64,000 bases of DNA from Candidatus Latescibacterota bacterium (GCA_965223905.1 CBDCXV010000011.1:992001-1056000); one strand, 5' to 3'; shown: positions 1 through 64,000, numbered from the stretch's first letter. The notes: generated by a model from the letters alone, not told the origin. A program made the numbers and translations.

Positions 1-128
1 GTATCCAGGGGCAGATCCCGGGTATCGCTGAAGTTCTGAGACCCGCGGCTGCTCAGCCGGTGTATTCCGGATTGGGAGGAAAGGAAGGCCCGCCTGGACG
101 CGGTCGTGCCCCGGTGGCGATCTGAGAA

Positions 129-743
129 TCAAGCCGCAGCAATCATCTGCCCCAGTGCTGTAAACAACTCATCGCAGTGACCGCACCGTTTCATTGCCTT
201 GTTCGCATCAATCCGTGCCAGCAGATCGCTCGCATGCCTGATCTTGTGGTAGGGCCCCTTCTGCGTGCGCTCCGTCGCCTGGCTCAAGCGGCGTATCAAA
301 TCAACCCTTGACACTGTCTCGAGATTGGCCGCCCTCGGAAGGCCCTGCCCCCTGAAACCCTGCCCGTAGTAGCTTGCCAGAGTTTCCGGGTCAGCGACGA
401 TCCAAGCCTCCATCGCCTGCACCATCAGGTGAACGGCATCTTCGTTGGCAAAGCTCAGATCCCATTTGTCCCCGGATCGAAGGTGGTCCCGGGCCGACTG
501 GCTCACCGGCGCCTCGGCGTCGACCAGAAGGACATTCACCACATCATTCCCGTTTATGACGGCATTTCGAAATCCTTGGAATGCCTCTTTGCGTGGGCCG
601 CAACAGACCAGCTTCCAGCGTAGCGCCTTGTTCCTGGCTGCCTCTTTGAGGGGCTGAAGAAACGAATCCATCCCCTGGCGAAGAGCTGCCCGGTTTTCCT
701 TGCCGACACCCCCGCCTTCCATGTAGATGGCGATGTCAGTCAC
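129..743 (-). CDS. DUF4276 family protein (TOPRIM-like)
   Basis: Starts at GTG 743, overlapping the ATPase stop (GTGA). Motifs IYMEGGG, LLVDAE, MVQAMEAWIVAD and YHKIRH are typical of DUF4276. Confidence 0.75.
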   Translation of the reverse strand: MTDIAIYMEGGGVGKENRAALRQGMDSFLQPLKEAARNKALRWKLVCCGPRKEAFQGFRNAVINGNDVVNVLLVDAEAPVSQSARDHLRSGDKWDLSFANEDAVHLMVQAMEAWIVADPETLASYYGQGFRGQGLPRAANLETVSRVDLIRRLSQATERTQKGPYHKIRHASDLLARIDANKAMKRCGHCDELFTALGQMIAAA

Positions 744-1921
744 GGGTTGGCGCCAAGCTCCCCCATCCGCCAAAGGTCGCCAAGCCTGTATTCGTCCAGC
801 CAATCGGCGAGCTTTTCGGGGTCGAGCCGACGCAACACAGTGCCAGCCCCTGGCCGCTCGCAGGCGACGATGGAGGCCGGCTGATGGGTCAGCGCCGACA
901 CAAAGGCATCGGAATGCGTCGTGACCACCAGTTGCATACGCCCGGAGGCTTCGACGACAAGGTCGGCGAGCAGCGCCACGGCGTCGGGATGCAGTCCGAG
1001 CTCCGGTTCTTCCATGCAGACGAGCGGGGGCGGCGATGGGTTCAACAGGGTCGCCAGCATTGCAATGAATCGGATGGTTCCGTCGGACAGCCGGGTTGCG
1101 GGAATCGGGGTACTGAAGCCGGATTCGTGCAGGAAAAACTGTAAGGTCCCCCCGGAAATCGAGGTGGACATTCGCTCGAACCGGGGGAAAAAACGTTTCA
1201 GATGCTTGTTGAATACCGGACCAGCCTGGTGTTCAATCTGGTTGAGCACCAAGGCCAGATTGCTGCAGTCGGGAAGCAGCCATTTCTCCGGAAGATCCGC
1301 TCGTTGCGGCTGCCGCAACGCACCGTAACGGCCGAACGTCCACTCGCGGAACGTTTGGATTTGCTGAAACTGCCATCCGAGCCAGAAGAGTTCCGGATAT
1401 AGGTCCGGATCCTTGCGCTGCGCTAGGACGGATTGATCCAGCGAGTGCTCTTTCGACGGAACAGTTATCTCCTCGGTTGATCCACCCGGCGGTATCCTCC
1501 TGCGAATGTTGATTTCTGGGTGACCCTGCTGGAAGATGAAATAACAAGTTGGCTCTACTCCCTTGGGAGACCCTTCCTCGATTTCCTCGTGGATGATGTT
1601 GACAAAAGGTCCAATAGTGTTAAACGAGATGCGATACCTCAACGGCTCGTCCGTCATCATATTCGGACCTGTTTCTACTTCTACAGTCGCAGGTGACGAA
1701 CGTTCATCCCCTTTCCACAGCCACTCCTTCGCACCGCCGCCGTCCCGGATCGCAGCGGCGAAGTCCGTCGGCGTGGCGCGCAGGAGCTCCAGCACCTCGA
1801 TGAAGTTCGATTTCCCCGACGCATTCGGACCAATAAGAACGTTCAATGGCTGCAGCTCGAAGAACTCCATATCGGGGGGAAACGACAGCAGCCCACCCAT
1901 GCGAAGCCGTTGGATGAACAT
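740..1921 (-). CDS. ABC-type (AAA_15/AAA_21) ATPase
   Basis: Walker A GPNASGKS, signature LSDGT, Walker B/D-loop CMEEPELGLHP, H-loop VVTTHS; C-terminal LGDLWRMGELGANP. Confidence 0.9.
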   Translation of the reverse strand: MFIQRLRMGGLLSFPPDMEFFELQPLNVLIGPNASGKSNFIEVLELLRATPTDFAAAIRDGGGAKEWLWKGDERSSPATVEVETGPNMMTDEPLRYRISFNTIGPFVNIIHEEIEEGSPKGVEPTCYFIFQQGHPEINIRRRIPPGGSTEEITVPSKEHSLDQSVLAQRKDPDLYPELFWLGWQFQQIQTFREWTFGRYGALRQPQRADLPEKWLLPDCSNLALVLNQIEHQAGPVFNKHLKRFFPRFERMSTSISGGTLQFFLHESGFSTPIPATRLSDGTIRFIAMLATLLNPSPPPLVCMEEPELGLHPDAVALLADLVVEASGRMQLVVTTHSDAFVSALTHQPASIVACERPGAGTVLRRLDPEKLADWLDEYRLGDLWRMGELGANP

Positions 1922-1942
1922 CGGATTTACCCTCCTTGAATT

Positions 1943-3559
1943 TCAGGCATCGAGCACGCCGATGGTCGGACCGAAGCTGTCCTGGTACGCCTGCGCGTCG
2001 AGGCGGCAGTCGATCAGCGTCCCGACGTCCGCGGAAAAAGCCGCTTTCAGCGCTTCCCGAAACCCCTCCGGCGTATCGACGGTTGCCCCTGCGAGTCCGC
2101 AGCACCTGGCCACCTCGGCGTAATCGACCCTCTGCAGCTGCAGCTTGTACTCCGGCATCCCGCGCGCCTTCTGCCTCCACTTCATGGTTCCGAGAGCGTC
2201 GTCGTTCAGGATCACCAGCGGCACCGCCACCCCGACGCGCGCCAGGGTCTCCAGCTCTCCGAGCCGCATCAGCAGACTGCCGTCGGCGCCGAGTCCCATC
2301 ATCGGGATCTCCGGGGCTGCCAGCTTTGCCCCGAGAATCGCCGGTATCGTCAGGCCCATGGTGCGCCCGCCGCTGGTGCCCCGGTAACTTGCCGGATCGT
2401 CGACCTTCCACAGGCGCTCGAGAATGGTGATGTAGATCCCGGTCTCCGAGAACAGCACCCCTCCCGGCGGCATCAGCTCCCTGGCGATCTCGATGATGTC
2501 TTGCGCCGCCAGCCGGGCGTGCGGGGGCCGCGCGAAGTGCGGCTCCACCGCGGCGTCGATCGCGGCCAGATCTGCCATGGGAAAGCCGTCCCCCGCCGTC
2601 GTCAGCTGCGCGATGGAGGCCTTGAGGTCGCCGTCCACTCTCACTTCCGGTTCGGGAGTGAAGGAGAGGTACCCGGGTCGGGCCACGAGCTCGCAGACCG
2701 GCAGTGGAAAGCTCCACGGCACGTGCGCCATCATCGCGTCCGCCCCGGCGAAGAGCACGGCGTCGGCGCGCTCGAGCACCTCCATTTCGACGGTGTTGGC
2801 CACCCAGCTCCCGGTCATCACTCCGGCCCAGCGGGGGTGGGACTCGGGAAAGGCACCGCGTCCGTCCATCGTCGACAGCACCACCCCTCCGATGCGCTCG
2901 ACCAGCTCGACCAGCTCCCGGGTTGCCCCTGCCCGGGTCACGTCGGCCCCAGCGACGACTGCGGGTTTGGCGGATCGTTCGAGAAAGGCCCGCGCCGCCT
3001 CGATGGAAGGGGCCGGCGCAGGCGGGTCGACACTGGCCGGAAGGGGCGCCAGCGGTCCGTCGCAGTCCGCGGCTCCGAGGTCGGAGGGCAGGTCGAGGAG
3101 GACAGGCCCGGGGCGGCCGTCGAGGGCGCGGAAGGAGGCCTCCCGCAGCATCCCGGGCGCGGCCTCCGGGTTCAGGGTGCCGCTGTACTTGACCACCGAG
3201 CCGAACAGCTCCTCGTGGGCGCACTGCTGCACGAGCTCGCCCCGGGTCACCGTCGACGCGGAGGACTCGCACAGGCAGATGACGGGCGCCCGCTCGAAGT
3301 AGGCGTTGACCGCCCCGCCGGCGAGGTTTCCCGCGCCCACCCCCTTCACCGACAGCGCCAGGCCCGCGGTCTCCTTCATCAGGCCGTTGCAGGCTCCCGC
3401 TATCCCCGCGGCCGACTCGTGCGCCACGGACACGAACTCGACCCCGAGCCGGCGGCCGTACTCCATCAGGTCGAGAGGACAACCACCCCCGGGAATCCCG
3501 AAGAAATGGCGAATCCCCCTCTCCCGTGCTTCGCTGATGATCAGTTCTGCAAGTTTCAC
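1943..3559 (-). CDS. Thiamine pyrophosphate-binding protein (acetolactate synthase-like superfamily)
   Basis: GTG start at 3559 after a GGAGG RBS. Motifs FFGIPGGG, catalytic HESAAG, RPGPVLLDLP and ThDP motif GADGS...ILNDDALG. Confidence 0.85.
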   Translation of the reverse strand: MKLAELIISEARERGIRHFFGIPGGGCPLDLMEYGRRLGVEFVSVAHESAAGIAGACNGLMKETAGLALSVKGVGAGNLAGGAVNAYFERAPVICLCESSASTVTRGELVQQCAHEELFGSVVKYSGTLNPEAAPGMLREASFRALDGRPGPVLLDLPSDLGAADCDGPLAPLPASVDPPAPAPSIEAARAFLERSAKPAVVAGADVTRAGATRELVELVERIGGVVLSTMDGRGAFPESHPRWAGVMTGSWVANTVEMEVLERADAVLFAGADAMMAHVPWSFPLPVCELVARPGYLSFTPEPEVRVDGDLKASIAQLTTAGDGFPMADLAAIDAAVEPHFARPPHARLAAQDIIEIARELMPPGGVLFSETGIYITILERLWKVDDPASYRGTSGGRTMGLTIPAILGAKLAAPEIPMMGLGADGSLLMRLGELETLARVGVAVPLVILNDDALGTMKWRQKARGMPEYKLQLQRVDYAEVARCCGLAGATVDTPEGFREALKAAFSADVGTLIDCRLDAQAYQDSFGPTIGVLDA

Positions 3560-3686
3560 GGCCGCTTCAGACCTCCTGTCGACAGGACTCTTGAGTATCC
3601 TTCTGTGAACCGGTAGGTTCGCCCCGCCCCGGCCGGGGCGGAAGGCAGAATGTAGGACCGATACCTGGGGGATGTAACCTTTGGCG

Positions 3687-4292
3687 ATGGACCCTGACCC
3701 AGCCCTGCTGCGGGTCGGCAACGACGTCGTTTACCGGCGCGACCCGCACATAGCCGCCCACCACCTGAAGCGGCGTTTCGTCGACCGGGTCTGCAGCGCC
3801 GGAGAGGCGGAGCGGGTGCGGACGAGCCGGGAGCCCGGCCTTCTGCTGTGGTCGCTGTGGGCGGCGAAGGAGGCGGCCTACAAGGCGGTCGTAAAACTGC
3901 GGCCCGGCACCCCGTTCGCGCACAGGCGCTTCGTCGTCGACGAGTCCCTCTCCGCGGTCCGCTACGAGGATCTGCAGCTGTCGTTGGCGGTGGAAGCGAA
4001 CGAGGAGTGGGTGCACGCCGTCGCCTGCACCGGTGAAGCCGACATCCTGTCGCCAGTGGAGCGGAAGGAAGACGGAACGAGCCAGAAGGAAGCGGTCCGC
4101 GCCCTCGCTCTCGGGGCCGTGGCGGCGCGCTTCGACCTGCCGCGGGACCGCCTCGAGATCGTCCGGCCTCCGGATGCCGAAGGACGCCCCGACCCTCCCG
4201 AGCTGCTCCTCGACGGCCTGGCAACCGGGGTCGACATCAGCCTGTCGCACGACGGCCCGTTCGTCGCCTGTGCGGCCATCCGCCGCGCTTAG
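3687..4292 (+). CDS. 4'-phosphopantetheinyl transferase
   Basis: VGNDVV, WSLWAAKEAAYKA, ISLSHDG; adjacent to the ACP cluster. Confidence 0.85.
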   Translation: MDPDPALLRVGNDVVYRRDPHIAAHHLKRRFVDRVCSAGEAERVRTSREPGLLLWSLWAAKEAAYKAVVKLRPGTPFAHRRFVVDESLSAVRYEDLQLSLAVEANEEWVHAVACTGEADILSPVERKEDGTSQKEAVRALALGAVAARFDLPRDRLEIVRPPDAEGRPDPPELLLDGLATGVDISLSHDGPFVACAAIRRA

Positions 4293-4298
4293 CGCCTC

Positions 4299-5120
4299 TC
4301 AGTCCGAGGTCAGCCGCTCCCGCTCCCGGCGCTCGATCTCGCCGAGCCGGGCCACTTCCTTCAGGACCTTGCGTCCGACCTGCACCTGGTTGCGGAACAG
4401 CCTCGGGTCGACCCCGTCGAACTCCGACATGTCGACCGGGTCCCCGTACACGACGATCACGGGCCGGGCGCGTCCGAAGTTCCGGCGCGCTTCCTCGGCC
4501 GGGTTGTCGCTCAGGCCGTTGATGAAAATCGGAATGACGATCGGACGGGCGTGCAGGACGACGCGGCCGAACCCCGGCTCGGCCGGCAGCAGCTCGTAGG
4601 GATCGCTGTTCTTGTTGCGCGTTCCCTCCGGGTGGATGCCGACCAGGGTCTGAGGCGACTTCAGGCGCTCGGCGAGGAAGTCGAGCCCCGCCCGAGTCAC
4701 CCCCCGCTTGTGGCGCGGCCGGAAGATCGGCGGGAACATCGACATGGTGCTGAAAGCGAGGTTGGAGAGGATCCCGGGCACCGTGTCGTACAGGAATGCC
4801 GAGCGCACCGGGAAGAAGAACTGGTTCCAGTGCACGACGTGCCGGTACAGGTAGCTGGCGATGATGTACTGGTCGAAGTAGGTGCGGTGGTTGGAGGCGA
4901 TCAGGACGCCCCGGTCGGGACGCAGGCCGACCATCCTGTCCATGCCGACGAGGTGGATGCGGCGGCTGGTCAGCAGGGTGACGAAGTGCCGGTGGACGTT
5001 TCTGTTGATCCAGTGGGTGGCGGCGCGGAGGCGCGGGGATTCGTTGATCCTGCTCGCGAACGCCAGGGCCGTGCGCTCTACCCGGGTGAGGGTGGCCAGA
5101 TCCTCGGGGGGTATCTCCAT
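4299..5120 (-). CDS. Lysophospholipid/glycerolipid acyltransferase (PlsC family)
   Basis: NHRTYFD (HX4D) and HPEGTR motifs. Confidence 0.85.
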   Translation of the reverse strand: MEIPPEDLATLTRVERTALAFASRINESPRLRAATHWINRNVHRHFVTLLTSRRIHLVGMDRMVGLRPDRGVLIASNHRTYFDQYIIASYLYRHVVHWNQFFFPVRSAFLYDTVPGILSNLAFSTMSMFPPIFRPRHKRGVTRAGLDFLAERLKSPQTLVGIHPEGTRNKNSDPYELLPAEPGFGRVVLHARPIVIPIFINGLSDNPAEEARRNFGRARPVIVVYGDPVDMSEFDGVDPRLFRNQVQVGRKVLKEVARLGEIERRERERLTSD

Positions 5121-5177
5121 GAAGTCACGGGAGAACGGCGGTGAGGCGGGGGGAGTCCCGCCTCGCGGCTTCAGGTA

Positions 5178-5423
5178 TCAGCCGGTCGTGGCGATCAGGT
5201 TGACGGCATCGCCGACGGTCGTCACCCGGTCGGCGGCGTCGTCGGAGATCTCGATGTCGAAGCCGTCCTCGATTTCGAGAACGATGTCGACCAGCCTCGC
5301 GGAGTTGACCTCGAGATCTTCCTGAATCGAGGTCTCCATGGTGACGTTGGAGAGCGCTTCCTCGTTCTTGGCGAACGGGGTCAGTATCTCGACGATTTTT
5401 TTGAAAACTTCCTGCGTGTCCAT
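5178..5423 (-). CDS. Acyl carrier protein
   Basis: 81 aa, acidic; DLEVNSARLVDIVLEIEDGFDIEISD with the Ppant serine; TTVGDAV. Confidence 0.92.
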   Translation of the reverse strand: MDTQEVFKKIVEILTPFAKNEEALSNVTMETSIQEDLEVNSARLVDIVLEIEDGFDIEISDDAADRVTTVGDAVNLIATTG

Positions 5424-5572
5424 TGCAGCGATCCTTTGATCCGTTTCTTTGGCGGTGACGGCCGTCCCGCGGCAGAGCCGATCCGCTTCTGCATCGCTTT
5501 CGGTGCGGCCGGCATCGCCGGCAATTTTGCGGCCTTTCCCAAGCGGGTATCACCGCAGGCCCACTTATAAAG

Positions 5573-6853
5573 TTACGGGATTTTTCGGAAAATCACACAG
5601 CCGTTCACGTCTCCGAAGCCGAAGCTCGCCTTGGCGACCGCCTTCAGGCCGGGGAGGTCGACGCACTCGTGGGGTATGCGGCCGGCGTAGGCTTCGAGGT
5701 CGGGGTGCAGGTCTTCGCAGTTGATGGAGGGGTGGACGAAGCCGTGGTGGAGCTCGAGGACCGAGGCGACGCACTCGATCCCCCCGGCAGCCCCGAGGGC
5801 GTGTCCTATCAGCGACTTGGTCGAATGGATGTAGGGCATGTCCGCAGGGTCGAGCCGCAGCGCCCGTGACCAGTTCCCGACCTCGTGCGGGTCGGCGAAG
5901 GTGGCGGTGAGGTGGCCGTTGATCGCGCCGATCTCGCCGGCGTAGACCCCCGACATCTCCAGGGCGCCGCGCAGGCAGCGCTCGACGCTGTTGGGGTTGG
6001 GGGCGGTCATGCTGCCCCCCTGGCGATGGCCGCCGCAGTTGAGGAAGACGCCGGCCACCTCGGCGTAGATGCGGGCTCCCCGCTCGCGGGCGGACTCCAT
6101 CTCTTCGAGCATCAGCATGCCGGCCCCCGACCCGGGGATGAAGCCGGCGGCGCTGGCGCTCATCGGCCGCGACGCCGCCTCCGGGTCGTCGTTGCTGTTG
6201 CGGTTGAGGACGCGCATGGCGTCGAACCCGGCCCATATGTAATGGCTGTGCCCCTCCGAGCCCCCGGCGAGCATGCGCTTCGCCAGCCCGTCCCTGATGC
6301 GGTAGTAGGCCTGCACGACCGCCTCGGTGCCGGTGTTGCAGGCGCTCGAGTTGGTGCTCACCTGGTTGCCGAGGGCGAGCTTGCCGGCGATGCGGGCGCT
6401 GTTGCCGCTCGACATGATCTGCTCGACCATGGTGCTTCCGAGCCGCCTAACCCGCCCCGCCTGCGTCCTCGGCGCCAGGGTTTCGGCGATGGTGTCTATG
6501 CCCCCGATCCCGGTGCCGATGATGCCCCCGGTATCCCAGTCGGGCTCGTCGCCGTCCCCGCGCATCTCCAGGCCGGCGTCGTTCCAGGCGTCGATGGCGG
6601 CGATCGCCGCGTACACCATGTTCGCGTTCATCGCGAACAGCTCTTCCTCGCTCAGGTAGGCGGCCTGCAGCTCCTCGACGCCGTCGGGGATGCCGCCGAC
6701 CTGGCAGCCGAACTTCAGCTCGGCGAGTTGCTCGTGAAAGCCGATCCCGCTGCGGCCCCGGCGCAGGGCCTCGGCGAACTGCTCGAGGCCGTGACCGTTG
6801 GGAGCCAGCACTCCGAGGCCGGTGACGGCGACCCTGGTGTCATTTCCGTTCAC
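5573..6853 (-). CDS. fabF: Beta-ketoacyl-ACP synthase (FabF/FabB-like)
   Basis: VAVTGLGVLAPNG; Cys-His-His triad in SSACNTG, NGHLTAT, KSLIGHALGAAG; SFGFG. Confidence 0.85.
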   Translation of the reverse strand: MNGNDTRVAVTGLGVLAPNGHGLEQFAEALRRGRSGIGFHEQLAELKFGCQVGGIPDGVEELQAAYLSEEELFAMNANMVYAAIAAIDAWNDAGLEMRGDGDEPDWDTGGIIGTGIGGIDTIAETLAPRTQAGRVRRLGSTMVEQIMSSGNSARIAGKLALGNQVSTNSSACNTGTEAVVQAYYRIRDGLAKRMLAGGSEGHSHYIWAGFDAMRVLNRNSNDDPEAASRPMSASAAGFIPGSGAGMLMLEEMESARERGARIYAEVAGVFLNCGGHRQGGSMTAPNPNSVERCLRGALEMSGVYAGEIGAINGHLTATFADPHEVGNWSRALRLDPADMPYIHSTKSLIGHALGAAGGIECVASVLELHHGFVHPSINCEDLHPDLEAYAGRIPHECVDLPGLKAVAKASFGFGDVNGCVIFRKIP

Positions 6854-7298
6854 GGGGCACTCCCATTCCCGAAAAGGTCCCGCCGGCGACCCAGGTGCCG
6901 TCGGCGAACCTCAGTTCCACTTTCGATTTCAGTTTCCGGCGCCTCCAGAACAGCTTCTCCGCGGTGATGCGCACCGTGGCTCCGGGCGGGACTACCTGGG
7001 CGAACTCCACCTCGGCGTCGGTGAACAGGCTGATGGTCCCGGCGACCTCCTCCTCGGGAACCTCCATGCCGAGCAGGTGGATCCCCAAAGCGACCAGCCC
7101 GGTCTGGCACATCGCTTCGATCAGGATCACTCCCGGGGTCACCGGGTTGCCGGGGAAGTGGCCCTCGTAAAAAGTCTCGTCCTCGCGGAAGGTGTACTCG
7201 CCGACCGCGGTCGACTCCCCGAGCTCGACGAGGCGGTCGATGAAGCGAAACGGCCGCTGCTGCGGGATCAGGGCGAGCACCTGCTCCGGGGTCAGCAT
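6840..7298 (-). CDS. fabZ: 3-hydroxyacyl-ACP dehydratase, FabZ-type
   Basis: ATG at 7298 (TGATG overlap with fabA); IPQQRPFRFID and GHFPGNPVTPGVILIEAMCQ (His/Glu dyad). Confidence 0.85.
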   Translation of the reverse strand: MLTPEQVLALIPQQRPFRFIDRLVELGESTAVGEYTFREDETFYEGHFPGNPVTPGVILIEAMCQTGLVALGIHLLGMEVPEEEVAGTISLFTDAEVEFAQVVPPGATVRITAEKLFWRRRKLKSKVELRFADGTWVAGGTFSGMGVPRERK

Positions 7299-7891
7299 CA
7301 GGCGCTCCGGTCCATGATGCCGCCGACGCTGTTCGCCGAGCGCTCCGGGTAGTCCGGGTAGCCGATCCCGAGGAACGTGCCGACCTTGGCGTCCTTGACG
7401 GTGTAGATGTGCTCGCCGTCGACGAGCACCCGGGCGCTGCCGATCGCCACCGCGGAACCGGACTCCTTCAGCTGCGAGAAGCGGCGGATGTCGACCTCGT
7501 AGCGCACCACCTCGTTGTAGGGCCGGATCTGGCCGGCGAACTCGACCTCCTTGCAGCCGAGGGCCCGCCCCGAGCCGGGGGCGCCGTTGGCGGCTATGTA
7601 GAGCCCGACGAGCTGCCAGATGGCATCGACCCCGAGGCACCCCGGCTGCACCGGGTCGCCGCGAAAGTGACAGTGAAAGAACCAGTCTGCGACGCCGATC
7701 TCCTGTTCCCCGACGATGCGCCCGCGCGGGCCCCGGCGGTGCAGCTCGACGACGCGCGAGATCATCAGCATCGGCGGCGCCGGCAGGCGGATGAATTCGT
7801 CCGGCGGATCCTCGACCAGGGTGCCCTGCGAGATGCCGAGCAGCTCCTCGGAGGTGAAGTGGCCGCGCTCTGTGAACTCGGAGTAGAGCAT
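7298..7891 (-). CDS. fabA: 3-hydroxyacyl-ACP dehydratase/isomerase, FabA-type
   Basis: RLPAPPMLM, WFFHCHFRGDPVQPGCLGVDAIWQLVG (His/Asp dyad), GRALG, FAGQI. Confidence 0.88.
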   Translation of the reverse strand: MLYSEFTERGHFTSEELLGISQGTLVEDPPDEFIRLPAPPMLMISRVVELHRRGPRGRIVGEQEIGVADWFFHCHFRGDPVQPGCLGVDAIWQLVGLYIAANGAPGSGRALGCKEVEFAGQIRPYNEVVRYEVDIRRFSQLKESGSAVAIGSARVLVDGEHIYTVKDAKVGTFLGIGYPDYPERSANSVGGIMDRSA

Positions 7892-7895
7892 GGCT

Positions 7896-8891
7896 TCAGC
7901 AGACCTCGATGCGCAGGCTCGACCACGTCAGCCCGGAACCGACGACGGCGAGGATGAGGCTGTCGCCGGAGGCCAGCTCGTCCCAGCGCTGGGAGAGGAC
8001 AACTGGGGCCCCGGCGGCGCCGGTGTTGCCGAACTCGGCGACGTTGTGCCAGTGGGACTCGCCGTCGAGGCCCGCCCGCCTGGCGACCCCCTGCAGCATC
8101 AGCAGGTTGGCTTGGTGGCCTATGAACCGGAGGGTCCCGCCCGCGGCCTCGGCGTGCCCGCAAGCCTCGGGAAACATCTCCCTGACCAGGGAGATCGTCG
8201 TCTTGATGGCGAAGCGCTGCACCGCGTTCCCCTCCTGGAAGAAGTGGCCGTGGCGCGGGATGCGGACCGCGTCCCAGCGCTTGGAGTCCGCCCCCAAAGT
8301 GCTGGCGACCACCCGGACCGGCGCCGCCTCCCGGGAGGAGAGGACCGCGGCGCTGGTTCCGTCCCCCCAGAGCACGGCGTTGGCGCGGTCGGAGTAGTCG
8401 ATCGCCCGCGTCGTGTTCTCGGGGTTGACGACGAGGACGAAGCGGGGCAGCCCCTCCATCGAGCCCAGCATGTGCAGCTGCGCCCCGAAGCTGCAGCAGG
8501 CGGAGTTGATGTCGATCCCCGGGGCGTCTATGCCCGCGGCCGCGGCGACGCGGCTGGCGTCGGCCGGGATCGCCATGTCGGGATAGCACCCCCCGGATAC
8601 CACCAGGCCGATCTCCGCGGCGGCAACGCCGGCGCGCTCGAGGGCCATGGCCGCGGCCCGGGCGGCGGTGGCGGCGTTGTCGTACAGGGCCGCCTCCTCG
8701 GCGCCGCGGGGGTCCCGGTTGTGGGTACTGCGGATGTAGTCGAGGGGCAGCACCGTGCGCCGCCGGCGAATCCCCACGCGCTCGAGGATCCATTCGTCGC
8801 TGGTGCCGATGTCGAGATCCTCGAGAAAGCCGTTGTCGATGACGTTCTCGGGATGGAAGTGACCCATGCCGTGCAGGAACAGGGAGGTCAA
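7896..8891 (-). CDS. fabH: Ketoacyl-ACP synthase III (FabH-like)
   Basis: TSDEWILERVGI; Cys-His-Asn triad in SACCSF, GHQAN, GNTGAA. Confidence 0.85.
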   Translation of the reverse strand: MTSLFLHGMGHFHPENVIDNGFLEDLDIGTSDEWILERVGIRRRRTVLPLDYIRSTHNRDPRGAEEAALYDNAATAARAAAMALERAGVAAAEIGLVVSGGCYPDMAIPADASRVAAAAGIDAPGIDINSACCSFGAQLHMLGSMEGLPRFVLVVNPENTTRAIDYSDRANAVLWGDGTSAAVLSSREAAPVRVVASTLGADSKRWDAVRIPRHGHFFQEGNAVQRFAIKTTISLVREMFPEACGHAEAAGGTLRFIGHQANLLMLQGVARRAGLDGESHWHNVAEFGNTGAAGAPVVLSQRWDELASGDSLILAVVGSGLTWSSLRIEVC

Positions 8892-8894
8892 CGA

Positions 8895-9848
8895 TTATCC
8901 CGCGATATGCTCGCCGCCGTCGGCACGGACGATGGTGCCGTTGATCCAGCGCGCCTCGTCCGTGCTCAGCAGGAAGATGACGTCCGCCACCTCCGCGGCC
9001 GTGGTCAGCCGCCCGAAGGGATTGCGCAGGGCCGCGGCGGCTTTCAGGTGGTCGCTGCCGGGAATCAGCCGCAGGGCGGCCGAGTCGGTCACTCCCGCCT
9101 GAACGACGTTGGAGCGGATTCCGTGGGGGGCGTACTCCGCGGCGATGGCGCGGCTCACCGACTCGAGCGCCACCTTGGCCGCGGCCACCGCGGCGTACCC
9201 GCGCCAGGCGACCTCGTTCCCCTCGCTCGTCATCGCCAGCACGCGCGCGTCCCCGGCGAACAGTCCCGCGGCGAACACCTCCCGGGTCCAGGTCGCCAGG
9301 CTCGTGCCCATGCTGTACACGGTGCGCTCGAAATCCTCGTCCTCGAGCACGGCCTTCGCGTCGTACGGGGGCGGGTTGGCGAGATGGACGAGGCTCCTGG
9401 CATCGTCGCTCGAGAAAGCCGCATTCACGGCCTCGGCGAGCCGCTCCGGGTCGACGCCTAGCTTTTCGGCCAGCAGCCCGCGGTCCCGGGCCCCGGTTTC
9501 TCCGAAGGACTCGGTGAGGGGCGCCATGAGCCGCAGGTTGCCGAAGGCTATCGAGTGCAGCATGGTGCGCACGCGGCCGCGGTCGTCGAGGCGCTCCACG
9601 AGGGCGCCGATCACGGTCTGGCGCCCTTCCTGCGACAGGGCGTCGAGGTTGAAGGAGAGGAAGTCCCCCTCGAAGCGGCGGATCGCATCGAACTCCGGCT
9701 CGATCCCCTTCATGGCGCCGCGCCGGTCGCGGTGGACGACGGCGACACTCATCCCGTGGCGGGCGAGCTTCCTGGCGGCGGCGAGGCCGAAGCCGCTGGA
9801 GCCCCCGAGGATCAGCGCCCACTGGTCGGTGTCGAAACGGATGCTCAA
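8895..9848 (-). CDS. SDR oxidoreductase, probable enoyl-ACP reductase (FabL/FabI-like)
   Basis: ILGGSSGFG Rossmann motif; YAAVAAAK (Y-x6-K as in enoyl reductases); NPFGRL; first gene of the fab operon. Confidence 0.75.
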   Translation of the reverse strand: MSIRFDTDQWALILGGSSGFGLAAARKLARHGMSVAVVHRDRRGAMKGIEPEFDAIRRFEGDFLSFNLDALSQEGRQTVIGALVERLDDRGRVRTMLHSIAFGNLRLMAPLTESFGETGARDRGLLAEKLGVDPERLAEAVNAAFSSDDARSLVHLANPPPYDAKAVLEDEDFERTVYSMGTSLATWTREVFAAGLFAGDARVLAMTSEGNEVAWRGYAAVAAAKVALESVSRAIAAEYAPHGIRSNVVQAGVTDSAALRLIPGSDHLKAAAALRNPFGRLTTAAEVADVIFLLSTDEARWINGTIVRADGGEHIAG

Positions 9849-10050
9849 AACGGGTTGAGATTCTCTCTGGCAGGTGTGAACTGAAAGGGAGAAATCTGTG
9901 GGACCGGGGGGCGACTGTCAAAGCCCGGATCGCCCGTCGGCGCCTGCTTCCGCCGGTGGCCGGACGTTGCACCCTCGCCCGGCATGCCGGAATATTGATC
10001 CGCTTTTCCGCTGCCGCCGCAGGAAGCCGTCACCGCCCCGGGAAGAGAAC

Positions 10051-11058
10051 ATGAAAATCACCCGCATCGAGCAGTTCATCACCGCGGTCCCCCACATACC
10101 CGAAATCGAGAAGAGCCGCCCGGGAGACTACCGCGAGCGGCCGATCCCCATCATCAGGGTGCATACCGACGAGGGGATTCACGGCATCGGCGAAGGGGGC
10201 CGCGGCGACAGGTTGGAGAACGTGGAAGAGTGGCTCGGGGTCGATCCGCTGAGCCTCAACCTGACGACGATGGGGGGCGCCATCGCCATGGCGATGTTCG
10301 ACATCGTCGGCAAGGCCCTCGGGGTGCCGGCCAACAAGCTGATGGGGAGCAGACACTGGGACGAGGTCCCGGTCGGCTGGTGGTCCCCCCCGCTCGAGCC
10401 GGCCGAGTTCGCCGCCATGGCCGAGACCGGTGTCCGGCTCGGCTACAAGACCCACAAGCTCAAGGCGCGGCCCTGGAACATCGTCGAGACCGTCGAGCTG
10501 ATGACCGCGGCCGCGGGTCCCGACTACGGCATCATCGTCGATCCCAACATGACCTTCGAAACCCTGCAGGCGACCCTGCGCATCGCCGGCAAGCTGGAGC
10601 GCTACAACATCCAGGCATTCGAAGACCCCTTCCCACGGCTTCCCGGGTGGCACCAGTACCGCGACTTCCGCCGCCACTCCACCATCCCGCTGGCACCCCA
10701 CATCGCCGATCCCCAGCTGATCATGAGCGCCATCCGGGCGGAGGCGGCCGACATGTTCAACACCGCCGGCGAGGTCGAGCGCGCCAAGGGGAACGCCGCC
10801 ATCGCCGAGGCCGCGGGCATGCCAGTCTGGCTGCAGGTGGTCGGCCTCGGACTGGGGGTCTCGGGAGCCTACGGAACGCACGTGCACTCGGTGATCCCGA
10901 ACGCGACGATCCCTTCCGACAGCCTGCACTTCACACGCGAGAACGACCTGATCTCCGGCGCCCTGACGCCGAAGAACGGGCTCGTCAAGGTCCCCGACAC
11001 CCCCGGCCTGGGGGTCGAGCTCGACATGGACGCGGTCGAGAAGTACCGCGTCGGCTAA
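10051..11058 (+). CDS. Mandelate racemase/muconate lactonizing enzyme family protein
   Basis: MKITRIE, MAMFDIVGK, HKLK, VDPN, FEDP, PDTPGLGVELD. Confidence 0.85.
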   Translation: MKITRIEQFITAVPHIPEIEKSRPGDYRERPIPIIRVHTDEGIHGIGEGGRGDRLENVEEWLGVDPLSLNLTTMGGAIAMAMFDIVGKALGVPANKLMGSRHWDEVPVGWWSPPLEPAEFAAMAETGVRLGYKTHKLKARPWNIVETVELMTAAAGPDYGIIVDPNMTFETLQATLRIAGKLERYNIQAFEDPFPRLPGWHQYRDFRRHSTIPLAPHIADPQLIMSAIRAEAADMFNTAGEVERAKGNAAIAEAAGMPVWLQVVGLGLGVSGAYGTHVHSVIPNATIPSDSLHFTRENDLISGALTPKNGLVKVPDTPGLGVELDMDAVEKYRVG

Positions 11059-11181
11059 GGGAGGCGGGCCACGCGGCTGGCAGCCGCAGGGAGTCCGCGG
11101 CGTACGGGATTGAGAACAGCACACGAGGGGCCGGACGCGGCCCGATGCAGGCGATCGATCAACAGCCTGATCGGCCAGGAG

Positions 11182-12534
11182 ATGGAAGCAGTGGAAGAAT
11201 CGAGACGGCAGCAGTTCCTCGAGGACGGCTACCTCATCCTCCGCGACACGGTTCCCCCGGAGCAGCTGGGCGAGTTGCGCCTGACCGCGGAGCTGATGGT
11301 CGACCGCAGCAAGGAGCTTTCCAAGGCGCGCCGCGACGGCGGCCCGCTCGGCGGCGACTGGTACCAGGGTGTTCAGCCGCGCGTCGAGATCGACGAGGCG
11401 GTCGAGCCGGAGACCGCCGGCCTCGTCGATTTCCTGCTCGGGCCGACGGTGCGCGGGGTGAGCCAGGAGCTGATGGGGGCCCCGGAAACCGCCATCACCG
11501 GCATGCAGATCACCTGCAGCGGCCTGATCGATTACGGGTACACCGACTGGCACCGCGACTCGAGCGCCCGCGAGCAGGCGCCCCTGTGCGGCCTTCAGGA
11601 CGACCTGATGGCGAACCGGCCGGGGTACGTGCAGTGGAACATCCCCCTGTACGACGACGACGTCTTCTGGCTGGTGCCGGGAAGCCACAAGCAGCCGACC
11701 GACGAGGAGCAGCGGCGGCAGCTGCTGATGGATCCCAGGTCCCGGCTCAGGGACGGCATCCCGATGGAGCTGAAGGCAGGGGACGCCGTCGTCTACCCGA
11801 ACGTCGTCATGCACTGGGGCAGCTTCTACTCCAGCAGGCTGCGGCGCACCCTCCACCTCGGGTTCCGCTCCTTCGGCGGCGACATCTTTCCCTACTCCCA
11901 CTTCACCCACTGGGACATGGGCCTGGGGTTCACGAGGCACCTGTCGCAGCCGGCGCGCTCCTGCTTCGAGCGCACCGTCGAGCTGTTCGACCGCGAGGGG
12001 GACGAGATCGAGCGCACCCTGCGGACGGTGATCGACGGCGACGGCGACCGCTTCCGCAGGCAGGTCGCCATCCTGCACCCGGGCGCCGAAGGGCGCATGA
12101 CGACGGTGGTCCTGCTCTGCCGAATCGCGGAGAAGATCGCCCTTGCCCACAGCCCCGAGATTGCCGGGCTGCCGGAGGAGGAGCGCAACCGCGCCCTCTC
12201 CGGGCCGTCGGAGGGGCACTATTACAGCGGCCTCGGCACGCGTTTCAGCGACGGGGAGGCCGCGGTGCTCGAGAAGCGATTTGCCGTCCTGACGGCGCGG
12301 CTGGAACAGGACGCCGCGGCCGTGCACGAGCGCTACCTGGCCGTGCACGACGAACTGAAATCAGACGCGGAAAGCCCCCCGGACTTCGAATCGCGGCCGC
12401 TGCGGCAGTTCCACTGCGACATGCCGGAGGGGTTCGGCATCGACGAGTTCGTCGACAGCTGGCAGGAGACCGCGGCGGATCCCCGGGCTGCGGGAGCCCC
12501 GACCTCCTTCGCGCCACCGGGGTTGCGCCGCTGA
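11182..12534 (+). CDS. Phytanoyl-CoA dioxygenase (PhyH) family protein with C-terminal extension
   Basis: QFLEDGYLIL, WHRD, LVPGSH, LKAGDAV, MHWG. Confidence 0.8.
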   Translation: MEAVEESRRQQFLEDGYLILRDTVPPEQLGELRLTAELMVDRSKELSKARRDGGPLGGDWYQGVQPRVEIDEAVEPETAGLVDFLLGPTVRGVSQELMGAPETAITGMQITCSGLIDYGYTDWHRDSSAREQAPLCGLQDDLMANRPGYVQWNIPLYDDDVFWLVPGSHKQPTDEEQRRQLLMDPRSRLRDGIPMELKAGDAVVYPNVVMHWGSFYSSRLRRTLHLGFRSFGGDIFPYSHFTHWDMGLGFTRHLSQPARSCFERTVELFDREGDEIERTLRTVIDGDGDRFRRQVAILHPGAEGRMTTVVLLCRIAEKIALAHSPEIAGLPEEERNRALSGPSEGHYYSGLGTRFSDGEAAVLEKRFAVLTARLEQDAAAVHERYLAVHDELKSDAESPPDFESRPLRQFHCDMPEGFGIDEFVDSWQETAADPRAAGAPTSFAPPGLRR

Positions 12535-12571
12535 AAAACCGGCCTTCAGGTGCCGGGGCAAGAGGTGACGG

Positions 12572-13366
12572 ATGGATGAAATGCAGAAATACCTGTTCGA
12601 CCTCAACGGCTACCTCGTCATCGAGGACGTGCTGAACGCCGCGGAGCTCGCCGTCCTCAACGGCATCGTCGACGGCCGGGAGCTCCCTGCCGATTCCCGC
12701 CTTGTCTCCTATGCGGGAGGCCGCCACACCTGCCCCGGATTCCTCGACTGGGGGCAGCCGTTCGTCGACCTCCTCGACCACGCCGCCGTCCTGCCGGTCC
12801 TGCGCTTCCGGCTCGGGGACTGCTTCCGGCTCGACAGGCTCTACAGCATCGTCACGAGCCCCGGGCAGCCGATGGGAAAGCTGCATTCCGACTACGGCGC
12901 CTCGTCGCCGCTGGCCGGCTCGGTTCCCGGCGAGTACTACCCCTTCCCTCTCAACGAGATCCACAGCGGCTTCGTCGTCGTCTCCTGGAACCTCACCGAT
13001 TCCGGGCCCGGCCGCGGCGGTTTCTGCTGCCTTCCCGGCAGCCACAAGAGCAACTACCGGCTGCCGCGGCAGATCGCCGAGGAAGGAGAGGACTCCCCCC
13101 ACGTCGTCCTCCCCGAGGCGCCGGCCGGCTCGGTCACCCTGTTCACCGAGGCCCTGACCCACGGCACCTCGGCCTGGCGCGGACCACACCAGCGCCGCAC
13201 CCTGCTGTTCAAGTACTGCGTGTCGCAGATGGCATGGGGGAGCGGCCGCGTCCGGCCCCCCGCGGGCTGCGCCCTGACCCCGCGCCAGCAGCAGCTGCTT
13301 GCCGAACCCGCGGAGCCGTACCGGTTCTTCCCGTCCCTGTTCGAAGTGGAGGAAAAGAGCGTATGA
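12572..13366 (+). CDS. Phytanoyl-CoA dioxygenase (PhyH) family protein
   Basis: YLFDLNGYLVIEDVL, LHSD, LPGSHK, LTHGT, RRTLLFKY. Confidence 0.85.
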   Translation: MDEMQKYLFDLNGYLVIEDVLNAAELAVLNGIVDGRELPADSRLVSYAGGRHTCPGFLDWGQPFVDLLDHAAVLPVLRFRLGDCFRLDRLYSIVTSPGQPMGKLHSDYGASSPLAGSVPGEYYPFPLNEIHSGFVVVSWNLTDSGPGRGGFCCLPGSHKSNYRLPRQIAEEGEDSPHVVLPEAPAGSVTLFTEALTHGTSAWRGPHQRRTLLFKYCVSQMAWGSGRVRPPAGCALTPRQQQLLAEPAEPYRFFPSLFEVEEKSV

Positions 13367-13851
13367 ACCTCGCCGATCTCGGGGCCCCGGCCGGGGCTCT
13401 CTTCAAGGAGCGCGGCCAGACCGTCGCCGTGGCGGAGTCCTCCGCCGGAGGGGTGATTGCCGCGGCCCTGCTCGCCGTTCCCGGGGCATCGGCCTACTTC
13501 AAGGGAGGGGGCGTCGTCTACACCGGGGACGCCAAGCAGACCCTGATGGCGGTGCCGGACGAGGCCATGGCTGAGGCGCGCGCCGCCACCGAAACGCACG
13601 CCCTCCACCTCGCCCGCGCCGCCAGGCAGAGGCTCGAAGCCGACTGGGGCGTCGGCGAAACCGGGGCCGCGGGCCCGACCGGAAATCGCTACGGCGATCC
13701 CCCCGGGCACACCTGCATCGCCGTCTCCGGACCCGGGCAGGTGGAGAAGGCGATCACGTTGGCGACGGGCAGGGACCGCCGCGAGGAGAACATGTGGGCG
13801 TTCGCGAGCGCCGCTCTCGACCTGCTTGCAGAGTGCCTGGCCCCCGAGTAA
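13363..13851 (+). CDS. CinA/PncC family protein (NMN deamidase-like)
   Basis: ATGA overlap with the upstream gene; VAVAESSAGG, PGASAYF, ETGAAGP. Confidence 0.85.
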   Translation: MNLADLGAPAGALFKERGQTVAVAESSAGGVIAAALLAVPGASAYFKGGGVVYTGDAKQTLMAVPDEAMAEARAATETHALHLARAARQRLEADWGVGETGAAGPTGNRYGDPPGHTCIAVSGPGQVEKAITLATGRDRREENMWAFASAALDLLAECLAPE

Positions 13852-14075
13852 GGTCCGCCGCGGCCAAAGCACCTCCCATATCCTCGGGTTCCCACCGGAC
13901 GGCAGGAGCCGCCCCAATATCCTGGGAATCCTCCCCGAGGAAGACGACCCGGCGATCATCTCCTGGTACGGCAACCAGTGCTTCGAAGTCGAAACCCCAA
14001 CATGCACCGGCTGGCCGCACATGGAAGCCCTTTACCTTCCCCCCCGAATAAGAATCAATCCCTGACAGACCGCGG

Positions 14076-14447
14076 TCAGGATGCGGAATCGGAATGGGGT
14101 TCACCTTCGGGATCCGAGCCGATCCGCAGGACGTGGCCGTCGAGGTCCTCCACCTTCATTTCGCAGGCCCAGGGGAAGTTCGTCGGCGCCATCTTTATCG
14201 CCGCGCCGCTCGCCTTGTACTCCTCGTAGATCTCCTCGACGTCCTCGACGCCGATCCAGAGCCAGGTTCCGGGCTGCCCCTGTCCGCCCTCGCACAACAT
14301 GATGGTGCAGTTGTCCCGCGACACCGACCCGAAATCCGGCGGATCGCCCCAGTCCCAGTCCTTCCTGAAGCCGAGCACCTTCACATAATGATCGATGCTG
14401 GCGGACAGGTTCTCGACCCTCAGGATCGGTATGATGCACTCCAGCAT
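14076..14447 (-). CDS. VOC/glyoxalase-bleomycin resistance family protein
   Basis: IIPILRV...YVKVLGF, FPWACEMKVEDLDGHVLRIG; AAGGAG RBS. Confidence 0.85.
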   Translation of the reverse strand: MLECIIPILRVENLSASIDHYVKVLGFRKDWDWGDPPDFGSVSRDNCTIMLCEGGQGQPGTWLWIGVEDVEEIYEEYKASGAAIKMAPTNFPWACEMKVEDLDGHVLRIGSDPEGEPHSDSAS

Positions 14448-14558
14448 TGCCTCACTCCTTTCGCTTGACCCCCTGTCATGCCTGGTCTACGGTAGGTGAA
14501 ATCGGTTAAAGATGAATCCCGGCGCCTTGCGTCCGGGGCACTAAACAAGGAACTGTCC

Positions 14559-16442
14559 ATGCCCCCCTGTCTCCTGGACCGGATCGATGCACCCAGCGAT
14601 CTAAAGGCTCTTTCGCATGAAGAGCTGGCCCAGGTAGCGCAGGAGGCGCGTGACACCATCATCTCCGTCATAACCGAGCGCGGCGGCCATCTCGCTTCCA
14701 ACCTCGGGGTCGTCGAGCTCACCCTGGCCCTGCACCGCGTCTTCGACAGTCCCAGCGACGCCATTGTCTGGGACACGACCAACCAGTGCTACACCCACAA
14801 GCTGGTGACGGGGCGGCGCGACGAGTTCAAGGACATCCGCCTCGAAGGCGGCCTTTCCGGGTTCGGGGAGCCGGGCGAAAGCCCGCACGACACGCTCGCC
14901 GCCGGGCACGCCGGCACCGGGCTTTCCATCGCCCTCGGCATCGCCGAAGCCGCGGCGAATCGCCACTTGGACTCGTGGACCATCGCCGTGGTCGGAGACG
15001 GGGCGATGACTTCCGGGTCGAGCTTCGAGGCGCTCAACAACATCGTACATCTAAACCCCGGAAAGTTCATCGTCGTCCTCAACGACAACGGGATGTCGAT
15101 CTCCGAAAACATCGGCTTCCTCACCAACTGGCGGAAACGCCTGATCACCCATCCCGAATACCACGCCATCACCGGGCGCATCAAGGCGCTGTCGAAGAAG
15201 GTGCCCTCGGGCGAGGGGATCTATCACCTCGTCGAGAGGTTCGGGGACGGCCTCGCCGGTCTGATCGTGCCGACGATGTTCTGGAACGAGATGGGTTTCC
15301 AGTACCTCGGCCCGGTGGACGGCCACGACTTCGAGCAGCTCGAGGAGACCTTCCGGCAAGCGAGAACTCCCGGCGACTCGGTGCCCCTGGTACACCTGGT
15401 GACGCAAAAGGGCCGCGGCTACGAGCCCGCGGAGCACGACCCGGTAAAGTTTCACCAGCCCAGCTCGCCGCTGGCGGACACCCCGGGAGCGCCCACCTAC
15501 TCGCAGGTGTTCGCGCGCACGATCGCCCGCCTCATGCAGGAGGACGAAACAGTCGTCGGCATCAGCGCGGCGATGCTCGAAGGCACGGGGCTGGCCGAGG
15601 TCCGGCGCGACTTCCCCGACCGCGTTTTCGACGTCGGCATCGCCGAGCAGCACGCCGTCAGCATGGCCGCGGGAATGGCCTCGAGGGGACTCAATCCCTT
15701 CGTCTCGATCTACTCGACCTTCCTGCAGCGGGCGTTCGATCAGATAACCCACGACGTCTGCCTGCAGAACCTTCCCGTGACGCTGATCGCCGACCGCGCC
15801 GGCATCGTCGGCGAGGACGGCAAGACGCACCACGGCGCCTTCGACATCTCCTACCTCAGGTGTCTTCCCAACGCCGTGGTCGCGGCCCCGATGGACGAAA
15901 ACGACTTGCAGCATCTCGTCTACACCGCTTACCGGCACCGGGGTCCCTTCGCCATCCGCATCGCCAGGGGAGCGGCCACCGGCGTTCCCCTCGACGGCGA
16001 CCTGGTCGAGCTGCCGCTCGGCAAAGGCCGCGTCGTCAGGGAAGGAAGCGACGTCGCGATCTTCGGCCTGGGCAAGCCTGCCCGCGCCGCGGTGGAAGCA
16101 GCAAAGATGCTGGCCGCACACGGCATCTCCTGCGGCGTGGTGAACCCGCTTTTCATCAAACCGCTCGACGTCGACCTGCTGCTCGAGGCAGCGCGTGGAG
16201 CGGGCCGTATCGTCACCGTGGAAGAGAACGTGCTAGCCGGAGGGTTCGGCTCCGCCGTGCTCGAAGCGCTCGCCGGAGAGGGACTCGACGAGGTGTCCGT
16301 CCACCGCATCGGCATGCCGGACTCCTTCATCGAGCACGGCACCGCGGCGGATCAACGGAGCCGGTTGCAGCTCGACGCCGAGGGCATCGCCCGGCAGGTA
16401 ATGAGTGCTTTCTTTCCCGAGGCGGGGACGGAAGAAACTTGA
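14559..16442 (+). CDS. dxs: 1-deoxy-D-xylulose-5-phosphate synthase
   Basis: GGHLASNLGVVEL, GDGAMTSG..FEALNN, LNDNGMSIS, YLGPVDGH, DVGIAEQHAV, DRAGIVGEDGKTHHG. Confidence 0.93.
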   Translation: MPPCLLDRIDAPSDLKALSHEELAQVAQEARDTIISVITERGGHLASNLGVVELTLALHRVFDSPSDAIVWDTTNQCYTHKLVTGRRDEFKDIRLEGGLSGFGEPGESPHDTLAAGHAGTGLSIALGIAEAAANRHLDSWTIAVVGDGAMTSGSSFEALNNIVHLNPGKFIVVLNDNGMSISENIGFLTNWRKRLITHPEYHAITGRIKALSKKVPSGEGIYHLVERFGDGLAGLIVPTMFWNEMGFQYLGPVDGHDFEQLEETFRQARTPGDSVPLVHLVTQKGRGYEPAEHDPVKFHQPSSPLADTPGAPTYSQVFARTIARLMQEDETVVGISAAMLEGTGLAEVRRDFPDRVFDVGIAEQHAVSMAAGMASRGLNPFVSIYSTFLQRAFDQITHDVCLQNLPVTLIADRAGIVGEDGKTHHGAFDISYLRCLPNAVVAAPMDENDLQHLVYTAYRHRGPFAIRIARGAATGVPLDGDLVELPLGKGRVVREGSDVAIFGLGKPARAAVEAAKMLAAHGISCGVVNPLFIKPLDVDLLLEAARGAGRIVTVEENVLAGGFGSAVLEALAGEGLDEVSVHRIGMPDSFIEHGTAADQRSRLQLDAEGIARQVMSAFFPEAGTEET

Positions 16443-16619
16443 CCCCACCGGCCATTCTGACGACGCAGGTTTTTTTACGAGCGAATCTAATTTCTGTTAA
16501 AAGAAAATCGGAGAGCGGGCGGGACTGAGGAGAAAAGCGATGCGGGCCGCGGCGGACCTGGTCCGCCACGGCCGCTATTGAGGATTTTCGCCCTCGGTGC
16601 CTGAGGGCGAAGGGTCTAT

Positions 16620-16853
16620 CTAATGTTCAACAACCGGCTCCACCGAGTCGTTCCCGTGGTGGCGAACCCGGTCGACGTACGACTGGCCCTTGTTCCAGGC
16701 CTCGCCGACTCCGCGGCGCACGGATTCGCGGGATTCCCGGCCGCTCCTGGGAGCCAACAGCATGCCGGCTGCCAGTCCCACGGCCAGGCCGCCGACCGCG
16801 CCGACACCGATGAGTCCTAAAGAAATTCCTATGGTTTTCATGTAGCTGTTCAT
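16620..16853 (-). CDS. YtxH-domain small membrane protein
   Basis: ATG at 16853 with AAGGAG RBS; GAVGGLAVGLAAGMLLAPRSGRESR. Confidence 0.8.
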   Translation of the reverse strand: MNSYMKTIGISLGLIGVGAVGGLAVGLAAGMLLAPRSGRESRESVRRGVGEAWNKGQSYVDRVRHHGNDSVEPVVEH

Positions 16854-17000
16854 TTGAATTCTCCTTTGTGAAAGCAAGGGACTTTTGTTTGAATAACTAT
16901 AGCAGCCGGAAGCATCTTCCCAAGGCACCGATGGTTCCGGCCGCCGTTCGAATGTCCTCAATGATATAGGGACGGCAGTTGATCCGTCAATAAAAAAACC

Positions 17001-18108
17001 ATGAAAATCACCGGCATCAAAACCGTCATGATCGATTCCCCGGGGCGCAAGTGGACGATCGTACAGGTCCACACCGACGCGGGGATCACGGGCCTTGGGG
17101 AGGCCACCTATTCAAACAAGGAACCTGTGGTCTGCGCCGCGGTCGAGCATATGAAGCAGGAGCTGATCGGCCGCGATCCGGCGCGCATCGAATACTTGTG
17201 GCACCACACCTACCGCCAATCCTCCCTCTCCGGCATCTGGCGCATGAGCGGCCCTGTCTGGATGAGCGCCCTTTCGGGGATCGACCAGGCGCTGTGGGAC
17301 ATCAAGGGCAAGGTCGCGGGACTGCCGTTGGTGGAGCTGCTCGGCGGCCTGTTCCGCGACCGCGTCGAGGTCTACACCCACTTCGGCGGCGGCACCCCTG
17401 AGGAGTCCGCGGCCCAGGCCCGCGACCTGGTGGAGCGCGGCTTCTCCGCCCTGAAAGGAGGTATGGCCGGCAGCAGCGCAGACCGCTTCGACCCGTACCT
17501 CGACAACGATCCCCTTCAGACCGCGGCCCATTTCGAGGCGGTGCGCGTTAGCGGTCGGACCCGCCACCAGGCTGTTGGTCGACTGTCACGGGCGCCTGAC
17601 CGTGGCCGCCTGCATCCGCCTCGCCCGGGCCCTGGAGCCGTTCGACCTGTACGCCCTGGAGGACCCGGTGCCGCCCGACGACTTGGGCGCCTACCCCAAG
17701 GTCCGGCACGCCATCGGCATCCCGGTGATGGGCTCGGAGCGGCTCAACACCAAGAGCCAGTTCCGCCAGCTGCTGGAGCTCGACGGCATCGACATCGCCC
17801 AGCCGGATCTCATCTACGCCGGCGGCATCACCGAGGTGCGCAAGATCGCCGCCATCGCCGACACCTACCACGTCCCCGTCTCGCCGCACAACACCAAGGG
17901 GCCGGTCGGCATCGCCGCGGCTGCGCACCTGATGGCTTCCATACCGAACGCCGCTCCCATGGAGCTGGTCACCGGCATCGACTGGCGCGACGAAATCATC
18001 GCCGAGCCGCTGGCCGTCGAGGAGGGATGCCTGCTCCTTCCCCGGGGGCCCGGCCTGGGGATCGAGCTCGACATGGACGGAGTCGAAAAGCACCGCTGGC
18101 GGCCATGA
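17001..18108 (+). pseudogene. Mandelate racemase/galactonate dehydratase-like enzyme, frameshifted
   Basis: The N-half (GLGEAT, IDQALWDIKGK) and C-half (VDCHGR, LEDP, GSER, QPD, SPHN, PGLGIELD) are in different frames. Removing one T at 17548-17549 joins them. May be a sequencing error. Confidence 0.8.
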
Positions 18109-18165
18109 GAGACGCGCCGGGATGAAGCGGCGACAAGCAGGGATGGATGCGGCAAGGAGGCATCG

Positions 18166-18711
18166 ATGAAGGTGGAAATCAACACGGCGTCCCTCGCGCT
18201 GGTACGAGGGGACATCACCAGGGAACGAGTCGACGCGATCGTAAACGCCGCCAATGAACGGCTCATGGGAGGAGGGGGCGTCGACGGCGCCATTCACCGC
18301 GCCGGGGGACAGGCGATCGCCGCCGAATGCGGGGAGATCCGCGCCAGGCAGGGCGGTTGTCCAACCGGGCGGGCGGTGATAACCAGCGGGGGGAACCTTC
18401 CCGCCAGGTACGTCATCCACACTGTCGGACCGGTGTGGCGGGGCGGGAGCGCCGGCGAACCGGAGCTGCTCGCAAGCTGCTACAGCGAAAGCCTGGGGCT
18501 TGCGGTCGAGCACGGCATCAGGACTATCGCCTTCCCATCGATCAGCACCGGGGTGTACGGGTACCCCGTTGCGGAAGCTGCGGCCATCGCCCTCGATACC
18601 GTGAAGCAATTCCTCGAAACACACCACGGGATCGACGATGTGCGTTTCGTCCTCTTCAACGACGAGGCCTGCCGCGGGTTTGCGGATGCCCTTGCGAAGA
18701 TGGGGCTGTAA
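18166..18711 (+). CDS. Macrodomain O-acetyl-ADP-ribose deacetylase (YmdB-like)
   Basis: GDIT, AIVNAAN, GGGGVDGAIHRAGG, VIHTVGP, AFPSISTGVYGYP. Confidence 0.92.
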   Translation: MKVEINTASLALVRGDITRERVDAIVNAANERLMGGGGVDGAIHRAGGQAIAAECGEIRARQGGCPTGRAVITSGGNLPARYVIHTVGPVWRGGSAGEPELLASCYSESLGLAVEHGIRTIAFPSISTGVYGYPVAEAAAIALDTVKQFLETHHGIDDVRFVLFNDEACRGFADALAKMGL

Positions 18712-18854
18712 GGCACGCTGGGGTACCGTGGTCAGCTATTCAGTGCAGCGCGACAATTCCGCTGAATCGGGCCGGCGGGGCATCTCCAGGGAAACCGCGG
18801 TTCAATCCAAACCAGATCATCGGCGCCAGTTCTCCCCCCGATCGGTCTCGGCGC

Positions 18855-18898
18855 CCGCGGTTTTCAGATGCCCTCGCAAGGATGGATTTGTAAGGCAC
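18855..18898 (+). repeat. Diverged direct copy of the macrodomain gene 3' end
   Basis: gatgccctcgcaaggatggatttgtaaggcac (DALARMDL*) versus gatgcccttgcgaagatggggctgtaaggcac (DALAKMGL*) at 18685-18716. Confidence 0.75.
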
Positions 18899-18973
18899 CC
18901 CCTGCGTGACCGGCGGCGACTGCAAGGGCCCGGCGGGCAATCGAGCGTGAATTTCCCCCCTCGCTTTTTGCGC

Positions 18974-20638
18974 TCAGGAGCTGGCAGGGCGAACGCGGGG
19001 ACCGTTCAGAAATCTTCCCAGCCAGGAATAGCGGACCAGGAACTGGTAGGCCAGCAACAGAAGGCCGGTGACTGCTGAAATCACCAGGGCGAACTTCAGC
19101 GCCGAGGGAAGCGGCCAGTCCCGCACCGCCAACTGAGCGCCGATGATAAGCGGCACGTGCGTCACATACAGCCAGTACGACGAATCCGATACATAGCGAA
19201 TCGAACTGTTTTCGCGGGCGCAGAGTTTGCGGAACAAGCCGATGCAGGCGAAGGCCATGGTCCAGGGGTAGATCGCCTGCAGCGCCACCGCCGCGGTCCG
19301 GGCCATGGCCGGGCCGAACATCTCCTGGCGGAATCCGAATGCGCCCGTTGAGAATTCGAGCCCGAGCGGGAAGAGGATGAACAGCCCCGAGGGAAGCCCC
19401 AGCCACCACCATTTCCCCACCCTGCCGTCCTGGTCGTCGCAGTCGAAATACAAGGCGCCGAAAGCGAAAAAGAGGGCGTAGTAGAGCAATACGTGCGGCA
19501 TGGGCAGAAGGCCCAGGGAGGTATCCGGTCCGAAGCCGGGCACGACCAGTCCCATGAGCGACTGCGGGATCAAGGTCAGGGGGATCAACCAGAGAAAGCG
19601 GACGGGCGAAAGAACCAGCCACTCGGGGGGCCTTGCACATCGCAGCCAACCAGCGAGGCGGACGCAGAGCGCGAAGACGAGGACCAGCCACCAGAGGAAC
19701 CACAGGAACCACAAGTGATGAAACACCGGTGTTGCAAAAACCGGCGCTGCCATCGCTCTGCTAAACTTGAGCGCGGCCGGTTGCTCCTCTGCCTTGCCTG
19801 TCTTTTCCCCATCGTCGCCAGTGGATGATTGTTCGAGCAATCCGGCGATCCGGGCCCGGCCGGCCTCGACTTCCCCCTGGTCGATCTCGATCTGCAACAA
19901 GCCTGCCAGGTACCGGGTCAGTTCCCAGCCCGCCTCCAGGGCACCCCGGGGCGTATCGCCGTTGTGGTTCTTCGCCTCGGGATCCGCTCCGTGCTGAAGC
20001 AGCAATTCGGCTACTTCCGCACGTCCCAGGAAAGCGGCCGCGTGCAGGGGCGTTCCGCCATCCCGGCCGCGGCCGTTGACCGCGGCCCCGTTCCGCAGCA
20101 TCCAATCGACGGCTTCGACCCGGCCGGCCAGGGCCGCCCATACCAGGGGAGTCAGCCCGAATGCCGGGTCCAACCCGTCGATGTCGGCCCCGTCCTGGAG
20201 GTGCCGTCCCATGGCGGAGAGATCCCCGTTCCGGGCCGCGCTCCGGATACTGTCCACCTCGGCCCTGGCCGCCTTGGCTTCAACTGCAGATGCCATGGCC
20301 CAGCCGCTGATCCAGTTGAGCGCGGGAACGATGGTCACCAGCCCGAGCAGGAACGGCAGCAACACGCGGCGAAAGCGGTGAGAGAGCACTGATTTCAGAC
20401 CGCGGCGGCGCCAGAGCATGGCGGTGAAGAAGCCGCTCAGCACAAAGAACACCGGCATGCGGAAGCCGTGTATGGCAGCGAACAGCAGCCCGTAGATTCC
20501 GCTCTGCCGCTCGTCCTGCACCGGCCAGGGGAACAACGGGGCGAAGGACAACCCCGCGTGCAGCAGGATGCCGAGCAGCATGGCCGCGGCGCGCAGGGCG
20601 TCGAGGTCGTAGCGGCGAGGGTCGGGAGCGCTGGTCAT
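18974..20638 (-). CDS. Acyltransferase-3 (OpgC/MdoC-like) membrane protein with inserted ankyrin repeats
   Basis: DLDALRAAAMLLG, FRMPVFFVLSGFF, RFRRVLLPF, HLWFLWFL, SSYWLYVTH; ankyrin motifs GLTPLVWAA, GGTPLHAAA, GDTP. Confidence 0.88.
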   Translation of the reverse strand: MTSAPDPRRYDLDALRAAAMLLGILLHAGLSFAPLFPWPVQDERQSGIYGLLFAAIHGFRMPVFFVLSGFFTAMLWRRRGLKSVLSHRFRRVLLPFLLGLVTIVPALNWISGWAMASAVEAKAARAEVDSIRSAARNGDLSAMGRHLQDGADIDGLDPAFGLTPLVWAALAGRVEAVDWMLRNGAAVNGRGRDGGTPLHAAAFLGRAEVAELLLQHGADPEAKNHNGDTPRGALEAGWELTRYLAGLLQIEIDQGEVEAGRARIAGLLEQSSTGDDGEKTGKAEEQPAALKFSRAMAAPVFATPVFHHLWFLWFLWWLVLVFALCVRLAGWLRCARPPEWLVLSPVRFLWLIPLTLIPQSLMGLVVPGFGPDTSLGLLPMPHVLLYYALFFAFGALYFDCDDQDGRVGKWWWLGLPSGLFILFPLGLEFSTGAFGFRQEMFGPAMARTAAVALQAIYPWTMAFACIGLFRKLCARENSSIRYVSDSSYWLYVTHVPLIIGAQLAVRDWPLPSALKFALVISAVTGLLLLAYQFLVRYSWLGRFLNGPRVRPASS

Positions 20639-21511
20639 GAAGGATGGTCCGGGTGGAGCGGCGGTCCATTACGGCCTTGCGGCATTGTCGAGCGGTGGTG
20701 GCCGGCCACAAGGGGTAATGAAACAACTGCGTGGCTGGTACTGAAGTTTGGAGATGACCTGCCTCGCCACGAACAGGCCCTTTGAATGGCATTGTTTCAC
20801 GCCGGGCCAGGATCGTCCAAGAAATGGAATTCCCCAATAATCAGATTCCCCACCGCGCTGAGAACGTCAGTCGAAGATTTCTTGATAAAGGACAATATCG
20901 GTCAGGCCCAGGTCGGCGGGGCCGTCGTAGTGCAGGAGGAAATCCACGTCTTCTTCTTGGAGAAGAACGAACTGCAATCCGCGGGCACGATTGGCGGCGA
21001 AGGGGATCGACAACCACCAAGGCGGGTGCACCCCTTCCTGCATCGGACGCAGGTAGTCGGACCTTTTCACCGTTACCAAGTTCCCCTTGGCCAATTTGGA
21101 ATTGAACCAATCGGGAGTGGCAGAACCGGAGTACACGGCAATCCTGAATGGCACGGGGTTTCGCTCGAAAAAGGTTGCAAAGGCAGAAAAAGTTGGAGCG
21201 GTCAGGTTGAAACCGACCTGGTATTGGCCTGCAGGAAGACCAGAAAAACGAACGGCGGTTTTTAAGGGGCGCTCCTGCAGTTGGTACGCGAAGCGGTGAA
21301 TCTCGGCGGTTCTCGGTTCGGTCTTGGATGGCGTGAAAGTGGCTCGGATCCCATTCAACTCCAATTCACCATGTCCCGAATACTCGCTGTAGATTCGGTG
21401 AATTCCAGGCTTATTAATCCTGAATATGAACAATTGATTTCCATCGACCTCGCCGCCGATGAGCGGATGGCTGGTGCGGTTACCCCAAAAGGAGACGACT
21501 GGCAGCGTATA

Positions 21512-23061
21512 CCCTAACGTTGCATAAATCTGTTTGAAGGCGGTGGTTGTGATCAGGCGGCTTCCTTCAGGATTTCGAGGAAATGCAACAGATCTTTTTC
21601 AACTTTTGGATTGGAGTTCAGGGTCAGGGTCAACTCGCCCTTGGGCTGAGTGAGGCGCCCGGCGCGTTGAATGAAGCGATGACGCAGCGTGTCCAAGGTT
21701 TGGAAGGTCCACGCCGCCGGACGTTTGCCACGCGAATAGTTCGATCGCGGCTGCGCCAGCATCTGCATTTCGCGTCCCAGATTGTGGGCCATCATCGCAC
21801 ACAAAGTAACCATCTGGTTGCCGAGCAACCGTCGGGTGGGGATCAGATCCAGCCCGGCCTGTTGCTTGGCCTCGGCGAAGATCCCTTCCTGGGCGCCGCG
21901 GCCATAGTGGAAGAGGAGCACGCTGCGTGGCGAGTTCATCTTGTTGGTAACCACAACGCGGTACTCGTGATCGATGTGCCGGGGTTCGAACAGATCCAGT
22001 TGCAGCGCTTGCTTGGTCTGACGCGGCACCGCACGGCGCACAAACAGAAACCGGTAGCAGGCCGGCCAGCTTTCCGGTTTCCAGTCACTCTCGAAATAGG
22101 AGCAGTGCTCATCGAGGTAGCGCCAGCGCTGGCGCGCTTCGATCTGGTCCTTGAGTACGGGAAAGCGTTCGAAAGGGACACTGATCGTGCATCCGACGCC
22201 ATACAGGTCCATGAGAGTGAGCGTGTTTTGGCTGAAGAAGGCGCTGTCCAGTCGCGACTCGAGCACGGTGGGCGCCAAGGCGTCGCGCACGCGATCGAAG
22301 GCGTCCATCATGAACGCATGGGCGTCCTTGCTGTCATGGACGTTGCCGGGCCGGTGAAGGACATCCAGAAACTGTCCGGTTTGCGCCACCGTGCAGAACA
22401 GGTTGTAGTAGCTGCGCGCCCCCTTCTTTTTCGGATTATAGCCAACGGCGGTCCCTTCGGCATGACCACAGGTGGAGATCACCGAGCCGTCGAAGTCGAG
22501 AGTCAGACGGGGGAAGCGCTCACGCTGGAGCGCTTGCATGACCAGGGTCGAAGACAGGTGTCGCACTTTTGCGATACTTGAATGGCCCATTTTTGCCAGC
22601 GCGCGACTGAGGGTGGCCACATCCGGCAGGCGACGTAAGCCCAACAAACGCAGGACCACCGGATCGTCCCGGTAATAGTCCACGTCCCGCAGCCGCCGGA
22701 AGCCCAGCAACAGATGCACGATGAGCAACAACACAATGACATGGGGAGCAAAGGTCGCTGCGCTTTTGGCGGGGAAGCAGGACTTCAGTCGAGTCTTTAG
22801 ATGCAAGCGCCGAAAGAGCAGTTGAAAAACGATCACTCCCGCAAAGGAAGTAAGCCGTTGATCTTCGAAGCGAAGACGCGGGAGCTTGTGAAAACGGGCC
22901 AAAATGTCTTGTTTTCTGAACCTCACTTGCGGTGTCCTCCTGGAAGGGGTCGATACAGGTCATGGGTGACAGTATCAAATACCCCCTTTTTCAGAGGGCG
23001 CCGCAAGTGACAAGGTGCACTCCGGAGAAGAAAAAAGCCCTGTTTTTATGCAACCAGAGGG
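21512..23061 (-). mobile_element. IS1380-family insertion sequence (1550 bp)
   Basis: Terminal IRs ccctaacgttgcataaa (21512-21528) and tttatgcaaccagaggg (23045-23061); TATA target duplication at 21508-21511 and 23062-23065. Confidence 0.9.
21553..22926 (-). CDS. IS1380 family DDE transposase
   Basis: LTSFAG, TLDFDGS, RPGNVH, RLDSAF, YGRGAQE; 457 aa. Confidence 0.92.
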   Translation of the reverse strand: MRFRKQDILARFHKLPRLRFEDQRLTSFAGVIVFQLLFRRLHLKTRLKSCFPAKSAATFAPHVIVLLLIVHLLLGFRRLRDVDYYRDDPVVLRLLGLRRLPDVATLSRALAKMGHSSIAKVRHLSSTLVMQALQRERFPRLTLDFDGSVISTCGHAEGTAVGYNPKKKGARSYYNLFCTVAQTGQFLDVLHRPGNVHDSKDAHAFMMDAFDRVRDALAPTVLESRLDSAFFSQNTLTLMDLYGVGCTISVPFERFPVLKDQIEARQRWRYLDEHCSYFESDWKPESWPACYRFLFVRRAVPRQTKQALQLDLFEPRHIDHEYRVVVTNKMNSPRSVLLFHYGRGAQEGIFAEAKQQAGLDLIPTRRLLGNQMVTLCAMMAHNLGREMQMLAQPRSNYSRGKRPAAWTFQTLDTLRHRFIQRAGRLTQPKGELTLTLNSNPKVEKDLLHFLEILKEAA

Positions 23062-25503
23062 TATATCCATGCGTGAAGACAAAATGGCCCGAGACCTGCC
23101 CATCGGGAGGTCCGACACGCAGCCCAGGGAAAGTCAACTGGTAGATACCGAGAAGAGTGCCCACTATTCCCGGAACACGTGAGAAATTTACCATTCCGGC
23201 TGAAGTCGAACCGGGCAATGCGCGAAAGCTGCCATCCGGTTGGGCTTCCTCTGCAAGTGGCTGTAGCGATATTGGGAGATTGAATTTCCGCGAAGCCATT
23301 TCGGATGTCGTTTCCGTGGTTGACAGGGAGGCCATATAGGGCGACTGGCTCGAAGGTAGCCGGGCGGCCAGCGCGTCGCTCCGACTCCATAAAAAAGGCG
23401 CAAAAGCGACCGCAAGAATTAGCCCCCGGCGGATTATGCCCGACTTGACCAAGTCTGGACCATTGCGGAAAAACAGGGTCCCCAACAACAGCCCCCAGAA
23501 AGCGATGTCGAGTAGTGGCATCTCCTCCTGGTCCGGGAGGAAGAAATGCTGGTGGAGCGGATAGAAGTGGTTGATTGAACGGTTCAGCAGATTGCCACCG
23601 TTGTAACCGTTCTCGGGCAGCATCAAGGTATCGAGCACTCCTTCGATGCTGATGGCAAGGGGGAACGCCGAAAGGAAGGCGGTCGTCGCCGAGCGCTTCA
23701 CCAGCGTCAGACCCATGGCAAGCCCCAGGACCAGAACGGGCAGTGCCGTCATAAGGAAACGGGCGGGAAAGCAGAAGCCAAAGACCCAACCAGGGTGCAG
23801 GCCGTTGACGGCGGCGGTGACTGCATAGAAGCCGGCCGCCATGATCGCGCGACGATCGCGCAAACGCGCCAGGGACAGCAGGCCCAACAGCGCGAAAAGG
23901 TAAATCGGGGAACTGTTGAGAATTCCTTTCCTGACGTGCAGCCAATGGCCGGGAAGCGAAATGCTCCAGGTGGCGATATCGAGAGCGCCTTCCTTCCAGG
24001 CATTTCCTGGGCGGAACGGCCCCATCCAGTCGCCACTGAATGCGTAGTTGAAGGAGAACAGGGCATACAAGCCGCCTGCAGCGACCAAGCCGACCACGGA
24101 AAGGGCAAGATCCCTCCTGGGGCTGTGCCAAGCCTGCAGCAGGACCCCCGCGCCGCAGAGGAGGCCCAAAGGAGCAAGGCGCGGGTGCAGGAAGGGGAGG
24201 CAGCACAACAGCAGGGTCAGTAGCCCGAGCAGTGGCACCTCCCAGCGCCCCCAGGACCGGTACGAACCACCCGGCATCTGCCAGTGAGCGAGTGCAACCA
24301 ACGCGACCAGGGCGATCAGCAGAGCCGGGACTTCGGGGTAAAGCTGGTTGGTGTAGTACAAAAACGGCCCGGTAACCGCCATGATTCCGGTGGCCAGCAG
24401 TGCCGCCCAGAGCTCGACCCCAAGTCGCGTCAGGTAAAGAAAGGTCAGAGGGACGCACAGACTGGCCAGCAACGCCATGAACAGCGCCGCGGCCAGACGC
24501 GGGTTTTGCCATTTCTCCAAACCCCACCAGTAGGCAGGCACGAGGGCGACGGAGAGGCCGATGGGATGCACTGAGTGCACTTTGCCCTTTGGTGAGGCGG
24601 GGGCTTTGGGTACCGCGAAATGGGAGACATGGAATTCCCCGATCTGTTCGGCACCGAGGTTGTTGGCCAGATCCATGTCGCCGTCGTGTAGCAGGCTTTG
24701 GGTAACTCGCAGGTACTGGCCCTCGTCGCCATGGAGCATGGTGACTTGGCAGAAGTAGAGTGTGTAGAGGAAGTAAAGAGGCAGGCAGAAGGCCAGTAGC
24801 GCACCGGCTATAAGCGCGGTGCGAGGTGCTTTGTGCCCCTGGGTGGACGGCAGATGCACGTAGCCCATAAAGACAAGCGCCACAGCCCACAGCGCGTGCG
24901 GGGACCAGAGCAGAGTCAGGTAAGGGAAGACATAGACGACTGGATCGAGGAGAGAAACCAGACGTAACGCCAGCAGGACCACGACCAGCAGGGCAGCGCG
25001 ATGCAGGCGATCCTGGAGTTGCGGCCCGCCAGGGAAGAAGCGATAGCGCACCCATGACAGAACCAGCCCGACAATTCCAAGGGCCGCAGGGCCGAGGGGC
25101 CATTGCAAACGATATTCCCCTAGGGATACCGCCAGGTGCAGCTTGTCGGTGGCCGCGGCGATGAGGGGCTCGAATCCACTCAGAGCCAACCAGGCGCAGA
25201 AGACTCCAACCGCCATCCCCAAGTCGAGGAAAAAAGGCCTGGAGGAGGAGAGGACGATCCGGTAAACGGAGTTGAAAAAGTTTTTTTGTGACACTCAGAT
25301 AACTTCCGGTTTCAGCACGTAAGAACAGATCCAAATGCCCTCGGGGGGCGCATCGTGCCGCCCCTTGCGAACCATCAACGGAAGGGCTCGTTGGATAACG
25401 AAACGCAGGTCGGGCGCCCCCGCTTGAACCAGGCAAGGGCTGGGTCAGAGACGGGATACCCCTCCTTCAACTGATCCCGTGCACTCTTGGCTGCGGCCCC
25501 CCC

Positions 25504-28068
25504 TCAGTTCGAGGGAAAGGCCTCGCGATACCGCTCGAAAGCCGCCGCGGTCCCGCAGAGGTAGATCGCGTCCCCCTCGGCGAGCCGGAACGAGGGGGGG
25601 AACTCCATGACCACCTCGCCCCCCCGCTCGACGGCGACGACGGAGCAGCCGGTGCGCTCGCGGATCCGCGTCCGCGACAGCTCCTGCCCCGCCAGTTTCC
25701 CGACCTCCTTCCTGGTGAGCCGGATGCGGGGCTGGTGGAAGACGACCTCGCCGAGGACGTAGCGCGACAGCAACTGGGCGGAAACCTGGCTCACCGACAG
25801 GGCGAAGTCGGCCCCGGCCTGCTGGATGCGGCCGGCGTTCTCGACCAGCAGGGCGCTGGCGATGATCGGCACTTCCGGGGCGTGATCCCTGATCACCCTG
25901 GCCGCCAGCAGTGCGGCGCTGTCGCTGGCCGCGGTCAGCACCACGACCCTAGCCCCGGTTACGCCGGCGCGCTCGAGTACCCGGGTGTCGAGGACGTCGC
26001 CGACGATGGCGACCCCGGGGCCCTCGGTCTCGGCGATGACGCGCACCTCCTCGCCGGCATCTGTAAGCATCCCGACGAGGTTCTTGCCCACCTCCCCGGC
26101 GCCGGCGACGACGATGGGGCCTTCAGCGGCGATCGGCCGGCTGATCTCCCCGAGGCGGCGGATGCTGGCGGGACTCCCGGCGGCGACCAGGATGGTCCCC
26201 GGCTCGAGGGGGCGGTCGGAAGGAGGCGGTGTATCGAGTATGTCGCCTGCCCAGCGGCCGACGATATGGGCGCCGGTGCGGGTGTGGATCCCGGTCTCGG
26301 ACAGGGTCCTGTTGGCGAGAGGGCCTCCTTCGGGCACCCGCATCTCGGCGATCTCGAGCAATCCCTCAAGCGGCTGGGCACCGGTTACGCGCGGGCTGAT
26401 CCTGCTGCTGGCCCGCACCGCCAGGGCTCCGGCCAGCAGGTGCGTCGGTGTGAACGCCGCGGTCGCCCCGGCCAGCTGCATGGCGGCGCGCCGGTTGGGA
26501 TTGTCGATCAGGGCCACCAGCGGACCGGAGAAGCCGTGCTCGCGCGCCCCCGCGGCAAGCAGGGCGTTGAGCTCGTCCTGTCCGTTGGCGATCACGGCCC
26601 GCGCCAGGGCGAGGGGCTCGAAGTCGAGGGCCTCCTCGGCCAGCGAGGTGTACACGACCTGTTGCCCCCGCGCCTGCAGCCGCCTCGCCTCCTCCTCGTC
26701 CTCCTCGATGACGACGACCGGCTGATCCCGGCTCGCCAGCTCCCCCATCAGGGTGTCGACCTCGGGGCCGTACCCGTAGATGACCACCGCGTCCGGTTCG
26801 GCGGGAAGCGCCGAGGGAAGCCTGCCCCCGGAGAGCTCGGCGACGAGCGGCGAACCGAACTTGTCGATCTGCACCACCCCGCGGGTGGCGTCCTTCTGGC
26901 GGGCCGCTTTCCCTTCGAGCAGCACAGCGCACCCCTTGAGCGCCAGCGGCGTGAACAGGTTCATCAGGAAGGCGGCGAAGATCAGGGCGGAGAAGACGGA
27001 CTGGTCGATGGCGCCCTGGGCAAGCGCCAGGGAAGCGAGGATGAAGGCCACCTCGGCGCGGCCGCACATGCCCACCCCGACGGTGAACGCCTCGCGCGCC
27101 GGAATCCCCATGCGCAGGGCCATGGCGCCGGCGCTGAGGATCTGTCCGGCGATCACGGCGACCGTGAGCAGGACCATGAAACCGACCGAGGAGGCGCTGA
27201 TGTCGAAGGTGACCGAGAACCCCAGGGAGATGAAGAAGATCGGCCCGAGGAAGGAGTAGGCGATTCCGTAGGCGCGGTCCTTGACCACCTTGACGAGGTT
27301 GGGATGGGCGACCTTCTCCTCGAAGAACAGGCCGGCGAGGTAGGCGCCGAGGATCATGTGCAGGCCGATCGCCTCGGCGAAGAGGCCGGCGGCGATGGCC
27401 GTCAGCAGCACGAAGGTGAACCCCTTGCCCCCCTCGGAGCGGAACGGCAGCGACAGGCGCGGGTAGAGGAAGCGGCCGACCAGCACCGAGACGGCGAAGA
27501 ACCCGGTCACCTTGCCGGCGGTGAGGGCGATGGCGGCCGGCTCGAACCCCCCGCCCGACAGCAGGCCGAGGACGAGGCTGAAGAGCACCAGGGTCAGCAG
27601 GTCGTTGATTACGCAGCTGGCGAGGATGAGGCGGGCGACCCGGGTGTTGTCCAGCCGGAGGTCCTTGAGGCACTTGAGGGTGACGACGACCGCAGTCGCC
27701 GTGCCGATGGTCAGCCCGACGAAGGTGGCGCCGACGAGGTCGAGGCCGAACAGGAGCGCCACCCCGAAGCTGATCGCGAACGGCACCGCGGCCCCGGCCA
27801 GGGCGATCCCGAGGGAGCGCTTGAGGGCGTCGAAGAACTGCACCGGCTGGGTCTCGACGCCGGCGTGGAACATCAGGAAGAAGATGCCGATCTCGGCGAG
27901 CAGCTCGATCGCATGGCCGGGGGCGATCAGCCCGAGGACCGCGGGCCCCACCAGCACCCCGACGATCAGCTCACCCATCACCGTCGGCAGTCCGAGAGGG
28001 CGCAGGGTGACGGCGACGAGCCAGATGCCGGCGAGCAGGATCAGCAGATCGAGGGCGATCTCATGCAT
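25504..28068 (-). CDS. Cation:proton antiporter (Kef/CPA2) with tandem TrkA-N/TrkA-C (RCK) domains
   Basis: GELIVGVLVGP, IFFLMFHAGVE, GAYLAG, PIFFISLG; GYGPEV and GAGEVG NAD-binding motifs. Confidence 0.88.
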   Translation of the reverse strand: MHEIALDLLILLAGIWLVAVTLRPLGLPTVMGELIVGVLVGPAVLGLIAPGHAIELLAEIGIFFLMFHAGVETQPVQFFDALKRSLGIALAGAAVPFAISFGVALLFGLDLVGATFVGLTIGTATAVVVTLKCLKDLRLDNTRVARLILASCVINDLLTLVLFSLVLGLLSGGGFEPAAIALTAGKVTGFFAVSVLVGRFLYPRLSLPFRSEGGKGFTFVLLTAIAAGLFAEAIGLHMILGAYLAGLFFEEKVAHPNLVKVVKDRAYGIAYSFLGPIFFISLGFSVTFDISASSVGFMVLLTVAVIAGQILSAGAMALRMGIPAREAFTVGVGMCGRAEVAFILASLALAQGAIDQSVFSALIFAAFLMNLFTPLALKGCAVLLEGKAARQKDATRGVVQIDKFGSPLVAELSGGRLPSALPAEPDAVVIYGYGPEVDTLMGELASRDQPVVVIEEDEEEARRLQARGQQVVYTSLAEEALDFEPLALARAVIANGQDELNALLAAGAREHGFSGPLVALIDNPNRRAAMQLAGATAAFTPTHLLAGALAVRASSRISPRVTGAQPLEGLLEIAEMRVPEGGPLANRTLSETGIHTRTGAHIVGRWAGDILDTPPPSDRPLEPGTILVAAGSPASIRRLGEISRPIAAEGPIVVAGAGEVGKNLVGMLTDAGEEVRVIAETEGPGVAIVGDVLDTRVLERAGVTGARVVVLTAASDSAALLAARVIRDHAPEVPIIASALLVENAGRIQQAGADFALSVSQVSAQLLSRYVLGEVVFHQPRIRLTRKEVGKLAGQELSRTRIRERTGCSVVAVERGGEVVMEFPPSFRLAEGDAIYLCGTAAAFERYREAFPSN

Positions 28069-28096
28069 GGCGTTTCAGCCGCTGTGGGCGCCGGCG

Positions 28097-29554
28097 TCAC
28101 GGGACCGGTTGGTGGCCGCTGATCTCCGCTATGCGGGCGGTGATGGCGCCGGTCAGCAGCTCGAGGCAGCCGGGGGCCAGGCAGGAGGGCTCCTCCTGGT
28201 ACAACCCCAGGCCGTAGCGGTCCTCCGGAAGCAGGTAGGCCAGCTGGGGATCCCCGGCGACAGGAGAAAGAAGCAGCACGAGACCGGGAAAACGGCGGCG
28301 CAGCTCCCGCGTCAGTTCGTTGTACGGTTCCCCGGAGCAGGTGATCCAGACGGCGTCGCCGAGGCGGAAGACCGAGTACCGGTACGGAAACGACGCACCC
28401 TCCGGCAGGTCGGCCAGGCGCCCCAGCCAGCGGCGGCAGCGCTCCGCCCTGGCCCTGGCGTCGCGCGCCGCGGCGGCGTCGCCGGCGGCCTCCGCCTCTT
28501 TCTGCTCTGCAGTGTGGCGCTCGAGATCGAGGCGCAGCCGTTCCTTGTCGGGCAGCTGCCGGTAGGGCAGATCCACGGTAAACGCACCCCCCGCCCACTG
28601 TGAGACAGCGGCGGTGCGGCTGCCGGCGAACGGGGTCCAGGCCCAGGTCCCGAGGGTGGCGCCGGATTCAACCGGACCCCGGTAGGTGAAGTCGCAACGC
28701 GCCGGACCGAGCGACCAGTACGCCGACAGGGCCGCGTGCCCCAGTTGCCTGCCGTTGCGATCGGCGGTTCCGGTATCCCCCGTGAACCCGTCCCGGGGCC
28801 CGAGCTCGCCGCAGGCGCCCTGGAAGAACACGCACGGCGCCCCGGTTCCGGCTTCGAAGACTTCCCGCATCGCCCCGGCGAAGTCGGGGCTCAGAAGGCT
28901 GTTCTCCCACGCCAGCGTGGTGGGATGACAGGCGTAGTGGACGATGCCGAGCCGCTGCCTTCCCGCCTCGTCCTCGACGCGGGCCACGAGCACCGTGTCG
29001 TCGGCGGGACCGTCGGGGTTGTACCCGGTGACGTAGATCTGCCGTTCCCCGTCGCGGTAGTCGCGGTTCGCGGCCATGTCGCAGCGGCCCGCGGCGTAGG
29101 AGATGGTGGCGGGCCGCAGATCGTCGAGAGCCTGCCGCGTCAGCTCCTCGACCCGAGCCTTGAGCGAGTCGAGGTAGGGCGCGATCAGCTCGCCGCCGGG
29201 CAGCGGCATGCGATCCGGCAGGAAGAAGCCGGCCGCATGCGAGTGCGAGTGCGTCACCAGCACGCGGTCCGGCTCGATACCGGCGACCGAGGCGATGCTC
29301 TCGATCAGTACGCGGGACTGGGCGTTGCCGAGCAGTACCAGGTCGAGCTGCAGGCGCGCCAGGCCGTGGCCGTCCCCTTCGGGCGGCTGCAGGACCATCA
29401 TGTCGGCAACCAGGGGGCGGTGCACGCCCGAGGCTCGGTCGTGCCGGGCCGCCCCCCACATGCGGTGGTATATCCCGATGGGTGGCGTTACGTCGGCGCG
29501 GGCGTACCCCAGCCGTAGAATCGACGTGGGGGTGCGCACAATCCGGGTCGACAT
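28097..29554 (-). CDS. Neutral/alkaline ceramidase-like amidohydrolase
   Basis: ATG at 29554; GYARADVTPP, VTHSHSHA, HYACHPT, FFQGACGE. Confidence 0.65.
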   Translation of the reverse strand: MSTRIVRTPTSILRLGYARADVTPPIGIYHRMWGAARHDRASGVHRPLVADMMVLQPPEGDGHGLARLQLDLVLLGNAQSRVLIESIASVAGIEPDRVLVTHSHSHAAGFFLPDRMPLPGGELIAPYLDSLKARVEELTRQALDDLRPATISYAAGRCDMAANRDYRDGERQIYVTGYNPDGPADDTVLVARVEDEAGRQRLGIVHYACHPTTLAWENSLLSPDFAGAMREVFEAGTGAPCVFFQGACGELGPRDGFTGDTGTADRNGRQLGHAALSAYWSLGPARCDFTYRGPVESGATLGTWAWTPFAGSRTAAVSQWAGGAFTVDLPYRQLPDKERLRLDLERHTAEQKEAEAAGDAAAARDARARAERCRRWLGRLADLPEGASFPYRYSVFRLGDAVWITCSGEPYNELTRELRRRFPGLVLLLSPVAGDPQLAYLLPEDRYGLGLYQEEPSCLAPGCLELLTGAITARIAEISGHQPVP

Positions 29555-29570
29555 CTCGTCTCGGTCTCCC

Positions 29571-31166
29571 TCAGTGCTGGTCAACTCCGACAGCTCCCCC
29601 GCTGTCTTCCGCGTATCGGATCGACAGGCGGACCCCGCACAGCCAGACCGGATCCCCCTTCTCGAGGGCGATCTCCACCCTGTTCGCTCCCGCTGCCAGC
29701 AGCGAGGGCTGGACCGCGAACTCGAGCTGCTCCTCCCCTTCCAGCGGCGTCTCCGCCAGGCGGGAGGGGTACTCGTTCCAGTCGGCGTCGTACCCAGTGT
29801 TCGTCCACGGGGCCGCGGGGGCCGCGCCCTCCATCCAGTCGAGGGAATGGCCGTTGAGCGCCAGCGAAAAGCTGCACCCGCCCGGCCCGGCATCTTCCGA
29901 GGTGTCGAAGCTGAGCCCGAGCACCGCGGAAGCGGCCGCGGCCGTATCCTCCCCGGATAAGTCGATGTCGAGAGCCGCCCCGCTTCCCGGGACCGTCTCC
30001 TGCAGGCGGACCGGCAGTTGCGCTCTCGGGATCGCGTTGAAGAAGGAGAACCCGAGCTGGGAGTTTGGAAGCTCCCGGCCGGAGCTGTCGACCTTGTAGC
30101 GCTTGCTCCTGCCGGCCAGCTTTGCCGGGTCGGCGAGCTCGGCCAGGAACTTCCGCTTCCACTCGTTCGGCATGCTGTAGTAGTTGAAGAAGTACAGCCC
30201 GTCGACCCCGGCGGCCCAGTAGCGCGCCGCAACCGCCCTCATCGTCTCCCGGTTCAGCATCGGGCTCAGGGCCTCGAAGCAGCCCAGCACCCGGCATCCG
30301 GTCCCCTCGGCCGCCTCGACGAAGGAGGCGACCGGCGTCTCGAACGGAATGAACCCGCCCCCGGCGATCAGGATGTCGGCCAGCCCTTCCCGCATCCAGA
30401 GCTCGGCGTCCAGCCCGATGCGGCGGCTGTCGGCCAGGGTGGGAGGAACGCGCACGGCGAGCTCGAGGCGGCGCCCGCGGGAGGCCGCGGCGGCGTCGAG
30501 CCGGGAGCGCACCCGGCGCACCAGGTCGGTGGCGAGGTAGCGGTGCGCGAACGCCTGCTCAATGCGGAAGAAGGCGGGATGGCGCATGAAGTCGAGCTCG
30601 ATGCCGTCGATGTCGAAGCGGTCGATCAGCTCGAAGAGGATCTTCAGCATGTGGGCGCGGGCCCCGGCCTCGGCGTAGTTCAGGCCTGTGCGGATCCCCC
30701 ACTCGAGGGTGCCGGGCGGCAACTCTCCGCCGGCGTGGCCGATCAGCAGCTCGGGATGCTCGCGGCGCAGGCGCCCGAAGTTGGGGGCGGACTCCTCGAT
30801 ATCGTAGTGCTCGTTCATGCGCACCGACGGGAAGAAGCGCATCCCCGCCTCGCGGCAGAGCCGCGAGATCACCGTGACCGGACCTCCGTGGTTCTCGGTG
30901 AGCCAGCGCAGGTTGTCCCGCTGCAGGCGCTGTCTATCGTCGAGATCCTCGTCGCCGTACCCGTCGCCGAGGCGCTCCCCGACCTCGGTTTCGTAGTCGT
31001 ACACCTCGTGGCCCCCGACCGACCACAGGAAGACGCCGACCGGAGAGCCCTCGTAGGGGGCGATCATCTTCTCATGCATGATCTCCGGGGTGATGGGAGG
31101 TCCGTACGTGCTCATGATCCAGCCATCGTCGTTGAACAGGATGAGAGGCGGTCGCGATCTGGTCAT
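29571..31166 (-). CDS. Glycoside hydrolase-like TIM-barrel protein (GHL10-like)
   Basis: ATG at 31166; FNDDG, SVRMNEHY, DGIELDFMRH, YWAAGVDGLYFFN. Confidence 0.6.
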   Translation of the reverse strand: MTRSRPPLILFNDDGWIMSTYGPPITPEIMHEKMIAPYEGSPVGVFLWSVGGHEVYDYETEVGERLGDGYGDEDLDDRQRLQRDNLRWLTENHGGPVTVISRLCREAGMRFFPSVRMNEHYDIEESAPNFGRLRREHPELLIGHAGGELPPGTLEWGIRTGLNYAEAGARAHMLKILFELIDRFDIDGIELDFMRHPAFFRIEQAFAHRYLATDLVRRVRSRLDAAAASRGRRLELAVRVPPTLADSRRIGLDAELWMREGLADILIAGGGFIPFETPVASFVEAAEGTGCRVLGCFEALSPMLNRETMRAVAARYWAAGVDGLYFFNYYSMPNEWKRKFLAELADPAKLAGRSKRYKVDSSGRELPNSQLGFSFFNAIPRAQLPVRLQETVPGSGAALDIDLSGEDTAAAASAVLGLSFDTSEDAGPGGCSFSLALNGHSLDWMEGAAPAAPWTNTGYDADWNEYPSRLAETPLEGEEQLEFAVQPSLLAAGANRVEIALEKGDPVWLCGVRLSIRYAEDSGGAVGVDQH

Positions 31167-31519
31167 CTGTCGTTCCCCTGAATTCCGGGTGAGGAGCTCA
31201 TTACGTGGTTTACTGCATCCGTCCTGCGGCCGGCGTTTGCGACCTCGCCAGCAAACCCCTTCGCAGCAGGCTGCGGTGTCCCGTTCCGGAGGCAACCTGC
31301 AGAACCCGGGGCCCCTGGCGCCGGAACGGCGCTTCCCGGTTTAGCGCCGCATGGCGGGAACAAGGGCCTCCGCTTCACGGTACGGGAAAGCCGGGGAGCA
31401 TACCAAGGTATTCGCGGGACCGCCCCTTGCTATTATTCAAAAAGATACAGTCTTCATATCCCGCAGCGGTTTCCCGACAACCGACCGGCCCCGGTGCCGG
31501 CCAGCAAAGGCGCGCAGCC

Positions 31520-32254
31520 ATGACCATTCCCCTCGACCAGATCACCTCCATGCCGGCGTACTCCCCGTATTTTCCGCCGCCCCCGGCCCGCTACCGCAAC
31601 GTCCGTTTCCAGTACGTCTGCTTCCGCGCCGACGCCGCCGCGGTCGACCGCCTGCTGCCGGCCTGCTTCGAGCCCGCGGCGGACGGCTTCTGCGCCGCCA
31701 TCGGCCTGACCGTGCCCTGGTCGGCGAACTACGGCGCCTTCGACGAGTCCGTTCTCGTGGCCAAATGCCTGTTCGAAGGCCAGGTGGGGTACTTCGCTCC
31801 CGTCGTTTTCCTCAACTCGCGCAGCAGCATTCCGGCGGGGCGTGAGATCTACGGCACCCCGAAGGTGCATGCCGATCTCGAGGTGCGAATGGATGAGCGG
31901 GTCATGGTGACCGACACCTTCGTCGGCGGCGGCAACGCCCTCTCCATTCGCTCGACCATGCATTGCGAGGCGGCCCCGGAGGAGCTGCCCGACCTCTCCC
32001 CTTCCTGGCGGCTCAAGGCGATCCCCAGGGCGGACGGCACCGGGTGCGACGTGCTGCAGCTGATCGACGGGGCGGGGGCGAGCCGGGAGGTGACCGTCCA
32101 CGTCCGTCGCAAGGGGGACGGCGTCGTGCGCTTCGAGCCGGTGCCGGTGTACGACCTGTCGGTGCTGGAGCCGCTGGAGTACTTCGGGGCCTTCTACGTC
32201 GAGCAGGATTACACCGAGGGGTACGCCCAGATCGTGCGCGACTTCCTCGCCTGA
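31520..32254 (+). CDS. Acetoacetate decarboxylase family protein
   Basis: SMPAYSP..PPPP; GREIYGTPK Schiff-base lysine motif; LKAIP. Confidence 0.8.
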   Translation: MTIPLDQITSMPAYSPYFPPPPARYRNVRFQYVCFRADAAAVDRLLPACFEPAADGFCAAIGLTVPWSANYGAFDESVLVAKCLFEGQVGYFAPVVFLNSRSSIPAGREIYGTPKVHADLEVRMDERVMVTDTFVGGGNALSIRSTMHCEAAPEELPDLSPSWRLKAIPRADGTGCDVLQLIDGAGASREVTVHVRRKGDGVVRFEPVPVYDLSVLEPLEYFGAFYVEQDYTEGYAQIVRDFLA

Positions 32255-32359
32255 GGCGCTCGCTGCTGGGGATTGATTTCCCGGCCCACCCCGGCGGCGG
32301 CGCTTCGGCTCGGTGCCGCCAAGGTTTACATGCAACCGGGATTGTTTTTGTTCCCCATT

Positions 32360-32368
32360 TGTGGCACA
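32360..32368. promoter_or_regulatory. Palindromic putative operator of the dinJ/yafQ-like operon
   Basis: tgtggcaca palindrome about 30 bp upstream of the antitoxin start, in an AT-richer stretch. Confidence 0.35.
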
Positions 32369-32398
32369 TTTCGTCGATTGACAAGGACGGAGGAAGCC

Positions 32399-32656
32399 AT
32401 GGCAAAAACGGAAACGATCCGGGCCCGCGTTGAACCGGAGTTGAAGAACCTGGCCGAGCAGGTCTTCTCGGAGCTGGGGCTGTCCCCCACCGAGGCGATC
32501 ACCCTGTTCTATACCCAGGTGACCCTGCATCGGGGGTTGCCATTCGAGGTCCGGGTTCCCAATGCCGAGACTCTCGAGGCGATGCGCCAGGCCCGCGCCG
32601 GAGAGGGGTTGACCGAATACGCCGACCTGAAGGCGCTCAAAGCCGGACATCGCTGA
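32399..32656 (+). CDS. dinJ: RelB/DinJ family antitoxin
   Basis: MAKTETIRARVEPELK...LGLSPTEAITLF...GLPFEVRVPNAET; GGAGG RBS. Confidence 0.88.
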   Translation: MAKTETIRARVEPELKNLAEQVFSELGLSPTEAITLFYTQVTLHRGLPFEVRVPNAETLEAMRQARAGEGLTEYADLKALKAGHR

Positions 32657-32659
32657 TGC

Positions 32660-32926
32660 ATGCGCCTTCTCACCACGACCCGATTCGAAAGGGACCTCAA
32701 GCGGGCCGGTAGACGCGGTAAGGATCTCAATGCGCTCTGGCGGGTGGTTGAGCGACTCTTGTCTCGGCAGCCCCTCGACCCCAGGCACAGACCGCACCGT
32801 TTATCGGGTGAATGGTCTGCCTGCTGGGAATGCCACCTCGAACCGGATTGGCTGTTGATCTGGGACCAGCGCCCGGATGTCCTCATCCTGGTGCGCACCG
32901 GAACCCACGCCGATCTGTTCGACTGA
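32660..32926 (+). CDS. yafQ: YafQ family mRNA interferase toxin
   Basis: FERDLKR, HRLSGEW, ECHLEPDWLLIW, RTGTHADLF. Confidence 0.9.
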   Translation: MRLLTTTRFERDLKRAGRRGKDLNALWRVVERLLSRQPLDPRHRPHRLSGEWSACWECHLEPDWLLIWDQRPDVLILVRTGTHADLFD

Positions 32927-32989
32927 TCCTGCCGGGGGGAATGTTCCCACCGCAGTACCTGGCATGACCGCGCCCCTCGCCGCGAACCC

Positions 32990-34552
32990 TCAATCGAGCT
33001 CGTCGAAGAAGGTGACGTCCGCCCCGAAGCTGTCCATCGCCGCGACCTCGTCTCCGCGCAGGCGCACCCGTATGTCGCGGGTGCGGTGCTCCATCACGAT
33101 CTCCTCTTCGGTCAGCGGGAAGTCGATGGCGACCTCGCGGTTGACCGGGGGCTCGGCGATCAGCAGGTACCCGTCCGACCACCTCGGCTCTCCGGTTGCC
33201 CCCGCGACCCGCACCTCCTCCCGGTTCACCCAGGGCGGGATGCGGACGAAGAGGGGGGCTGGCTTCTTCACGCGCACCGCGAGACGGCCGTGCGTGTACG
33301 GAGACTTCACCCGGACATGGCCGTTCTCGTGGTCGAACAGCAGGTTGATCCAGTGGCCGGACTCCTCGAACCGCGCCGCCTCCCGCAGGGCCTCGCACAA
33401 GGACCCAACCGAGCCGCCGACCACGTCGGTGTTGAAGCGCAGGAACCGGTTGCCGAGCGGCTCGTGGCCGTACGGGGCCGGGAAGCCCCAGGAGCCGCGG
33501 ATGCGATTGCGCACGTCGCGCAGGTGGTCGGACCCGTCCGGGTTCTCCGGGTCGCGGATCCAGGAGACGTCCCTGAGCTGCGACGGCAGCAGGTGGCAGC
33601 GGAGGATCCGTTCGGCGTCCTGGTAGTACTCGCTGAAACCCCAGCGCCCGAGGATGAGGGCGGTCTCGAGGATGTCGCCGGTGTTGTTCATCTCCCCCTC
33701 GTCGGCGCGGGACTCGTCGAATCGCGCTCCCTCTATCGACCAGCCGACCTCGTCCCGCAGCTCCCGGAGCCCGTTGTCGAAGAACGCCTTCACGCGGGCG
33801 AGCAGGGAGCCGTCCCCGGTCAGGTCGGCGAGCTGGGCCAGCGACGACATCACGCAGGTCGTCGAGTGCACGTGGCCGCCGAAGCGCTCCATATCGTAGG
33901 AGCCGTCCTCGAGGTAGACCTCGGAGACCAGCTTTTCCTTCAGGGCGCTCGCCAACTCCAGGGCCGGACCGGACCCGGTGACGCGGAAATACTTGACCAG
34001 CGGCCCGATGCAGCGGCCGACCCCTTCGACGACGGTGCGGTCGTCGTCGACCTGCACCCCGTGCTCCCGCTCCATGCGTTCAGAATCCCAGCGGCCCCCG
34101 GGAACGAAGTACTCGAGGACCGCGCGGATGCTCGCCTCGGCCAGGTCCCGGGCCCGCTCGGAGTTGCGGTACTTCACCAGCGGGTACAGGGCGTGAAACC
34201 CCTCGCGCACGTTGTGGTCGTTGAACTTCACCGGCTTCCCCTGGTAGTCGACCCGCTGCTTCGGCAGGGCGAGGGTGCCGCCGAACGAGAAGAAGGCGGC
34301 GCGCGCGTGCTTTTCGATCGCGTCCTCGTCGATCTCGACGCCGGCCGCGTCCTCGGCGTTCAGCAGGCCGTTGAGATGCCGCCCGGGTATGTGGTCCTCG
34401 ATGCTCATGCCGAGGTAGCAGTCCGGCCGCACCGCCACCCGGAAGAAGGGGATGTCCCCATCGTCTGCGTTGAAGAGGTTCTGCATGGTGTGACAGCCGA
34501 GGCGGATCGCCGCGGGAATGTCGGTGGTGTTGACGTCACTAAGCCTGGCCAT
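32990..34552 (-). CDS. Hypothetical protein, (alpha/alpha)6-barrel glycosidase-like (GH127-like)
   Basis: GHVHS, E-MNNTGD, YYQDAERILRCHL; C-terminal beta domain VRIPPWV. Fold call is inference. Confidence 0.45.
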   Translation of the reverse strand: MARLSDVNTTDIPAAIRLGCHTMQNLFNADDGDIPFFRVAVRPDCYLGMSIEDHIPGRHLNGLLNAEDAAGVEIDEDAIEKHARAAFFSFGGTLALPKQRVDYQGKPVKFNDHNVREGFHALYPLVKYRNSERARDLAEASIRAVLEYFVPGGRWDSERMEREHGVQVDDDRTVVEGVGRCIGPLVKYFRVTGSGPALELASALKEKLVSEVYLEDGSYDMERFGGHVHSTTCVMSSLAQLADLTGDGSLLARVKAFFDNGLRELRDEVGWSIEGARFDESRADEGEMNNTGDILETALILGRWGFSEYYQDAERILRCHLLPSQLRDVSWIRDPENPDGSDHLRDVRNRIRGSWGFPAPYGHEPLGNRFLRFNTDVVGGSVGSLCEALREAARFEESGHWINLLFDHENGHVRVKSPYTHGRLAVRVKKPAPLFVRIPPWVNREEVRVAGATGEPRWSDGYLLIAEPPVNREVAIDFPLTEEEIVMEHRTRDIRVRLRGDEVAAMDSFGADVTFFDELD

Positions 34553-34666
34553 CGGGTGGTTTTCCTTGGACTTGAGGAGCTACAGGGGAAAGAGGTGAAG
34601 TGTGCTGGTATTCTGCGGCTGAGGACCGGGACCGAATGCAGGTGAAAGCGGTTAGCTGGAGGAGAG

Positions 34667-36733
34667 CTACTTGAGGAATAGCAGCCGCCGTGTCTGCACA
34701 CCCCCCGAATAGTGCAGACGGGTCAGATAGACCCCCGCCGATACTGCCGATCCCTCCTCGTCGCGGGCATCCCAGCCGGCTTGGTAGAAGCCTGGGGGCT
34801 GGAACTCGTCAACCAGGGTGCGAACCCGCTGTCCCAGGGTATTGAATACCTCCAGCCGTACTGGTCCGGAAGTGGCCAGATGATAGGGGATCCGGGTGGT
34901 GCTGTTGAAGGGGTTGGGGGTATTGGGCTCCAGGCCGCTGGCGGCCGGAGCCTTTGGCATGGTGCCGTGCGTCAAGACGGAAGTCGGGATGGGGATGTCC
35001 AGGGCGATGCCCGTTGGAGCCGGTGAGCTCCCTTCCTCAAAAAACACGGAATGGATTTCCTCGACCTGTGAGCCATCCAGGTTGGACCGATAGATTTCCA
35101 ACCACTCCGGTCTCGGGCTGAAAAATTCCGCAGGGAGCCCGTACGTCAAAACCCCCCAGAAAATTTTGTTCCCGGCCGGATCCAGAGCGATGGCCCCGTA
35201 GTCACCCCATTCGGCAGCAGTGACGACTTCTTCGACCTGCGAGCCATCGAGGTTGGACCGTTTTATAGTGCCCCTGCCCCAATCAGTGCTCGTCCAGTAT
35301 AGTTTGGACCTGCCTCTGTCCAAGGCAATGGCCCCGTAGTAGTCAACCTCATCAGAAGCAGTGACGATTGCTTCGACCAGCGAGCCATTGAGGTTGGACC
35401 GTTGAATGGAACCCTCCTCCGTCCAGTATATCTTGGACCCTCCCCGGTCCAAGGCGACGGCATCCGGACGATCCAACCCTGTGACGATATCCTCGACCTG
35501 CGAGCCGTCCACGTTCCCCGCCTGAATTTTCCCTGTTCCCGAGTCCGCCCAATAGATGTTCCCTGTTCCCGAGTCCGCCCAATAGATCCTGTTCCCGCCT
35601 GACAGGGCCATGCCTTTGGGTTGATCCAACCCTGTTATCAGGACTTCGATTCCTGAGCCGTCCAGGTCGGACCGGTGGATGGAGCCCGCCACAAGGTCAC
35701 TCCAGTACATCTTCCTCCCCCTTGCGTCGAGGGCAATGCCGTACGGCCCCCTAACTTCCGGGGCAAAGAGGTCCTCGACGTTTGTGCCGTCGAGGTTTGC
35801 CCGGTGGATCGTGCCCCTGTTCCCTGTCCAATAGAGCCGGCCCTGGTCCAGGTCGAGGGCAAAGCCCATCACCCCTTCCCATTCCATGAGGTGTTCGATG
35901 TCCGAACCATCCAGATTCGCCCGCCGAATCGCACCGGCTTCCGAGTCAGTCCAGTAGATCTTGCCACCGGCTACATCCAGGGTGATGTCTGTGCCAAAAT
36001 CCACCCATCCCGTGACCACCTCTTCGATGTTGGAGCCGTCCAGGTCGGCCCGCTGAATGGTGCGCTCCCACAGGTTCGTCCAGTAGATCTTTTCCCCGCG
36101 TACATCCAGGGCGATATCCTCGAGATACCAAAAACCTGTGACCACCTCTTCGACATTGGACCCGTCCAGGTCGGCCCGCCTGATTTTCTCCCAGGCCGTC
36201 CAGTACATTTTGCCCTCGACCAAGTCCAGGGCGAGGCCCTCTGGATGATCCAGATAGTGAGTAAGTCGTTCAATGTTTGAGCCGTCCAGATTCGCCCGCA
36301 GGACTTCAGCAGTTGTATAGTCTCCGTGCGAGTACAGTGCCGTCCAATATATCTTGCCCGCATCCAGATTCAGCGCAATGTCCGATATCCCTGTCCATCC
36401 TGGAAATCTATCTCCTTCTATGAGTGTTTCGGTGTTGGAGCCGTCCAGGCCGGACCGATGGATGCCGCCCGCCCGCCTGTCTGCCCAGTAGATCTTTTCC
36501 CCGGGTACATCCAGGGCGATCTTGTCCGGACGCCTCAATTCCGGGTTGACGAGCTGTTCGACACTTGAGCCGTCCAGGCTCGACCGATGAATTCCCCGCT
36601 CCAAGTGCGTCCAGTAGATTTTGCCCTCCTCGACCGGGGACTGACCGTAGCTCAGGCCCTGCACGCCCAGTGCCAACCCTACCACTGCCGGAATCGAAGC
36701 GCTGACTTTTCGACGGGAAATCGGGTTCATCAT
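34667..36733 (-). CDS. Secreted YWTD (LDL-receptor class B) beta-propeller protein with C-terminal FlgD-Ig/T9SS-like domain
   Basis: Signal-like N-terminus; more than ten IALD...KIYWTD...IxRANLDGS repeats; C-terminal PNPFNSTT...FNTLGQRVRTLV...GVYL. Confidence 0.88.
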   Translation of the reverse strand: MMNPISRRKVSASIPAVVGLALGVQGLSYGQSPVEEGKIYWTHLERGIHRSSLDGSSVEQLVNPELRRPDKIALDVPGEKIYWADRRAGGIHRSGLDGSNTETLIEGDRFPGWTGISDIALNLDAGKIYWTALYSHGDYTTAEVLRANLDGSNIERLTHYLDHPEGLALDLVEGKMYWTAWEKIRRADLDGSNVEEVVTGFWYLEDIALDVRGEKIYWTNLWERTIQRADLDGSNIEEVVTGWVDFGTDITLDVAGGKIYWTDSEAGAIRRANLDGSDIEHLMEWEGVMGFALDLDQGRLYWTGNRGTIHRANLDGTNVEDLFAPEVRGPYGIALDARGRKMYWSDLVAGSIHRSDLDGSGIEVLITGLDQPKGMALSGGNRIYWADSGTGNIYWADSGTGKIQAGNVDGSQVEDIVTGLDRPDAVALDRGGSKIYWTEEGSIQRSNLNGSLVEAIVTASDEVDYYGAIALDRGRSKLYWTSTDWGRGTIKRSNLDGSQVEEVVTAAEWGDYGAIALDPAGNKIFWGVLTYGLPAEFFSPRPEWLEIYRSNLDGSQVEEIHSVFFEEGSSPAPTGIALDIPIPTSVLTHGTMPKAPAASGLEPNTPNPFNSTTRIPYHLATSGPVRLEVFNTLGQRVRTLVDEFQPPGFYQAGWDARDEEGSAVSAGVYLTRLHYSGGVQTRRLLFLK
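35529..35587. repeat. 30-bp in-frame tandem duplication inside the YWTD gene
   Basis: ttccctgttcccgagtccgcccaatagat twice with period 30, encoding IYWADSGTG twice. Confidence 0.9.
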
Positions 36734-36908
36734 CGGATAAACTCCTTCGTGGGTCCGGCCTCGTCCCTTCTGCAGATGCCCTTCTTTCGAGGGCGGACCT
36801 CCCCCGGATTCGGGCGGGAGGCGCCCGGCCTCGCAAAGGCGCGAGAACGGGCTCTGCTGCGGGCGGCACCATGGGCATGAAACCGATCTTACAGCGGTAG
36901 CGTACGGA

Positions 36909-36935
36909 TTTGAAATCAGGTCGCCAGATTTCAAA
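36909..36935. promoter_or_regulatory. Inverted repeat (operator or hairpin) upstream of the YWTD gene
   Basis: tttgaaatc-N9-gatttcaaa. Confidence 0.4.
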
Positions 36936-36946
36936 CCAGCACACCC

Positions 36947-38998
36947 CTACAGCGAAGTATCCCCGGGCGGGCGGTAGATCTCGAACGGCCCCGAGGGGCT
37001 GCCGAAATTCTCCGGCTTCCAGTACCAGACGTGGCCGAAATCGGCGCCGGCCAGCAGCTCCCAGCGCCCGTCGCCGTCCCAGTCGACCGCGGCCGGGTGG
37101 GCGCCGTGGCGAAAGAACTCCTGCGGCTTCCCATCCGCGCCGAACAGCAGCACTTGCGGGCGCGCGAAGAGGGGCTCCGCGTTGGTTCCGACGTTGCGGC
37201 AGAGGAGGACGAAACTGCCGCGGAAGGTGCTGCCCGGCTGCGGGCCGACTCCGAGCATCAAGTCGAGAAGTCCGTTCCCGTCCCAGTCGACGACCTGGAT
37301 CTTGGAGCGGCCGCGGCCGTCGCCGCCCTGCGGCGTGTAGGGCCCGTGGGTCTTGATGGGGTCGCCGTCCTCGAAGCGCAGCTTCTCCCCCGGGAGCAGG
37401 CAACAAAAATCCCCCTTGCCGGCGCGCCGGTAGAGCGCGAGGTCGAGGTCGAGATCCATGGTGACGACGTCCGGCAGGCCGCTGCTACTGAAGTCGCCGA
37501 GTCCGGGCTGCACGCGCCACGGCGCGAAAAGGGGCTCGTCTCCAACCCGCAGGCGATGCGGCGGGTCGAGCTTGGGTTCGCGCGCCGTGCCCCGGTTCGG
37601 GTACCAGTCGTAGAGCCCGAGCATGCTGCCGGCGACGAGGTCGAGCAGGCCGTCGCCGTCGAAGTCGACGAGCACAGGGTTGCTGTAGCCGCCGATGTTG
37701 CCGTCGAGAGGGCCCTGCGAGCCGCCCCAGTGGTGGCCGGCCGCGGGGTTGGGCCTGGCGGTGTAGCGGATCTCGTCCCCTGCGGCCCGCACCCGTTCCG
37801 GCGGCGCGAAGCGCAGCGGATCGGTGGAGAGGGTTTTGTACCAGAAGACGTACCCCTCGACGCTGCCGACGAGGAGGTCGGCGCGGCCGGTAGCGCGCCA
37901 GTCCCCGGCGGTCGGGACGCTGAAGCAGCCGCCGTTCACGTGGGGGTTCCGCTGCCGGAGCTTGAGCGGCTCGCCGTACACGGGACGCCCCCCGGTGTCG
38001 CGGCCATGATAGCGGCACCTGTGGACGTTGTTGGCGATGTCGCTGGCGAACAGGTCGGCGCGGTCCCCTTCGAGAGCCGCGGTGGTGATCCGGAGGAAGT
38101 TGGCGCGGCGCGAGAACGGGGCGCCGTGCAGGGTGAACAGCTCGGCCGGCTCTCCCCACTCCGGGACCTCCCCGGGCTGCAGCAGCGGCAGGTGCCAGAC
38201 CGGCCCGTAGTAGTCGAGGATGAGCAGCCCCGCGGACGGGTCGCCGCCGTCGACCGGGCAGAGCGGCCCGCCCGGCACCTCGACGTCGAGCTTGCCGCAG
38301 TACTCGAACTCCCAGCTCCCGGCGGAGCAGGCGTTGCGCAGCAGGTGCAGGGACCAGGGGCCGATGATCCCCTTCCAGGTGCCGTCGAGGCGGTAGCGGT
38401 CGCGCTGGTCCTCGGCCGCCGTGTCGACCCCGGGCGGCAGCCAGTAGTCGCCGTTCTCGTGGACCGCGGCGACCAGATCGAGGCGGCCGTCGCCGTCCCA
38501 GTCGCAGGGGGCCAGGGCCGTGGCCCAGTCGATGCCGTTGCCGTCCGCATCCGGGCCGCCGCTGAAGGCAACCGGCTGCCCCTGCGAGCGGTGCGTGGGA
38601 GAGCCGCCGGCCAGGGACAGCATGACCGGGGGCATGCGGGAGTAGGGACGCGGCCCCAGCAGGACCTCGGGGAACCCGTCGCCGTCGAAGTCGCCTGCGA
38701 CCTCGATGCGGCCGCAGAGCCCCTGGTCGCTCTCGTCCCGCTGGTGGGACCGCGACATCTCCCCCCAGCGCTGGCCGCGGTCGAGCACCGGGGTGCCGTC
38801 GGCGAGCGGCTCCTCGAAGCCGTACACGAACACCGCTCCCCCGGAGTCGACGAGCTCGAGGCGGCCGTCGCCGTTCCAGTCGACCAGGTGGGGGTTGCCG
38901 TTGGCGAGGAAGGCGTCCCCGGCGGCGGCGGAATCGCCGAGCCGCAGGGGCGAGCCGTCGCCGCTGTTTCCGCCTTCGACCGGCCTGGGAAAGCTCAT
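36947..38998 (-). CDS. FG-GAP/VCBS repeat protein
   Basis: Repeated DWNGDGRLELV, DFDGDGFPEV, DWDGDGRLDLV, DFDGDGLLDLV; ATGA overlap with the upstream gene. Confidence 0.85.
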   Translation of the reverse strand: MSFPRPVEGGNSGDGSPLRLGDSAAAGDAFLANGNPHLVDWNGDGRLELVDSGGAVFVYGFEEPLADGTPVLDRGQRWGEMSRSHQRDESDQGLCGRIEVAGDFDGDGFPEVLLGPRPYSRMPPVMLSLAGGSPTHRSQGQPVAFSGGPDADGNGIDWATALAPCDWDGDGRLDLVAAVHENGDYWLPPGVDTAAEDQRDRYRLDGTWKGIIGPWSLHLLRNACSAGSWEFEYCGKLDVEVPGGPLCPVDGGDPSAGLLILDYYGPVWHLPLLQPGEVPEWGEPAELFTLHGAPFSRRANFLRITTAALEGDRADLFASDIANNVHRCRYHGRDTGGRPVYGEPLKLRQRNPHVNGGCFSVPTAGDWRATGRADLLVGSVEGYVFWYKTLSTDPLRFAPPERVRAAGDEIRYTARPNPAAGHHWGGSQGPLDGNIGGYSNPVLVDFDGDGLLDLVAGSMLGLYDWYPNRGTAREPKLDPPHRLRVGDEPLFAPWRVQPGLGDFSSSGLPDVVTMDLDLDLALYRRAGKGDFCCLLPGEKLRFEDGDPIKTHGPYTPQGGDGRGRSKIQVVDWDGNGLLDLMLGVGPQPGSTFRGSFVLLCRNVGTNAEPLFARPQVLLFGADGKPQEFFRHGAHPAAVDWDGDGRWELLAGADFGHVWYWKPENFGSPSGPFEIYRPPGDTSL

Positions 38999-39987
38999 AG
39001 CGTCCACCCGGAACGAATGCGCTCGATGAAGCGCTTGCCGTTGCCGGAGAAGTGGTCCTCGATCTCGCCGGACGTGAGCCCGAGCATGTCGGCGACCTGC
39101 TTCTCCTGGCGCAGCTGCTCGTAGATGACGAGGGTGGCGCGCGGGTCGCAGTGCGGCAGGTCGGGGATGCCGTAGAACTGCGACCAGGCCCGGGCCCAGG
39201 TGACGTACTTACCGCGATCGCAGCCGGCGACGATGTTGTCGGACCCGAACATCACCCGCGAGCGGTCCTCGTGCTTCATCAGCAGGAAGTGGCTGTAGAG
39301 GTCGTTCACCGCGGAGGTGTCGTACCAGATGTTTGGCAGCCCGGTGAGGAACTCGATCGACTCCTCCATCATGAAGGAGTTGAAGGCGCGGGCGCAGTGG
39401 GCGAGGATCCACTGCGCTCCCGGATAGTCGCGGGTGTAGCGCTCGAGGTCCTGCTGGTTGGCGGGGTCCGCGGGCCCGGTCGGCATCGACAGGTGCATGG
39501 TGATCGCCAGCTTCATGTGGTGGGCCAGCTCGATCAGGTGCTCCGGCAGGAAGTCGCGGATGCGGGCGCTGGCCGGGTCCGGGGCGAAAAGGCGGTACGG
39601 CTTGAGGCCGAGGAAGCGGTGCTTCCTCACCTGCGCTTCCACGTACTCGGCGCTCATCTCCGGGGTGACCAGCATGTTGACCGCGGAGGCCGGGTCGGCG
39701 CTCAGCTCCTGAGCCATCCAGTCGTTGTGCCCTTCGGCGTCGCAGCCGACCACCGGCGTGCCGAGAACCAGGTAATGGATCTCCCGCCCCGGGTAGAGGT
39801 TTCCCGCCCATTCCAGGTGGTCGCGGTAGTCGTGCTCGGCGCGCAGGCCGGTCGGCTCCCCCTGCTGCGAGCCGCGGTGTTCCTCCGACCAGATGTGGGT
39901 GTGCATGTCGTAGATCACCGGGGGCACGAACCCCTCCAGCTCCCTGTTCCAGATGTCGCGGTCGAAATCGGTGTACTCGTATCTCAA
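38995..39987 (-). CDS. Amidohydrolase family protein
   Basis: DMHTH, GLKPY, ILAHC, WYDTS, MFGSD. Confidence 0.85.
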   Translation of the reverse strand: MRYEYTDFDRDIWNRELEGFVPPVIYDMHTHIWSEEHRGSQQGEPTGLRAEHDYRDHLEWAGNLYPGREIHYLVLGTPVVGCDAEGHNDWMAQELSADPASAVNMLVTPEMSAEYVEAQVRKHRFLGLKPYRLFAPDPASARIRDFLPEHLIELAHHMKLAITMHLSMPTGPADPANQQDLERYTRDYPGAQWILAHCARAFNSFMMEESIEFLTGLPNIWYDTSAVNDLYSHFLLMKHEDRSRVMFGSDNIVAGCDRGKYVTWARAWSQFYGIPDLPHCDPRATLVIYEQLRQEKQVADMLGLTSGEIEDHFSGNGKRFIERIRSGWTL

Positions 39988-41096
39988 GACCCTTCCTCCC
40001 TTTCCTTCAGGCGGCAGCAGCGCACGTACGTGACCTGTTCCTCGGTAACGTAGAACGCGGCGGCGATGGTGCCGTCGGACAGCTGCGCGACCGACGGCGT
40101 TCCGAAAGTGAAATGGTGGTACGCCTGCAGGGCGTCGGCGACGGTGTCGCGCCTCATGGCCAGCACCGGGGCGCTGCGGACGCGGGCCGGCTCGATACCC
40201 CAGAGCTCAAGGTGGTTCCCCTCGTCGAAGCTGGCGCCCCCGTCCTCGGAAAGCAGGGCGCGCACCCCCAGCGGCTCGCGGCGGTGGTTGGTGACCGCCA
40301 GTACGCGGCCGCTCTGCAGGCCGAGGACGTCGGTCACCTGGCCCCAGAATCCGGCATCGGCCGGTTCGCTCCAGGTCTCGCCGGCGTCCTCCGAGCGGGA
40401 GGTGTGGACGTTGACCCCGACGTCCTGCTCCAGGTCATGGGTCCAGTAGGCGGCCAGCAGCCGGTCCCCTGAAAGCCGCGTCAGGCGCAGGTCGAAGAAG
40501 TAGAGGCCGCCCTCTCCCGGCCCCTGGATGCGGCGCCACGGTTCCCACGAACGGCCGCGGTCCCGGGAGCGGGTGATTGCAGCGGCCCAGTCGGGAAGCC
40601 GGTCGTCGCTGCCTTCATCCCCCCACTCGCCCGCGGCGATCAGGCTTCCGTCCGACAGGGTCGCCAGGTTGCCCCCGGGTCCCATGTTCTCGAAGGGACG
40701 GCTGCTTACGGCCTGCAGCGGTGACCAGGTGTCGCCGCCGTCCAGGGAGCGGGCCGCCAGCAGTCCCCACTCCTCCCGGCCGGTCGGATAGTGCACGCAG
40801 GCGACCACCTCCCCGTCCGCGGCGATCCCGAACCCCCCGGGCAGCCGCACTCCCTCGCCGGCCTCCTCCGGCGCGGGCAGCTGTCCGGCGCGGTCCCAGG
40901 TCTCCCCGCCATCCCGCGAGCGGTGGATGACCACCTTCCCGTCCCCGCTCTCGCGCGCGCTCCCGTGCCGGCACATGCACAGCAGGGTGTCGTCGGGCAA
41001 CGCCTGGATCGACGGGAAGGCGACGTACTCGCTGGCGAGGTTGGGGTGGGGATTGCGATAGATCGTGCCGTGCCCGAGGACTTCAAGACGTGCCAT
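39984..41096 (-). CDS. Sialidase/BNR (Asp-box) repeat protein
   Basis: AFP motif; Asp boxes SRDGGETW, SLDGGDTW, SRDRGRSW, SEDAGETW, SEDGGASF. Confidence 0.85.
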   Translation of the reverse strand: MARLEVLGHGTIYRNPHPNLASEYVAFPSIQALPDDTLLCMCRHGSARESGDGKVVIHRSRDGGETWDRAGQLPAPEEAGEGVRLPGGFGIAADGEVVACVHYPTGREEWGLLAARSLDGGDTWSPLQAVSSRPFENMGPGGNLATLSDGSLIAAGEWGDEGSDDRLPDWAAAITRSRDRGRSWEPWRRIQGPGEGGLYFFDLRLTRLSGDRLLAAYWTHDLEQDVGVNVHTSRSEDAGETWSEPADAGFWGQVTDVLGLQSGRVLAVTNHRREPLGVRALLSEDGGASFDEGNHLELWGIEPARVRSAPVLAMRRDTVADALQAYHHFTFGTPSVAQLSDGTIAAAFYVTEEQVTYVRCCRLKEREEGS

Positions 41097-41189
41097 GCTC
41101 ACATCCCGCTGTGTTCGTAGTGGCCGAGGTCGGGGTCGACGCAGTCGCGGTGAAAGCTCTTCCCGTGTGGAAGCTCTTCCCCATGAGGT
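41092..41189 (-). repeat. Left copy of a duplicated gene 3' end flanking the AbiE module
   Basis: 41099-41164 matches 43051-43116 with 3 mismatches; 41167-41189 is identical to 43102-43124. Confidence 0.92.
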
Positions 41190-41426
41190 TGGGCGAGAAT
41201 CCGCGGCGCTCCCGGGTCGATCGCCCGTCGGTCTTCAAAGAGAGCCGGGTTCAAAATAGCCCGGTGCGGTCCTGAAGCGAATCACTTTGAGGAGGGTGGA
41301 GTTCGAAGGGCACGGAAGTCGCCGATACGGGTATCGAACCTGCACGCGCCCGGCGGACCCGCCCGGATCTGCGGACGTGCCGTTGCGTCGGAAGGGTATT
41401 GGACAACGGTTGCATTTCAAGCATAT

Positions 41427-41449
41427 TATGTCCACTAATTGTGGACATA
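41427..41449. promoter_or_regulatory. Inverted repeat, putative AbiEi autoregulatory operator
   Basis: tatgtccac-taatt-gtggacata, 24 bp upstream of the antitoxin ATG; TTGCAT (-35-like) at 41410. Confidence 0.6.
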
Positions 41450-41472
41450 GATGCAAATTATTGCGGAACAAG

Positions 41473-42129
41473 ATGCCTGGAACGCCCCCATTATTACGGC
41501 AGCAGATCGATCGGGATGTCTTCGATTACCAGCAGTTGGTCGCCTGTCTGTCCCGATTCAGCAAGCCACGGGACAAGATCCGCAGGTTGTTGGCCAGCGG
41601 AGAGATCGTGCGCATCAGGAAGGGACTGTACGCCTTTGGCGAGCCCTTCCGGCATGCCCCCATCAGCCGGGAACTGCTGGCCAACCTCATCCACGGGCCT
41701 TCCTATGTAAGCCTGGACTACGCGCTCAGCTACCACGGGCTCATACCGGAGCGCGTCTCCACGGTCACCTCGGTGACGGTGGGACGATCCCGCGCCTTCA
41801 CGACGCCCTTCGGCACTTTCTCCTATCGCCGCCTGAGCCAGGGCCGCTACGCCGTCGGAGTCCTCCTCGAAGAGCGGGGGGACCTGTCCTTCCTGATCGC
41901 TTCCCCGGAAAAGGCCCTGGCGGACAAGGTCTGGACCGACAAGCGCTTCGACGGAATCCGCCTGGGGGACTACGGGCCGTACCTGCTCGACGACCTGCGG
42001 CTGGATCCCGACCGCCTGGCCGCCCTCGACCAGGTTCGCCTCGATTCGGTAGCGCGAGCCTGCGATTCGCGGAAGCTTCACCGGCTCACGCGCTACCTGC
42101 AGACGCTGAGGGAGCAAGGCCATGCATGA
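41473..42129 (+). CDS. Type IV TA antitoxin, AbiEi-like
   Basis: IVRIRKGLY, PSYVSLDYALSYHGLIPERV, IASPEKALAD. Confidence 0.85.
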   Translation: MPGTPPLLRQQIDRDVFDYQQLVACLSRFSKPRDKIRRLLASGEIVRIRKGLYAFGEPFRHAPISRELLANLIHGPSYVSLDYALSYHGLIPERVSTVTSVTVGRSRAFTTPFGTFSYRRLSQGRYAVGVLLEERGDLSFLIASPEKALADKVWTDKRFDGIRLGDYGPYLLDDLRLDPDRLAALDQVRLDSVARACDSRKLHRLTRYLQTLREQGHA

Positions 42130-42985
42130 TGCCATTCGCACCATGCTCGACCGCTACGCGTTGCAAACGGGCGACGATTGCGTCAATGCGCTCCGGGAAA
42201 TACTGCAGGAACTTGCCCTGCTCGGTCTCTGGCGCAGCAAGTTCTTCGAACACGCGGCCTTCTACGGGGGAACGGCCCTGCGCGTGCTCCACGGCCTGGA
42301 TCGCTATTCCGAGGACATCGATTTCTCGCTGCTCGCGCCCGACCCGGGGTTTTCGCTCGGGCAATACGGCGAGTCGCTCGCGCGCGAGATCGGCAGTTTT
42401 GGTTTTCGCGTCGAGTTCGAGCAAAGGGCGCCGACCCGGCGGACAGCAATCGAGTCGGCCTTTCTCAAGGCGGATACGCTCGCCCAGTTGCTCGTCATCG
42501 AAGCCGGCCCCGACCTGCTCGCCGGCCGGCATCCCGGGTCGGCCCTGAGGATCAAGCTCGAAGTCGACACCGATCCTCCCGGCGGCTTCGAGACCGAAAG
42601 CCGCTATCTGCTGCGCCCCATGCCGTTTGCGGTGCGTACTTATCGCCTGCCCGACCTGCTCGCCGGCAAGCTGCACGCCATCCTGTGCCGGAAGTGGGGG
42701 ACGCGCGTCAAGGGCCGGGACTGGTACGATCTGGCCTGGTACGCCGGCCGTCATCCACGGGTGCGTCTGAGCCATCTGGAGGCGCGCATGAGGCAGTCGG
42801 GCGATTACCCGGAGGAGGCACCTTTGACGAGGGAGCGCCTGATGGAACTCCTGAACCAGGCGGTCGACGGGCTGGATGTCGATCGCGCCCGTGAGGACGT
42901 GATCCGGTTCGTCCGCGACCCGCGGAGCGTCGAAATCTGGTCGAAGGATTTCTTTTTCGAGGTCGTCCAGCGCATTGAAAGCTGA
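42122..42985 (+). CDS. Type IV TA toxin, AbiEii nucleotidyltransferase
   Basis: FYGGTALR...RYSEDIDF, KLEVD, GKLHA, KGRDWYD. Confidence 0.9.
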   Translation: MHDAIRTMLDRYALQTGDDCVNALREILQELALLGLWRSKFFEHAAFYGGTALRVLHGLDRYSEDIDFSLLAPDPGFSLGQYGESLAREIGSFGFRVEFEQRAPTRRTAIESAFLKADTLAQLLVIEAGPDLLAGRHPGSALRIKLEVDTDPPGGFETESRYLLRPMPFAVRTYRLPDLLAGKLHAILCRKWGTRVKGRDWYDLAWYAGRHPRVRLSHLEARMRQSGDYPEEAPLTRERLMELLNQAVDGLDVDRAREDVIRFVRDPRSVEIWSKDFFFEVVQRIES

Positions 42986-43050
42986 TTGAAAGCTGACGGA
43001 GAACCTCCGCTCACCCCGGCTGCCGGGTCTTCACCGGAACCGGGCCCTGC

Positions 43051-44628
43051 TCATATCCCGCTGTGTTCGTAGTGGCCGAGGTCGGGGTCGACGGAGTCGC
43101 GGTGGAAGCTCTTCCCCATGAGGTACTTGATCTCGAGCTCGAGGTCGCGGAGCAGCACCTCCCCGAGCAGGTGCTCATCCCGGCGGGTCAGGGTCGCGGC
43201 GAGCCGGTTCTCCCCCCGGACCGGCCACTGCTCCGGCTCGAGGCGGAACACGAACCAGCAGGTCGGGCCGCCGCGGTGGCGCGGCGCGCTCATGCGGTAG
43301 GCCTGGTTGATCCTGCGGCAGATCCTGCCGGGCAACCCGGCGCCGTTGAGATCGAAGCGGATCCGGTCGATCTCGGTGACGTTGGAGATGCCGGCGCGCA
43401 GCAGCACCTCGTGGACGCGGCCGCGCTCGTGCCAGTGCGGCAGGTCGTCGCTGATGACGAAGCGCGCCTCCGCGGGCTCGTTCAGCTCCATGACCGCGGG
43501 CAGGGCCGTGGGGGTCAGCGGATTCCACGGCGTGTCGATCTGGGTCGGCACGTAGTAGTACTTGTCCTTTGCCGCCATGATGTCCGGGTGCGGCAGCTCG
43601 CGCAGCTTCTCGTAGAACTGCCCCCCGTACGGCCACTGCTGGAACCACTGCGCCACGTAGAGCCCGTCGACCCCCTGGTCCCAGTAGTTGCAGGCCGCGG
43701 CCCGCGTCATCGCCACCGGGCCGTCCCCGATGCGGTCGTTCCCGACGCGGGCGTGCAGGACCGCGAGCACCCGCGTCTTCGTCCCTGCGGCCGCTTTCAG
43801 GTACGGGGTGAAGTCGAGGTTGGGGTCGAGGCGCTGGGGGCCGGTTATCGGCTCCGGTGCGAGGACGTCGACGATGCCGAGGCGGATCCACTCCTCCGGG
43901 TCGAAGCCGATGCCGGCGCAGTCCTCGAGGCTGAGCGGGACCCGGATCACCAGCTCGCGCCCGTCGCCGCCGCGCTTCACCTCCTCGTGGATGCGGCCGA
44001 TCCAGTCGGTCATGGTCGCGCGCCCGGCCTCGACCTCGTCGGGGTGGAAGAAGAGGAGGGCGTCCTGGTAGTTGAGGTTGAGCTCGAAGCCGTCGACGGG
44101 GTACTCGTTGACCGCCTCCTCGACGATGGCGAAGCGCTCGTCCCGCACCTCCGGGTGCTTGAAGTCGAGGCCGGTGACTCCTGGCAGGCCGGGGTCGAGG
44201 TCCCCCCGGGCGCCGACCTCGAGGTGGGGGTTGTCGAAGCGGAAGTTCGAGCAGCGGACCGGGCAGAACTCGCCGCCGCCGTTCTGTACCAGCAGGGTCG
44301 GGTAGATGAGCACCCCCTTCTCCCGGCCGCGCTCGCAGACCAGGCGCAGCGGGTCGAAGCCGGCATCGATCAGGCCTTTGGCGTTCTGGTGGGCGCGCTT
44401 GAAGACGAGGTGGTCCCACTTGTCGACGTTGTGCCCCCAGAGCTCCCCGGCCCGGGTGTCGTGGAGCATGGTGCGCCCCTCGGCGAGGCCGAACATCAGC
44501 GCCTCGACCGAGGTGGTGGCCAGCTCGTCGACGCAGGCCTGGTACTCCTCCGGGTACATCGGCGGCTCGTACCGGTAGATGTGCGGGTGCCGGCCGTCGT
44601 GGTAGTAGACGATCTTCGGTTTCGCCAT
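43051..44628 (-). CDS. Glycoside hydrolase-like TIM-barrel protein (paralog of 29571-31166)
   Basis: ATG at 44628 after GGGAG; YHDGRH, DGFELN, RELVIRVP, NYWDQGVDGLY. The ORF-track fusion to the upstream gene comes from a frameshift. Confidence 0.65.
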   Translation of the reverse strand: MAKPKIVYYHDGRHPHIYRYEPPMYPEEYQACVDELATTSVEALMFGLAEGRTMLHDTRAGELWGHNVDKWDHLVFKRAHQNAKGLIDAGFDPLRLVCERGREKGVLIYPTLLVQNGGGEFCPVRCSNFRFDNPHLEVGARGDLDPGLPGVTGLDFKHPEVRDERFAIVEEAVNEYPVDGFELNLNYQDALLFFHPDEVEAGRATMTDWIGRIHEEVKRGGDGRELVIRVPLSLEDCAGIGFDPEEWIRLGIVDVLAPEPITGPQRLDPNLDFTPYLKAAAGTKTRVLAVLHARVGNDRIGDGPVAMTRAAACNYWDQGVDGLYVAQWFQQWPYGGQFYEKLRELPHPDIMAAKDKYYYVPTQIDTPWNPLTPTALPAVMELNEPAEARFVISDDLPHWHERGRVHEVLLRAGISNVTEIDRIRFDLNGAGLPGRICRRINQAYRMSAPRHRGGPTCWFVFRLEPEQWPVRGENRLAATLTRRDEHLLGEVLLRDLELEIKYLMGKSFHRDSVDPDLGHYEHSGI

Positions 44629-44639
44629 GTGATCTCCCT

Positions 44640-45750
44640 TTACCTGTGCCAGTCGTACTCGAGCCCGAGGGTGCGGTCGGCCAGGGGCAGATCGACCCGC
44701 TCCCCGCCGGCCGCGGCCGAGAGCTTGAGTCCCACCTCCACCTCGATCGCCCGGGCGACGCGGCGCCCGGAGTTCTTCGGCTCCTCCATCCTGCCCTCGA
44801 TGCAGTCGACGACGTCGGCGAGGCCGAAGACCGTGCCCAGGCCCAGGAGGTCCTGCTGCGGCTCCGGCCACGGCATCTCCACCAGGCGGTCGGCGCCGTC
44901 GACCTGCCGCTTCTGAAACAGCCGCCACCGTCCGTACGGATCCTCGTGCAGGATCTCCCCCTCGCTTCCAGTGAGACGGACGAAGGGGCCGCCCCTGCGG
45001 AACTGCACCATGAGGCCGCTGCCGGTCGCCATCACCCCCTGGCCGCGGAACTCGCCGCTGGCCGGACTCGCGCGGCGGCTCGTCGCCGGTCCCCGCAACC
45101 CACTGCGGCTCGCTGTCGACGAACCAGGACCAGTTCTGGTGCTGCGACAGGTTGCGGTCCGAGACCGTGTCGATGGAGAGGAGCTCACCGATGGCGCCAT
45201 CGAGCAGCAGCTCCTTGGCCCGGGCGAAGGCCGGGTGGTTGGTCGAGATCGCCCCGCAGCAGAGCGGCACCCCGGCCCCGGCGCAGGCGGCGACCATGGC
45301 GTCGCACTGCTCGAGCCGCTCGGCCATCGGCTTCTCGGTGACGATCCCGCGGGCGCCGTGCTCGACCGCGACCAGGGTCAGCTCCGGCCGCATCTTGGTG
45401 TTCGTCGAGATGGCGACGATCTCCGGCTTTTCGCGGCGCAGCATCTCGATGGCGTCGCTGTAGAGGGCCTCGACGCCGTAGCGCTCGCCGAACGCGGCCA
45501 GCCGCCGCGGGTCGCGCTCGGCCGCGGCCACCAGGTCGATCTCCGGGCGGTCGGCGAGGGCCTCCGAGTAGCTCGTCGTCCTGCCCTTGGGATCTGTGAA
45601 CATGGTGTGGAAATAGAAGCGGCGGTGGACGTCGAGGTCGGGGGTCGGGCGCTCGATGTCGTCGACGTGCCAGACCCCCATGCGGTCGGCGAGGTCGTAG
45701 AGCAGGCCCATCCAGCCGAGGCCGATGACGGCGCCGCGGTATCTCGCCAT
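44640..45750 (-). pseudogene. Gfo/Idh/MocA oxidoreductase, frameshifted
   Basis: VIGLGWMG and TEKPM. One extra base at about 45060 (ESG+C+SGEFRGQG) splits the N- and C-halves; the C-half ends TAA at 44640. May be a sequencing error. Confidence 0.8.
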
Positions 45751-45751
45751 C

Positions 45752-46339
45752 TCAGGCGCTCCTGCGCACGAAGCTCTCGGCCAGGGCGAAGACGCAGGAG
45801 CTGCGGTCCCCCCCTAAGGTCGAGCGCCGGATATCCCGGGTGTACGGGGCGCCGGCGACCGGCTCGCCGTCGATCTCGAGGGCCGCCAGGCCGCAGAAAT
45901 GCAGCAGCGAGAACACGTAGTCGCCCGACGGGCTGTCGGGCCAGGGGCCGTTGCAGACGACGGGCGCCTCGACCGCCGCCCAGGCCGACAGGATCACATG
46001 GCCGCCGGTGTCGATGCGCCAGGCCGGATCGGTGCGCAGGTCCCCCGACTCGCTGAACTCGGCGTCGACGACGGGGATCTCCCCCGCCGGCCAGGAGCGG
46101 GTCATCGTCGCCCGCGCGTACTCCAGCACCTCGCGGTTGTCGGTGCAGAGCCCGGTGAACCGCCCCGGGACGTCGACGAGGGCGGCCACCCCGGCCCCGG
46201 CCGGGCACCAGCGGAAGCTGAACAGGCTGACGCGGCCGCTGTCCGTTTCCTGTCCGGGTTCTCGCAGGCAGTTGATCCAGTGCTCTCCGGTCCAGGTCAG
46301 CTCCCCCTCGACCCGGGGCCGGTTTCCCTCGGCGTTCAT
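45752..46339 (-). CDS. Hypothetical protein
   Basis: ATG at 46339 (MNAEGNRPRV...WTGEHW...FALAE); fills the operon gap, stop 1 bp from the next start. Confidence 0.7.
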   Translation of the reverse strand: MNAEGNRPRVEGELTWTGEHWINCLREPGQETDSGRVSLFSFRWCPAGAGVAALVDVPGRFTGLCTDNREVLEYARATMTRSWPAGEIPVVDAEFSESGDLRTDPAWRIDTGGHVILSAWAAVEAPVVCNGPWPDSPSGDYVFSLLHFCGLAALEIDGEPVAGAPYTRDIRRSTLGGDRSSCVFALAESFVRRSA

Positions 46340-46383
46340 CCTCGATGCCTCGCGCGGTTCCGGTGCGAATTCCGCCGCGGCAG

Positions 46384-47736
46384 CTAGCGGACCAGGCGGC
46401 GGAAGGAGTCCTCCTGAAGGCCGGCCTGCAGCAGGCTGTCGATGTCGCCGGTGCGCAGGCCCCCGGCGATGACCTCGAAGGTCTCGCGCACCCCCGCGGC
46501 GGTGGCCGCCACCGCCTCTTCGTCGTGCGCCATGTTGAAGAAGAAACCGGTCGCCAGAATGAGGCCGCGGCGGGCGTTCTCCTGGACGAACAGGGTCGAC
46601 ACCTTCTTCGCCAGCTCGGCGTCGTCGATGTTGAAGCGAATGCCGGGATGGGCGGCGACACCGGCGCACTCGGCGTCGAGGCCGGCGTCCCGGGCCGCCT
46701 CGTTGATCCGCCCCATCAGGTCGGCGCCGATCTTCTCGAAATACGCTGGAGCGTCGAGTCGCCGCAGCTCCTTCAGGGTGGCGATGGAGGCGCTGATGCC
46801 GACGTTGTCGTCCCAGTAGGCGCTCGAGATGAACATGCCGGCCGCGGCCTGCATCACCTCGCGCTTGCCGACCACCGCCCCCATCGGGTAGCCGTTGGAG
46901 ATCGCCTTGGCGAAGACGGTCAGATCCGGGGTCACCCCGGTGAACTCCTGGACCCCGCCCAGGGAGATGCGCCAGCCGCAGGAGACCTCGTCGAAGATGA
47001 GGACGACGCCGTAGCGGTTGGCGAGGTCGCGCACCCCTTCGAGGTACCCTTCCGGCGGCAGCTCCGAGCGCATCGGCTCCATGATGATGCAGGCCACCTC
47101 GCCCTCGTTCTGCTTCAGCAGGTCCTCGAGCATGTCGAGGTCGCCGTACTCGAAGGGGATCGAGGTCCCCTCGAGGGCCGCGGGAACGCCGACCGGATCG
47201 ATCCCGGAGAACAGGTGGTCCTGCAGCTTCTCGCGCCCGAGGTTGGCCGCCAGGTACCAGTCGTGCCAGCCGTGGTAGCCGCTGAACAGCACCTTGTCGC
47301 GGCCGGTGGCTCCGCGCGCGATGCGCACCGCCACGGTGCAGGCTTCGCCTCCCCCCTTGCAGTAGCGGACCATCTCCGCGGACGGGACGATGTCGACGAG
47401 CAGCTCGGCGAGCTCCACCGAGTTCTCGTGGATGATGCTGTAGATCGATCCCCTGTCGATCGCCTCGACGACCGCGGCGTCGACCGTGGGATCGGCGTAC
47501 CCGAGGATGATCGGGCCGACGGCGCTGCCCCAGTCGATGTACTCGTTGCCGTCGACGTCCTGGATGCGGCAGCCTTTCGCCTTCTCGGCGTAGATCGGGC
47601 TGACCCCGAAGGCGGCGCGGGACGGCCGCCGGCTGATCAGCTGCGAGATCCCGGGAATCAGCTCGGCGGCGCGCGCGTGGATCTCGAGCGAGCGGGACAC
47701 GCGCGAGGATGTTTCCGTAGGTGCGGGTGCGGTCAT
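46384..47736 (-). CDS. Class III PLP aminotransferase (glutamate-semialdehyde aminomutase-like)
   Basis: DVDGNEYID, GYHGWHD, IFDEV, FAKAISNGYP. Confidence 0.88.
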   Translation of the reverse strand: MTAPAPTETSSRVSRSLEIHARAAELIPGISQLISRRPSRAAFGVSPIYAEKAKGCRIQDVDGNEYIDWGSAVGPIILGYADPTVDAAVVEAIDRGSIYSIIHENSVELAELLVDIVPSAEMVRYCKGGGEACTVAVRIARGATGRDKVLFSGYHGWHDWYLAANLGREKLQDHLFSGIDPVGVPAALEGTSIPFEYGDLDMLEDLLKQNEGEVACIIMEPMRSELPPEGYLEGVRDLANRYGVVLIFDEVSCGWRISLGGVQEFTGVTPDLTVFAKAISNGYPMGAVVGKREVMQAAAGMFISSAYWDDNVGISASIATLKELRRLDAPAYFEKIGADLMGRINEAARDAGLDAECAGVAAHPGIRFNIDDAELAKKVSTLFVQENARRGLILATGFFFNMAHDEEAVAATAAGVRETFEVIAGGLRTGDIDSLLQAGLQEDSFRRLVR

Positions 47737-47762
47737 GACAGTCTCCGTTGGTTGCGCCGCGG

Positions 47763-48839
47763 CTAGCGGCGGTACTTGTCCAGTTTCTCCTCGTCAACGG
47801 TTACTCCGAGGCCGGGCTCCATGGGCACGCGGATGCGGCCTCCCTCGAAACGCAGCGGTTCGACGAGGATGTCGTCGGTCAGTCCGTGATAGCAGGTGTC
47901 GCTGGGGCCGGAAAAGCCCGGCGTGCAGGCGGCGATGTGGGCGACCGCGGCGGTCTTGAGCCCGAAGTCGTGGCCGCAGTGCATCAGGCAGGGGACGTCC
48001 CAGGCCGAGGCGGCCTCGGTCACCTGCTTGACCGCCAGCACGCCCCCGGACGCGGTGGTGTCCGGCATCAGGAAGTCCGCGGCCCCGGCGGTCACCAGCG
48101 GGGTGATGCTGGCCGGATCGGCGATCCCCATGTTGACGAGGATGCCCATGCCGATCTCGCTGCGGAACTTCGCCAGCAAGGCGATGTGGCTGGAGTCGCA
48201 GGGGTCCTCGAAAAGGCTGACCCCGAGGTCGCGCATCCCCCGCATCTGGCGCTCGGCCACGTCCGGGGCGTACCCGGCGTTGGCGTCGGGGCGCAGCACC
48301 GCCTCCTCGCCGATCTCCTCCTGGATCGCCGCGGCGATGCGCAGGTCCTGCTCCGGGTCGTCGCCCGCCTTCGTCTTGATGTAGCGGAACCCCCACTCCT
48401 CGATGTAGGCGCGGGCGGTCTCGGCCGAGGCGGCAGGCTCCTTGATCCCCATGCAGGCGCAGAAGTCCGCCTCTTCCCGGACCACCCCGCCGAGCAGCCG
48501 GCAGACCGGCAGGCCGGCGCGCTTGCCGAGGGCGTCCCATTGCGCCATCTCGACCGCGGCGATCTCCTGGGCGCCGGCGCCGGCGCGCCTCAGCTTCGCC
48601 ACCGCCCCCTGGACGTCGGCGGCGTGGTGGCCGGCCAGGACGGCGTTGACGTCGCAGCCGAAGGAACCGCTCCCCTCTCCCCAGCCGAGCAGGCCGTCCG
48701 AGGTCTCGAGCCTGGCGATCAGCCCGGTGGCTCCTTGAGTGCCGCGGTATTCGCCGCCCCGATGGCGCCCGACGTACGGACCGACCGGCGGCCGGTAGGG
48801 TATGAACACTTCGGTCAGGGTGATTCGCGCTATCAGCAT
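47763..48839 (-). CDS. Mandelate racemase/muconate lactonizing enzyme family protein
   Basis: ATG at 48839; GWGE, EMAQWDALGK, KTK, RPDAN, FEDP, PGLGV. Confidence 0.87.
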   Translation of the reverse strand: MLIARITLTEVFIPYRPPVGPYVGRHRGGEYRGTQGATGLIARLETSDGLLGWGEGSGSFGCDVNAVLAGHHAADVQGAVAKLRRAGAGAQEIAAVEMAQWDALGKRAGLPVCRLLGGVVREEADFCACMGIKEPAASAETARAYIEEWGFRYIKTKAGDDPEQDLRIAAAIQEEIGEEAVLRPDANAGYAPDVAERQMRGMRDLGVSLFEDPCDSSHIALLAKFRSEIGMGILVNMGIADPASITPLVTAGAADFLMPDTTASGGVLAVKQVTEAASAWDVPCLMHCGHDFGLKTAAVAHIAACTPGFSGPSDTCYHGLTDDILVEPLRFEGGRIRVPMEPGLGVTVDEEKLDKYRR

Positions 48840-48885
48840 CGTCTTCCCCGTGTCCCGGTTCAGGCGGTTCCGCGGCGGGCCCGGC

Positions 48886-50061
48886 TCAGGCCAGCCCGCA
48901 GTAGAGGGCGGCCGCGGCCGCGTACACCCTGGCGGCGTCGGCGAGCCTGCGCACCGACACCCACTCGACGTCGGCGTGCGCGGTCTCGTTCGAGGGCCCG
49001 TAGTAGAAGGTCGGTATTCCGGTGCCGGCGACATAGAGGTTGGCGTCGCCGACGACCCGCCGGCCCACCAGCTCCGCGGCGCTTCCGGTCACCCGTTGGT
49101 GGGCCTCGGCCACCGCGGCTACCGCGGGGTCGTCCCCGGGGATTTCGAACGGCTCCCGCTGGTGCTCCATGGTCACGCTCAGGTCGAGGTTGCCCGCCTC
49201 GGCGTACGGCCGCGCCAACGCCTCGAGCTCGGCCAGCACCTCGGCGGCGCCCCGGCCGCTCATCCAGCGGCGGGTCCCGGTCAGGCGGCAGCGCCGCGGC
49301 GTGCGGTTGAAGTAGTCCCCGGCCTCGGCGATGCCGAGGTCGATGCGCTCGCTGCCGGCCAGGGGATGGGTGCGGCCGCGGTCGAGCTCCTGCTGCAGCC
49401 GGTCGACGGCGACGATCAGCTCCCCCATGTGGCGGATCGGGTTGTCGGCGAAGTCGACGTACTGGGTGTGCCTGCCGCCGAGGGCGGAGGACAGCTCGAT
49501 GGTGAAGACCATGGAGCCCATGCTCATCACCCAGAGCTCGTCGGAGCCCTCGACGATGAGGATGCGGTCCCCGGAAATGCGGCCCCCCTTGAGGTCGTCG
49601 ATGAAGGCGCGCGGACCGTCCTTGCCGGCCTCCGGCTCCTCGTGGCCGACCACCGCGCTCAGCACCACGTCCCCGGCGAGCGCCGCCCCGGAGTCGCGCA
49701 GGGCCTTGGCCGCCCCGAGCATCGCCGCCATCCCCCCCTTCATGTCGGTCGTGCCGCGGCCGTACATGCGGTCCCCCTCGATTCGGCACGGGGGGCAGTC
49801 GCCGACGGCGATGGTGTCGAGGTGGCCGTTGAATACCAGGGCGGGCCCGCCGCCGCTGCCGGGAATGCGGGAGTACAGGTTGTTGCGCCCCGGGGTGACC
49901 TCGCGCACGTCGACCTCGAGCCCGAGGCCTCGCATCTGCTCCTCGAACAGGGCGCAGACCTCCGCTTCGTTCAGGGTCTCGCTCTCGACCTCGACCAGCT
50001 CGCGGGTGCGCTCGACGATCCAGTTTTCGTCGACCGCGGAGACCAGGGTGTCGATTCCCAT
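48886..50061 (-). CDS. M20 family peptidase/deacylase (ArgE/DapE-like)
   Basis: FNGHLDT, GRGTTDMKGG, GHEE, AHADVE. Confidence 0.88.
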   Translation of the reverse strand: MGIDTLVSAVDENWIVERTRELVEVESETLNEAEVCALFEEQMRGLGLEVDVREVTPGRNNLYSRIPGSGGGPALVFNGHLDTIAVGDCPPCRIEGDRMYGRGTTDMKGGMAAMLGAAKALRDSGAALAGDVVLSAVVGHEEPEAGKDGPRAFIDDLKGGRISGDRILIVEGSDELWVMSMGSMVFTIELSSALGGRHTQYVDFADNPIRHMGELIVAVDRLQQELDRGRTHPLAGSERIDLGIAEAGDYFNRTPRRCRLTGTRRWMSGRGAAEVLAELEALARPYAEAGNLDLSVTMEHQREPFEIPGDDPAVAAVAEAHQRVTGSAAELVGRRVVGDANLYVAGTGIPTFYYGPSNETAHADVEWVSVRRLADAARVYAAAAALYCGLA

Positions 50062-50160
50062 CTTTCAGCTTCCTCCGTTGCGTTCGATACCTAACTAAGT
50101 GCCTGCTTGCGCAATTCCGCGTGAGTTCGGTCGCCGCAGCGCCCTCGTTCGTACGCTTGA

Positions 50161-51084
50161 TTACGCGCGCATGCCCAGCAGGGCCTCGACCTCCGGGCCC
50201 GGGGGAATCTGGGCGGCCGGGTGCCGGACGACGTTGGCCCCGGCGATGCAGGCCGCCTCCAGGCAGCGCTCCGGCGCCGCCCCGAGCAGGATGCCGGCCG
50301 CCAGCACGCCGCTGAAGGCGTCCCCGGCGCCGACGACGTCGGCGACCTCGACCTCGAGACCCGGGTGGGAGTGCACCTCGCCGGCGGCGTAGAGGTCGGC
50401 GCCTCGCTCCCCCTTGGTAAGGGCGACCATCTCCAGGCCGTAGCGGTCCATGAGATCAGGCACCGTCCCGACCTCAGCCAAGCCGGCGACGATCTCGAAC
50501 TCCTCGTCGGTCAGCTTGAGGATCGTCGTTTCCTGAAGCAGCGGCTCGAGCAGGTCGCCGGTGTAGTAGCCTTCGCGCAGGTTGACGTCGTAGAAGCGGT
50601 GGCGCGGCCCCAGGGCGAGGAGCCGGCCCAGGGCGCGGCGGTTCGCCTCCCGGCGCTGGGCCACGGTGCCGAAGTAGACCAGCTCCGGCACCGGGTCCGG
50701 GATGCGCGCCAGGTCGATGTGGTCCCACGCGGAGTCGTTGATCCGGAACTCCGGCTCCCCGCCGACGATGCGGACGTCGACGGTGCCGGTCGGCTCCGGG
50801 CGCTCGATGATCCAGGAGGTGTCGACCCCGGCCGCGGCGAGGAACTCCCTGATCTCCGCGCCCAGCTCGTCGCGGCCGACGGCGCTGACGATGGCGGTCG
50901 GGATGCCGAGGGTGCCTAGGTACCAGGCGACGTTGAGCGATCCGCCGCCGATGGCGCGGTGGTCCTCGAAGAAGTCGACCAGGGTCTCGCCGAAGGAAAA
51001 AGCGATGGGCGCGGGAGCCGGATCAGAACCCCCGTTGGTAATCAGCTCTTTTGTCAGTGGGTAGCAACTCTGCTCGGAATACAT
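50161..51084 (-). CDS. PfkB family carbohydrate kinase (fructokinase-like); start uncertain
   Basis: FGETLVD, GGGSLNVA, DVNLR, TKGERG, DVVGAGDAF. Confidence 0.85.
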   Translation of the reverse strand: MYSEQSCYPLTKELITNGGSDPAPAPIAFSFGETLVDFFEDHRAIGGGSLNVAWYLGTLGIPTAIVSAVGRDELGAEIREFLAAAGVDTSWIIERPEPTGTVDVRIVGGEPEFRINDSAWDHIDLARIPDPVPELVYFGTVAQRREANRRALGRLLALGPRHRFYDVNLREGYYTGDLLEPLLQETTILKLTDEEFEIVAGLAEVGTVPDLMDRYGLEMVALTKGERGADLYAAGEVHSHPGLEVEVADVVGAGDAFSGVLAAGILLGAAPERCLEAACIAGANVVRHPAAQIPPGPEVEALLGMRA

Positions 51085-51157
51085 GGACGGAGATCGGGAG
51101 ACAGACAGTTATTAATTCGCTGAAAGGTAAAGATTGGCGGCTCGATCTGCCTTTTCC

Positions 51158-51819
51158 TCAATAAATTCCAAGAACACCTGTCCTGGCTATAGCCCTCCCA
51201 ACGGATCCATAGCTACCAGTCTGCCACAACATTACAACGGAAAGTATGTTCTCAACTCCATCATTCACTGCAACTATTACTTGCATACTGTCCAGACCTG
51301 AGAAGCAAGTTTGATCCTCGGCGAAAGGGACAATTTCGGGGAATTCGATTCGCCAAACTACAGAATCCGCGTGTGCTATTTTCCCAAGGTAATTAATTGA
51401 TCCTAAAGCATATTGATCCTAAAGCATGTGGAATGTGTTCGATATAATCGAATTCTAAATTATCTAAGATAGGAAGTTTACTACTTTCTGGTCGAAGAAT
51501 CTTCGATATAATCAGTGGATGATTTCCGTCGGAATATGATATCGTGGCCTATAAAGCTGCCAGATTTCACCATTTTCAAATAAGTTTGTCCAGATTTTTC
51601 GCGAGATTTCCAATAAAATTTGTCTCCAATTTGACTTATCACACAAGTGAATTCTTCGACTTCTTCTAGAGAGAGTCCTTCTCTACTATCCATCCCTAAA
51701 AAATTCGTCTTCACTCTCACTTCCGGATGCCCTACAAATACGATCACTTTATCCTGCGTAAAAACCGTAGAAGGAAGAAAAATAAAAATTAAAACGATTT
51801 TCAGGTGATCACAATACAT
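51158..51819 (-). pseudogene. AT-rich degraded gene for a secreted hypothetical protein
   Basis: ORF 51481-51819 has a signal-like N-terminus. Open reading continues in shifted frames (KILRPESSKLPILDNLEFDYIEH...ALGSINYLGK...GIY*), broken by a 16-bp tandem duplication at 51396-51427. Confidence 0.45.
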
Positions 51820-51881
51820 GACAATCTCCTTCGGCTAGTGCCCATTACGTCTCTCCAAAAGTAGCTGAAATCGGGCATGGC

Positions 51882-51951
51882 ACCGGGGGTGATTTCAATA
51901 TGTAGATCCAAGGTTTCCGTTGTCATTTCAAATTACCTCGTTGCAGGGGCC
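51882..51951 (-). repeat. Diverged copy of the DUF433 gene 5' end and RBS
   Basis: About 61/70 identical to 58660-58729; encodes MTTETLDLHIEITPG versus MTTETLNQHIEITPG. Confidence 0.85.
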
Positions 51952-52077
51952 ACTCTCTTTGAGATGACTGGAGTATCAGAAGAAACCAAGATTCTACTTC
52001 CGGAAAAACTGCACCGCCTCTGTCCGTCCGGTCGAAAACTGGGCCATGGTTTATGTTATCAAGTACTCCGACGAGGT

Positions 52078-52353
52078 CTATGTCCTCTCCGTCAGCCTTC
52101 CGGACAGGTATTTATGAATTACGCTCGACAACAGCGTCTGATACGGGATACCCTCCTCACGCGCTCGCGCATGGGCTAGATTGAAGTCGCGTTCGGTGAC
52201 CCGCAGGTTGACCCGTCGAGTCTTGTTGAAGGTGTTGCGGGCAGCTTGACGCGCTGTCTCAATTTCATCTTCAGCGCCATCAACCCGGCGCAGGTCGCCT
52301 CGCTCGAACTGCTCCAGGATCTCCTGCTCTTCGGGATTAAGTTGGCCGCTCAC
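52078..52353 (-). CDS. RHH/CopG-like antitoxin partner of the BrnT-like toxin
   Basis: EEQEILEQFERG...KTRRVNLRV...AREEGIPYQTLLSSVIHKY; GTGA overlap with the toxin. Confidence 0.8.
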   Translation of the reverse strand: MSGQLNPEEQEILEQFERGDLRRVDGAEDEIETARQAARNTFNKTRRVNLRVTERDFNLAHARAREEGIPYQTLLSSVIHKYLSGRLTERT

Positions 52354-52652
52354 GATGATCGCCTCCTCTGATAGTCCCGCGTCGCCTTCCGGCTGGGGAT
52401 AATTGTCTTCAGGAACCTCGTGCCGTCAGCGCCAATCACGAACGGCACGAGGTGGAGGTACCGTTCGATGTCCACGACGTAGATCATCTGTCCCGGATAC
52501 CGCTCCTGATTTGGGTGTTCCAACACGTCCACAAGACCGCCTCGCTCGATCGCAGAGACGACGCGCTCGAATGAGACTCCCCGCTGCTCAGCGAGTTGTC
52601 GGTTCTTCTCCAGGTTCCAATCGAAGCCGGCAGTCACGTTTCCGATCTTCAT
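52350..52652 (-). CDS. BrnT-like (RelE fold) toxin
   Basis: FDWNLEKN...RGVSFE...HPNQERYPGQ...LVPFV...FLKTIIPSRKAT; start uncertain (52637, 52652 or 52673). Confidence 0.8.
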   Translation of the reverse strand: MKIGNVTAGFDWNLEKNRQLAEQRGVSFERVVSAIERGGLVDVLEHPNQERYPGQMIYVVDIERYLHLVPFVIGADGTRFLKTIIPSRKATRDYQRRRSS

Positions 52653-52862
52653 CCATTGTGTGCATTTTGTCAACAGCCTTGGGCCCCGGAGGTCCGCATC
52701 CCAACCGGGTCAACCCTGGGGTGGAGCACATTATTCATTATCATTCAGCCGGATCATCAGCCGGTCATCAACAGAAGTGGAAACCGGCCCGGAAATCTCG
52801 GGCTCAAGACAGGTGATCGCGTCATCGTCAACCCCATGGCAACCCGGTAAAGGAGACGTTCC

Positions 52863-53708
52863 ATGTCAGATGAGAGCGGTGCGAAATCCGCGGAGACAGT
52901 TCGACAACAGGTCAACGTCTTTGCTCCGACATGTCTCGATATCTGGCTGAACGAGCCCAGGAACGCTCCCGAAAGCAGGGCACCCGCCAACCTCCTGCGC
53001 CTGTGGTTTCCCGAATCGATCATGGCCTATGACTCCAATGACAATCTGCTCTGGGAGTACACGTTCGAAACGCGGAGTGCCTCGTGGCGGTACGTGAACC
53101 AGTCGATCGGCGACATGAAGAGCGGGCGGGCGATCCGCAAAGTCCTCGAAAGCGTCGACACCGCCGATGGACTCGCCCTTGTCGCCTGCAAAGCCCGGTG
53201 GCGGGAAACCGATATCGACCTCACCCTGAGAATCACCAATGTCGGTCCGATCGCATGGTCGCGCCTGGAAACCAGCATCTGCCTCCAGCGTCCCGCGGCA
53301 CCGGACTACCTGGACGAAGCCGATACCCGGACGTATCTGGTCAGCGACGAGGGATTCGTCGCCAGTGCGGAGCTCGAGTTCCCCCCGCGTCGCAGGATGG
53401 TGTATGCCTGGGTGGGTGAAGAGCTTCCCGTGAGGAAGGGAGCCGGGCGCCGGCTGGTGGATCCCGCCCTTTTCGTGGTCTCAAAAGACGGGCGCTATGT
53501 GCTCGGGTATGCCTGGCAGCAGACGCGGCGGCTCTTTCTCAACCGGGCCGGATGCGTCAAATGCCTTCATTCCGACCCCGAATTCGGCCCTTCCGAGCCT
53601 CAGCACCAGCAGCAGCGACAGGGTATCGTATTCGTGAACGAGGGGACGCTCGAAGATGCGTACCGGCGCTACTGCGCGTGGAACGACAGGAGCGACCCGC
53701 CGACATAG
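52863..53708 (+). CDS. Hypothetical protein
   Basis: AAGGAG RBS; 281-aa ORF followed closely by the amidase. Confidence 0.65.
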   Translation: MSDESGAKSAETVRQQVNVFAPTCLDIWLNEPRNAPESRAPANLLRLWFPESIMAYDSNDNLLWEYTFETRSASWRYVNQSIGDMKSGRAIRKVLESVDTADGLALVACKARWRETDIDLTLRITNVGPIAWSRLETSICLQRPAAPDYLDEADTRTYLVSDEGFVASAELEFPPRRRMVYAWVGEELPVRKGAGRRLVDPALFVVSKDGRYVLGYAWQQTRRLFLNRAGCVKCLHSDPEFGPSEPQHQQQRQGIVFVNEGTLEDAYRRYCAWNDRSDPPT

Positions 53709-53724
53709 GCGAGGAGGAACAGTA

Positions 53725-55149
53725 ATGGCGGACGAACGGCTGGCATACGAACCGGCGACGGAATTGCTGAAGCTGATCGCGACGAAACAGGTCTCTCCCG
53801 TCGAGCTGGCGGAAATGTTCTTCGACCGTATAGCCCGTCTCGACCCGCGGATCGACTCCTTCCTCCTGGTGACCCGGGACCTTGCGTTGAAGCAGGCGCA
53901 CGCGGCGGAGGACGCCGTGATGCGGGGGGACAAGCTCGGCGCGCTGCACGGCCTGCCGGTTCCCATCAAGGACACGCAGATGACCGCGGGCGTGCGGACG
54001 ACCATGGGGTCCGTCGTGCACGAGGACCGGGTACCCGAGCGGAACGCCGCCGTCGTCGAGCGCGTCCTGAACGCCGGGGCGGTGATGCTGGGCAAGACCA
54101 ACGTGCCGGAGTTCGGAATGGTGGGCACGTGCGAAAACTCCCTGGGTGTGCTGGGCAGCAACCCCTGGGATACCGACCGGACCCCCGGAGGGTCGAGCGG
54201 CGGAGCCGCGGCGGCCGTGGCTGCATGCCTGTGCCCGGCGGCAACCGGAAGCGACGGCGGCGGATCGCTGCGGATACCGGCCAACTTCTGCGGCATCTAC
54301 GCCATCAAGCCGACGCAGGGTCGAGTGTCTGGTTACACCGGACTCGGCGGACCTCCGCTGCCGAACATCTTCTCCCAGTCCGGCCCGTTGACGCGGACGG
54401 TTGGCGACGCGGGGCTGCTGCTCCAGGTCATGGCCGGATTCGACCGCCGAGACCAGGCCTCCATCCGGCAGACTCCGCCCGACTTCATGGCGGCGACCGA
54501 GCGGGATATCGACGGACTTCGGATCGGTTGGAGCGCCGATTTCGGGTTCGCACCGGTCTTTCCCGAGGTCGTCGAGGTCACCTGCAGGGCCGCGATGGTA
54601 TTCGAGGAGCTTGGCTGCGCCGTCGAGGAGATGGACATGGTTCTCCCCGAGCCGTACGACTCGTTCGGGCCAGTCCAGGCGGCGGGTTCGTACAACAGCC
54701 TTGCACAGTACCTGGAAGAGTACGGCGACCGGATGACGGAGTTCGCGCGCTTCTATATCGAGATGGGGTCCAGGGTAACGACCGGCGACTACCTACGCGC
54801 CGAAGGGCGCATTGCCGAGCTGAAGGCCACGTTCGACGACGCCTTCGAGACGTACGATCTCATCATGTCGCCCGTGTCCTGCTTCCCCGCCTTCCCGAAC
54901 GAGACCTTCCCGGGCAGCATCACCGGGAGATCGTCGTTTCCCGTGCAGTACTGGAACGGGACGTTCACGATGCACGCCAACGCCACCGGCAACCCGGCCG
55001 CGTCGGTGCCCGCGGGTTTCTCACCCGACGGCCTGCCTGTAGGACTTCAGATTATCGGGCGCAGATGCGACGAGGAGACGGTGCTCGCCGCATCTGCGGC
55101 GTTCGAGCGCGCGCGTCCGTGGACCGGGCGCAGGCCGCCCGTGTCCTGA
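53725..55149 (+). CDS. Amidase signature family enzyme
   Basis: GAGGAGG RBS; LHGLPVPIKD, GKTNVPEF, PGGSSGG, GSDGGGSLRIPA. Confidence 0.92.
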   Translation: MADERLAYEPATELLKLIATKQVSPVELAEMFFDRIARLDPRIDSFLLVTRDLALKQAHAAEDAVMRGDKLGALHGLPVPIKDTQMTAGVRTTMGSVVHEDRVPERNAAVVERVLNAGAVMLGKTNVPEFGMVGTCENSLGVLGSNPWDTDRTPGGSSGGAAAAVAACLCPAATGSDGGGSLRIPANFCGIYAIKPTQGRVSGYTGLGGPPLPNIFSQSGPLTRTVGDAGLLLQVMAGFDRRDQASIRQTPPDFMAATERDIDGLRIGWSADFGFAPVFPEVVEVTCRAAMVFEELGCAVEEMDMVLPEPYDSFGPVQAAGSYNSLAQYLEEYGDRMTEFARFYIEMGSRVTTGDYLRAEGRIAELKATFDDAFETYDLIMSPVSCFPAFPNETFPGSITGRSSFPVQYWNGTFTMHANATGNPAASVPAGFSPDGLPVGLQIIGRRCDEETVLAASAAFERARPWTGRRPPVS

Positions 55150-55206
55150 GGCGTTGACACTCGGCCATGGGAGGAGCCTGCGCGCTTCCCTTTGCCCGCC
55201 TTGACC

Positions 55207-55584
55207 TCACCGCCGGTGGGCATCGATCTGGCGCGCGACCTCGAGCGCAAACCGGCGCGCGACGTCCAACAAGCTGCGCAACTCATCCCCCGTCGGGGCG
55301 ACCTCGTACGGGTGGTGGTGACAGGTACGACTCAGATCGGACCACGCGGCGAAGGTCTCGTGCGCCAGGTCGCGGTCCCTCAGGTAGACTGTAAGGCACA
55401 GCAGTTGCGCGCGCCCGCTGCAGCGCTCCAGGCCCGGCTCACGCAGGGCCCAGTATTGCCGCAGTGCTTCCTCGATTGCGTGTCGACCGAGAACCGCTAC
55501 GACCCGCGGCCAGCCGTGCGCGGCGCTGCTACGCTCGGTTCCCGCCAGCGCGTCCGCCGCTTCGAGAATTTCGACGGGTGTCAT
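55207..55584 (-). CDS. Small helical HEPN-like protein
   Basis: 125 aa; LGRHAIEEAL and LSRTCHHHPYE motifs; 22 bp downstream of the SMC-like ATPase. Confidence 0.55.
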   Translation of the reverse strand: MTPVEILEAADALAGTERSSAAHGWPRVVAVLGRHAIEEALRQYWALREPGLERCSGRAQLLCLTVYLRDRDLAHETFAAWSDLSRTCHHHPYEVAPTGDELRSLLDVARRFALEVARQIDAHRR

Positions 55585-55606
55585 TGGCGCTTACTACTTG
55601 CTACTG

Positions 55607-58081
55607 CTAATGGTTGCCCAGCCATCTCGTCAGACGTTCGGTCGAGCCAACCATCGACGAGATGTCCGGCAGGGTACCGTCGGCGCCCCCATGCGTTGCA
55701 CGGTTTGCCCATTTGACGGCATCGGCCCAAGCCCGGTCGGAACTGTTGATTCGGGCCAGCACCTCCCCTGCGCGCCCGACGTCGTCGAACAGAGCGAGCG
55801 CCAGTTTCTGCATCAGCGTACGCGCGTCGTTCAGCACCTCGTCCGTGTCGGCGTGCGGCTCACCGCGCCCGATACGCCGCCGACGGACGACTTCCGTGCA
55901 CGCCGCTTCGATGGCCAGACGGCAGAACAACGGTACGGCTCGCGCCGCAGCTCCCGACGGAAGATTGTCGGTATGCTGGAGCGCGCGGGCATCGCTCAGG
56001 TACTGAGTAACCGGGTCACTGATGCTTCGGCACGCCACCTCCGAGCCCGATTGTCGCGTAACTTCGATCACTTGTGCCGGAATCTGCAGCCGACGAACCG
56101 ATTCCGGGAGTCGCTCGTCGTGCGTAAAGACCACGACCTGCCGCTCTTCCCCTACCATGGAGAGTACGCGCGCCAGACCGTCAACCTTGCCCGGGTCCAT
56201 TGCCTGCACCGGATCGTCGATCACGACAAAGCCGAAGGGGGACTCTGGCAGCAGCACCCGCGGCAGGAACAGGCTCAGTGCAAGCGCGTGGATCTCCCCC
56301 TGACTCATCACGCCGAGTGCCTGACCGTCGGTTCCGTCGACGCTGACGTCCAGAACAAGGTGACGTCGGGTCGCGGCACCTTCGAGCTTCAGATGGTCGA
56401 GCCTTACGCTGCTGTTCTGCCTGAGCGACTCCCACACAGCCGCGGCCCCGTCCGCGATCGGACGAAATCGTTCGGCCCTGATCCGGTCGGTCTCCGAGTT
56501 GAGCCAATCCTCCGCGCGGCGCAGGTCGGGAACGGTCCCGGCCGCTCGCGCCGCGTCACGTGCTGCGGGCAGCCAACCGCGCAAGGTAGCGACGAGCGGA
56601 CGCCAAGCTTCCTCCATGCGTTCCAACGCGGCGGCGGCCTGCTCTCGAAGCGAGTCCGCGGCGGCGGCGAGATTGTGGTGCTCCGCTTCCAGGTGTTCGA
56701 TCAGGAGGTCGTCTGCTATGTCGTGCGGGAGATTTGCCCAGCGTTCCCAGGCTCCCAGCAGTCCGGTCGTGTCGACCCCGGCCGTGTCGTCACGCCCCAG
56801 TATTCTCGGCGGCCCGGTCAGCAGGGCCTGTGCATTGCGGCGCGCACCGGTGAGCGCCCGCTGAGCCTCGTCCGCGGCGGCCGCCTCCGTACGCAAACGC
56901 CGAACTTCCGCTTCGGTCCGCGAACGCCATGAGCCGGTCAACTCACCGGAGCCGCAGACCGGGCATGGCTGATCTCCATGCGTCGCGTGTAAGGCAAGTG
57001 AGCGGTCAAGAAGATCGGCGATCTGCCGGGCGCGGCCGGCATCGGTCTGCTCGGCGGCCCGCGCCGCTTCTACTGCCGCGCGCAACTTTGCCGCCACAGC
57101 CTCTACTTCTTCGGCGCCCGGAACCGCAAGGGCGGCAAGTCCGCGTAGCAGGGCGATCACGCCATCGCCCTCCGGTTCGACTGCGCCTTCCAGGACCAAC
57201 TCGACGGCGTCGAGATCCCACGTGCCAACCCTCGGCTTGCTGATCGCCTCCGCACAGGTCCGCGCCCGTTCATCGTCGAGTTCTTCGAACTGGGAGAACC
57301 ACTCGCGCCGTTCGTTCTCCGCTCCGCGAACCTGTTTGTCCCGCTCGAGTCTTCGCTCGCGCAGCCGCTGGCGCGCGTCGACCAGCACCTCGAGACCCAA
57401 GGCGGCCGACATCATATCGTACAGCTCGGTCGGTCGGTAGTCGGGGATTGATCCCAGTTCGTTGTAGGGGAGAAACGGGCGATAGGTCTTGATGACCTCG
57501 TCCCAGCCGAGCGCGGCGCGGGCATTGTCTTCCTGGACGCCGCCGACACTGTCGGCTCCGGCACCCAAATCCGCGGCGGGAGACCATTCCCGTCGTACGG
57601 TAAGCGGCTGTCGCCGGCCCTCGACCGAAAGCGTCGCCTCGATGGCCACCTGCCCCGTCCAGTGCAGGTTGCGCCACCCCTCCTTCCAGACCGCCGATTT
57701 GTCCTCCCACCGGCGGTTCTGGCCCGTCAGCAACAGCTCCAGCGCTTCGGCGAAGCTCGATTTGCCGCTACCGTTGCGACCCACAACCAGCGTAAGGCCG
57801 GGACCCGGGGTAATCCGCAGGTCGCAAACGGGGCCGATGCCACGGAATCCCTGGACAGAAATGATATCGAGGTACGCACGTCCCGCCGACGCGTGAACTG
57901 GTTCAGTCTCCGCAGCCGATGGTGCCTCCGAATCGCCGGCGGCCTCGAACAGGGCCCGTTCCAGCGCCGCGTCTCCCTCAAGTGCCGCGAGCACCAACAA
58001 CCCAGCCGCAACATCAAGCTCTTCGTCCGCATCCACCCGTGCGCGGACCTGAGCGGTCAGTGCGCTATAGATATTCGACAT
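55607..58081 (-). CDS. Rad50/SMC-like ABC ATPase with zinc hook and C-terminal HEPN-like domain (RloC-like architecture)
   Basis: GFRGIG, Walker A GRNGSGKS, coiled coil with CPVC, signature MSQGE, Walker B VIDDPVQAMD, FTHD, then about 130 extra aa with CRLAIE and WANRATH. Confidence 0.8.
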   Translation of the reverse strand: MSNIYSALTAQVRARVDADEELDVAAGLLVLAALEGDAALERALFEAAGDSEAPSAAETEPVHASAGRAYLDIISVQGFRGIGPVCDLRITPGPGLTLVVGRNGSGKSSFAEALELLLTGQNRRWEDKSAVWKEGWRNLHWTGQVAIEATLSVEGRRQPLTVRREWSPAADLGAGADSVGGVQEDNARAALGWDEVIKTYRPFLPYNELGSIPDYRPTELYDMMSAALGLEVLVDARQRLRERRLERDKQVRGAENERREWFSQFEELDDERARTCAEAISKPRVGTWDLDAVELVLEGAVEPEGDGVIALLRGLAALAVPGAEEVEAVAAKLRAAVEAARAAEQTDAGRARQIADLLDRSLALHATHGDQPCPVCGSGELTGSWRSRTEAEVRRLRTEAAAADEAQRALTGARRNAQALLTGPPRILGRDDTAGVDTTGLLGAWERWANLPHDIADDLLIEHLEAEHHNLAAAADSLREQAAAALERMEEAWRPLVATLRGWLPAARDAARAAGTVPDLRRAEDWLNSETDRIRAERFRPIADGAAAVWESLRQNSSVRLDHLKLEGAATRRHLVLDVSVDGTDGQALGVMSQGEIHALALSLFLPRVLLPESPFGFVVIDDPVQAMDPGKVDGLARVLSMVGEERQVVVFTHDERLPESVRRLQIPAQVIEVTRQSGSEVACRSISDPVTQYLSDARALQHTDNLPSGAAARAVPLFCRLAIEAACTEVVRRRRIGRGEPHADTDEVLNDARTLMQKLALALFDDVGRAGEVLARINSSDRAWADAVKWANRATHGGADGTLPDISSMVGSTERLTRWLGNH

Positions 58082-58394
58082 GCGCCACCATTTCTTCCGC
58101 TTCCAATACCTGATATATCAACATCAAACCACGAACGATCTCACCAGTCGTATTTTCTTGAGAAGAATAAACAATTCCTTGATGGTCAGCTCCCGCAGTT
58201 GCAAGATGAAGGAAGTCATCATCCAGAGTGAAGATGACCCGTCCTTCTTCCTTGGCCCTCCTTAACAGTTCTTCGTCAGACTCTCCAAGCGTTCCCGCTT
58301 CAGGAACAGTCTGCACATCTACACCTCTTCGACGTAGCCCCATCACAACAGCTTTTGAGACATTCTCATCCGTGTAAAACTTAATCTTCGCCAT
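58065..58394 (-). CDS. DUF5615 PIN-like toxin (VapC45-like)
   Basis: KFYTDENV, LRRRGVDV, SDEELL, IFTLDDDF, HQGIV. Confidence 0.85.
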   Translation of the reverse strand: MAKIKFYTDENVSKAVVMGLRRRGVDVQTVPEAGTLGESDEELLRRAKEEGRVIFTLDDDFLHLATAGADHQGIVYSSQENTTGEIVRGLMLIYQVLEAEEMVAHVEYL

Positions 58395-58704
58395 GTTGAG
58401 CAAGTTCTTGAAGCTTTTTATGAAGCTTCGAGGAAGACCGTTGGCGTAACGAATTAACAAATGCTCGACTCTCTTCGAGCGACTGGTCGATCTCCTCCCG
58501 GTGATCGAAATAGTAAGCCAACGCGGCATATACATCCGCCAAGGTTATGTCGTAGTCGCTGGCAATTTCGTCGGCGGTTTTTCCCATGCGCTCGTGCCAG
58601 ATGACGATGTTCTCCACGGTGATTCTGTGACCGGCAATGCGAGGTCTTCCGCCTGATATACCGGGGGTGATCTCGATATGTTGATTCAAGGTTTCCGTTG
58701 TCAT
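58381..58704 (-). CDS. DUF433 domain antitoxin
   Basis: IEITPGISGGRPRIAGHRITV...ITLADVYAALAYY. Confidence 0.9.
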   Translation of the reverse strand: MTTETLNQHIEITPGISGGRPRIAGHRITVENIVIWHERMGKTADEIASDYDITLADVYAALAYYFDHREEIDQSLEESRAFVNSLRQRSSSKLHKKLQELAQHGED

Positions 58705-58733
58705 TTCAAATCTCCTCTTTGCTTGGGCCCAGG

Positions 58734-59057
58734 TTATTGATCTTTCAGAGCCGCCATAAAACCTGCTCCGCTAGTGCATGTTCCCCCCGTGCTCGAAGCG
58801 AGTGCCCCGTCGTGGATCATTATGGTCCAGCGAAGCCCCTGGAACGACGCCACGAGATCTTTGAACAACATGTCCAGGCGTTCCAGTTCTTCGAAGACCT
58901 CGGCTCCAAATGCGTCCGGCCCCCCATTTTTCTGCAATGACTCCCGGATCTCGCGCAGTCCTTCTCTTTCCTTGCGGAAGTACTCCTCGCTTTGCTCCAG
59001 CGCAGGAACGGCTATGTCGTCCGGGTCCATCTCAAGGCCCGCAGGAAGGAACCTCAT
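58734..59057 (-). CDS. Hypothetical acidic helical protein coupled to hsdR
   Basis: ATG overlaps the hsdR stop (ATGA); 107 aa. Confidence 0.55.
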   Translation of the reverse strand: MRFLPAGLEMDPDDIAVPALEQSEEYFRKEREGLREIRESLQKNGGPDAFGAEVFEELERLDMLFKDLVASFQGLRWTIMIHDGALASSTGGTCTSGAGFMAALKDQ

Positions 59058-62000
59058 CCCGCGGCCGCCTGCTCGTAGGCGAGGCCGAACACCGTATCGG
59101 CCATCCAGCGCTTGAAGCCCGGGTCGTCCATGAATTTCTTGAACAGCTGGGCGTCGTCCTTCATCACCGAATTCATGACCCGGATCAGCACCTTGTCCCC
59201 CTCGATACGGGTGTTCTCTCGATCCGAGTTCTGCCGGGCATTGCGGAAGGCGGTGTCCGCGGCCACCCGGGTGGGAATGGTCTCGGTGATGAGCTGTCCT
59301 ACCCGGTCGGCGTCGTCCCAGTCGGTGGCCCAGTGCTCGTTGAACGTCCTGAGGATGTTCGACAGCCGATCCAGCTCCGGCTCGGTGAGGCTGCCTCCGC
59401 CGGCAGCCGGCACCGGATCGACCTCGGCGTCCTCGTCCGCCAGCAGGATCTTCTGCATCGCCTGCTTCTCGACCCGGTAGCTGTCGAGGTCGATGGCGTC
59501 GAGGATGCCCTTCGACAGATCCTCTTCCTCGGGGGCCGGCAGCTTCGGGATCAGGAGGTTCAGGAAGATCGAGCGCTTCTCCCACCCGGGGTCGTTGTAG
59601 GGAAGCACGGACGACAGAAAGGCATAGGTGCGCGCGAATCCCTTGGCGTTCCCCTTGAACCGCACCTGTCCGTCCTCGTCCAGATCGCTCTTGTAGACGG
59701 CCACGCAGGCGTCGAGGATCGGGTCGAGCTGATCGCGCTCGGCCCCTCCCAGATAGCGCCGCACCAAATCGTCGACCTGCTCTTCGGAATAGACCTGGGC
59801 CCCGTCGAGGTCCGCCTGCAGGTCGTGCAGCTTGTCGGGGTCGGTCTCGTCGGCCAGGATGGTGGCGCGGTAGTAGTCGGCGAACGCCTCACTCATGGTG
59901 TCGGCGTCGTTGAAGAAATCGAGCACGAACACGTCGTGCTTCCTGGGATGAGCCCGGTTGAGGCGGGACAGGGTCTGCACCGCCTTGATGCCGGACAGGG
60001 TCTTGTCGACGTACATCGTGTGCAGCAGCGGTTCGTCGTACCCGGTCTGGAACTTGTCGGCGCAGACCAGGAAGCGGTAGGGATCCTCCTGGAACTGCGC
60101 GGCGATCTTTACCGAAGGGAAGCCGTTCAGCGACGCCTCGCTGACCTTTTCCCCGCCGAACTCGTGCTCACCGGAGAAGGCGACGAGAGCCTGGTAGCGG
60201 CTCTTGCGCTGCTGCAGGTAGTCGCGGATCGCGTGGTAGTACTGGATCGCCCGCTCGATGCCGTTGGTCACCACCATCGCCCGCGCCGCGCCGCCGATCT
60301 TGTTCTGCGCCAGCACCTGGTCGTGGAAGTGGTCGACCATGATCTCGGCCTTGAGCCCGATCGCGTGGCCGCTCCCCTCGACGAAGCGGCGCAGCTTCTT
60401 CTGCGCCTTCCTGACGTCGAACTCCGGGTCCTCCTCTACCGTCTTGGCGAGCTTGTAGTAGCTGTTCACCGGCATGTAGTGGGAGAGCACGTCGAGGATG
60501 AACCCCTCCTGGATCGCCTGCTTCATGGTGTAGCTGTGGAAGGCGTGGTGCCTGATTGTGCCGTCGGCCTGCGGGTCCGGGGCGCCGAAGATCTCCAGGG
60601 TCTTGTTCTTGGGGGTGGCGGTGAAGGCGAAGTAGCTGGCGTTGGGCAGCAGCTTGCGCGACTCCATCAGGCGGTTGATGCGGTCCTCGAAGGTCTCCCC
60701 CTCCTCCTCTTCCCCTGCCTCGGAGAGCGCCCGCGCCATGGCCGCGCTGGTTTGGCCGCCCTGGCTGGAGTGGGCCTCGTCGATGATGATGGCGAAGCTG
60801 CGCCGGCGCTGCTCGTTGCCGATCTCGTCGAGGATGAACGGGAACTTCTGGATCGTCGAGATGATGATCTTCTTGCCGCTCTCGATGAAGCGGCGCAGGT
60901 CGCCGGAGCGGTCGGCGTGCCCCATCGTCGCCGACACCTGCGAATACTGCCGGATCGTGTCGCTGATCTGCTTGTCGAGGATGAGGCGGTCGGTGACGAC
61001 GATGATGGAGTCGAAGGCCGGGGCGCCGTCCCGGGCCAGCCCGATCAGCTGGTGGGCCAGCCAGGCGATGGAGTTGCTCTTGCCGCTTCCGGCCGAGTGC
61101 TGGATCAGGTAACGACCGCCCGCGCCGTGGTCACCTGCGTCGGCCAGCAGGCGGCGCACCACGTCGAGCTGATGGTAGCGCGGCCAGACCTGGGTCCGCT
61201 TCCTCCTGCCCGTCTTCTCGTCCTTCGACTCCACCACCTGGGCGTAGTTCTCCAGGATGTCGGTCAGGCTCTCCCGGCTCAGCACCTCCCGCCACAGGTA
61301 GCCGGCCTTGATGCCGCTGGCGTTGGGCGGGTTGCCGGCGCCGTCGTTCCAGCCGCGGTTGAAGGGAAGGAACCAGGAGGCCTTGCCGCTGAGGTGGGTG
61401 CAGAACTGGACCTCGCTCTCGTCCACCGCGAAGTGGGCGACGCAGCGGCCCAGCTCGAACAGCTTCTCGCGCGGGTTGCGGTCGCGCTGATACTGCTGGA
61501 CGGCGTCGTCGACGGTCTGCTTGGTGAGGCTGTTCTTCAGCTCGAAGGTGAAGACCGGCAGGCCGTTGACGAACAGCCCGATGTCGAGCGCCCGCTGGGT
61601 CTCGTCGCGGCTGTAGCGCAGCTGGCGGGTGACCGTGAAGCGGTTCTGCCTGAAGCGCTCCTGCGCTTCCGGGTTGTCGGCCGAGGGGGTGCCGTAGAAC
61701 AGGTCGAGGTCGTGCGCCCCGTGCCGGATGCCGTGGCGCAGCACGTCGATGCTGCCGCGCTTGCTGATCTCACCCTGGAGCCGGGCCAGGAACCGCCGGC
61801 GCGTAGGGCCGGCCTCGGGCAAGGCGAGGGATTCTGCTGCTTCGGGCTGGGTGGCGCGCAGGAAGGCGGAGAGCTGGGCCAGGTCGACGCAGTACTCGCG
61901 GTCGTAGTCGTGGTAGTTGCCGCCGGCCCAACCGACTCCGCCGTAGCTGGCAGGGGGCTCGCCCGCGGTGGGACCCGGGGGCGGGTCGCAGGGATGGCCG

Positions 62001-62065
62001 GCCAGCGCGCTGCAGATGAGGCGTTCGAGGCCGCGTTCGGAGGTGTCGGTGGTCCTAACGGTCAT
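59054..62065 (-). CDS. hsdR: Type I restriction endonuclease subunit R
   Basis: LDIGLFVNGLPVFTFELKN, QHSAGSGKS, DEAH, FTATP, QTGYDEP, TLSRLNR; GGAGG RBS. Confidence 0.95.
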   Translation of the reverse strand: MTVRTTDTSERGLERLICSALAGHPCDPPPGPTAGEPPASYGGVGWAGGNYHDYDREYCVDLAQLSAFLRATQPEAAESLALPEAGPTRRRFLARLQGEISKRGSIDVLRHGIRHGAHDLDLFYGTPSADNPEAQERFRQNRFTVTRQLRYSRDETQRALDIGLFVNGLPVFTFELKNSLTKQTVDDAVQQYQRDRNPREKLFELGRCVAHFAVDESEVQFCTHLSGKASWFLPFNRGWNDGAGNPPNASGIKAGYLWREVLSRESLTDILENYAQVVESKDEKTGRRKRTQVWPRYHQLDVVRRLLADAGDHGAGGRYLIQHSAGSGKSNSIAWLAHQLIGLARDGAPAFDSIIVVTDRLILDKQISDTIRQYSQVSATMGHADRSGDLRRFIESGKKIIISTIQKFPFILDEIGNEQRRRSFAIIIDEAHSSQGGQTSAAMARALSEAGEEEEGETFEDRINRLMESRKLLPNASYFAFTATPKNKTLEIFGAPDPQADGTIRHHAFHSYTMKQAIQEGFILDVLSHYMPVNSYYKLAKTVEEDPEFDVRKAQKKLRRFVEGSGHAIGLKAEIMVDHFHDQVLAQNKIGGAARAMVVTNGIERAIQYYHAIRDYLQQRKSRYQALVAFSGEHEFGGEKVSEASLNGFPSVKIAAQFQEDPYRFLVCADKFQTGYDEPLLHTMYVDKTLSGIKAVQTLSRLNRAHPRKHDVFVLDFFNDADTMSEAFADYYRATILADETDPDKLHDLQADLDGAQVYSEEQVDDLVRRYLGGAERDQLDPILDACVAVYKSDLDEDGQVRFKGNAKGFARTYAFLSSVLPYNDPGWEKRSIFLNLLIPKLPAPEEEDLSKGILDAIDLDSYRVEKQAMQKILLADEDAEVDPVPAAGGGSLTEPELDRLSNILRTFNEHWATDWDDADRVGQLITETIPTRVAADTAFRNARQNSDRENTRIEGDKVLIRVMNSVMKDDAQLFKKFMDDPGFKRWMADTVFGLAYEQAAAG

Positions 62066-62156
62066 ACCTGCCTCCTCCGACCAGACCATTCAATCACGTG
62101 TAAGTCCGTCGTAGTCCTGCCGGTTGGACCAGTCCCTTTTAGAGTGCTGGGACTTT

Positions 62157-63245
62157 CTACATTGCAAAGCAGAAGTCGTGCTCCTGGAACTGTGACACCT
62201 TCGCGCCGTGAAACGAGTTCGCCTGCGTTTTGTCGACTTCGGAAGTGACCCCATCGTCGACAAGCTGTACCTCGCGGCCAAGACCTCCCGTCAAGGAACG
62301 CAGCAATCCCTCTCTCAACTCGGGTTTATTCAATCGGCGCCCTCCGATCCGAATGACCATCCTCGCCCGTCCTGCCAATAGAGGTCCCAGTCCCGCCATG
62401 GACGCCTGGATGAATGTCCAGTAATTGTCCTTGTTGCGGTGTCGATCGTCTCCCCGCCCACGCAGCACCAACGGCTCCCCGTCGAGAAACCACAGCCGCA
62501 GCCACTGATCCTCGCGGTAGTTGGTGGTGTCGAGGTACGGCGGCGAGGTAATCACGTCGGTAACTCGACCTGTAAGGTCCGGGAACTTGCAGGCGGCCAG
62601 ACGAGCGTCGGTCTGAATCACCTTCGCGGATCCCTCCGGGGGAGGGGTCCGGAATCGGTAATCGAGCATCCCTTCGAGGATCTCGAAGACATCTCGCGGC
62701 GGCGGGGTATATCCGAATTGCCTCCACCATCGAACCGAATAGTCAGGCTTCGTGCTGATAGTGCGCGGCATGCGGTTGCTGAAGTAATTGGGGGAGCGGT
62801 GGGACTCTCCATGCAGCGCACCGAGACACAACGCCGCGATGAACCGGTCGTCCCTGCGGTTGCGCCAATCCAGAATGGATCGCAGATAACGCACCTGCAG
62901 CAGTGTGTCCCGGTGGAAGCAAAGGTCGAAGAACTCTCCTAACCTGCCCTGCCACCCCAAGTCGTCCGGCTCGTGGCATCCCTGCCTCAACTCGTTGAGT
63001 CGCGTCCTGACTTTCGAGAATCCAGGCGGGTTGCTCTTGGCTCCCGAGACGCAGACCGCCACCGGGTTCAGATCGCAGCCGGCCGCTGCCCGGCCCTGGA
63101 GCAGCGCTTGAAAAACAGTCGTTCCCCGCCCGCAGTACGGATCGAAGACAATCCCGTTGTACCGACTCGCCGCAAGATGCTTCTCCACAAAGCACTCCGG
63201 GAACATCGCGAAGTAGGGACAGATCGAGTGGAACCGGTGTCTCAT
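62157..63245 (-). CDS. DNA methyltransferase, N4-cytosine/N6-adenine type (motif I before SPPY)
   Basis: CPYFAMFP, VFDPYCGRGTT...GCDLNP (SAM binding), VITSPPY (catalytic). Confidence 0.82.
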   Translation of the reverse strand: MRHRFHSICPYFAMFPECFVEKHLAASRYNGIVFDPYCGRGTTVFQALLQGRAAAGCDLNPVAVCVSGAKSNPPGFSKVRTRLNELRQGCHEPDDLGWQGRLGEFFDLCFHRDTLLQVRYLRSILDWRNRRDDRFIAALCLGALHGESHRSPNYFSNRMPRTISTKPDYSVRWWRQFGYTPPPRDVFEILEGMLDYRFRTPPPEGSAKVIQTDARLAACKFPDLTGRVTDVITSPPYLDTTNYREDQWLRLWFLDGEPLVLRGRGDDRHRNKDNYWTFIQASMAGLGPLLAGRARMVIRIGGRRLNKPELREGLLRSLTGGLGREVQLVDDGVTSEVDKTQANSFHGAKVSQFQEHDFCFAM

Positions 63246-64000
63246 GCCGCTGCACTCGCCCGGTTGCGGTAGTCCGTGACCCAGCAGGCGGCCTCCACCA
63301 GCCGGTCGTACCCTTCGATGTTCACGCCGGTCACCACGAGCCGATCAGCCTCCTCGACACGACGGGGCACCCGCAGCCGGTGCAGCACGTTCCCCATCAC
63401 GCGAACATCGTCGATGAACTGATCGTCGGCCCTCGCGAATGGTACGATCATATAGATCATGAAGTCGGTCACCGGCTGGGTCCTGAACCATCGGCTCTTG
63501 AACGCATCCATATGCCCCTTGAGAGACTTCGACCAAGCGTTTTGGCCGGTTGCGACCTGCGCTGCGGCGAGAGGGAACCCCGGCAGCCCATCGGGTTGCG
63601 GACGGGCAGCGAAAACATCGATCTGATCGTCTTTTGGCTGCCGCGGGGCTCCGGTCTGCGGCTCCACCCCGCCGTCGCGGAGGATTTCCCAGATCTGTTC
63701 CAGCTTGTTGAGGAACCCCGACCCGCCGGGTCGGGGAAAGCCGAAAGACCATGCTTCCCCCTGAACCTCTGCGGCCAAAGCCGCCGTCGCGAAATATTGA
63801 AAGTACTCCCGCAATTTCCCCACCTCTGCACAATCGGGATGAAGACCCGAACCATCGAGCATCGGCGTGAAGGCCCGCAGGTTCGAAAGGACAAGGCTCA
63901 GGATGTACGCTGCCTGCCCGAACGATTCATCGTCCATCTCGTACCACAACAGGTTTCCGTCAGAATCAAGCCTGAAGGGATAAGCCGAGTCCAACGCGTC
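63242..64000 (-). CDS. Hypothetical protein, PD-(D/E)xK restriction-endonuclease-like (5' end outside the window)
   Basis: Frame is open to the window edge; KDDQIDVFA...AQVATG..W.K; ATGA coupling to the methylase. Confidence 0.5.
   Translation of the reverse strand, partial: DALDSAYPFRLDSDGNLLWYEMDDESFGQAAYILSLVLSNLRAFTPMLDGSGLHPDCAEVGKLREYFQYFATAALAAEVQGEAWSFGFPRPGGSGFLNKLEQIWEILRDGGVEPQTGAPRQPKDDQIDVFAARPQPDGLPGFPLAAAQVATGQNAWSKSLKGHMDAFKSRWFRTQPVTDFMIYMIVPFARADDQFIDDVRVMGNVLHRLRVPRRVEEADRLVVTGVNIEGYDRLVEAACWVTDYRNRASAAA

Follow-up and report, generated by a model that had tools for sequence, protein, structure and literature searches.

A zinc-hook ATPase with a HEPN-fold tail and its free-standing HEPN-fold paralogue: a candidate two-gene variant on the RloC plan

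Background

Among the enzymes of abortive infection that cut tRNA, RloC and PrrC are the classic examples. The literature searched offers no structural account of the way in which their nuclease domain is put together and switched. RloC, described by Davidov & Kaufmann 2008 (PMC2610378) and by Klaiman et al. 2012 (PMC3458546), joins an anticodon nuclease to a Rad50-like ABC ATPase with a zinc hook. As described in the first of these accounts, it is defined by the motif R-X3-E-X36-52-H, of which any one residue changed to alanine abolished tRNase activity; its zinc-hook mutants are hyperactive, and the G. kaustophilus protein is 804 aa long (PMC2610378). A survey of the HEPN superfamily places the RloC nuclease domain in it, notes that some HEPN families are without RNase activity, and records a partner that silences PrrC (PMC3710099). 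Both enzymes act in phage exclusion (PMC3710099, PMC2610378).

Two further proteins in which an ABC ATPase is followed by a C-terminal HEPN domain, APECO1_4465 and ERFG_01251, come from mobile or defence contexts (Anantharaman et al. 2013, PMC3710099). The ATPase examined here resembles them in domain order and in context; the comparison is one of descriptions, and the part of the survey on which it draws mentions neither a zinc hook nor a free HEPN paralogue for either of them. The gene pair that is the subject of this analysis is most likely an uncatalogued variation on the RloC theme, made of two genes, and a relative of the anti-phage tRNA nucleases.

The gene pair and its surroundings

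The pair lies in a 64,000-nt stretch of DNA from Candidatus Latescibacterota bacterium (GCA_965223905.1 CBDCXV010000011.1:992001-1056000), referred to below as the window; positions are counted from its first letter. Both open reading frames, and all the motifs quoted from them in a preliminary description of this DNA, are present, and the coordinates given there for CRLAIE and WANRATH agree with those listed below.

55607..58081, minus strand: gene for an 824-aa Rad50/SMC-like ABC ATPase that has a zinc hook and ends in a HEPN-fold domain (ORF and translation; stop codon included)
55207..55584, minus strand: gene for a 125-aa free-standing HEPN-fold paralogue (ORF and translation; stop codon included)

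The flanks of the pair in the window are a PIN-like/DUF433 gene pair and a convergent amidase gene. The PIN-like ORF (58065-58535) ends 17 nt into the ATPase gene (start at 58081), an overlap that had been reported. A gene for a type-I-like R subunit stands just upstream of the ATPase gene, which recalls the association of PrrC with an R-M enzyme. GC3 of the pair is 0.74 and 0.80, and that of the flanking genes 0.83-0.96 (lowest, at 0.83, in the amidase gene). A scan of 55000-59200 returned no promoter-like sites and two terminator-like sites, against 3.1 expected. The window holds no SbcD/Mre11 gene, such as would be adjacent in a Rad50/SbcC-Mre11/SbcD pair.

The ATPase

The large protein appears to be built from two halves of a Rad50/SMC-like head flanking a coiled-coil insert, with a CPVC hook predicted at its tip. 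Conservation of its motifs was counted over 66 aligned full-length proteins (65 loci and the window).

57878..58081, minus strand: N-terminal extension ahead of the ATPase head, aa 1-68, conserved in alignment A2
57758..57781, minus strand: Walker A, GRNGSGKS, aa 101-108; G101, R102, N103, G104, K107 and S108 identical in 66/66
56954..56965, minus strand: zinc-hook motif CPVC, aa 373-376, in the insert between the ATPase half-sites; C373, V375 and C376 in 66/66, P374 in 64/66
56294..56308, minus strand: ABC signature, MSQGE, aa 592-596; SQGE in 66/66
56210..56227, minus strand: Walker B/D-loop, VVIDDP, aa 619-624 (IDDP 621-624); D622, D623 and P624 in 66/66
56117..56128, minus strand: H-loop, FTHD, aa 652-655; H654 and D655 in 66/66

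The motifs are beyond chance: the key residues of the ATPase are identical in all 66 proteins, and the triads discussed below are kept in most sequences. The ABC motifs that RloC shares with PrrC (Walker A, signature, Walker B/D-loop and switch His) are all found here, and so is the central CxxC hook, which is placed halfway from Walker A (101) to the signature (592). The coiled coil is read from sequence; the insert around CPVC resembles the coiled-coil region of LmuB in a weak match. The likeness to RloC extends to size (824 as against 804 aa) and to the C-terminal helical domain of the HEPN superfamily with its R-x3-E...H; occasional linkage to restriction loci and lateral spread are features of both. 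The combination of an ABC ATPase with a HEPN-type nuclease bearing an Arg-Glu-His triad, and the partner-dependent logic, are also those of PrrC, which, unlike the present ATPase, is without coiled coil or zinc hook and whose partner is the type Ic R-M enzyme EcoprrI that silences it, not a HEPN paralogue.

Profile searches recognise the head of this protein and little else. Pfam finds SMC_N (49.4 bits, cut-off 40) together with AAA_23 and AAA_21, nothing past aa 664, and no family for the N-terminal extension, in which R15, D19, V30, A33, G36 and L40 are nevertheless invariant among the 16 sequences of alignment A2. Pfam AAA_13, which we take to be the RloC/PrrC family model, reaches only 19 bits on the window ATPase against a cut-off of 36; it passes in one of nine relatives (39.9 bits), and its matches are confined to the ATPase part, never the tail. 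The best PADLOC matches are to LmuB (E 4e-16), mad3 (9e-19) and PDC-S06 (3e-13), all of them to the ATPase head, and no model named RloC or PrrC appears among the matches of three ATPase fragments.

With Lamassu LmuB and with PDC-S06 the protein has in common an SMC-like ABC ATPase interrupted by a long insert. Lamassu, which the pair does not match, couples LmuB to an LmuA effector and often to LmuC; no gene of either type stands beside the present ATPase, its partner has no PADLOC model, no third gene is conserved in 38 loci of the family, and the match to LmuB itself is partial. The PDC-S06 models are about 850 aa long and continue for about 145 aa past the matched C-lobe, but the match consists of two short stretches, in the head and in the C-lobe (profile 618-712 of 858), and leaves the tail unmatched.

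Two HEPN folds

55610..56026, minus strand: C-terminal HEPN-fold domain ("tail") of the ATPase, aa 686-824 (AF2 model and structure searches)

A HEPN-like fold had been proposed for both the ATPase tail and the 125-aa protein, and structure searches with their AF2 models (pLDDT 94.4 and 93.9, respectively) support it: both models have the four-helix up-and-down core of the HEPN fold. Compared by VIA-align with 48,161 chains, the small protein is closest to 2hsb (Z 14.9, rmsd 2.1 Å, 113 of 125 residues aligned), and its top 23 or so matches are nearly all of the HEPN superfamily. The tail also finds 2hsb first (Z 9.1, a value within the range that the tool warns helical bundles can reach; rmsd 3.7 Å, 108 residues aligned); its top nine matches, at Z 7.6-9.1, are all HEPN domains. 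Foldseek likewise puts HEPN entries first for both proteins, at weak E-values (0.013 and 0.18; the best for the tail is 2q00_B, E 0.18, prob 1.0).

To judge from profile comparison, the tail and the small protein are distant paralogues: hhalign joins them at 63%, with E 7e-5 over 115 columns. Profiles were required because BLASTP is blind to the relationship: searched with the small protein, the ATPase yields nothing better than E 16. The earlier assertion that the two proteins repeat "the same motif layout" is, then, upheld by profile comparison and fold, and not by BLASTP.

To which described HEPN family do these domains belong? The only Pfam model that touches the tail is DUF4145 (PF13643), a HEPN domain found fused to restriction enzymes and helicases (E 0.03; domain aa 33-127 against profile positions 16-85 of 88). 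Its layout, with R..E in helix 1 and a late ..N..H, is presumably common to the tail, but the 14.8 bits fall below the gathering threshold of 23.1, and only one of 43 tail sequences matches it at E <=10. At that level the other Pfam matches of the 43 are likewise scattered and single; PADLOC gives them eight families with one member each and no model in common; and when PDB sequences are searched with a tail profile, the best match is an unrelated chain (E 0.093). In the ESM Atlas the tail finds solely "hypothetical protein" clusters at 0.91-0.92, and one cluster at 0.87 with AAA_13 on 13% of its members, which is a lead only. The small protein falls into no family of Pfam, PADLOC or NCBIfam. 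The pair had not been recognised as a named system; it is not a catalogued one, in that neither HEPN part, nor the pair, is covered by a model in Pfam, NCBIfam or PADLOC 2.0. The literature searched, including a BREX survey and a preprint on embedded defence, contains no description of it, though the ABC ATPase classification of Krishnan et al. 2020 and the supplements of PMC3710099 may hold one.

The R-x3-E...H triads

55907..55921, minus strand: R721-x3-E725 of the tail, within CRLAIE (aa 720-725; 55907-55924); R in 81/81, E in 80/81, with one Asp
55691..55693, minus strand: H797 of the tail, within N-x-G-x-H, WANRATH (aa 791-797; 55691-55711); His in 75/81
55471..55485, minus strand: R34-x3-E38 of the small protein, within GRHAIE (33-38); E38 invariant and R34 at least 90% in alignment A4
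55318..55320, minus strand: H89 of the small protein, first His of C-H-H-H, within LSRTCHH (84-90); invariant in A4, 73/75 overall

The comparison with RloC that had been drawn is apt, inasmuch as R-x3-E...H, as published, is RloC's defining nuclease motif (PMC2610378). The complete triad is retained by 74 of 81 tails and by 70 of 75 small proteins; the small protein appears to be a diverged free copy of the tail HEPN with the same three residues. Its H89 stands 50 residues past E38. The spacing of the tail departs from that of RloC: H797 stands 71 residues past E725, as against 36-52. The canonical HEPN motif Rx4-6H is conserved in part only: the small protein of the window has R86-x4-H91, both residues of which recur in 25 of 75 relatives, while tail position 790, Lys in the window (K790-x6-H797), is Arg in 22 of 81 sequences (R790-x6-H797) and Lys in 25.

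Are these domains nucleases at all? Both HEPN units might instead bind or regulate, as in sacsin, MtlR and the MNT-associated HEPN proteins, with the ATPase serving DNA maintenance or sensing on behalf of an effector whose gene lies elsewhere. In the nearest structures (2hsb, 1wol and 3o10) the HEPN domains are of the classical kind, with a role that is unknown or is not that of a nuclease, and this, the partial conservation of Rx4-6H, and the existence of HEPN families that, as surveyed, lack RNase activity (PMC3710099) all speak for such a reading. We nonetheless consider it decidedly unlikely: the RloC-type triad is kept in both proteins across phyla, no other conserved effector is found nearby in 38 loci, and the patchy, accessory distribution described next is not that of a housekeeping function.

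Linkage, gene order and distribution

The small gene accompanies the ATPase gene in 74 of 80 related loci, which come from many phyla; five of the six loci without it stop at a contig edge, and the sixth is an ATPase fragment. This agrees with the co-conservation that the preliminary description had asked for. A second gene of this kind sets the family apart from RloC. Of 71 loci, 42 have a start codon for the small gene that overlaps the ATPase stop by 4 nt and six have one that overlaps it by 1 nt; in another eleven it lies within 30 nt. With this spacing the small protein would usually be made by translational coupling to the ATPase gene. Apparent fusions of the two proteins in two loci (L030 and L049), and in P0417 (485 aa; ATPase aa 549-752 joined to the small domain), are most probably the product of frameshifts or of faulty gene calling, and not natural.

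Could the ATPase be simply an RloC orthologue of the usual single-gene kind, the small gene beside it being unrelated? A length of about 820 aa, close to the 804 aa of the G. kaustophilus protein, and a similar architecture would suit that explanation, but a neighbour that is present in nearly all loci of this ATPase family and is paralogous to the tail is not an unrelated one, the triad of the tail is not spaced as in RloC, and AAA_13 fails on the window protein and on eight of nine relatives. It is scarcely credible.

Nothing else travels with the pair: among 147 neighbour ORFs of 38 loci (147 of 152 were covered, the three longest and the last two being left out) there is no conserved third gene. 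A Metallophos (SbcD-type) gene occurs within two genes in one of the 38 loci, paired there with its own SbcC, which agrees with the earlier statement that the ATPase has no SbcD partner. Linkage to R-M genes, seen in the window, is not conserved in the family. Toxin-antitoxin, R-M, BREX, GmrSD, SIR2, HNH or transposase genes adjoin the pair in 22 of the 38 loci; in the other 16, the neighbours are solely housekeeping genes or unknown.

At least 566 relatives of the ATPase are found in genome contigs, mainly in MAGs of Acidobacteriota, Actinomycetota, Dormibacterota, Chloroflexota and Gemmatimonadota, and the small-protein family comprises 1347 clusters at 50% identity. Within its own phylum the pair is present in six of 168 genomes, and in neither of two genomes of the same genus. 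One related genome (G103) is syntenic with the window at 90-95% on both sides and lacks 55168-58424. The pair, patchy and accessory in its distribution, occupies a variable slot next to a restriction island. Its closeness to hsdR and the PIN gene, which had been pointed out, is a property of this variable slot in this genome; by the neighbour scan and the synteny with G103 it is not a feature of the family. As candidate members of the module, the PIN/DUF433 pair and hsdR are ruled out: they are not conserved beside relatives, and in G103 hsdR and DUF433 are present where the ATPase-HEPN pair is absent.

Two genes with overlapping reading frames, often found among toxin-antitoxin genes of PIN, RES and MazE type and inserted relative to close relatives, might also constitute a selfish addiction module, the loss of one partner being lethal, with no role in phage defence. 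But for a plain toxin-antitoxin pair, a zinc-hook ATPase of 824 aa whose catalytic motifs are fully conserved would be an elaborate sensor, and the closest characterised analogues are the phage-exclusion enzymes RloC and PrrC. We regard pure addiction as most unlikely; the two roles are compatible with each other.

A shared active site?

The tail His is missing in five loci (L030, L035, L043, L049 and L054; the L069 copy ends before that position) and in nine of 120 database clusters. In one large clade (L030, L043 and L054, and nine clusters of 813-815 aa) the tail has lost its His and kept Arg and Glu, and the small protein has lost R34: it is Leu or Gly in the three loci and Leu or Ile in 110 of 120 small-protein clusters of this clade, and 106 of the 120 lack R34 while keeping E38 and H89. 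The paired loss of the tail His and the partner's Arg fits an active site shared within a heterodimer. It happened once in evolution, and a loss of catalysis in both chains would explain it as well.

Complex prediction for the tail with the small protein gives a score of 0.54 (runs 0.54, 0.56 and 0.51), the best of three controls scoring 0.00; the runs agree in 100% of contacts, with a partner pLDDT of at least 84. By the tool's own calibration, in which 58 of 80 solved complexes and 2 of 110 mismatched pairs attain the mark, 0.54 is weak: scores of 0.60 or less comprise seven of those solved complexes and both mismatches. HEPN dimers have already been solved, so the predictor's memory may contribute to the score. 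The suggestion of a heterodimer is favoured, indirectly, by the paired residue loss in one clade and by the weak complex score; the RNase activity, DNA-end sensing and phage defence that had been proposed with it are inferences.

Much of this evidence would serve equally well for a different role of the small protein, that of an inhibitor or antitoxin. The free HEPN would then be a decoy that caps the fused HEPN; ATP-driven engagement of the heads would displace it, allowing two fused HEPN domains to homodimerise into an active RNase. Linkage, paralogy and the weak complex score are as expected for such a guard, and tight translational coupling would ensure that it is co-produced. RloC-type nucleases are toxic and need silencing, to go by the hyperactive hook mutants described for RloC (PMC2610378) and the partner that is reported to silence PrrC (PMC3710099). 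Against these points stand two others: 1) a pure decoy would have no need of a near-invariant E38 and H89, and 2) a homodimer of fused HEPN domains in the His-less clade would contain no triad His, and yet that clade is large and its proteins are full-length and conserved. We think the inhibitor unlikely.

Proposed mechanism and outlook

We lean, with modest confidence, to the view that the pair is a self-contained, horizontally mobile module on the RloC/PrrC plan: a heterodimeric HEPN RNase under the control of the ATPase, serving probably in abortive infection. The free and the fused HEPN would come together in a pseudo-symmetric heterodimer, with the RNase site or sites shared between the two chains. 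ATPase and zinc hook, as in RloC, would keep the nuclease switched off until a cue from DNA or phage is sensed, and the hook-bearing ATPase may be sensing DNA ends; cleavage of tRNA or another RNA would then stop translation. A fuller version of this scheme makes the pair a widespread, unnamed anti-phage system with two trans-composite sites, one formed by R721/E725 with H89 and the other by R34/E38 with H797, the second of which one large clade does without. That version is tentative, and we hold it possible rather than probable.

The family is large, and abundant in soil phyla that are thinly covered by defence catalogues; its ATPase is at present annotated as "AAA family ATPase" or "RecF", and its partner as "hypothetical protein". 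The pair would add a two-gene entry to the tools that annotate defence systems. It would also offer a natural split nuclease: two separable HEPN halves, and a clade with a naturally ablated half-site, which together make the question of the composite site directly testable. If the trans-composite sites are real, this would be the first RloC-type nuclease to divide its active site between two polypeptides, and would reveal how the triad of RloC and PrrC comes together.

A two-gene module

The co-conservation described here supports an obligate two-gene module: an ATPase that ends in a HEPN-fold tail (aa 686-824), and a small free-standing HEPN-fold protein. In the window the two genes belong to a single co-oriented run of six ORFs, closed at 55149 by a convergent amidase gene:

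62160-63245, minus strand: DNA methylase-like ORF (N6_N4_Mtase)
59054-62089, minus strand: type-I-like restriction R subunit (HSDR_N, SWI2_SNF2, T1R_D3-like)
58381-58704, minus strand: DUF433 gene
58065 to about 58394, minus strand: DUF5615/PIN-like gene
55607-58081, minus strand: ATPase ORF, 824 aa
55207-55584, minus strand: small-protein ORF, 125 aa

The ATPase start overlaps the end of the PIN-like ORF by 17 nt, an overlap already noticed in the preliminary description, and 22 nt separate the ATPase from the small gene.

A degenerate-pattern scan of species-representative genomes yielded 566 ATPase relatives (record titles: Acidobacteriota, Actinomycetota, Dormibacterota, Chloroflexota, Gemmatimonadota, Myxococcota, Spirochaetia and others), from which 80 loci were kept. 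An HMM of the small protein finds its gene in 74 of the 80; in five of the six misses (L036, L041, L044, L052, L070) no more than about 125 nt of contig remain after the ATPase stop, and the sixth (L069) is an ATPase fragment only. At 72 loci the small gene follows the ATPase immediately, in the same orientation; at L072 it is 709 nt downstream (the spacer, 10446-11154, is without a convincing ORF and may be an inserted element), and at L035 it is upstream and divergent. The junction could be evaluated in 71 loci: the ATPase stop and a candidate start of the small gene share 4 nt in 42 of them and 1 nt in 6, and in 11 the start follows no more than 30 nt behind the stop. The reverse search, with the small protein against genomes of the phylum, finds an ATPase tail just upstream in 5/5 other carriers. 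The small-protein family comprises 1347 clusters at 50% identity with E ≤1e-3 (958 with E ≤1e-10), and because nearly all of the best 150 measure 107-165 aa, the protein is normally free-standing. Proteins that look like natural fusions probably reflect pseudogenes or errors of sequencing or gene calling: at L030 and L049 the ATPase genes are frameshifted and the reading frames continue into the small gene, and the 485-aa database protein P0417 links ATPase aa 549-752 with the small domain.

No third gene recurs among 147 neighbouring ORFs (of 152 picked, two per side) at 38 loci. At least one toxin-antitoxin, restriction, BREX, GmrSD, SIR2, HNH, helicase, integrase or transposase neighbour is present at 22 of these loci, as a raw count; the remaining 16 have housekeeping or unknown neighbours. 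A Pfam scan of L021 places a cyclase-AAA_22-TPR protein (10821-13439) right after the pair; in this one actinobacterial clade (large ORFs follow the pair also in L011 and L033) the post-pair protein has about 870-980 aa.

A variable chromosomal slot

The pair is accessory. Of 168 genomes of the phylum 6 have it, namely the window genome and, in one other genus, 5 of 10; the two same-genus genomes do not. In genome G103, sequence collinear with the window at 90-95% identity stops at 55167 and resumes at 58425, and two other small ORFs (101 and 193 aa) take the place of both genes of the pair and of the PIN-like gene; G104 is without the whole block, roughly 55152-74241 (about 19 kb; same contig, L096). 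At third codon positions the two genes have a GC of 0.74 and 0.80, lower than the 0.83-0.96 of the flanking genes, among which the adjacent amidase (0.83) is lowest. Patchy presence, the comparison with these two genomes and the lower third-position GC together place the pair in a slot of changing content, on the margin of a restriction island that itself varies. The co-oriented run downstream of hsdR, as originally noticed, is real in the window; as a family trait it fails, hsdR and PIN adjacency being local.

Some features of the surroundings may be recorded here. Variability at this one chromosomal spot (window 55152-64000, on to about 74241) is nested: G104 lacks the entire block, and G103 keeps the restriction genes and has the 307-nt segment 58739-59045 on the other side of its DUF433 gene. 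The DUF433 and DUF5615/PIN_10-like genes (58065-58704, minus strand) form a toxin-antitoxin-type pair; in the close relative L002 a DUF433 gene is on the opposite side of the ATPase-small gene pair. The PIN-like ORF as listed has 156 aa, but its Pfam match opens at aa 52, which makes Met48 (about 58394) the probable start. The restriction system (59054-64000, minus strand) may be something other than a standard type I: the type-I-like "hsdR" scores 198.6 bits against TIGR00348, below the cut-off of 284.55; the gene upstream of it carries an N6_N4_Mtase (PF01555) segment instead of an HsdM domain of the classical kind; and Pfam has no match for the ORF after that (63245-64000, minus strand). 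A low-GC patch at 51000-53000 (0.42-0.57 vs about 0.70), parts of which vary among same-genus genomes, contains an ORF (52350-52673) with a weak BrnT-like toxin match (E 2e-4, below cut-off) and a 91-aa partner ORF (52078-52353) that overlaps it; a third ORF there, of 112 aa (51481-51819), is AT-rich and matches no family.

The ATPase and its zinc hook

Every motif named in the preliminary description is found in the translations where it had been placed, including CRLAIE (aa 720-725; 55907-55924) and WANRATH (aa 791-797; 55691-55711). The sole Pfam reading of the large protein is an SMC/RecF-type ABC ATPase (SMC_N, 49.4 bits over aa 71-664, with AAA_23 and AAA_21); aa 665-824 have no Pfam match. 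Its best PADLOC matches (mad3, LmuB, PDC-S06) are partial and confined to the ATPase head, and NCBIfam gives nothing above cut-offs. An alignment of the window protein with 65 full-length relatives shows next to no variation in Walker A (G-R-N-G-x-G-K-S), C373-P-V-C376, S-Q-G-E, D-D-P and H654-D655 (key residues 66/66; P374 of the hook, 64/66). The CPVC motif sits midway between the two halves of the ATPase head, as it does in Rad50, SbcC and RloC. Ahead of the head is a conserved N-terminal extension (aa 1-68; 57878-58081, minus strand) without a family match, in which R15, D19, V30, A33, G36 and L40 are invariant in 16 sequences.

Two HEPN paralogues

The tail and the small protein are both modelled confidently by AlphaFold2 (pLDDT 94.4 and 93.9), and the HEPN fold proposed for each is borne out by two structural searches, in which HEPN entries come first. 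For the small protein, Foldseek returns HEPN domains (sacsin 3o10, E 0.013; 2q00, TM 0.7), then 1wol, 2hsb, 1ufb and HepT toxins; independent structural alignment to 48,161 chains puts 2hsb at the top (Z 14.9, rmsd 2.1 Å, 113 residues), followed by some 20 more entries of the HEPN superfamily (Roquin, HepT, Csm6, DrrA, AbiA, LsoA). For the tail, the top Foldseek match is 2q00_B (E 0.18, probability 1.0), and the first nine of the 48,161 chains are HEPN domains, with Csm6, AbiA, HepS, LsoA, Csx1, Las1 and RnlA below them; the Z scores of those nine are 7.6-9.1 (2hsb: rmsd 3.7 Å, 108 residues), in a range, below about 13, that helical bundles can reach by themselves. The assignment of the tail therefore leans on the consistency of its matches, on a weak match to DUF4145 (E 0.03, 1 of 43 members), a HEPN family (PMC3710099), and on its kinship to the small protein. 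That kinship, first seen as a shared motif layout, escapes plain BLASTP of the small protein against the ATPase, but emerges when profiles of 42 small proteins and 43 tails from related loci are aligned (hhalign: probability 63%, E 7e-5, 115 columns), GRHAIE falling on CRLAIE and the C-H-H-H region on N-x-G-x-H. These results support a reading of the two as HEPN-fold paralogues.

A relative of RloC?

In the definition of Davidov and Kaufmann, RloC combines a Rad50-like zinc-hook ATPase with a C-terminal Arg-X3-Glu-X36-52-His; R692A, E696A or H737A abolishes its tRNase activity, and hook mutants are hyperactive (PMC2610378). [quoted passage not shown] Judged by sequence, the conserved polar residues of tail (R721-x3-E725, H797) and small protein (R34-x3-E38, H89) match the RloC/PrrC triad; 74 of 81 tails retain all three, as do 70 of 75 small proteins, window included. 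The classical Rx4-6H signature is only partly there: 25 of 75 small proteins have R86-x4-H91, and at position 790 (x6 before H797) 22 of the 81 tails have R and 25 have K.

On paper, then, the module would resemble RloC in having a sensor ATPase, a zinc-hook switch and a HEPN-type nuclease. It differs in three respects: 1) the His spacing of the window tail is 71, outside the defining 36-52; 2) AAA_13, which we take to be the Pfam family of RloC and PrrC, fails on the window protein (19 vs 36 bits), fails likewise on 8 of 9 relatives, and in no case extends over the tail; 3) RloC is described as a single-gene system, and there are two genes here. For these reasons the module is not filed as RloC. 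Membership tests for SbcCD, Lamassu and DUF4145 were likewise negative. No family library (Pfam, PADLOC, NCBIfam) names either HEPN part, and the accessible portions of the literature searched yielded no description of an ATPase-HEPN and free-HEPN pair (a prior mention is possible), which supports the view that the pair is uncatalogued. For its function we incline, by a modest degree, to an RloC-like two-gene defence RNase.

How the two HEPN units may cooperate

The mechanism that we infer starts from the established rule that HEPN RNases dimerise to work, their active sites lying where the two units meet (PMC3710099). Tail and small protein would form a heterodimer with two pseudo-symmetric sites, each made of R-x3-E from one chain and His from the other. 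At three loci of one acidobacterial clade (L030, L043, L054) H797 of the tail has become E, R or V and R34 of the partner G or L, with R721/E725 of the tail and E38/H89 of the partner retained. Loss of one Arg and one His on different chains, with complementary Arg/Glu and His kept, is the pattern to be expected of a split site, and this clade would have given up one of its two sites. Joint inactivation of both chains is a possible cause of the same pattern, and the paired loss is a single evolutionary event. The His-less clade has many members and shows no decay: in nine database clusters the ATPases are full-length (813-815 aa), have lost the His and have kept C-R...E, and among the best 120 of 655 relatives of the L043 small protein 106 have Leu34-Glu38-His89 and 9 have Arg-Glu-His.

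Prediction of the complex of tail and small protein weakly supports the heterodimer: it scores 0.54 (runs 0.54, 0.56, 0.51; best of 3 controls, 0.00), with contact agreement of at least 100% and partner pLDDT ≥84. Of 80 solved complexes 58 attain the mark, as do 2 of 110 mismatched pairs, and scores of ≤0.60 include only 7 of those 80 complexes and both mismatches; solved HEPN dimers may also prime the model. We offer a split-site HEPN heterodimer tentatively, as a reading to be doubted somewhat sooner than believed. At L035 (variant locus 7471-10952; the small HEPN gene is upstream on the opposite strand) the 996-aa ATPase-HEPN protein has an extra C-terminal nucleotide-cyclase domain (Guanylate_cyc, E 2e-5) and the His is replaced in both HEPN units, as if there had been a swap of output.

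The family is a large one, in under-studied phyla. One can think of it as a natural experiment on the assembly of RloC-type active sites.
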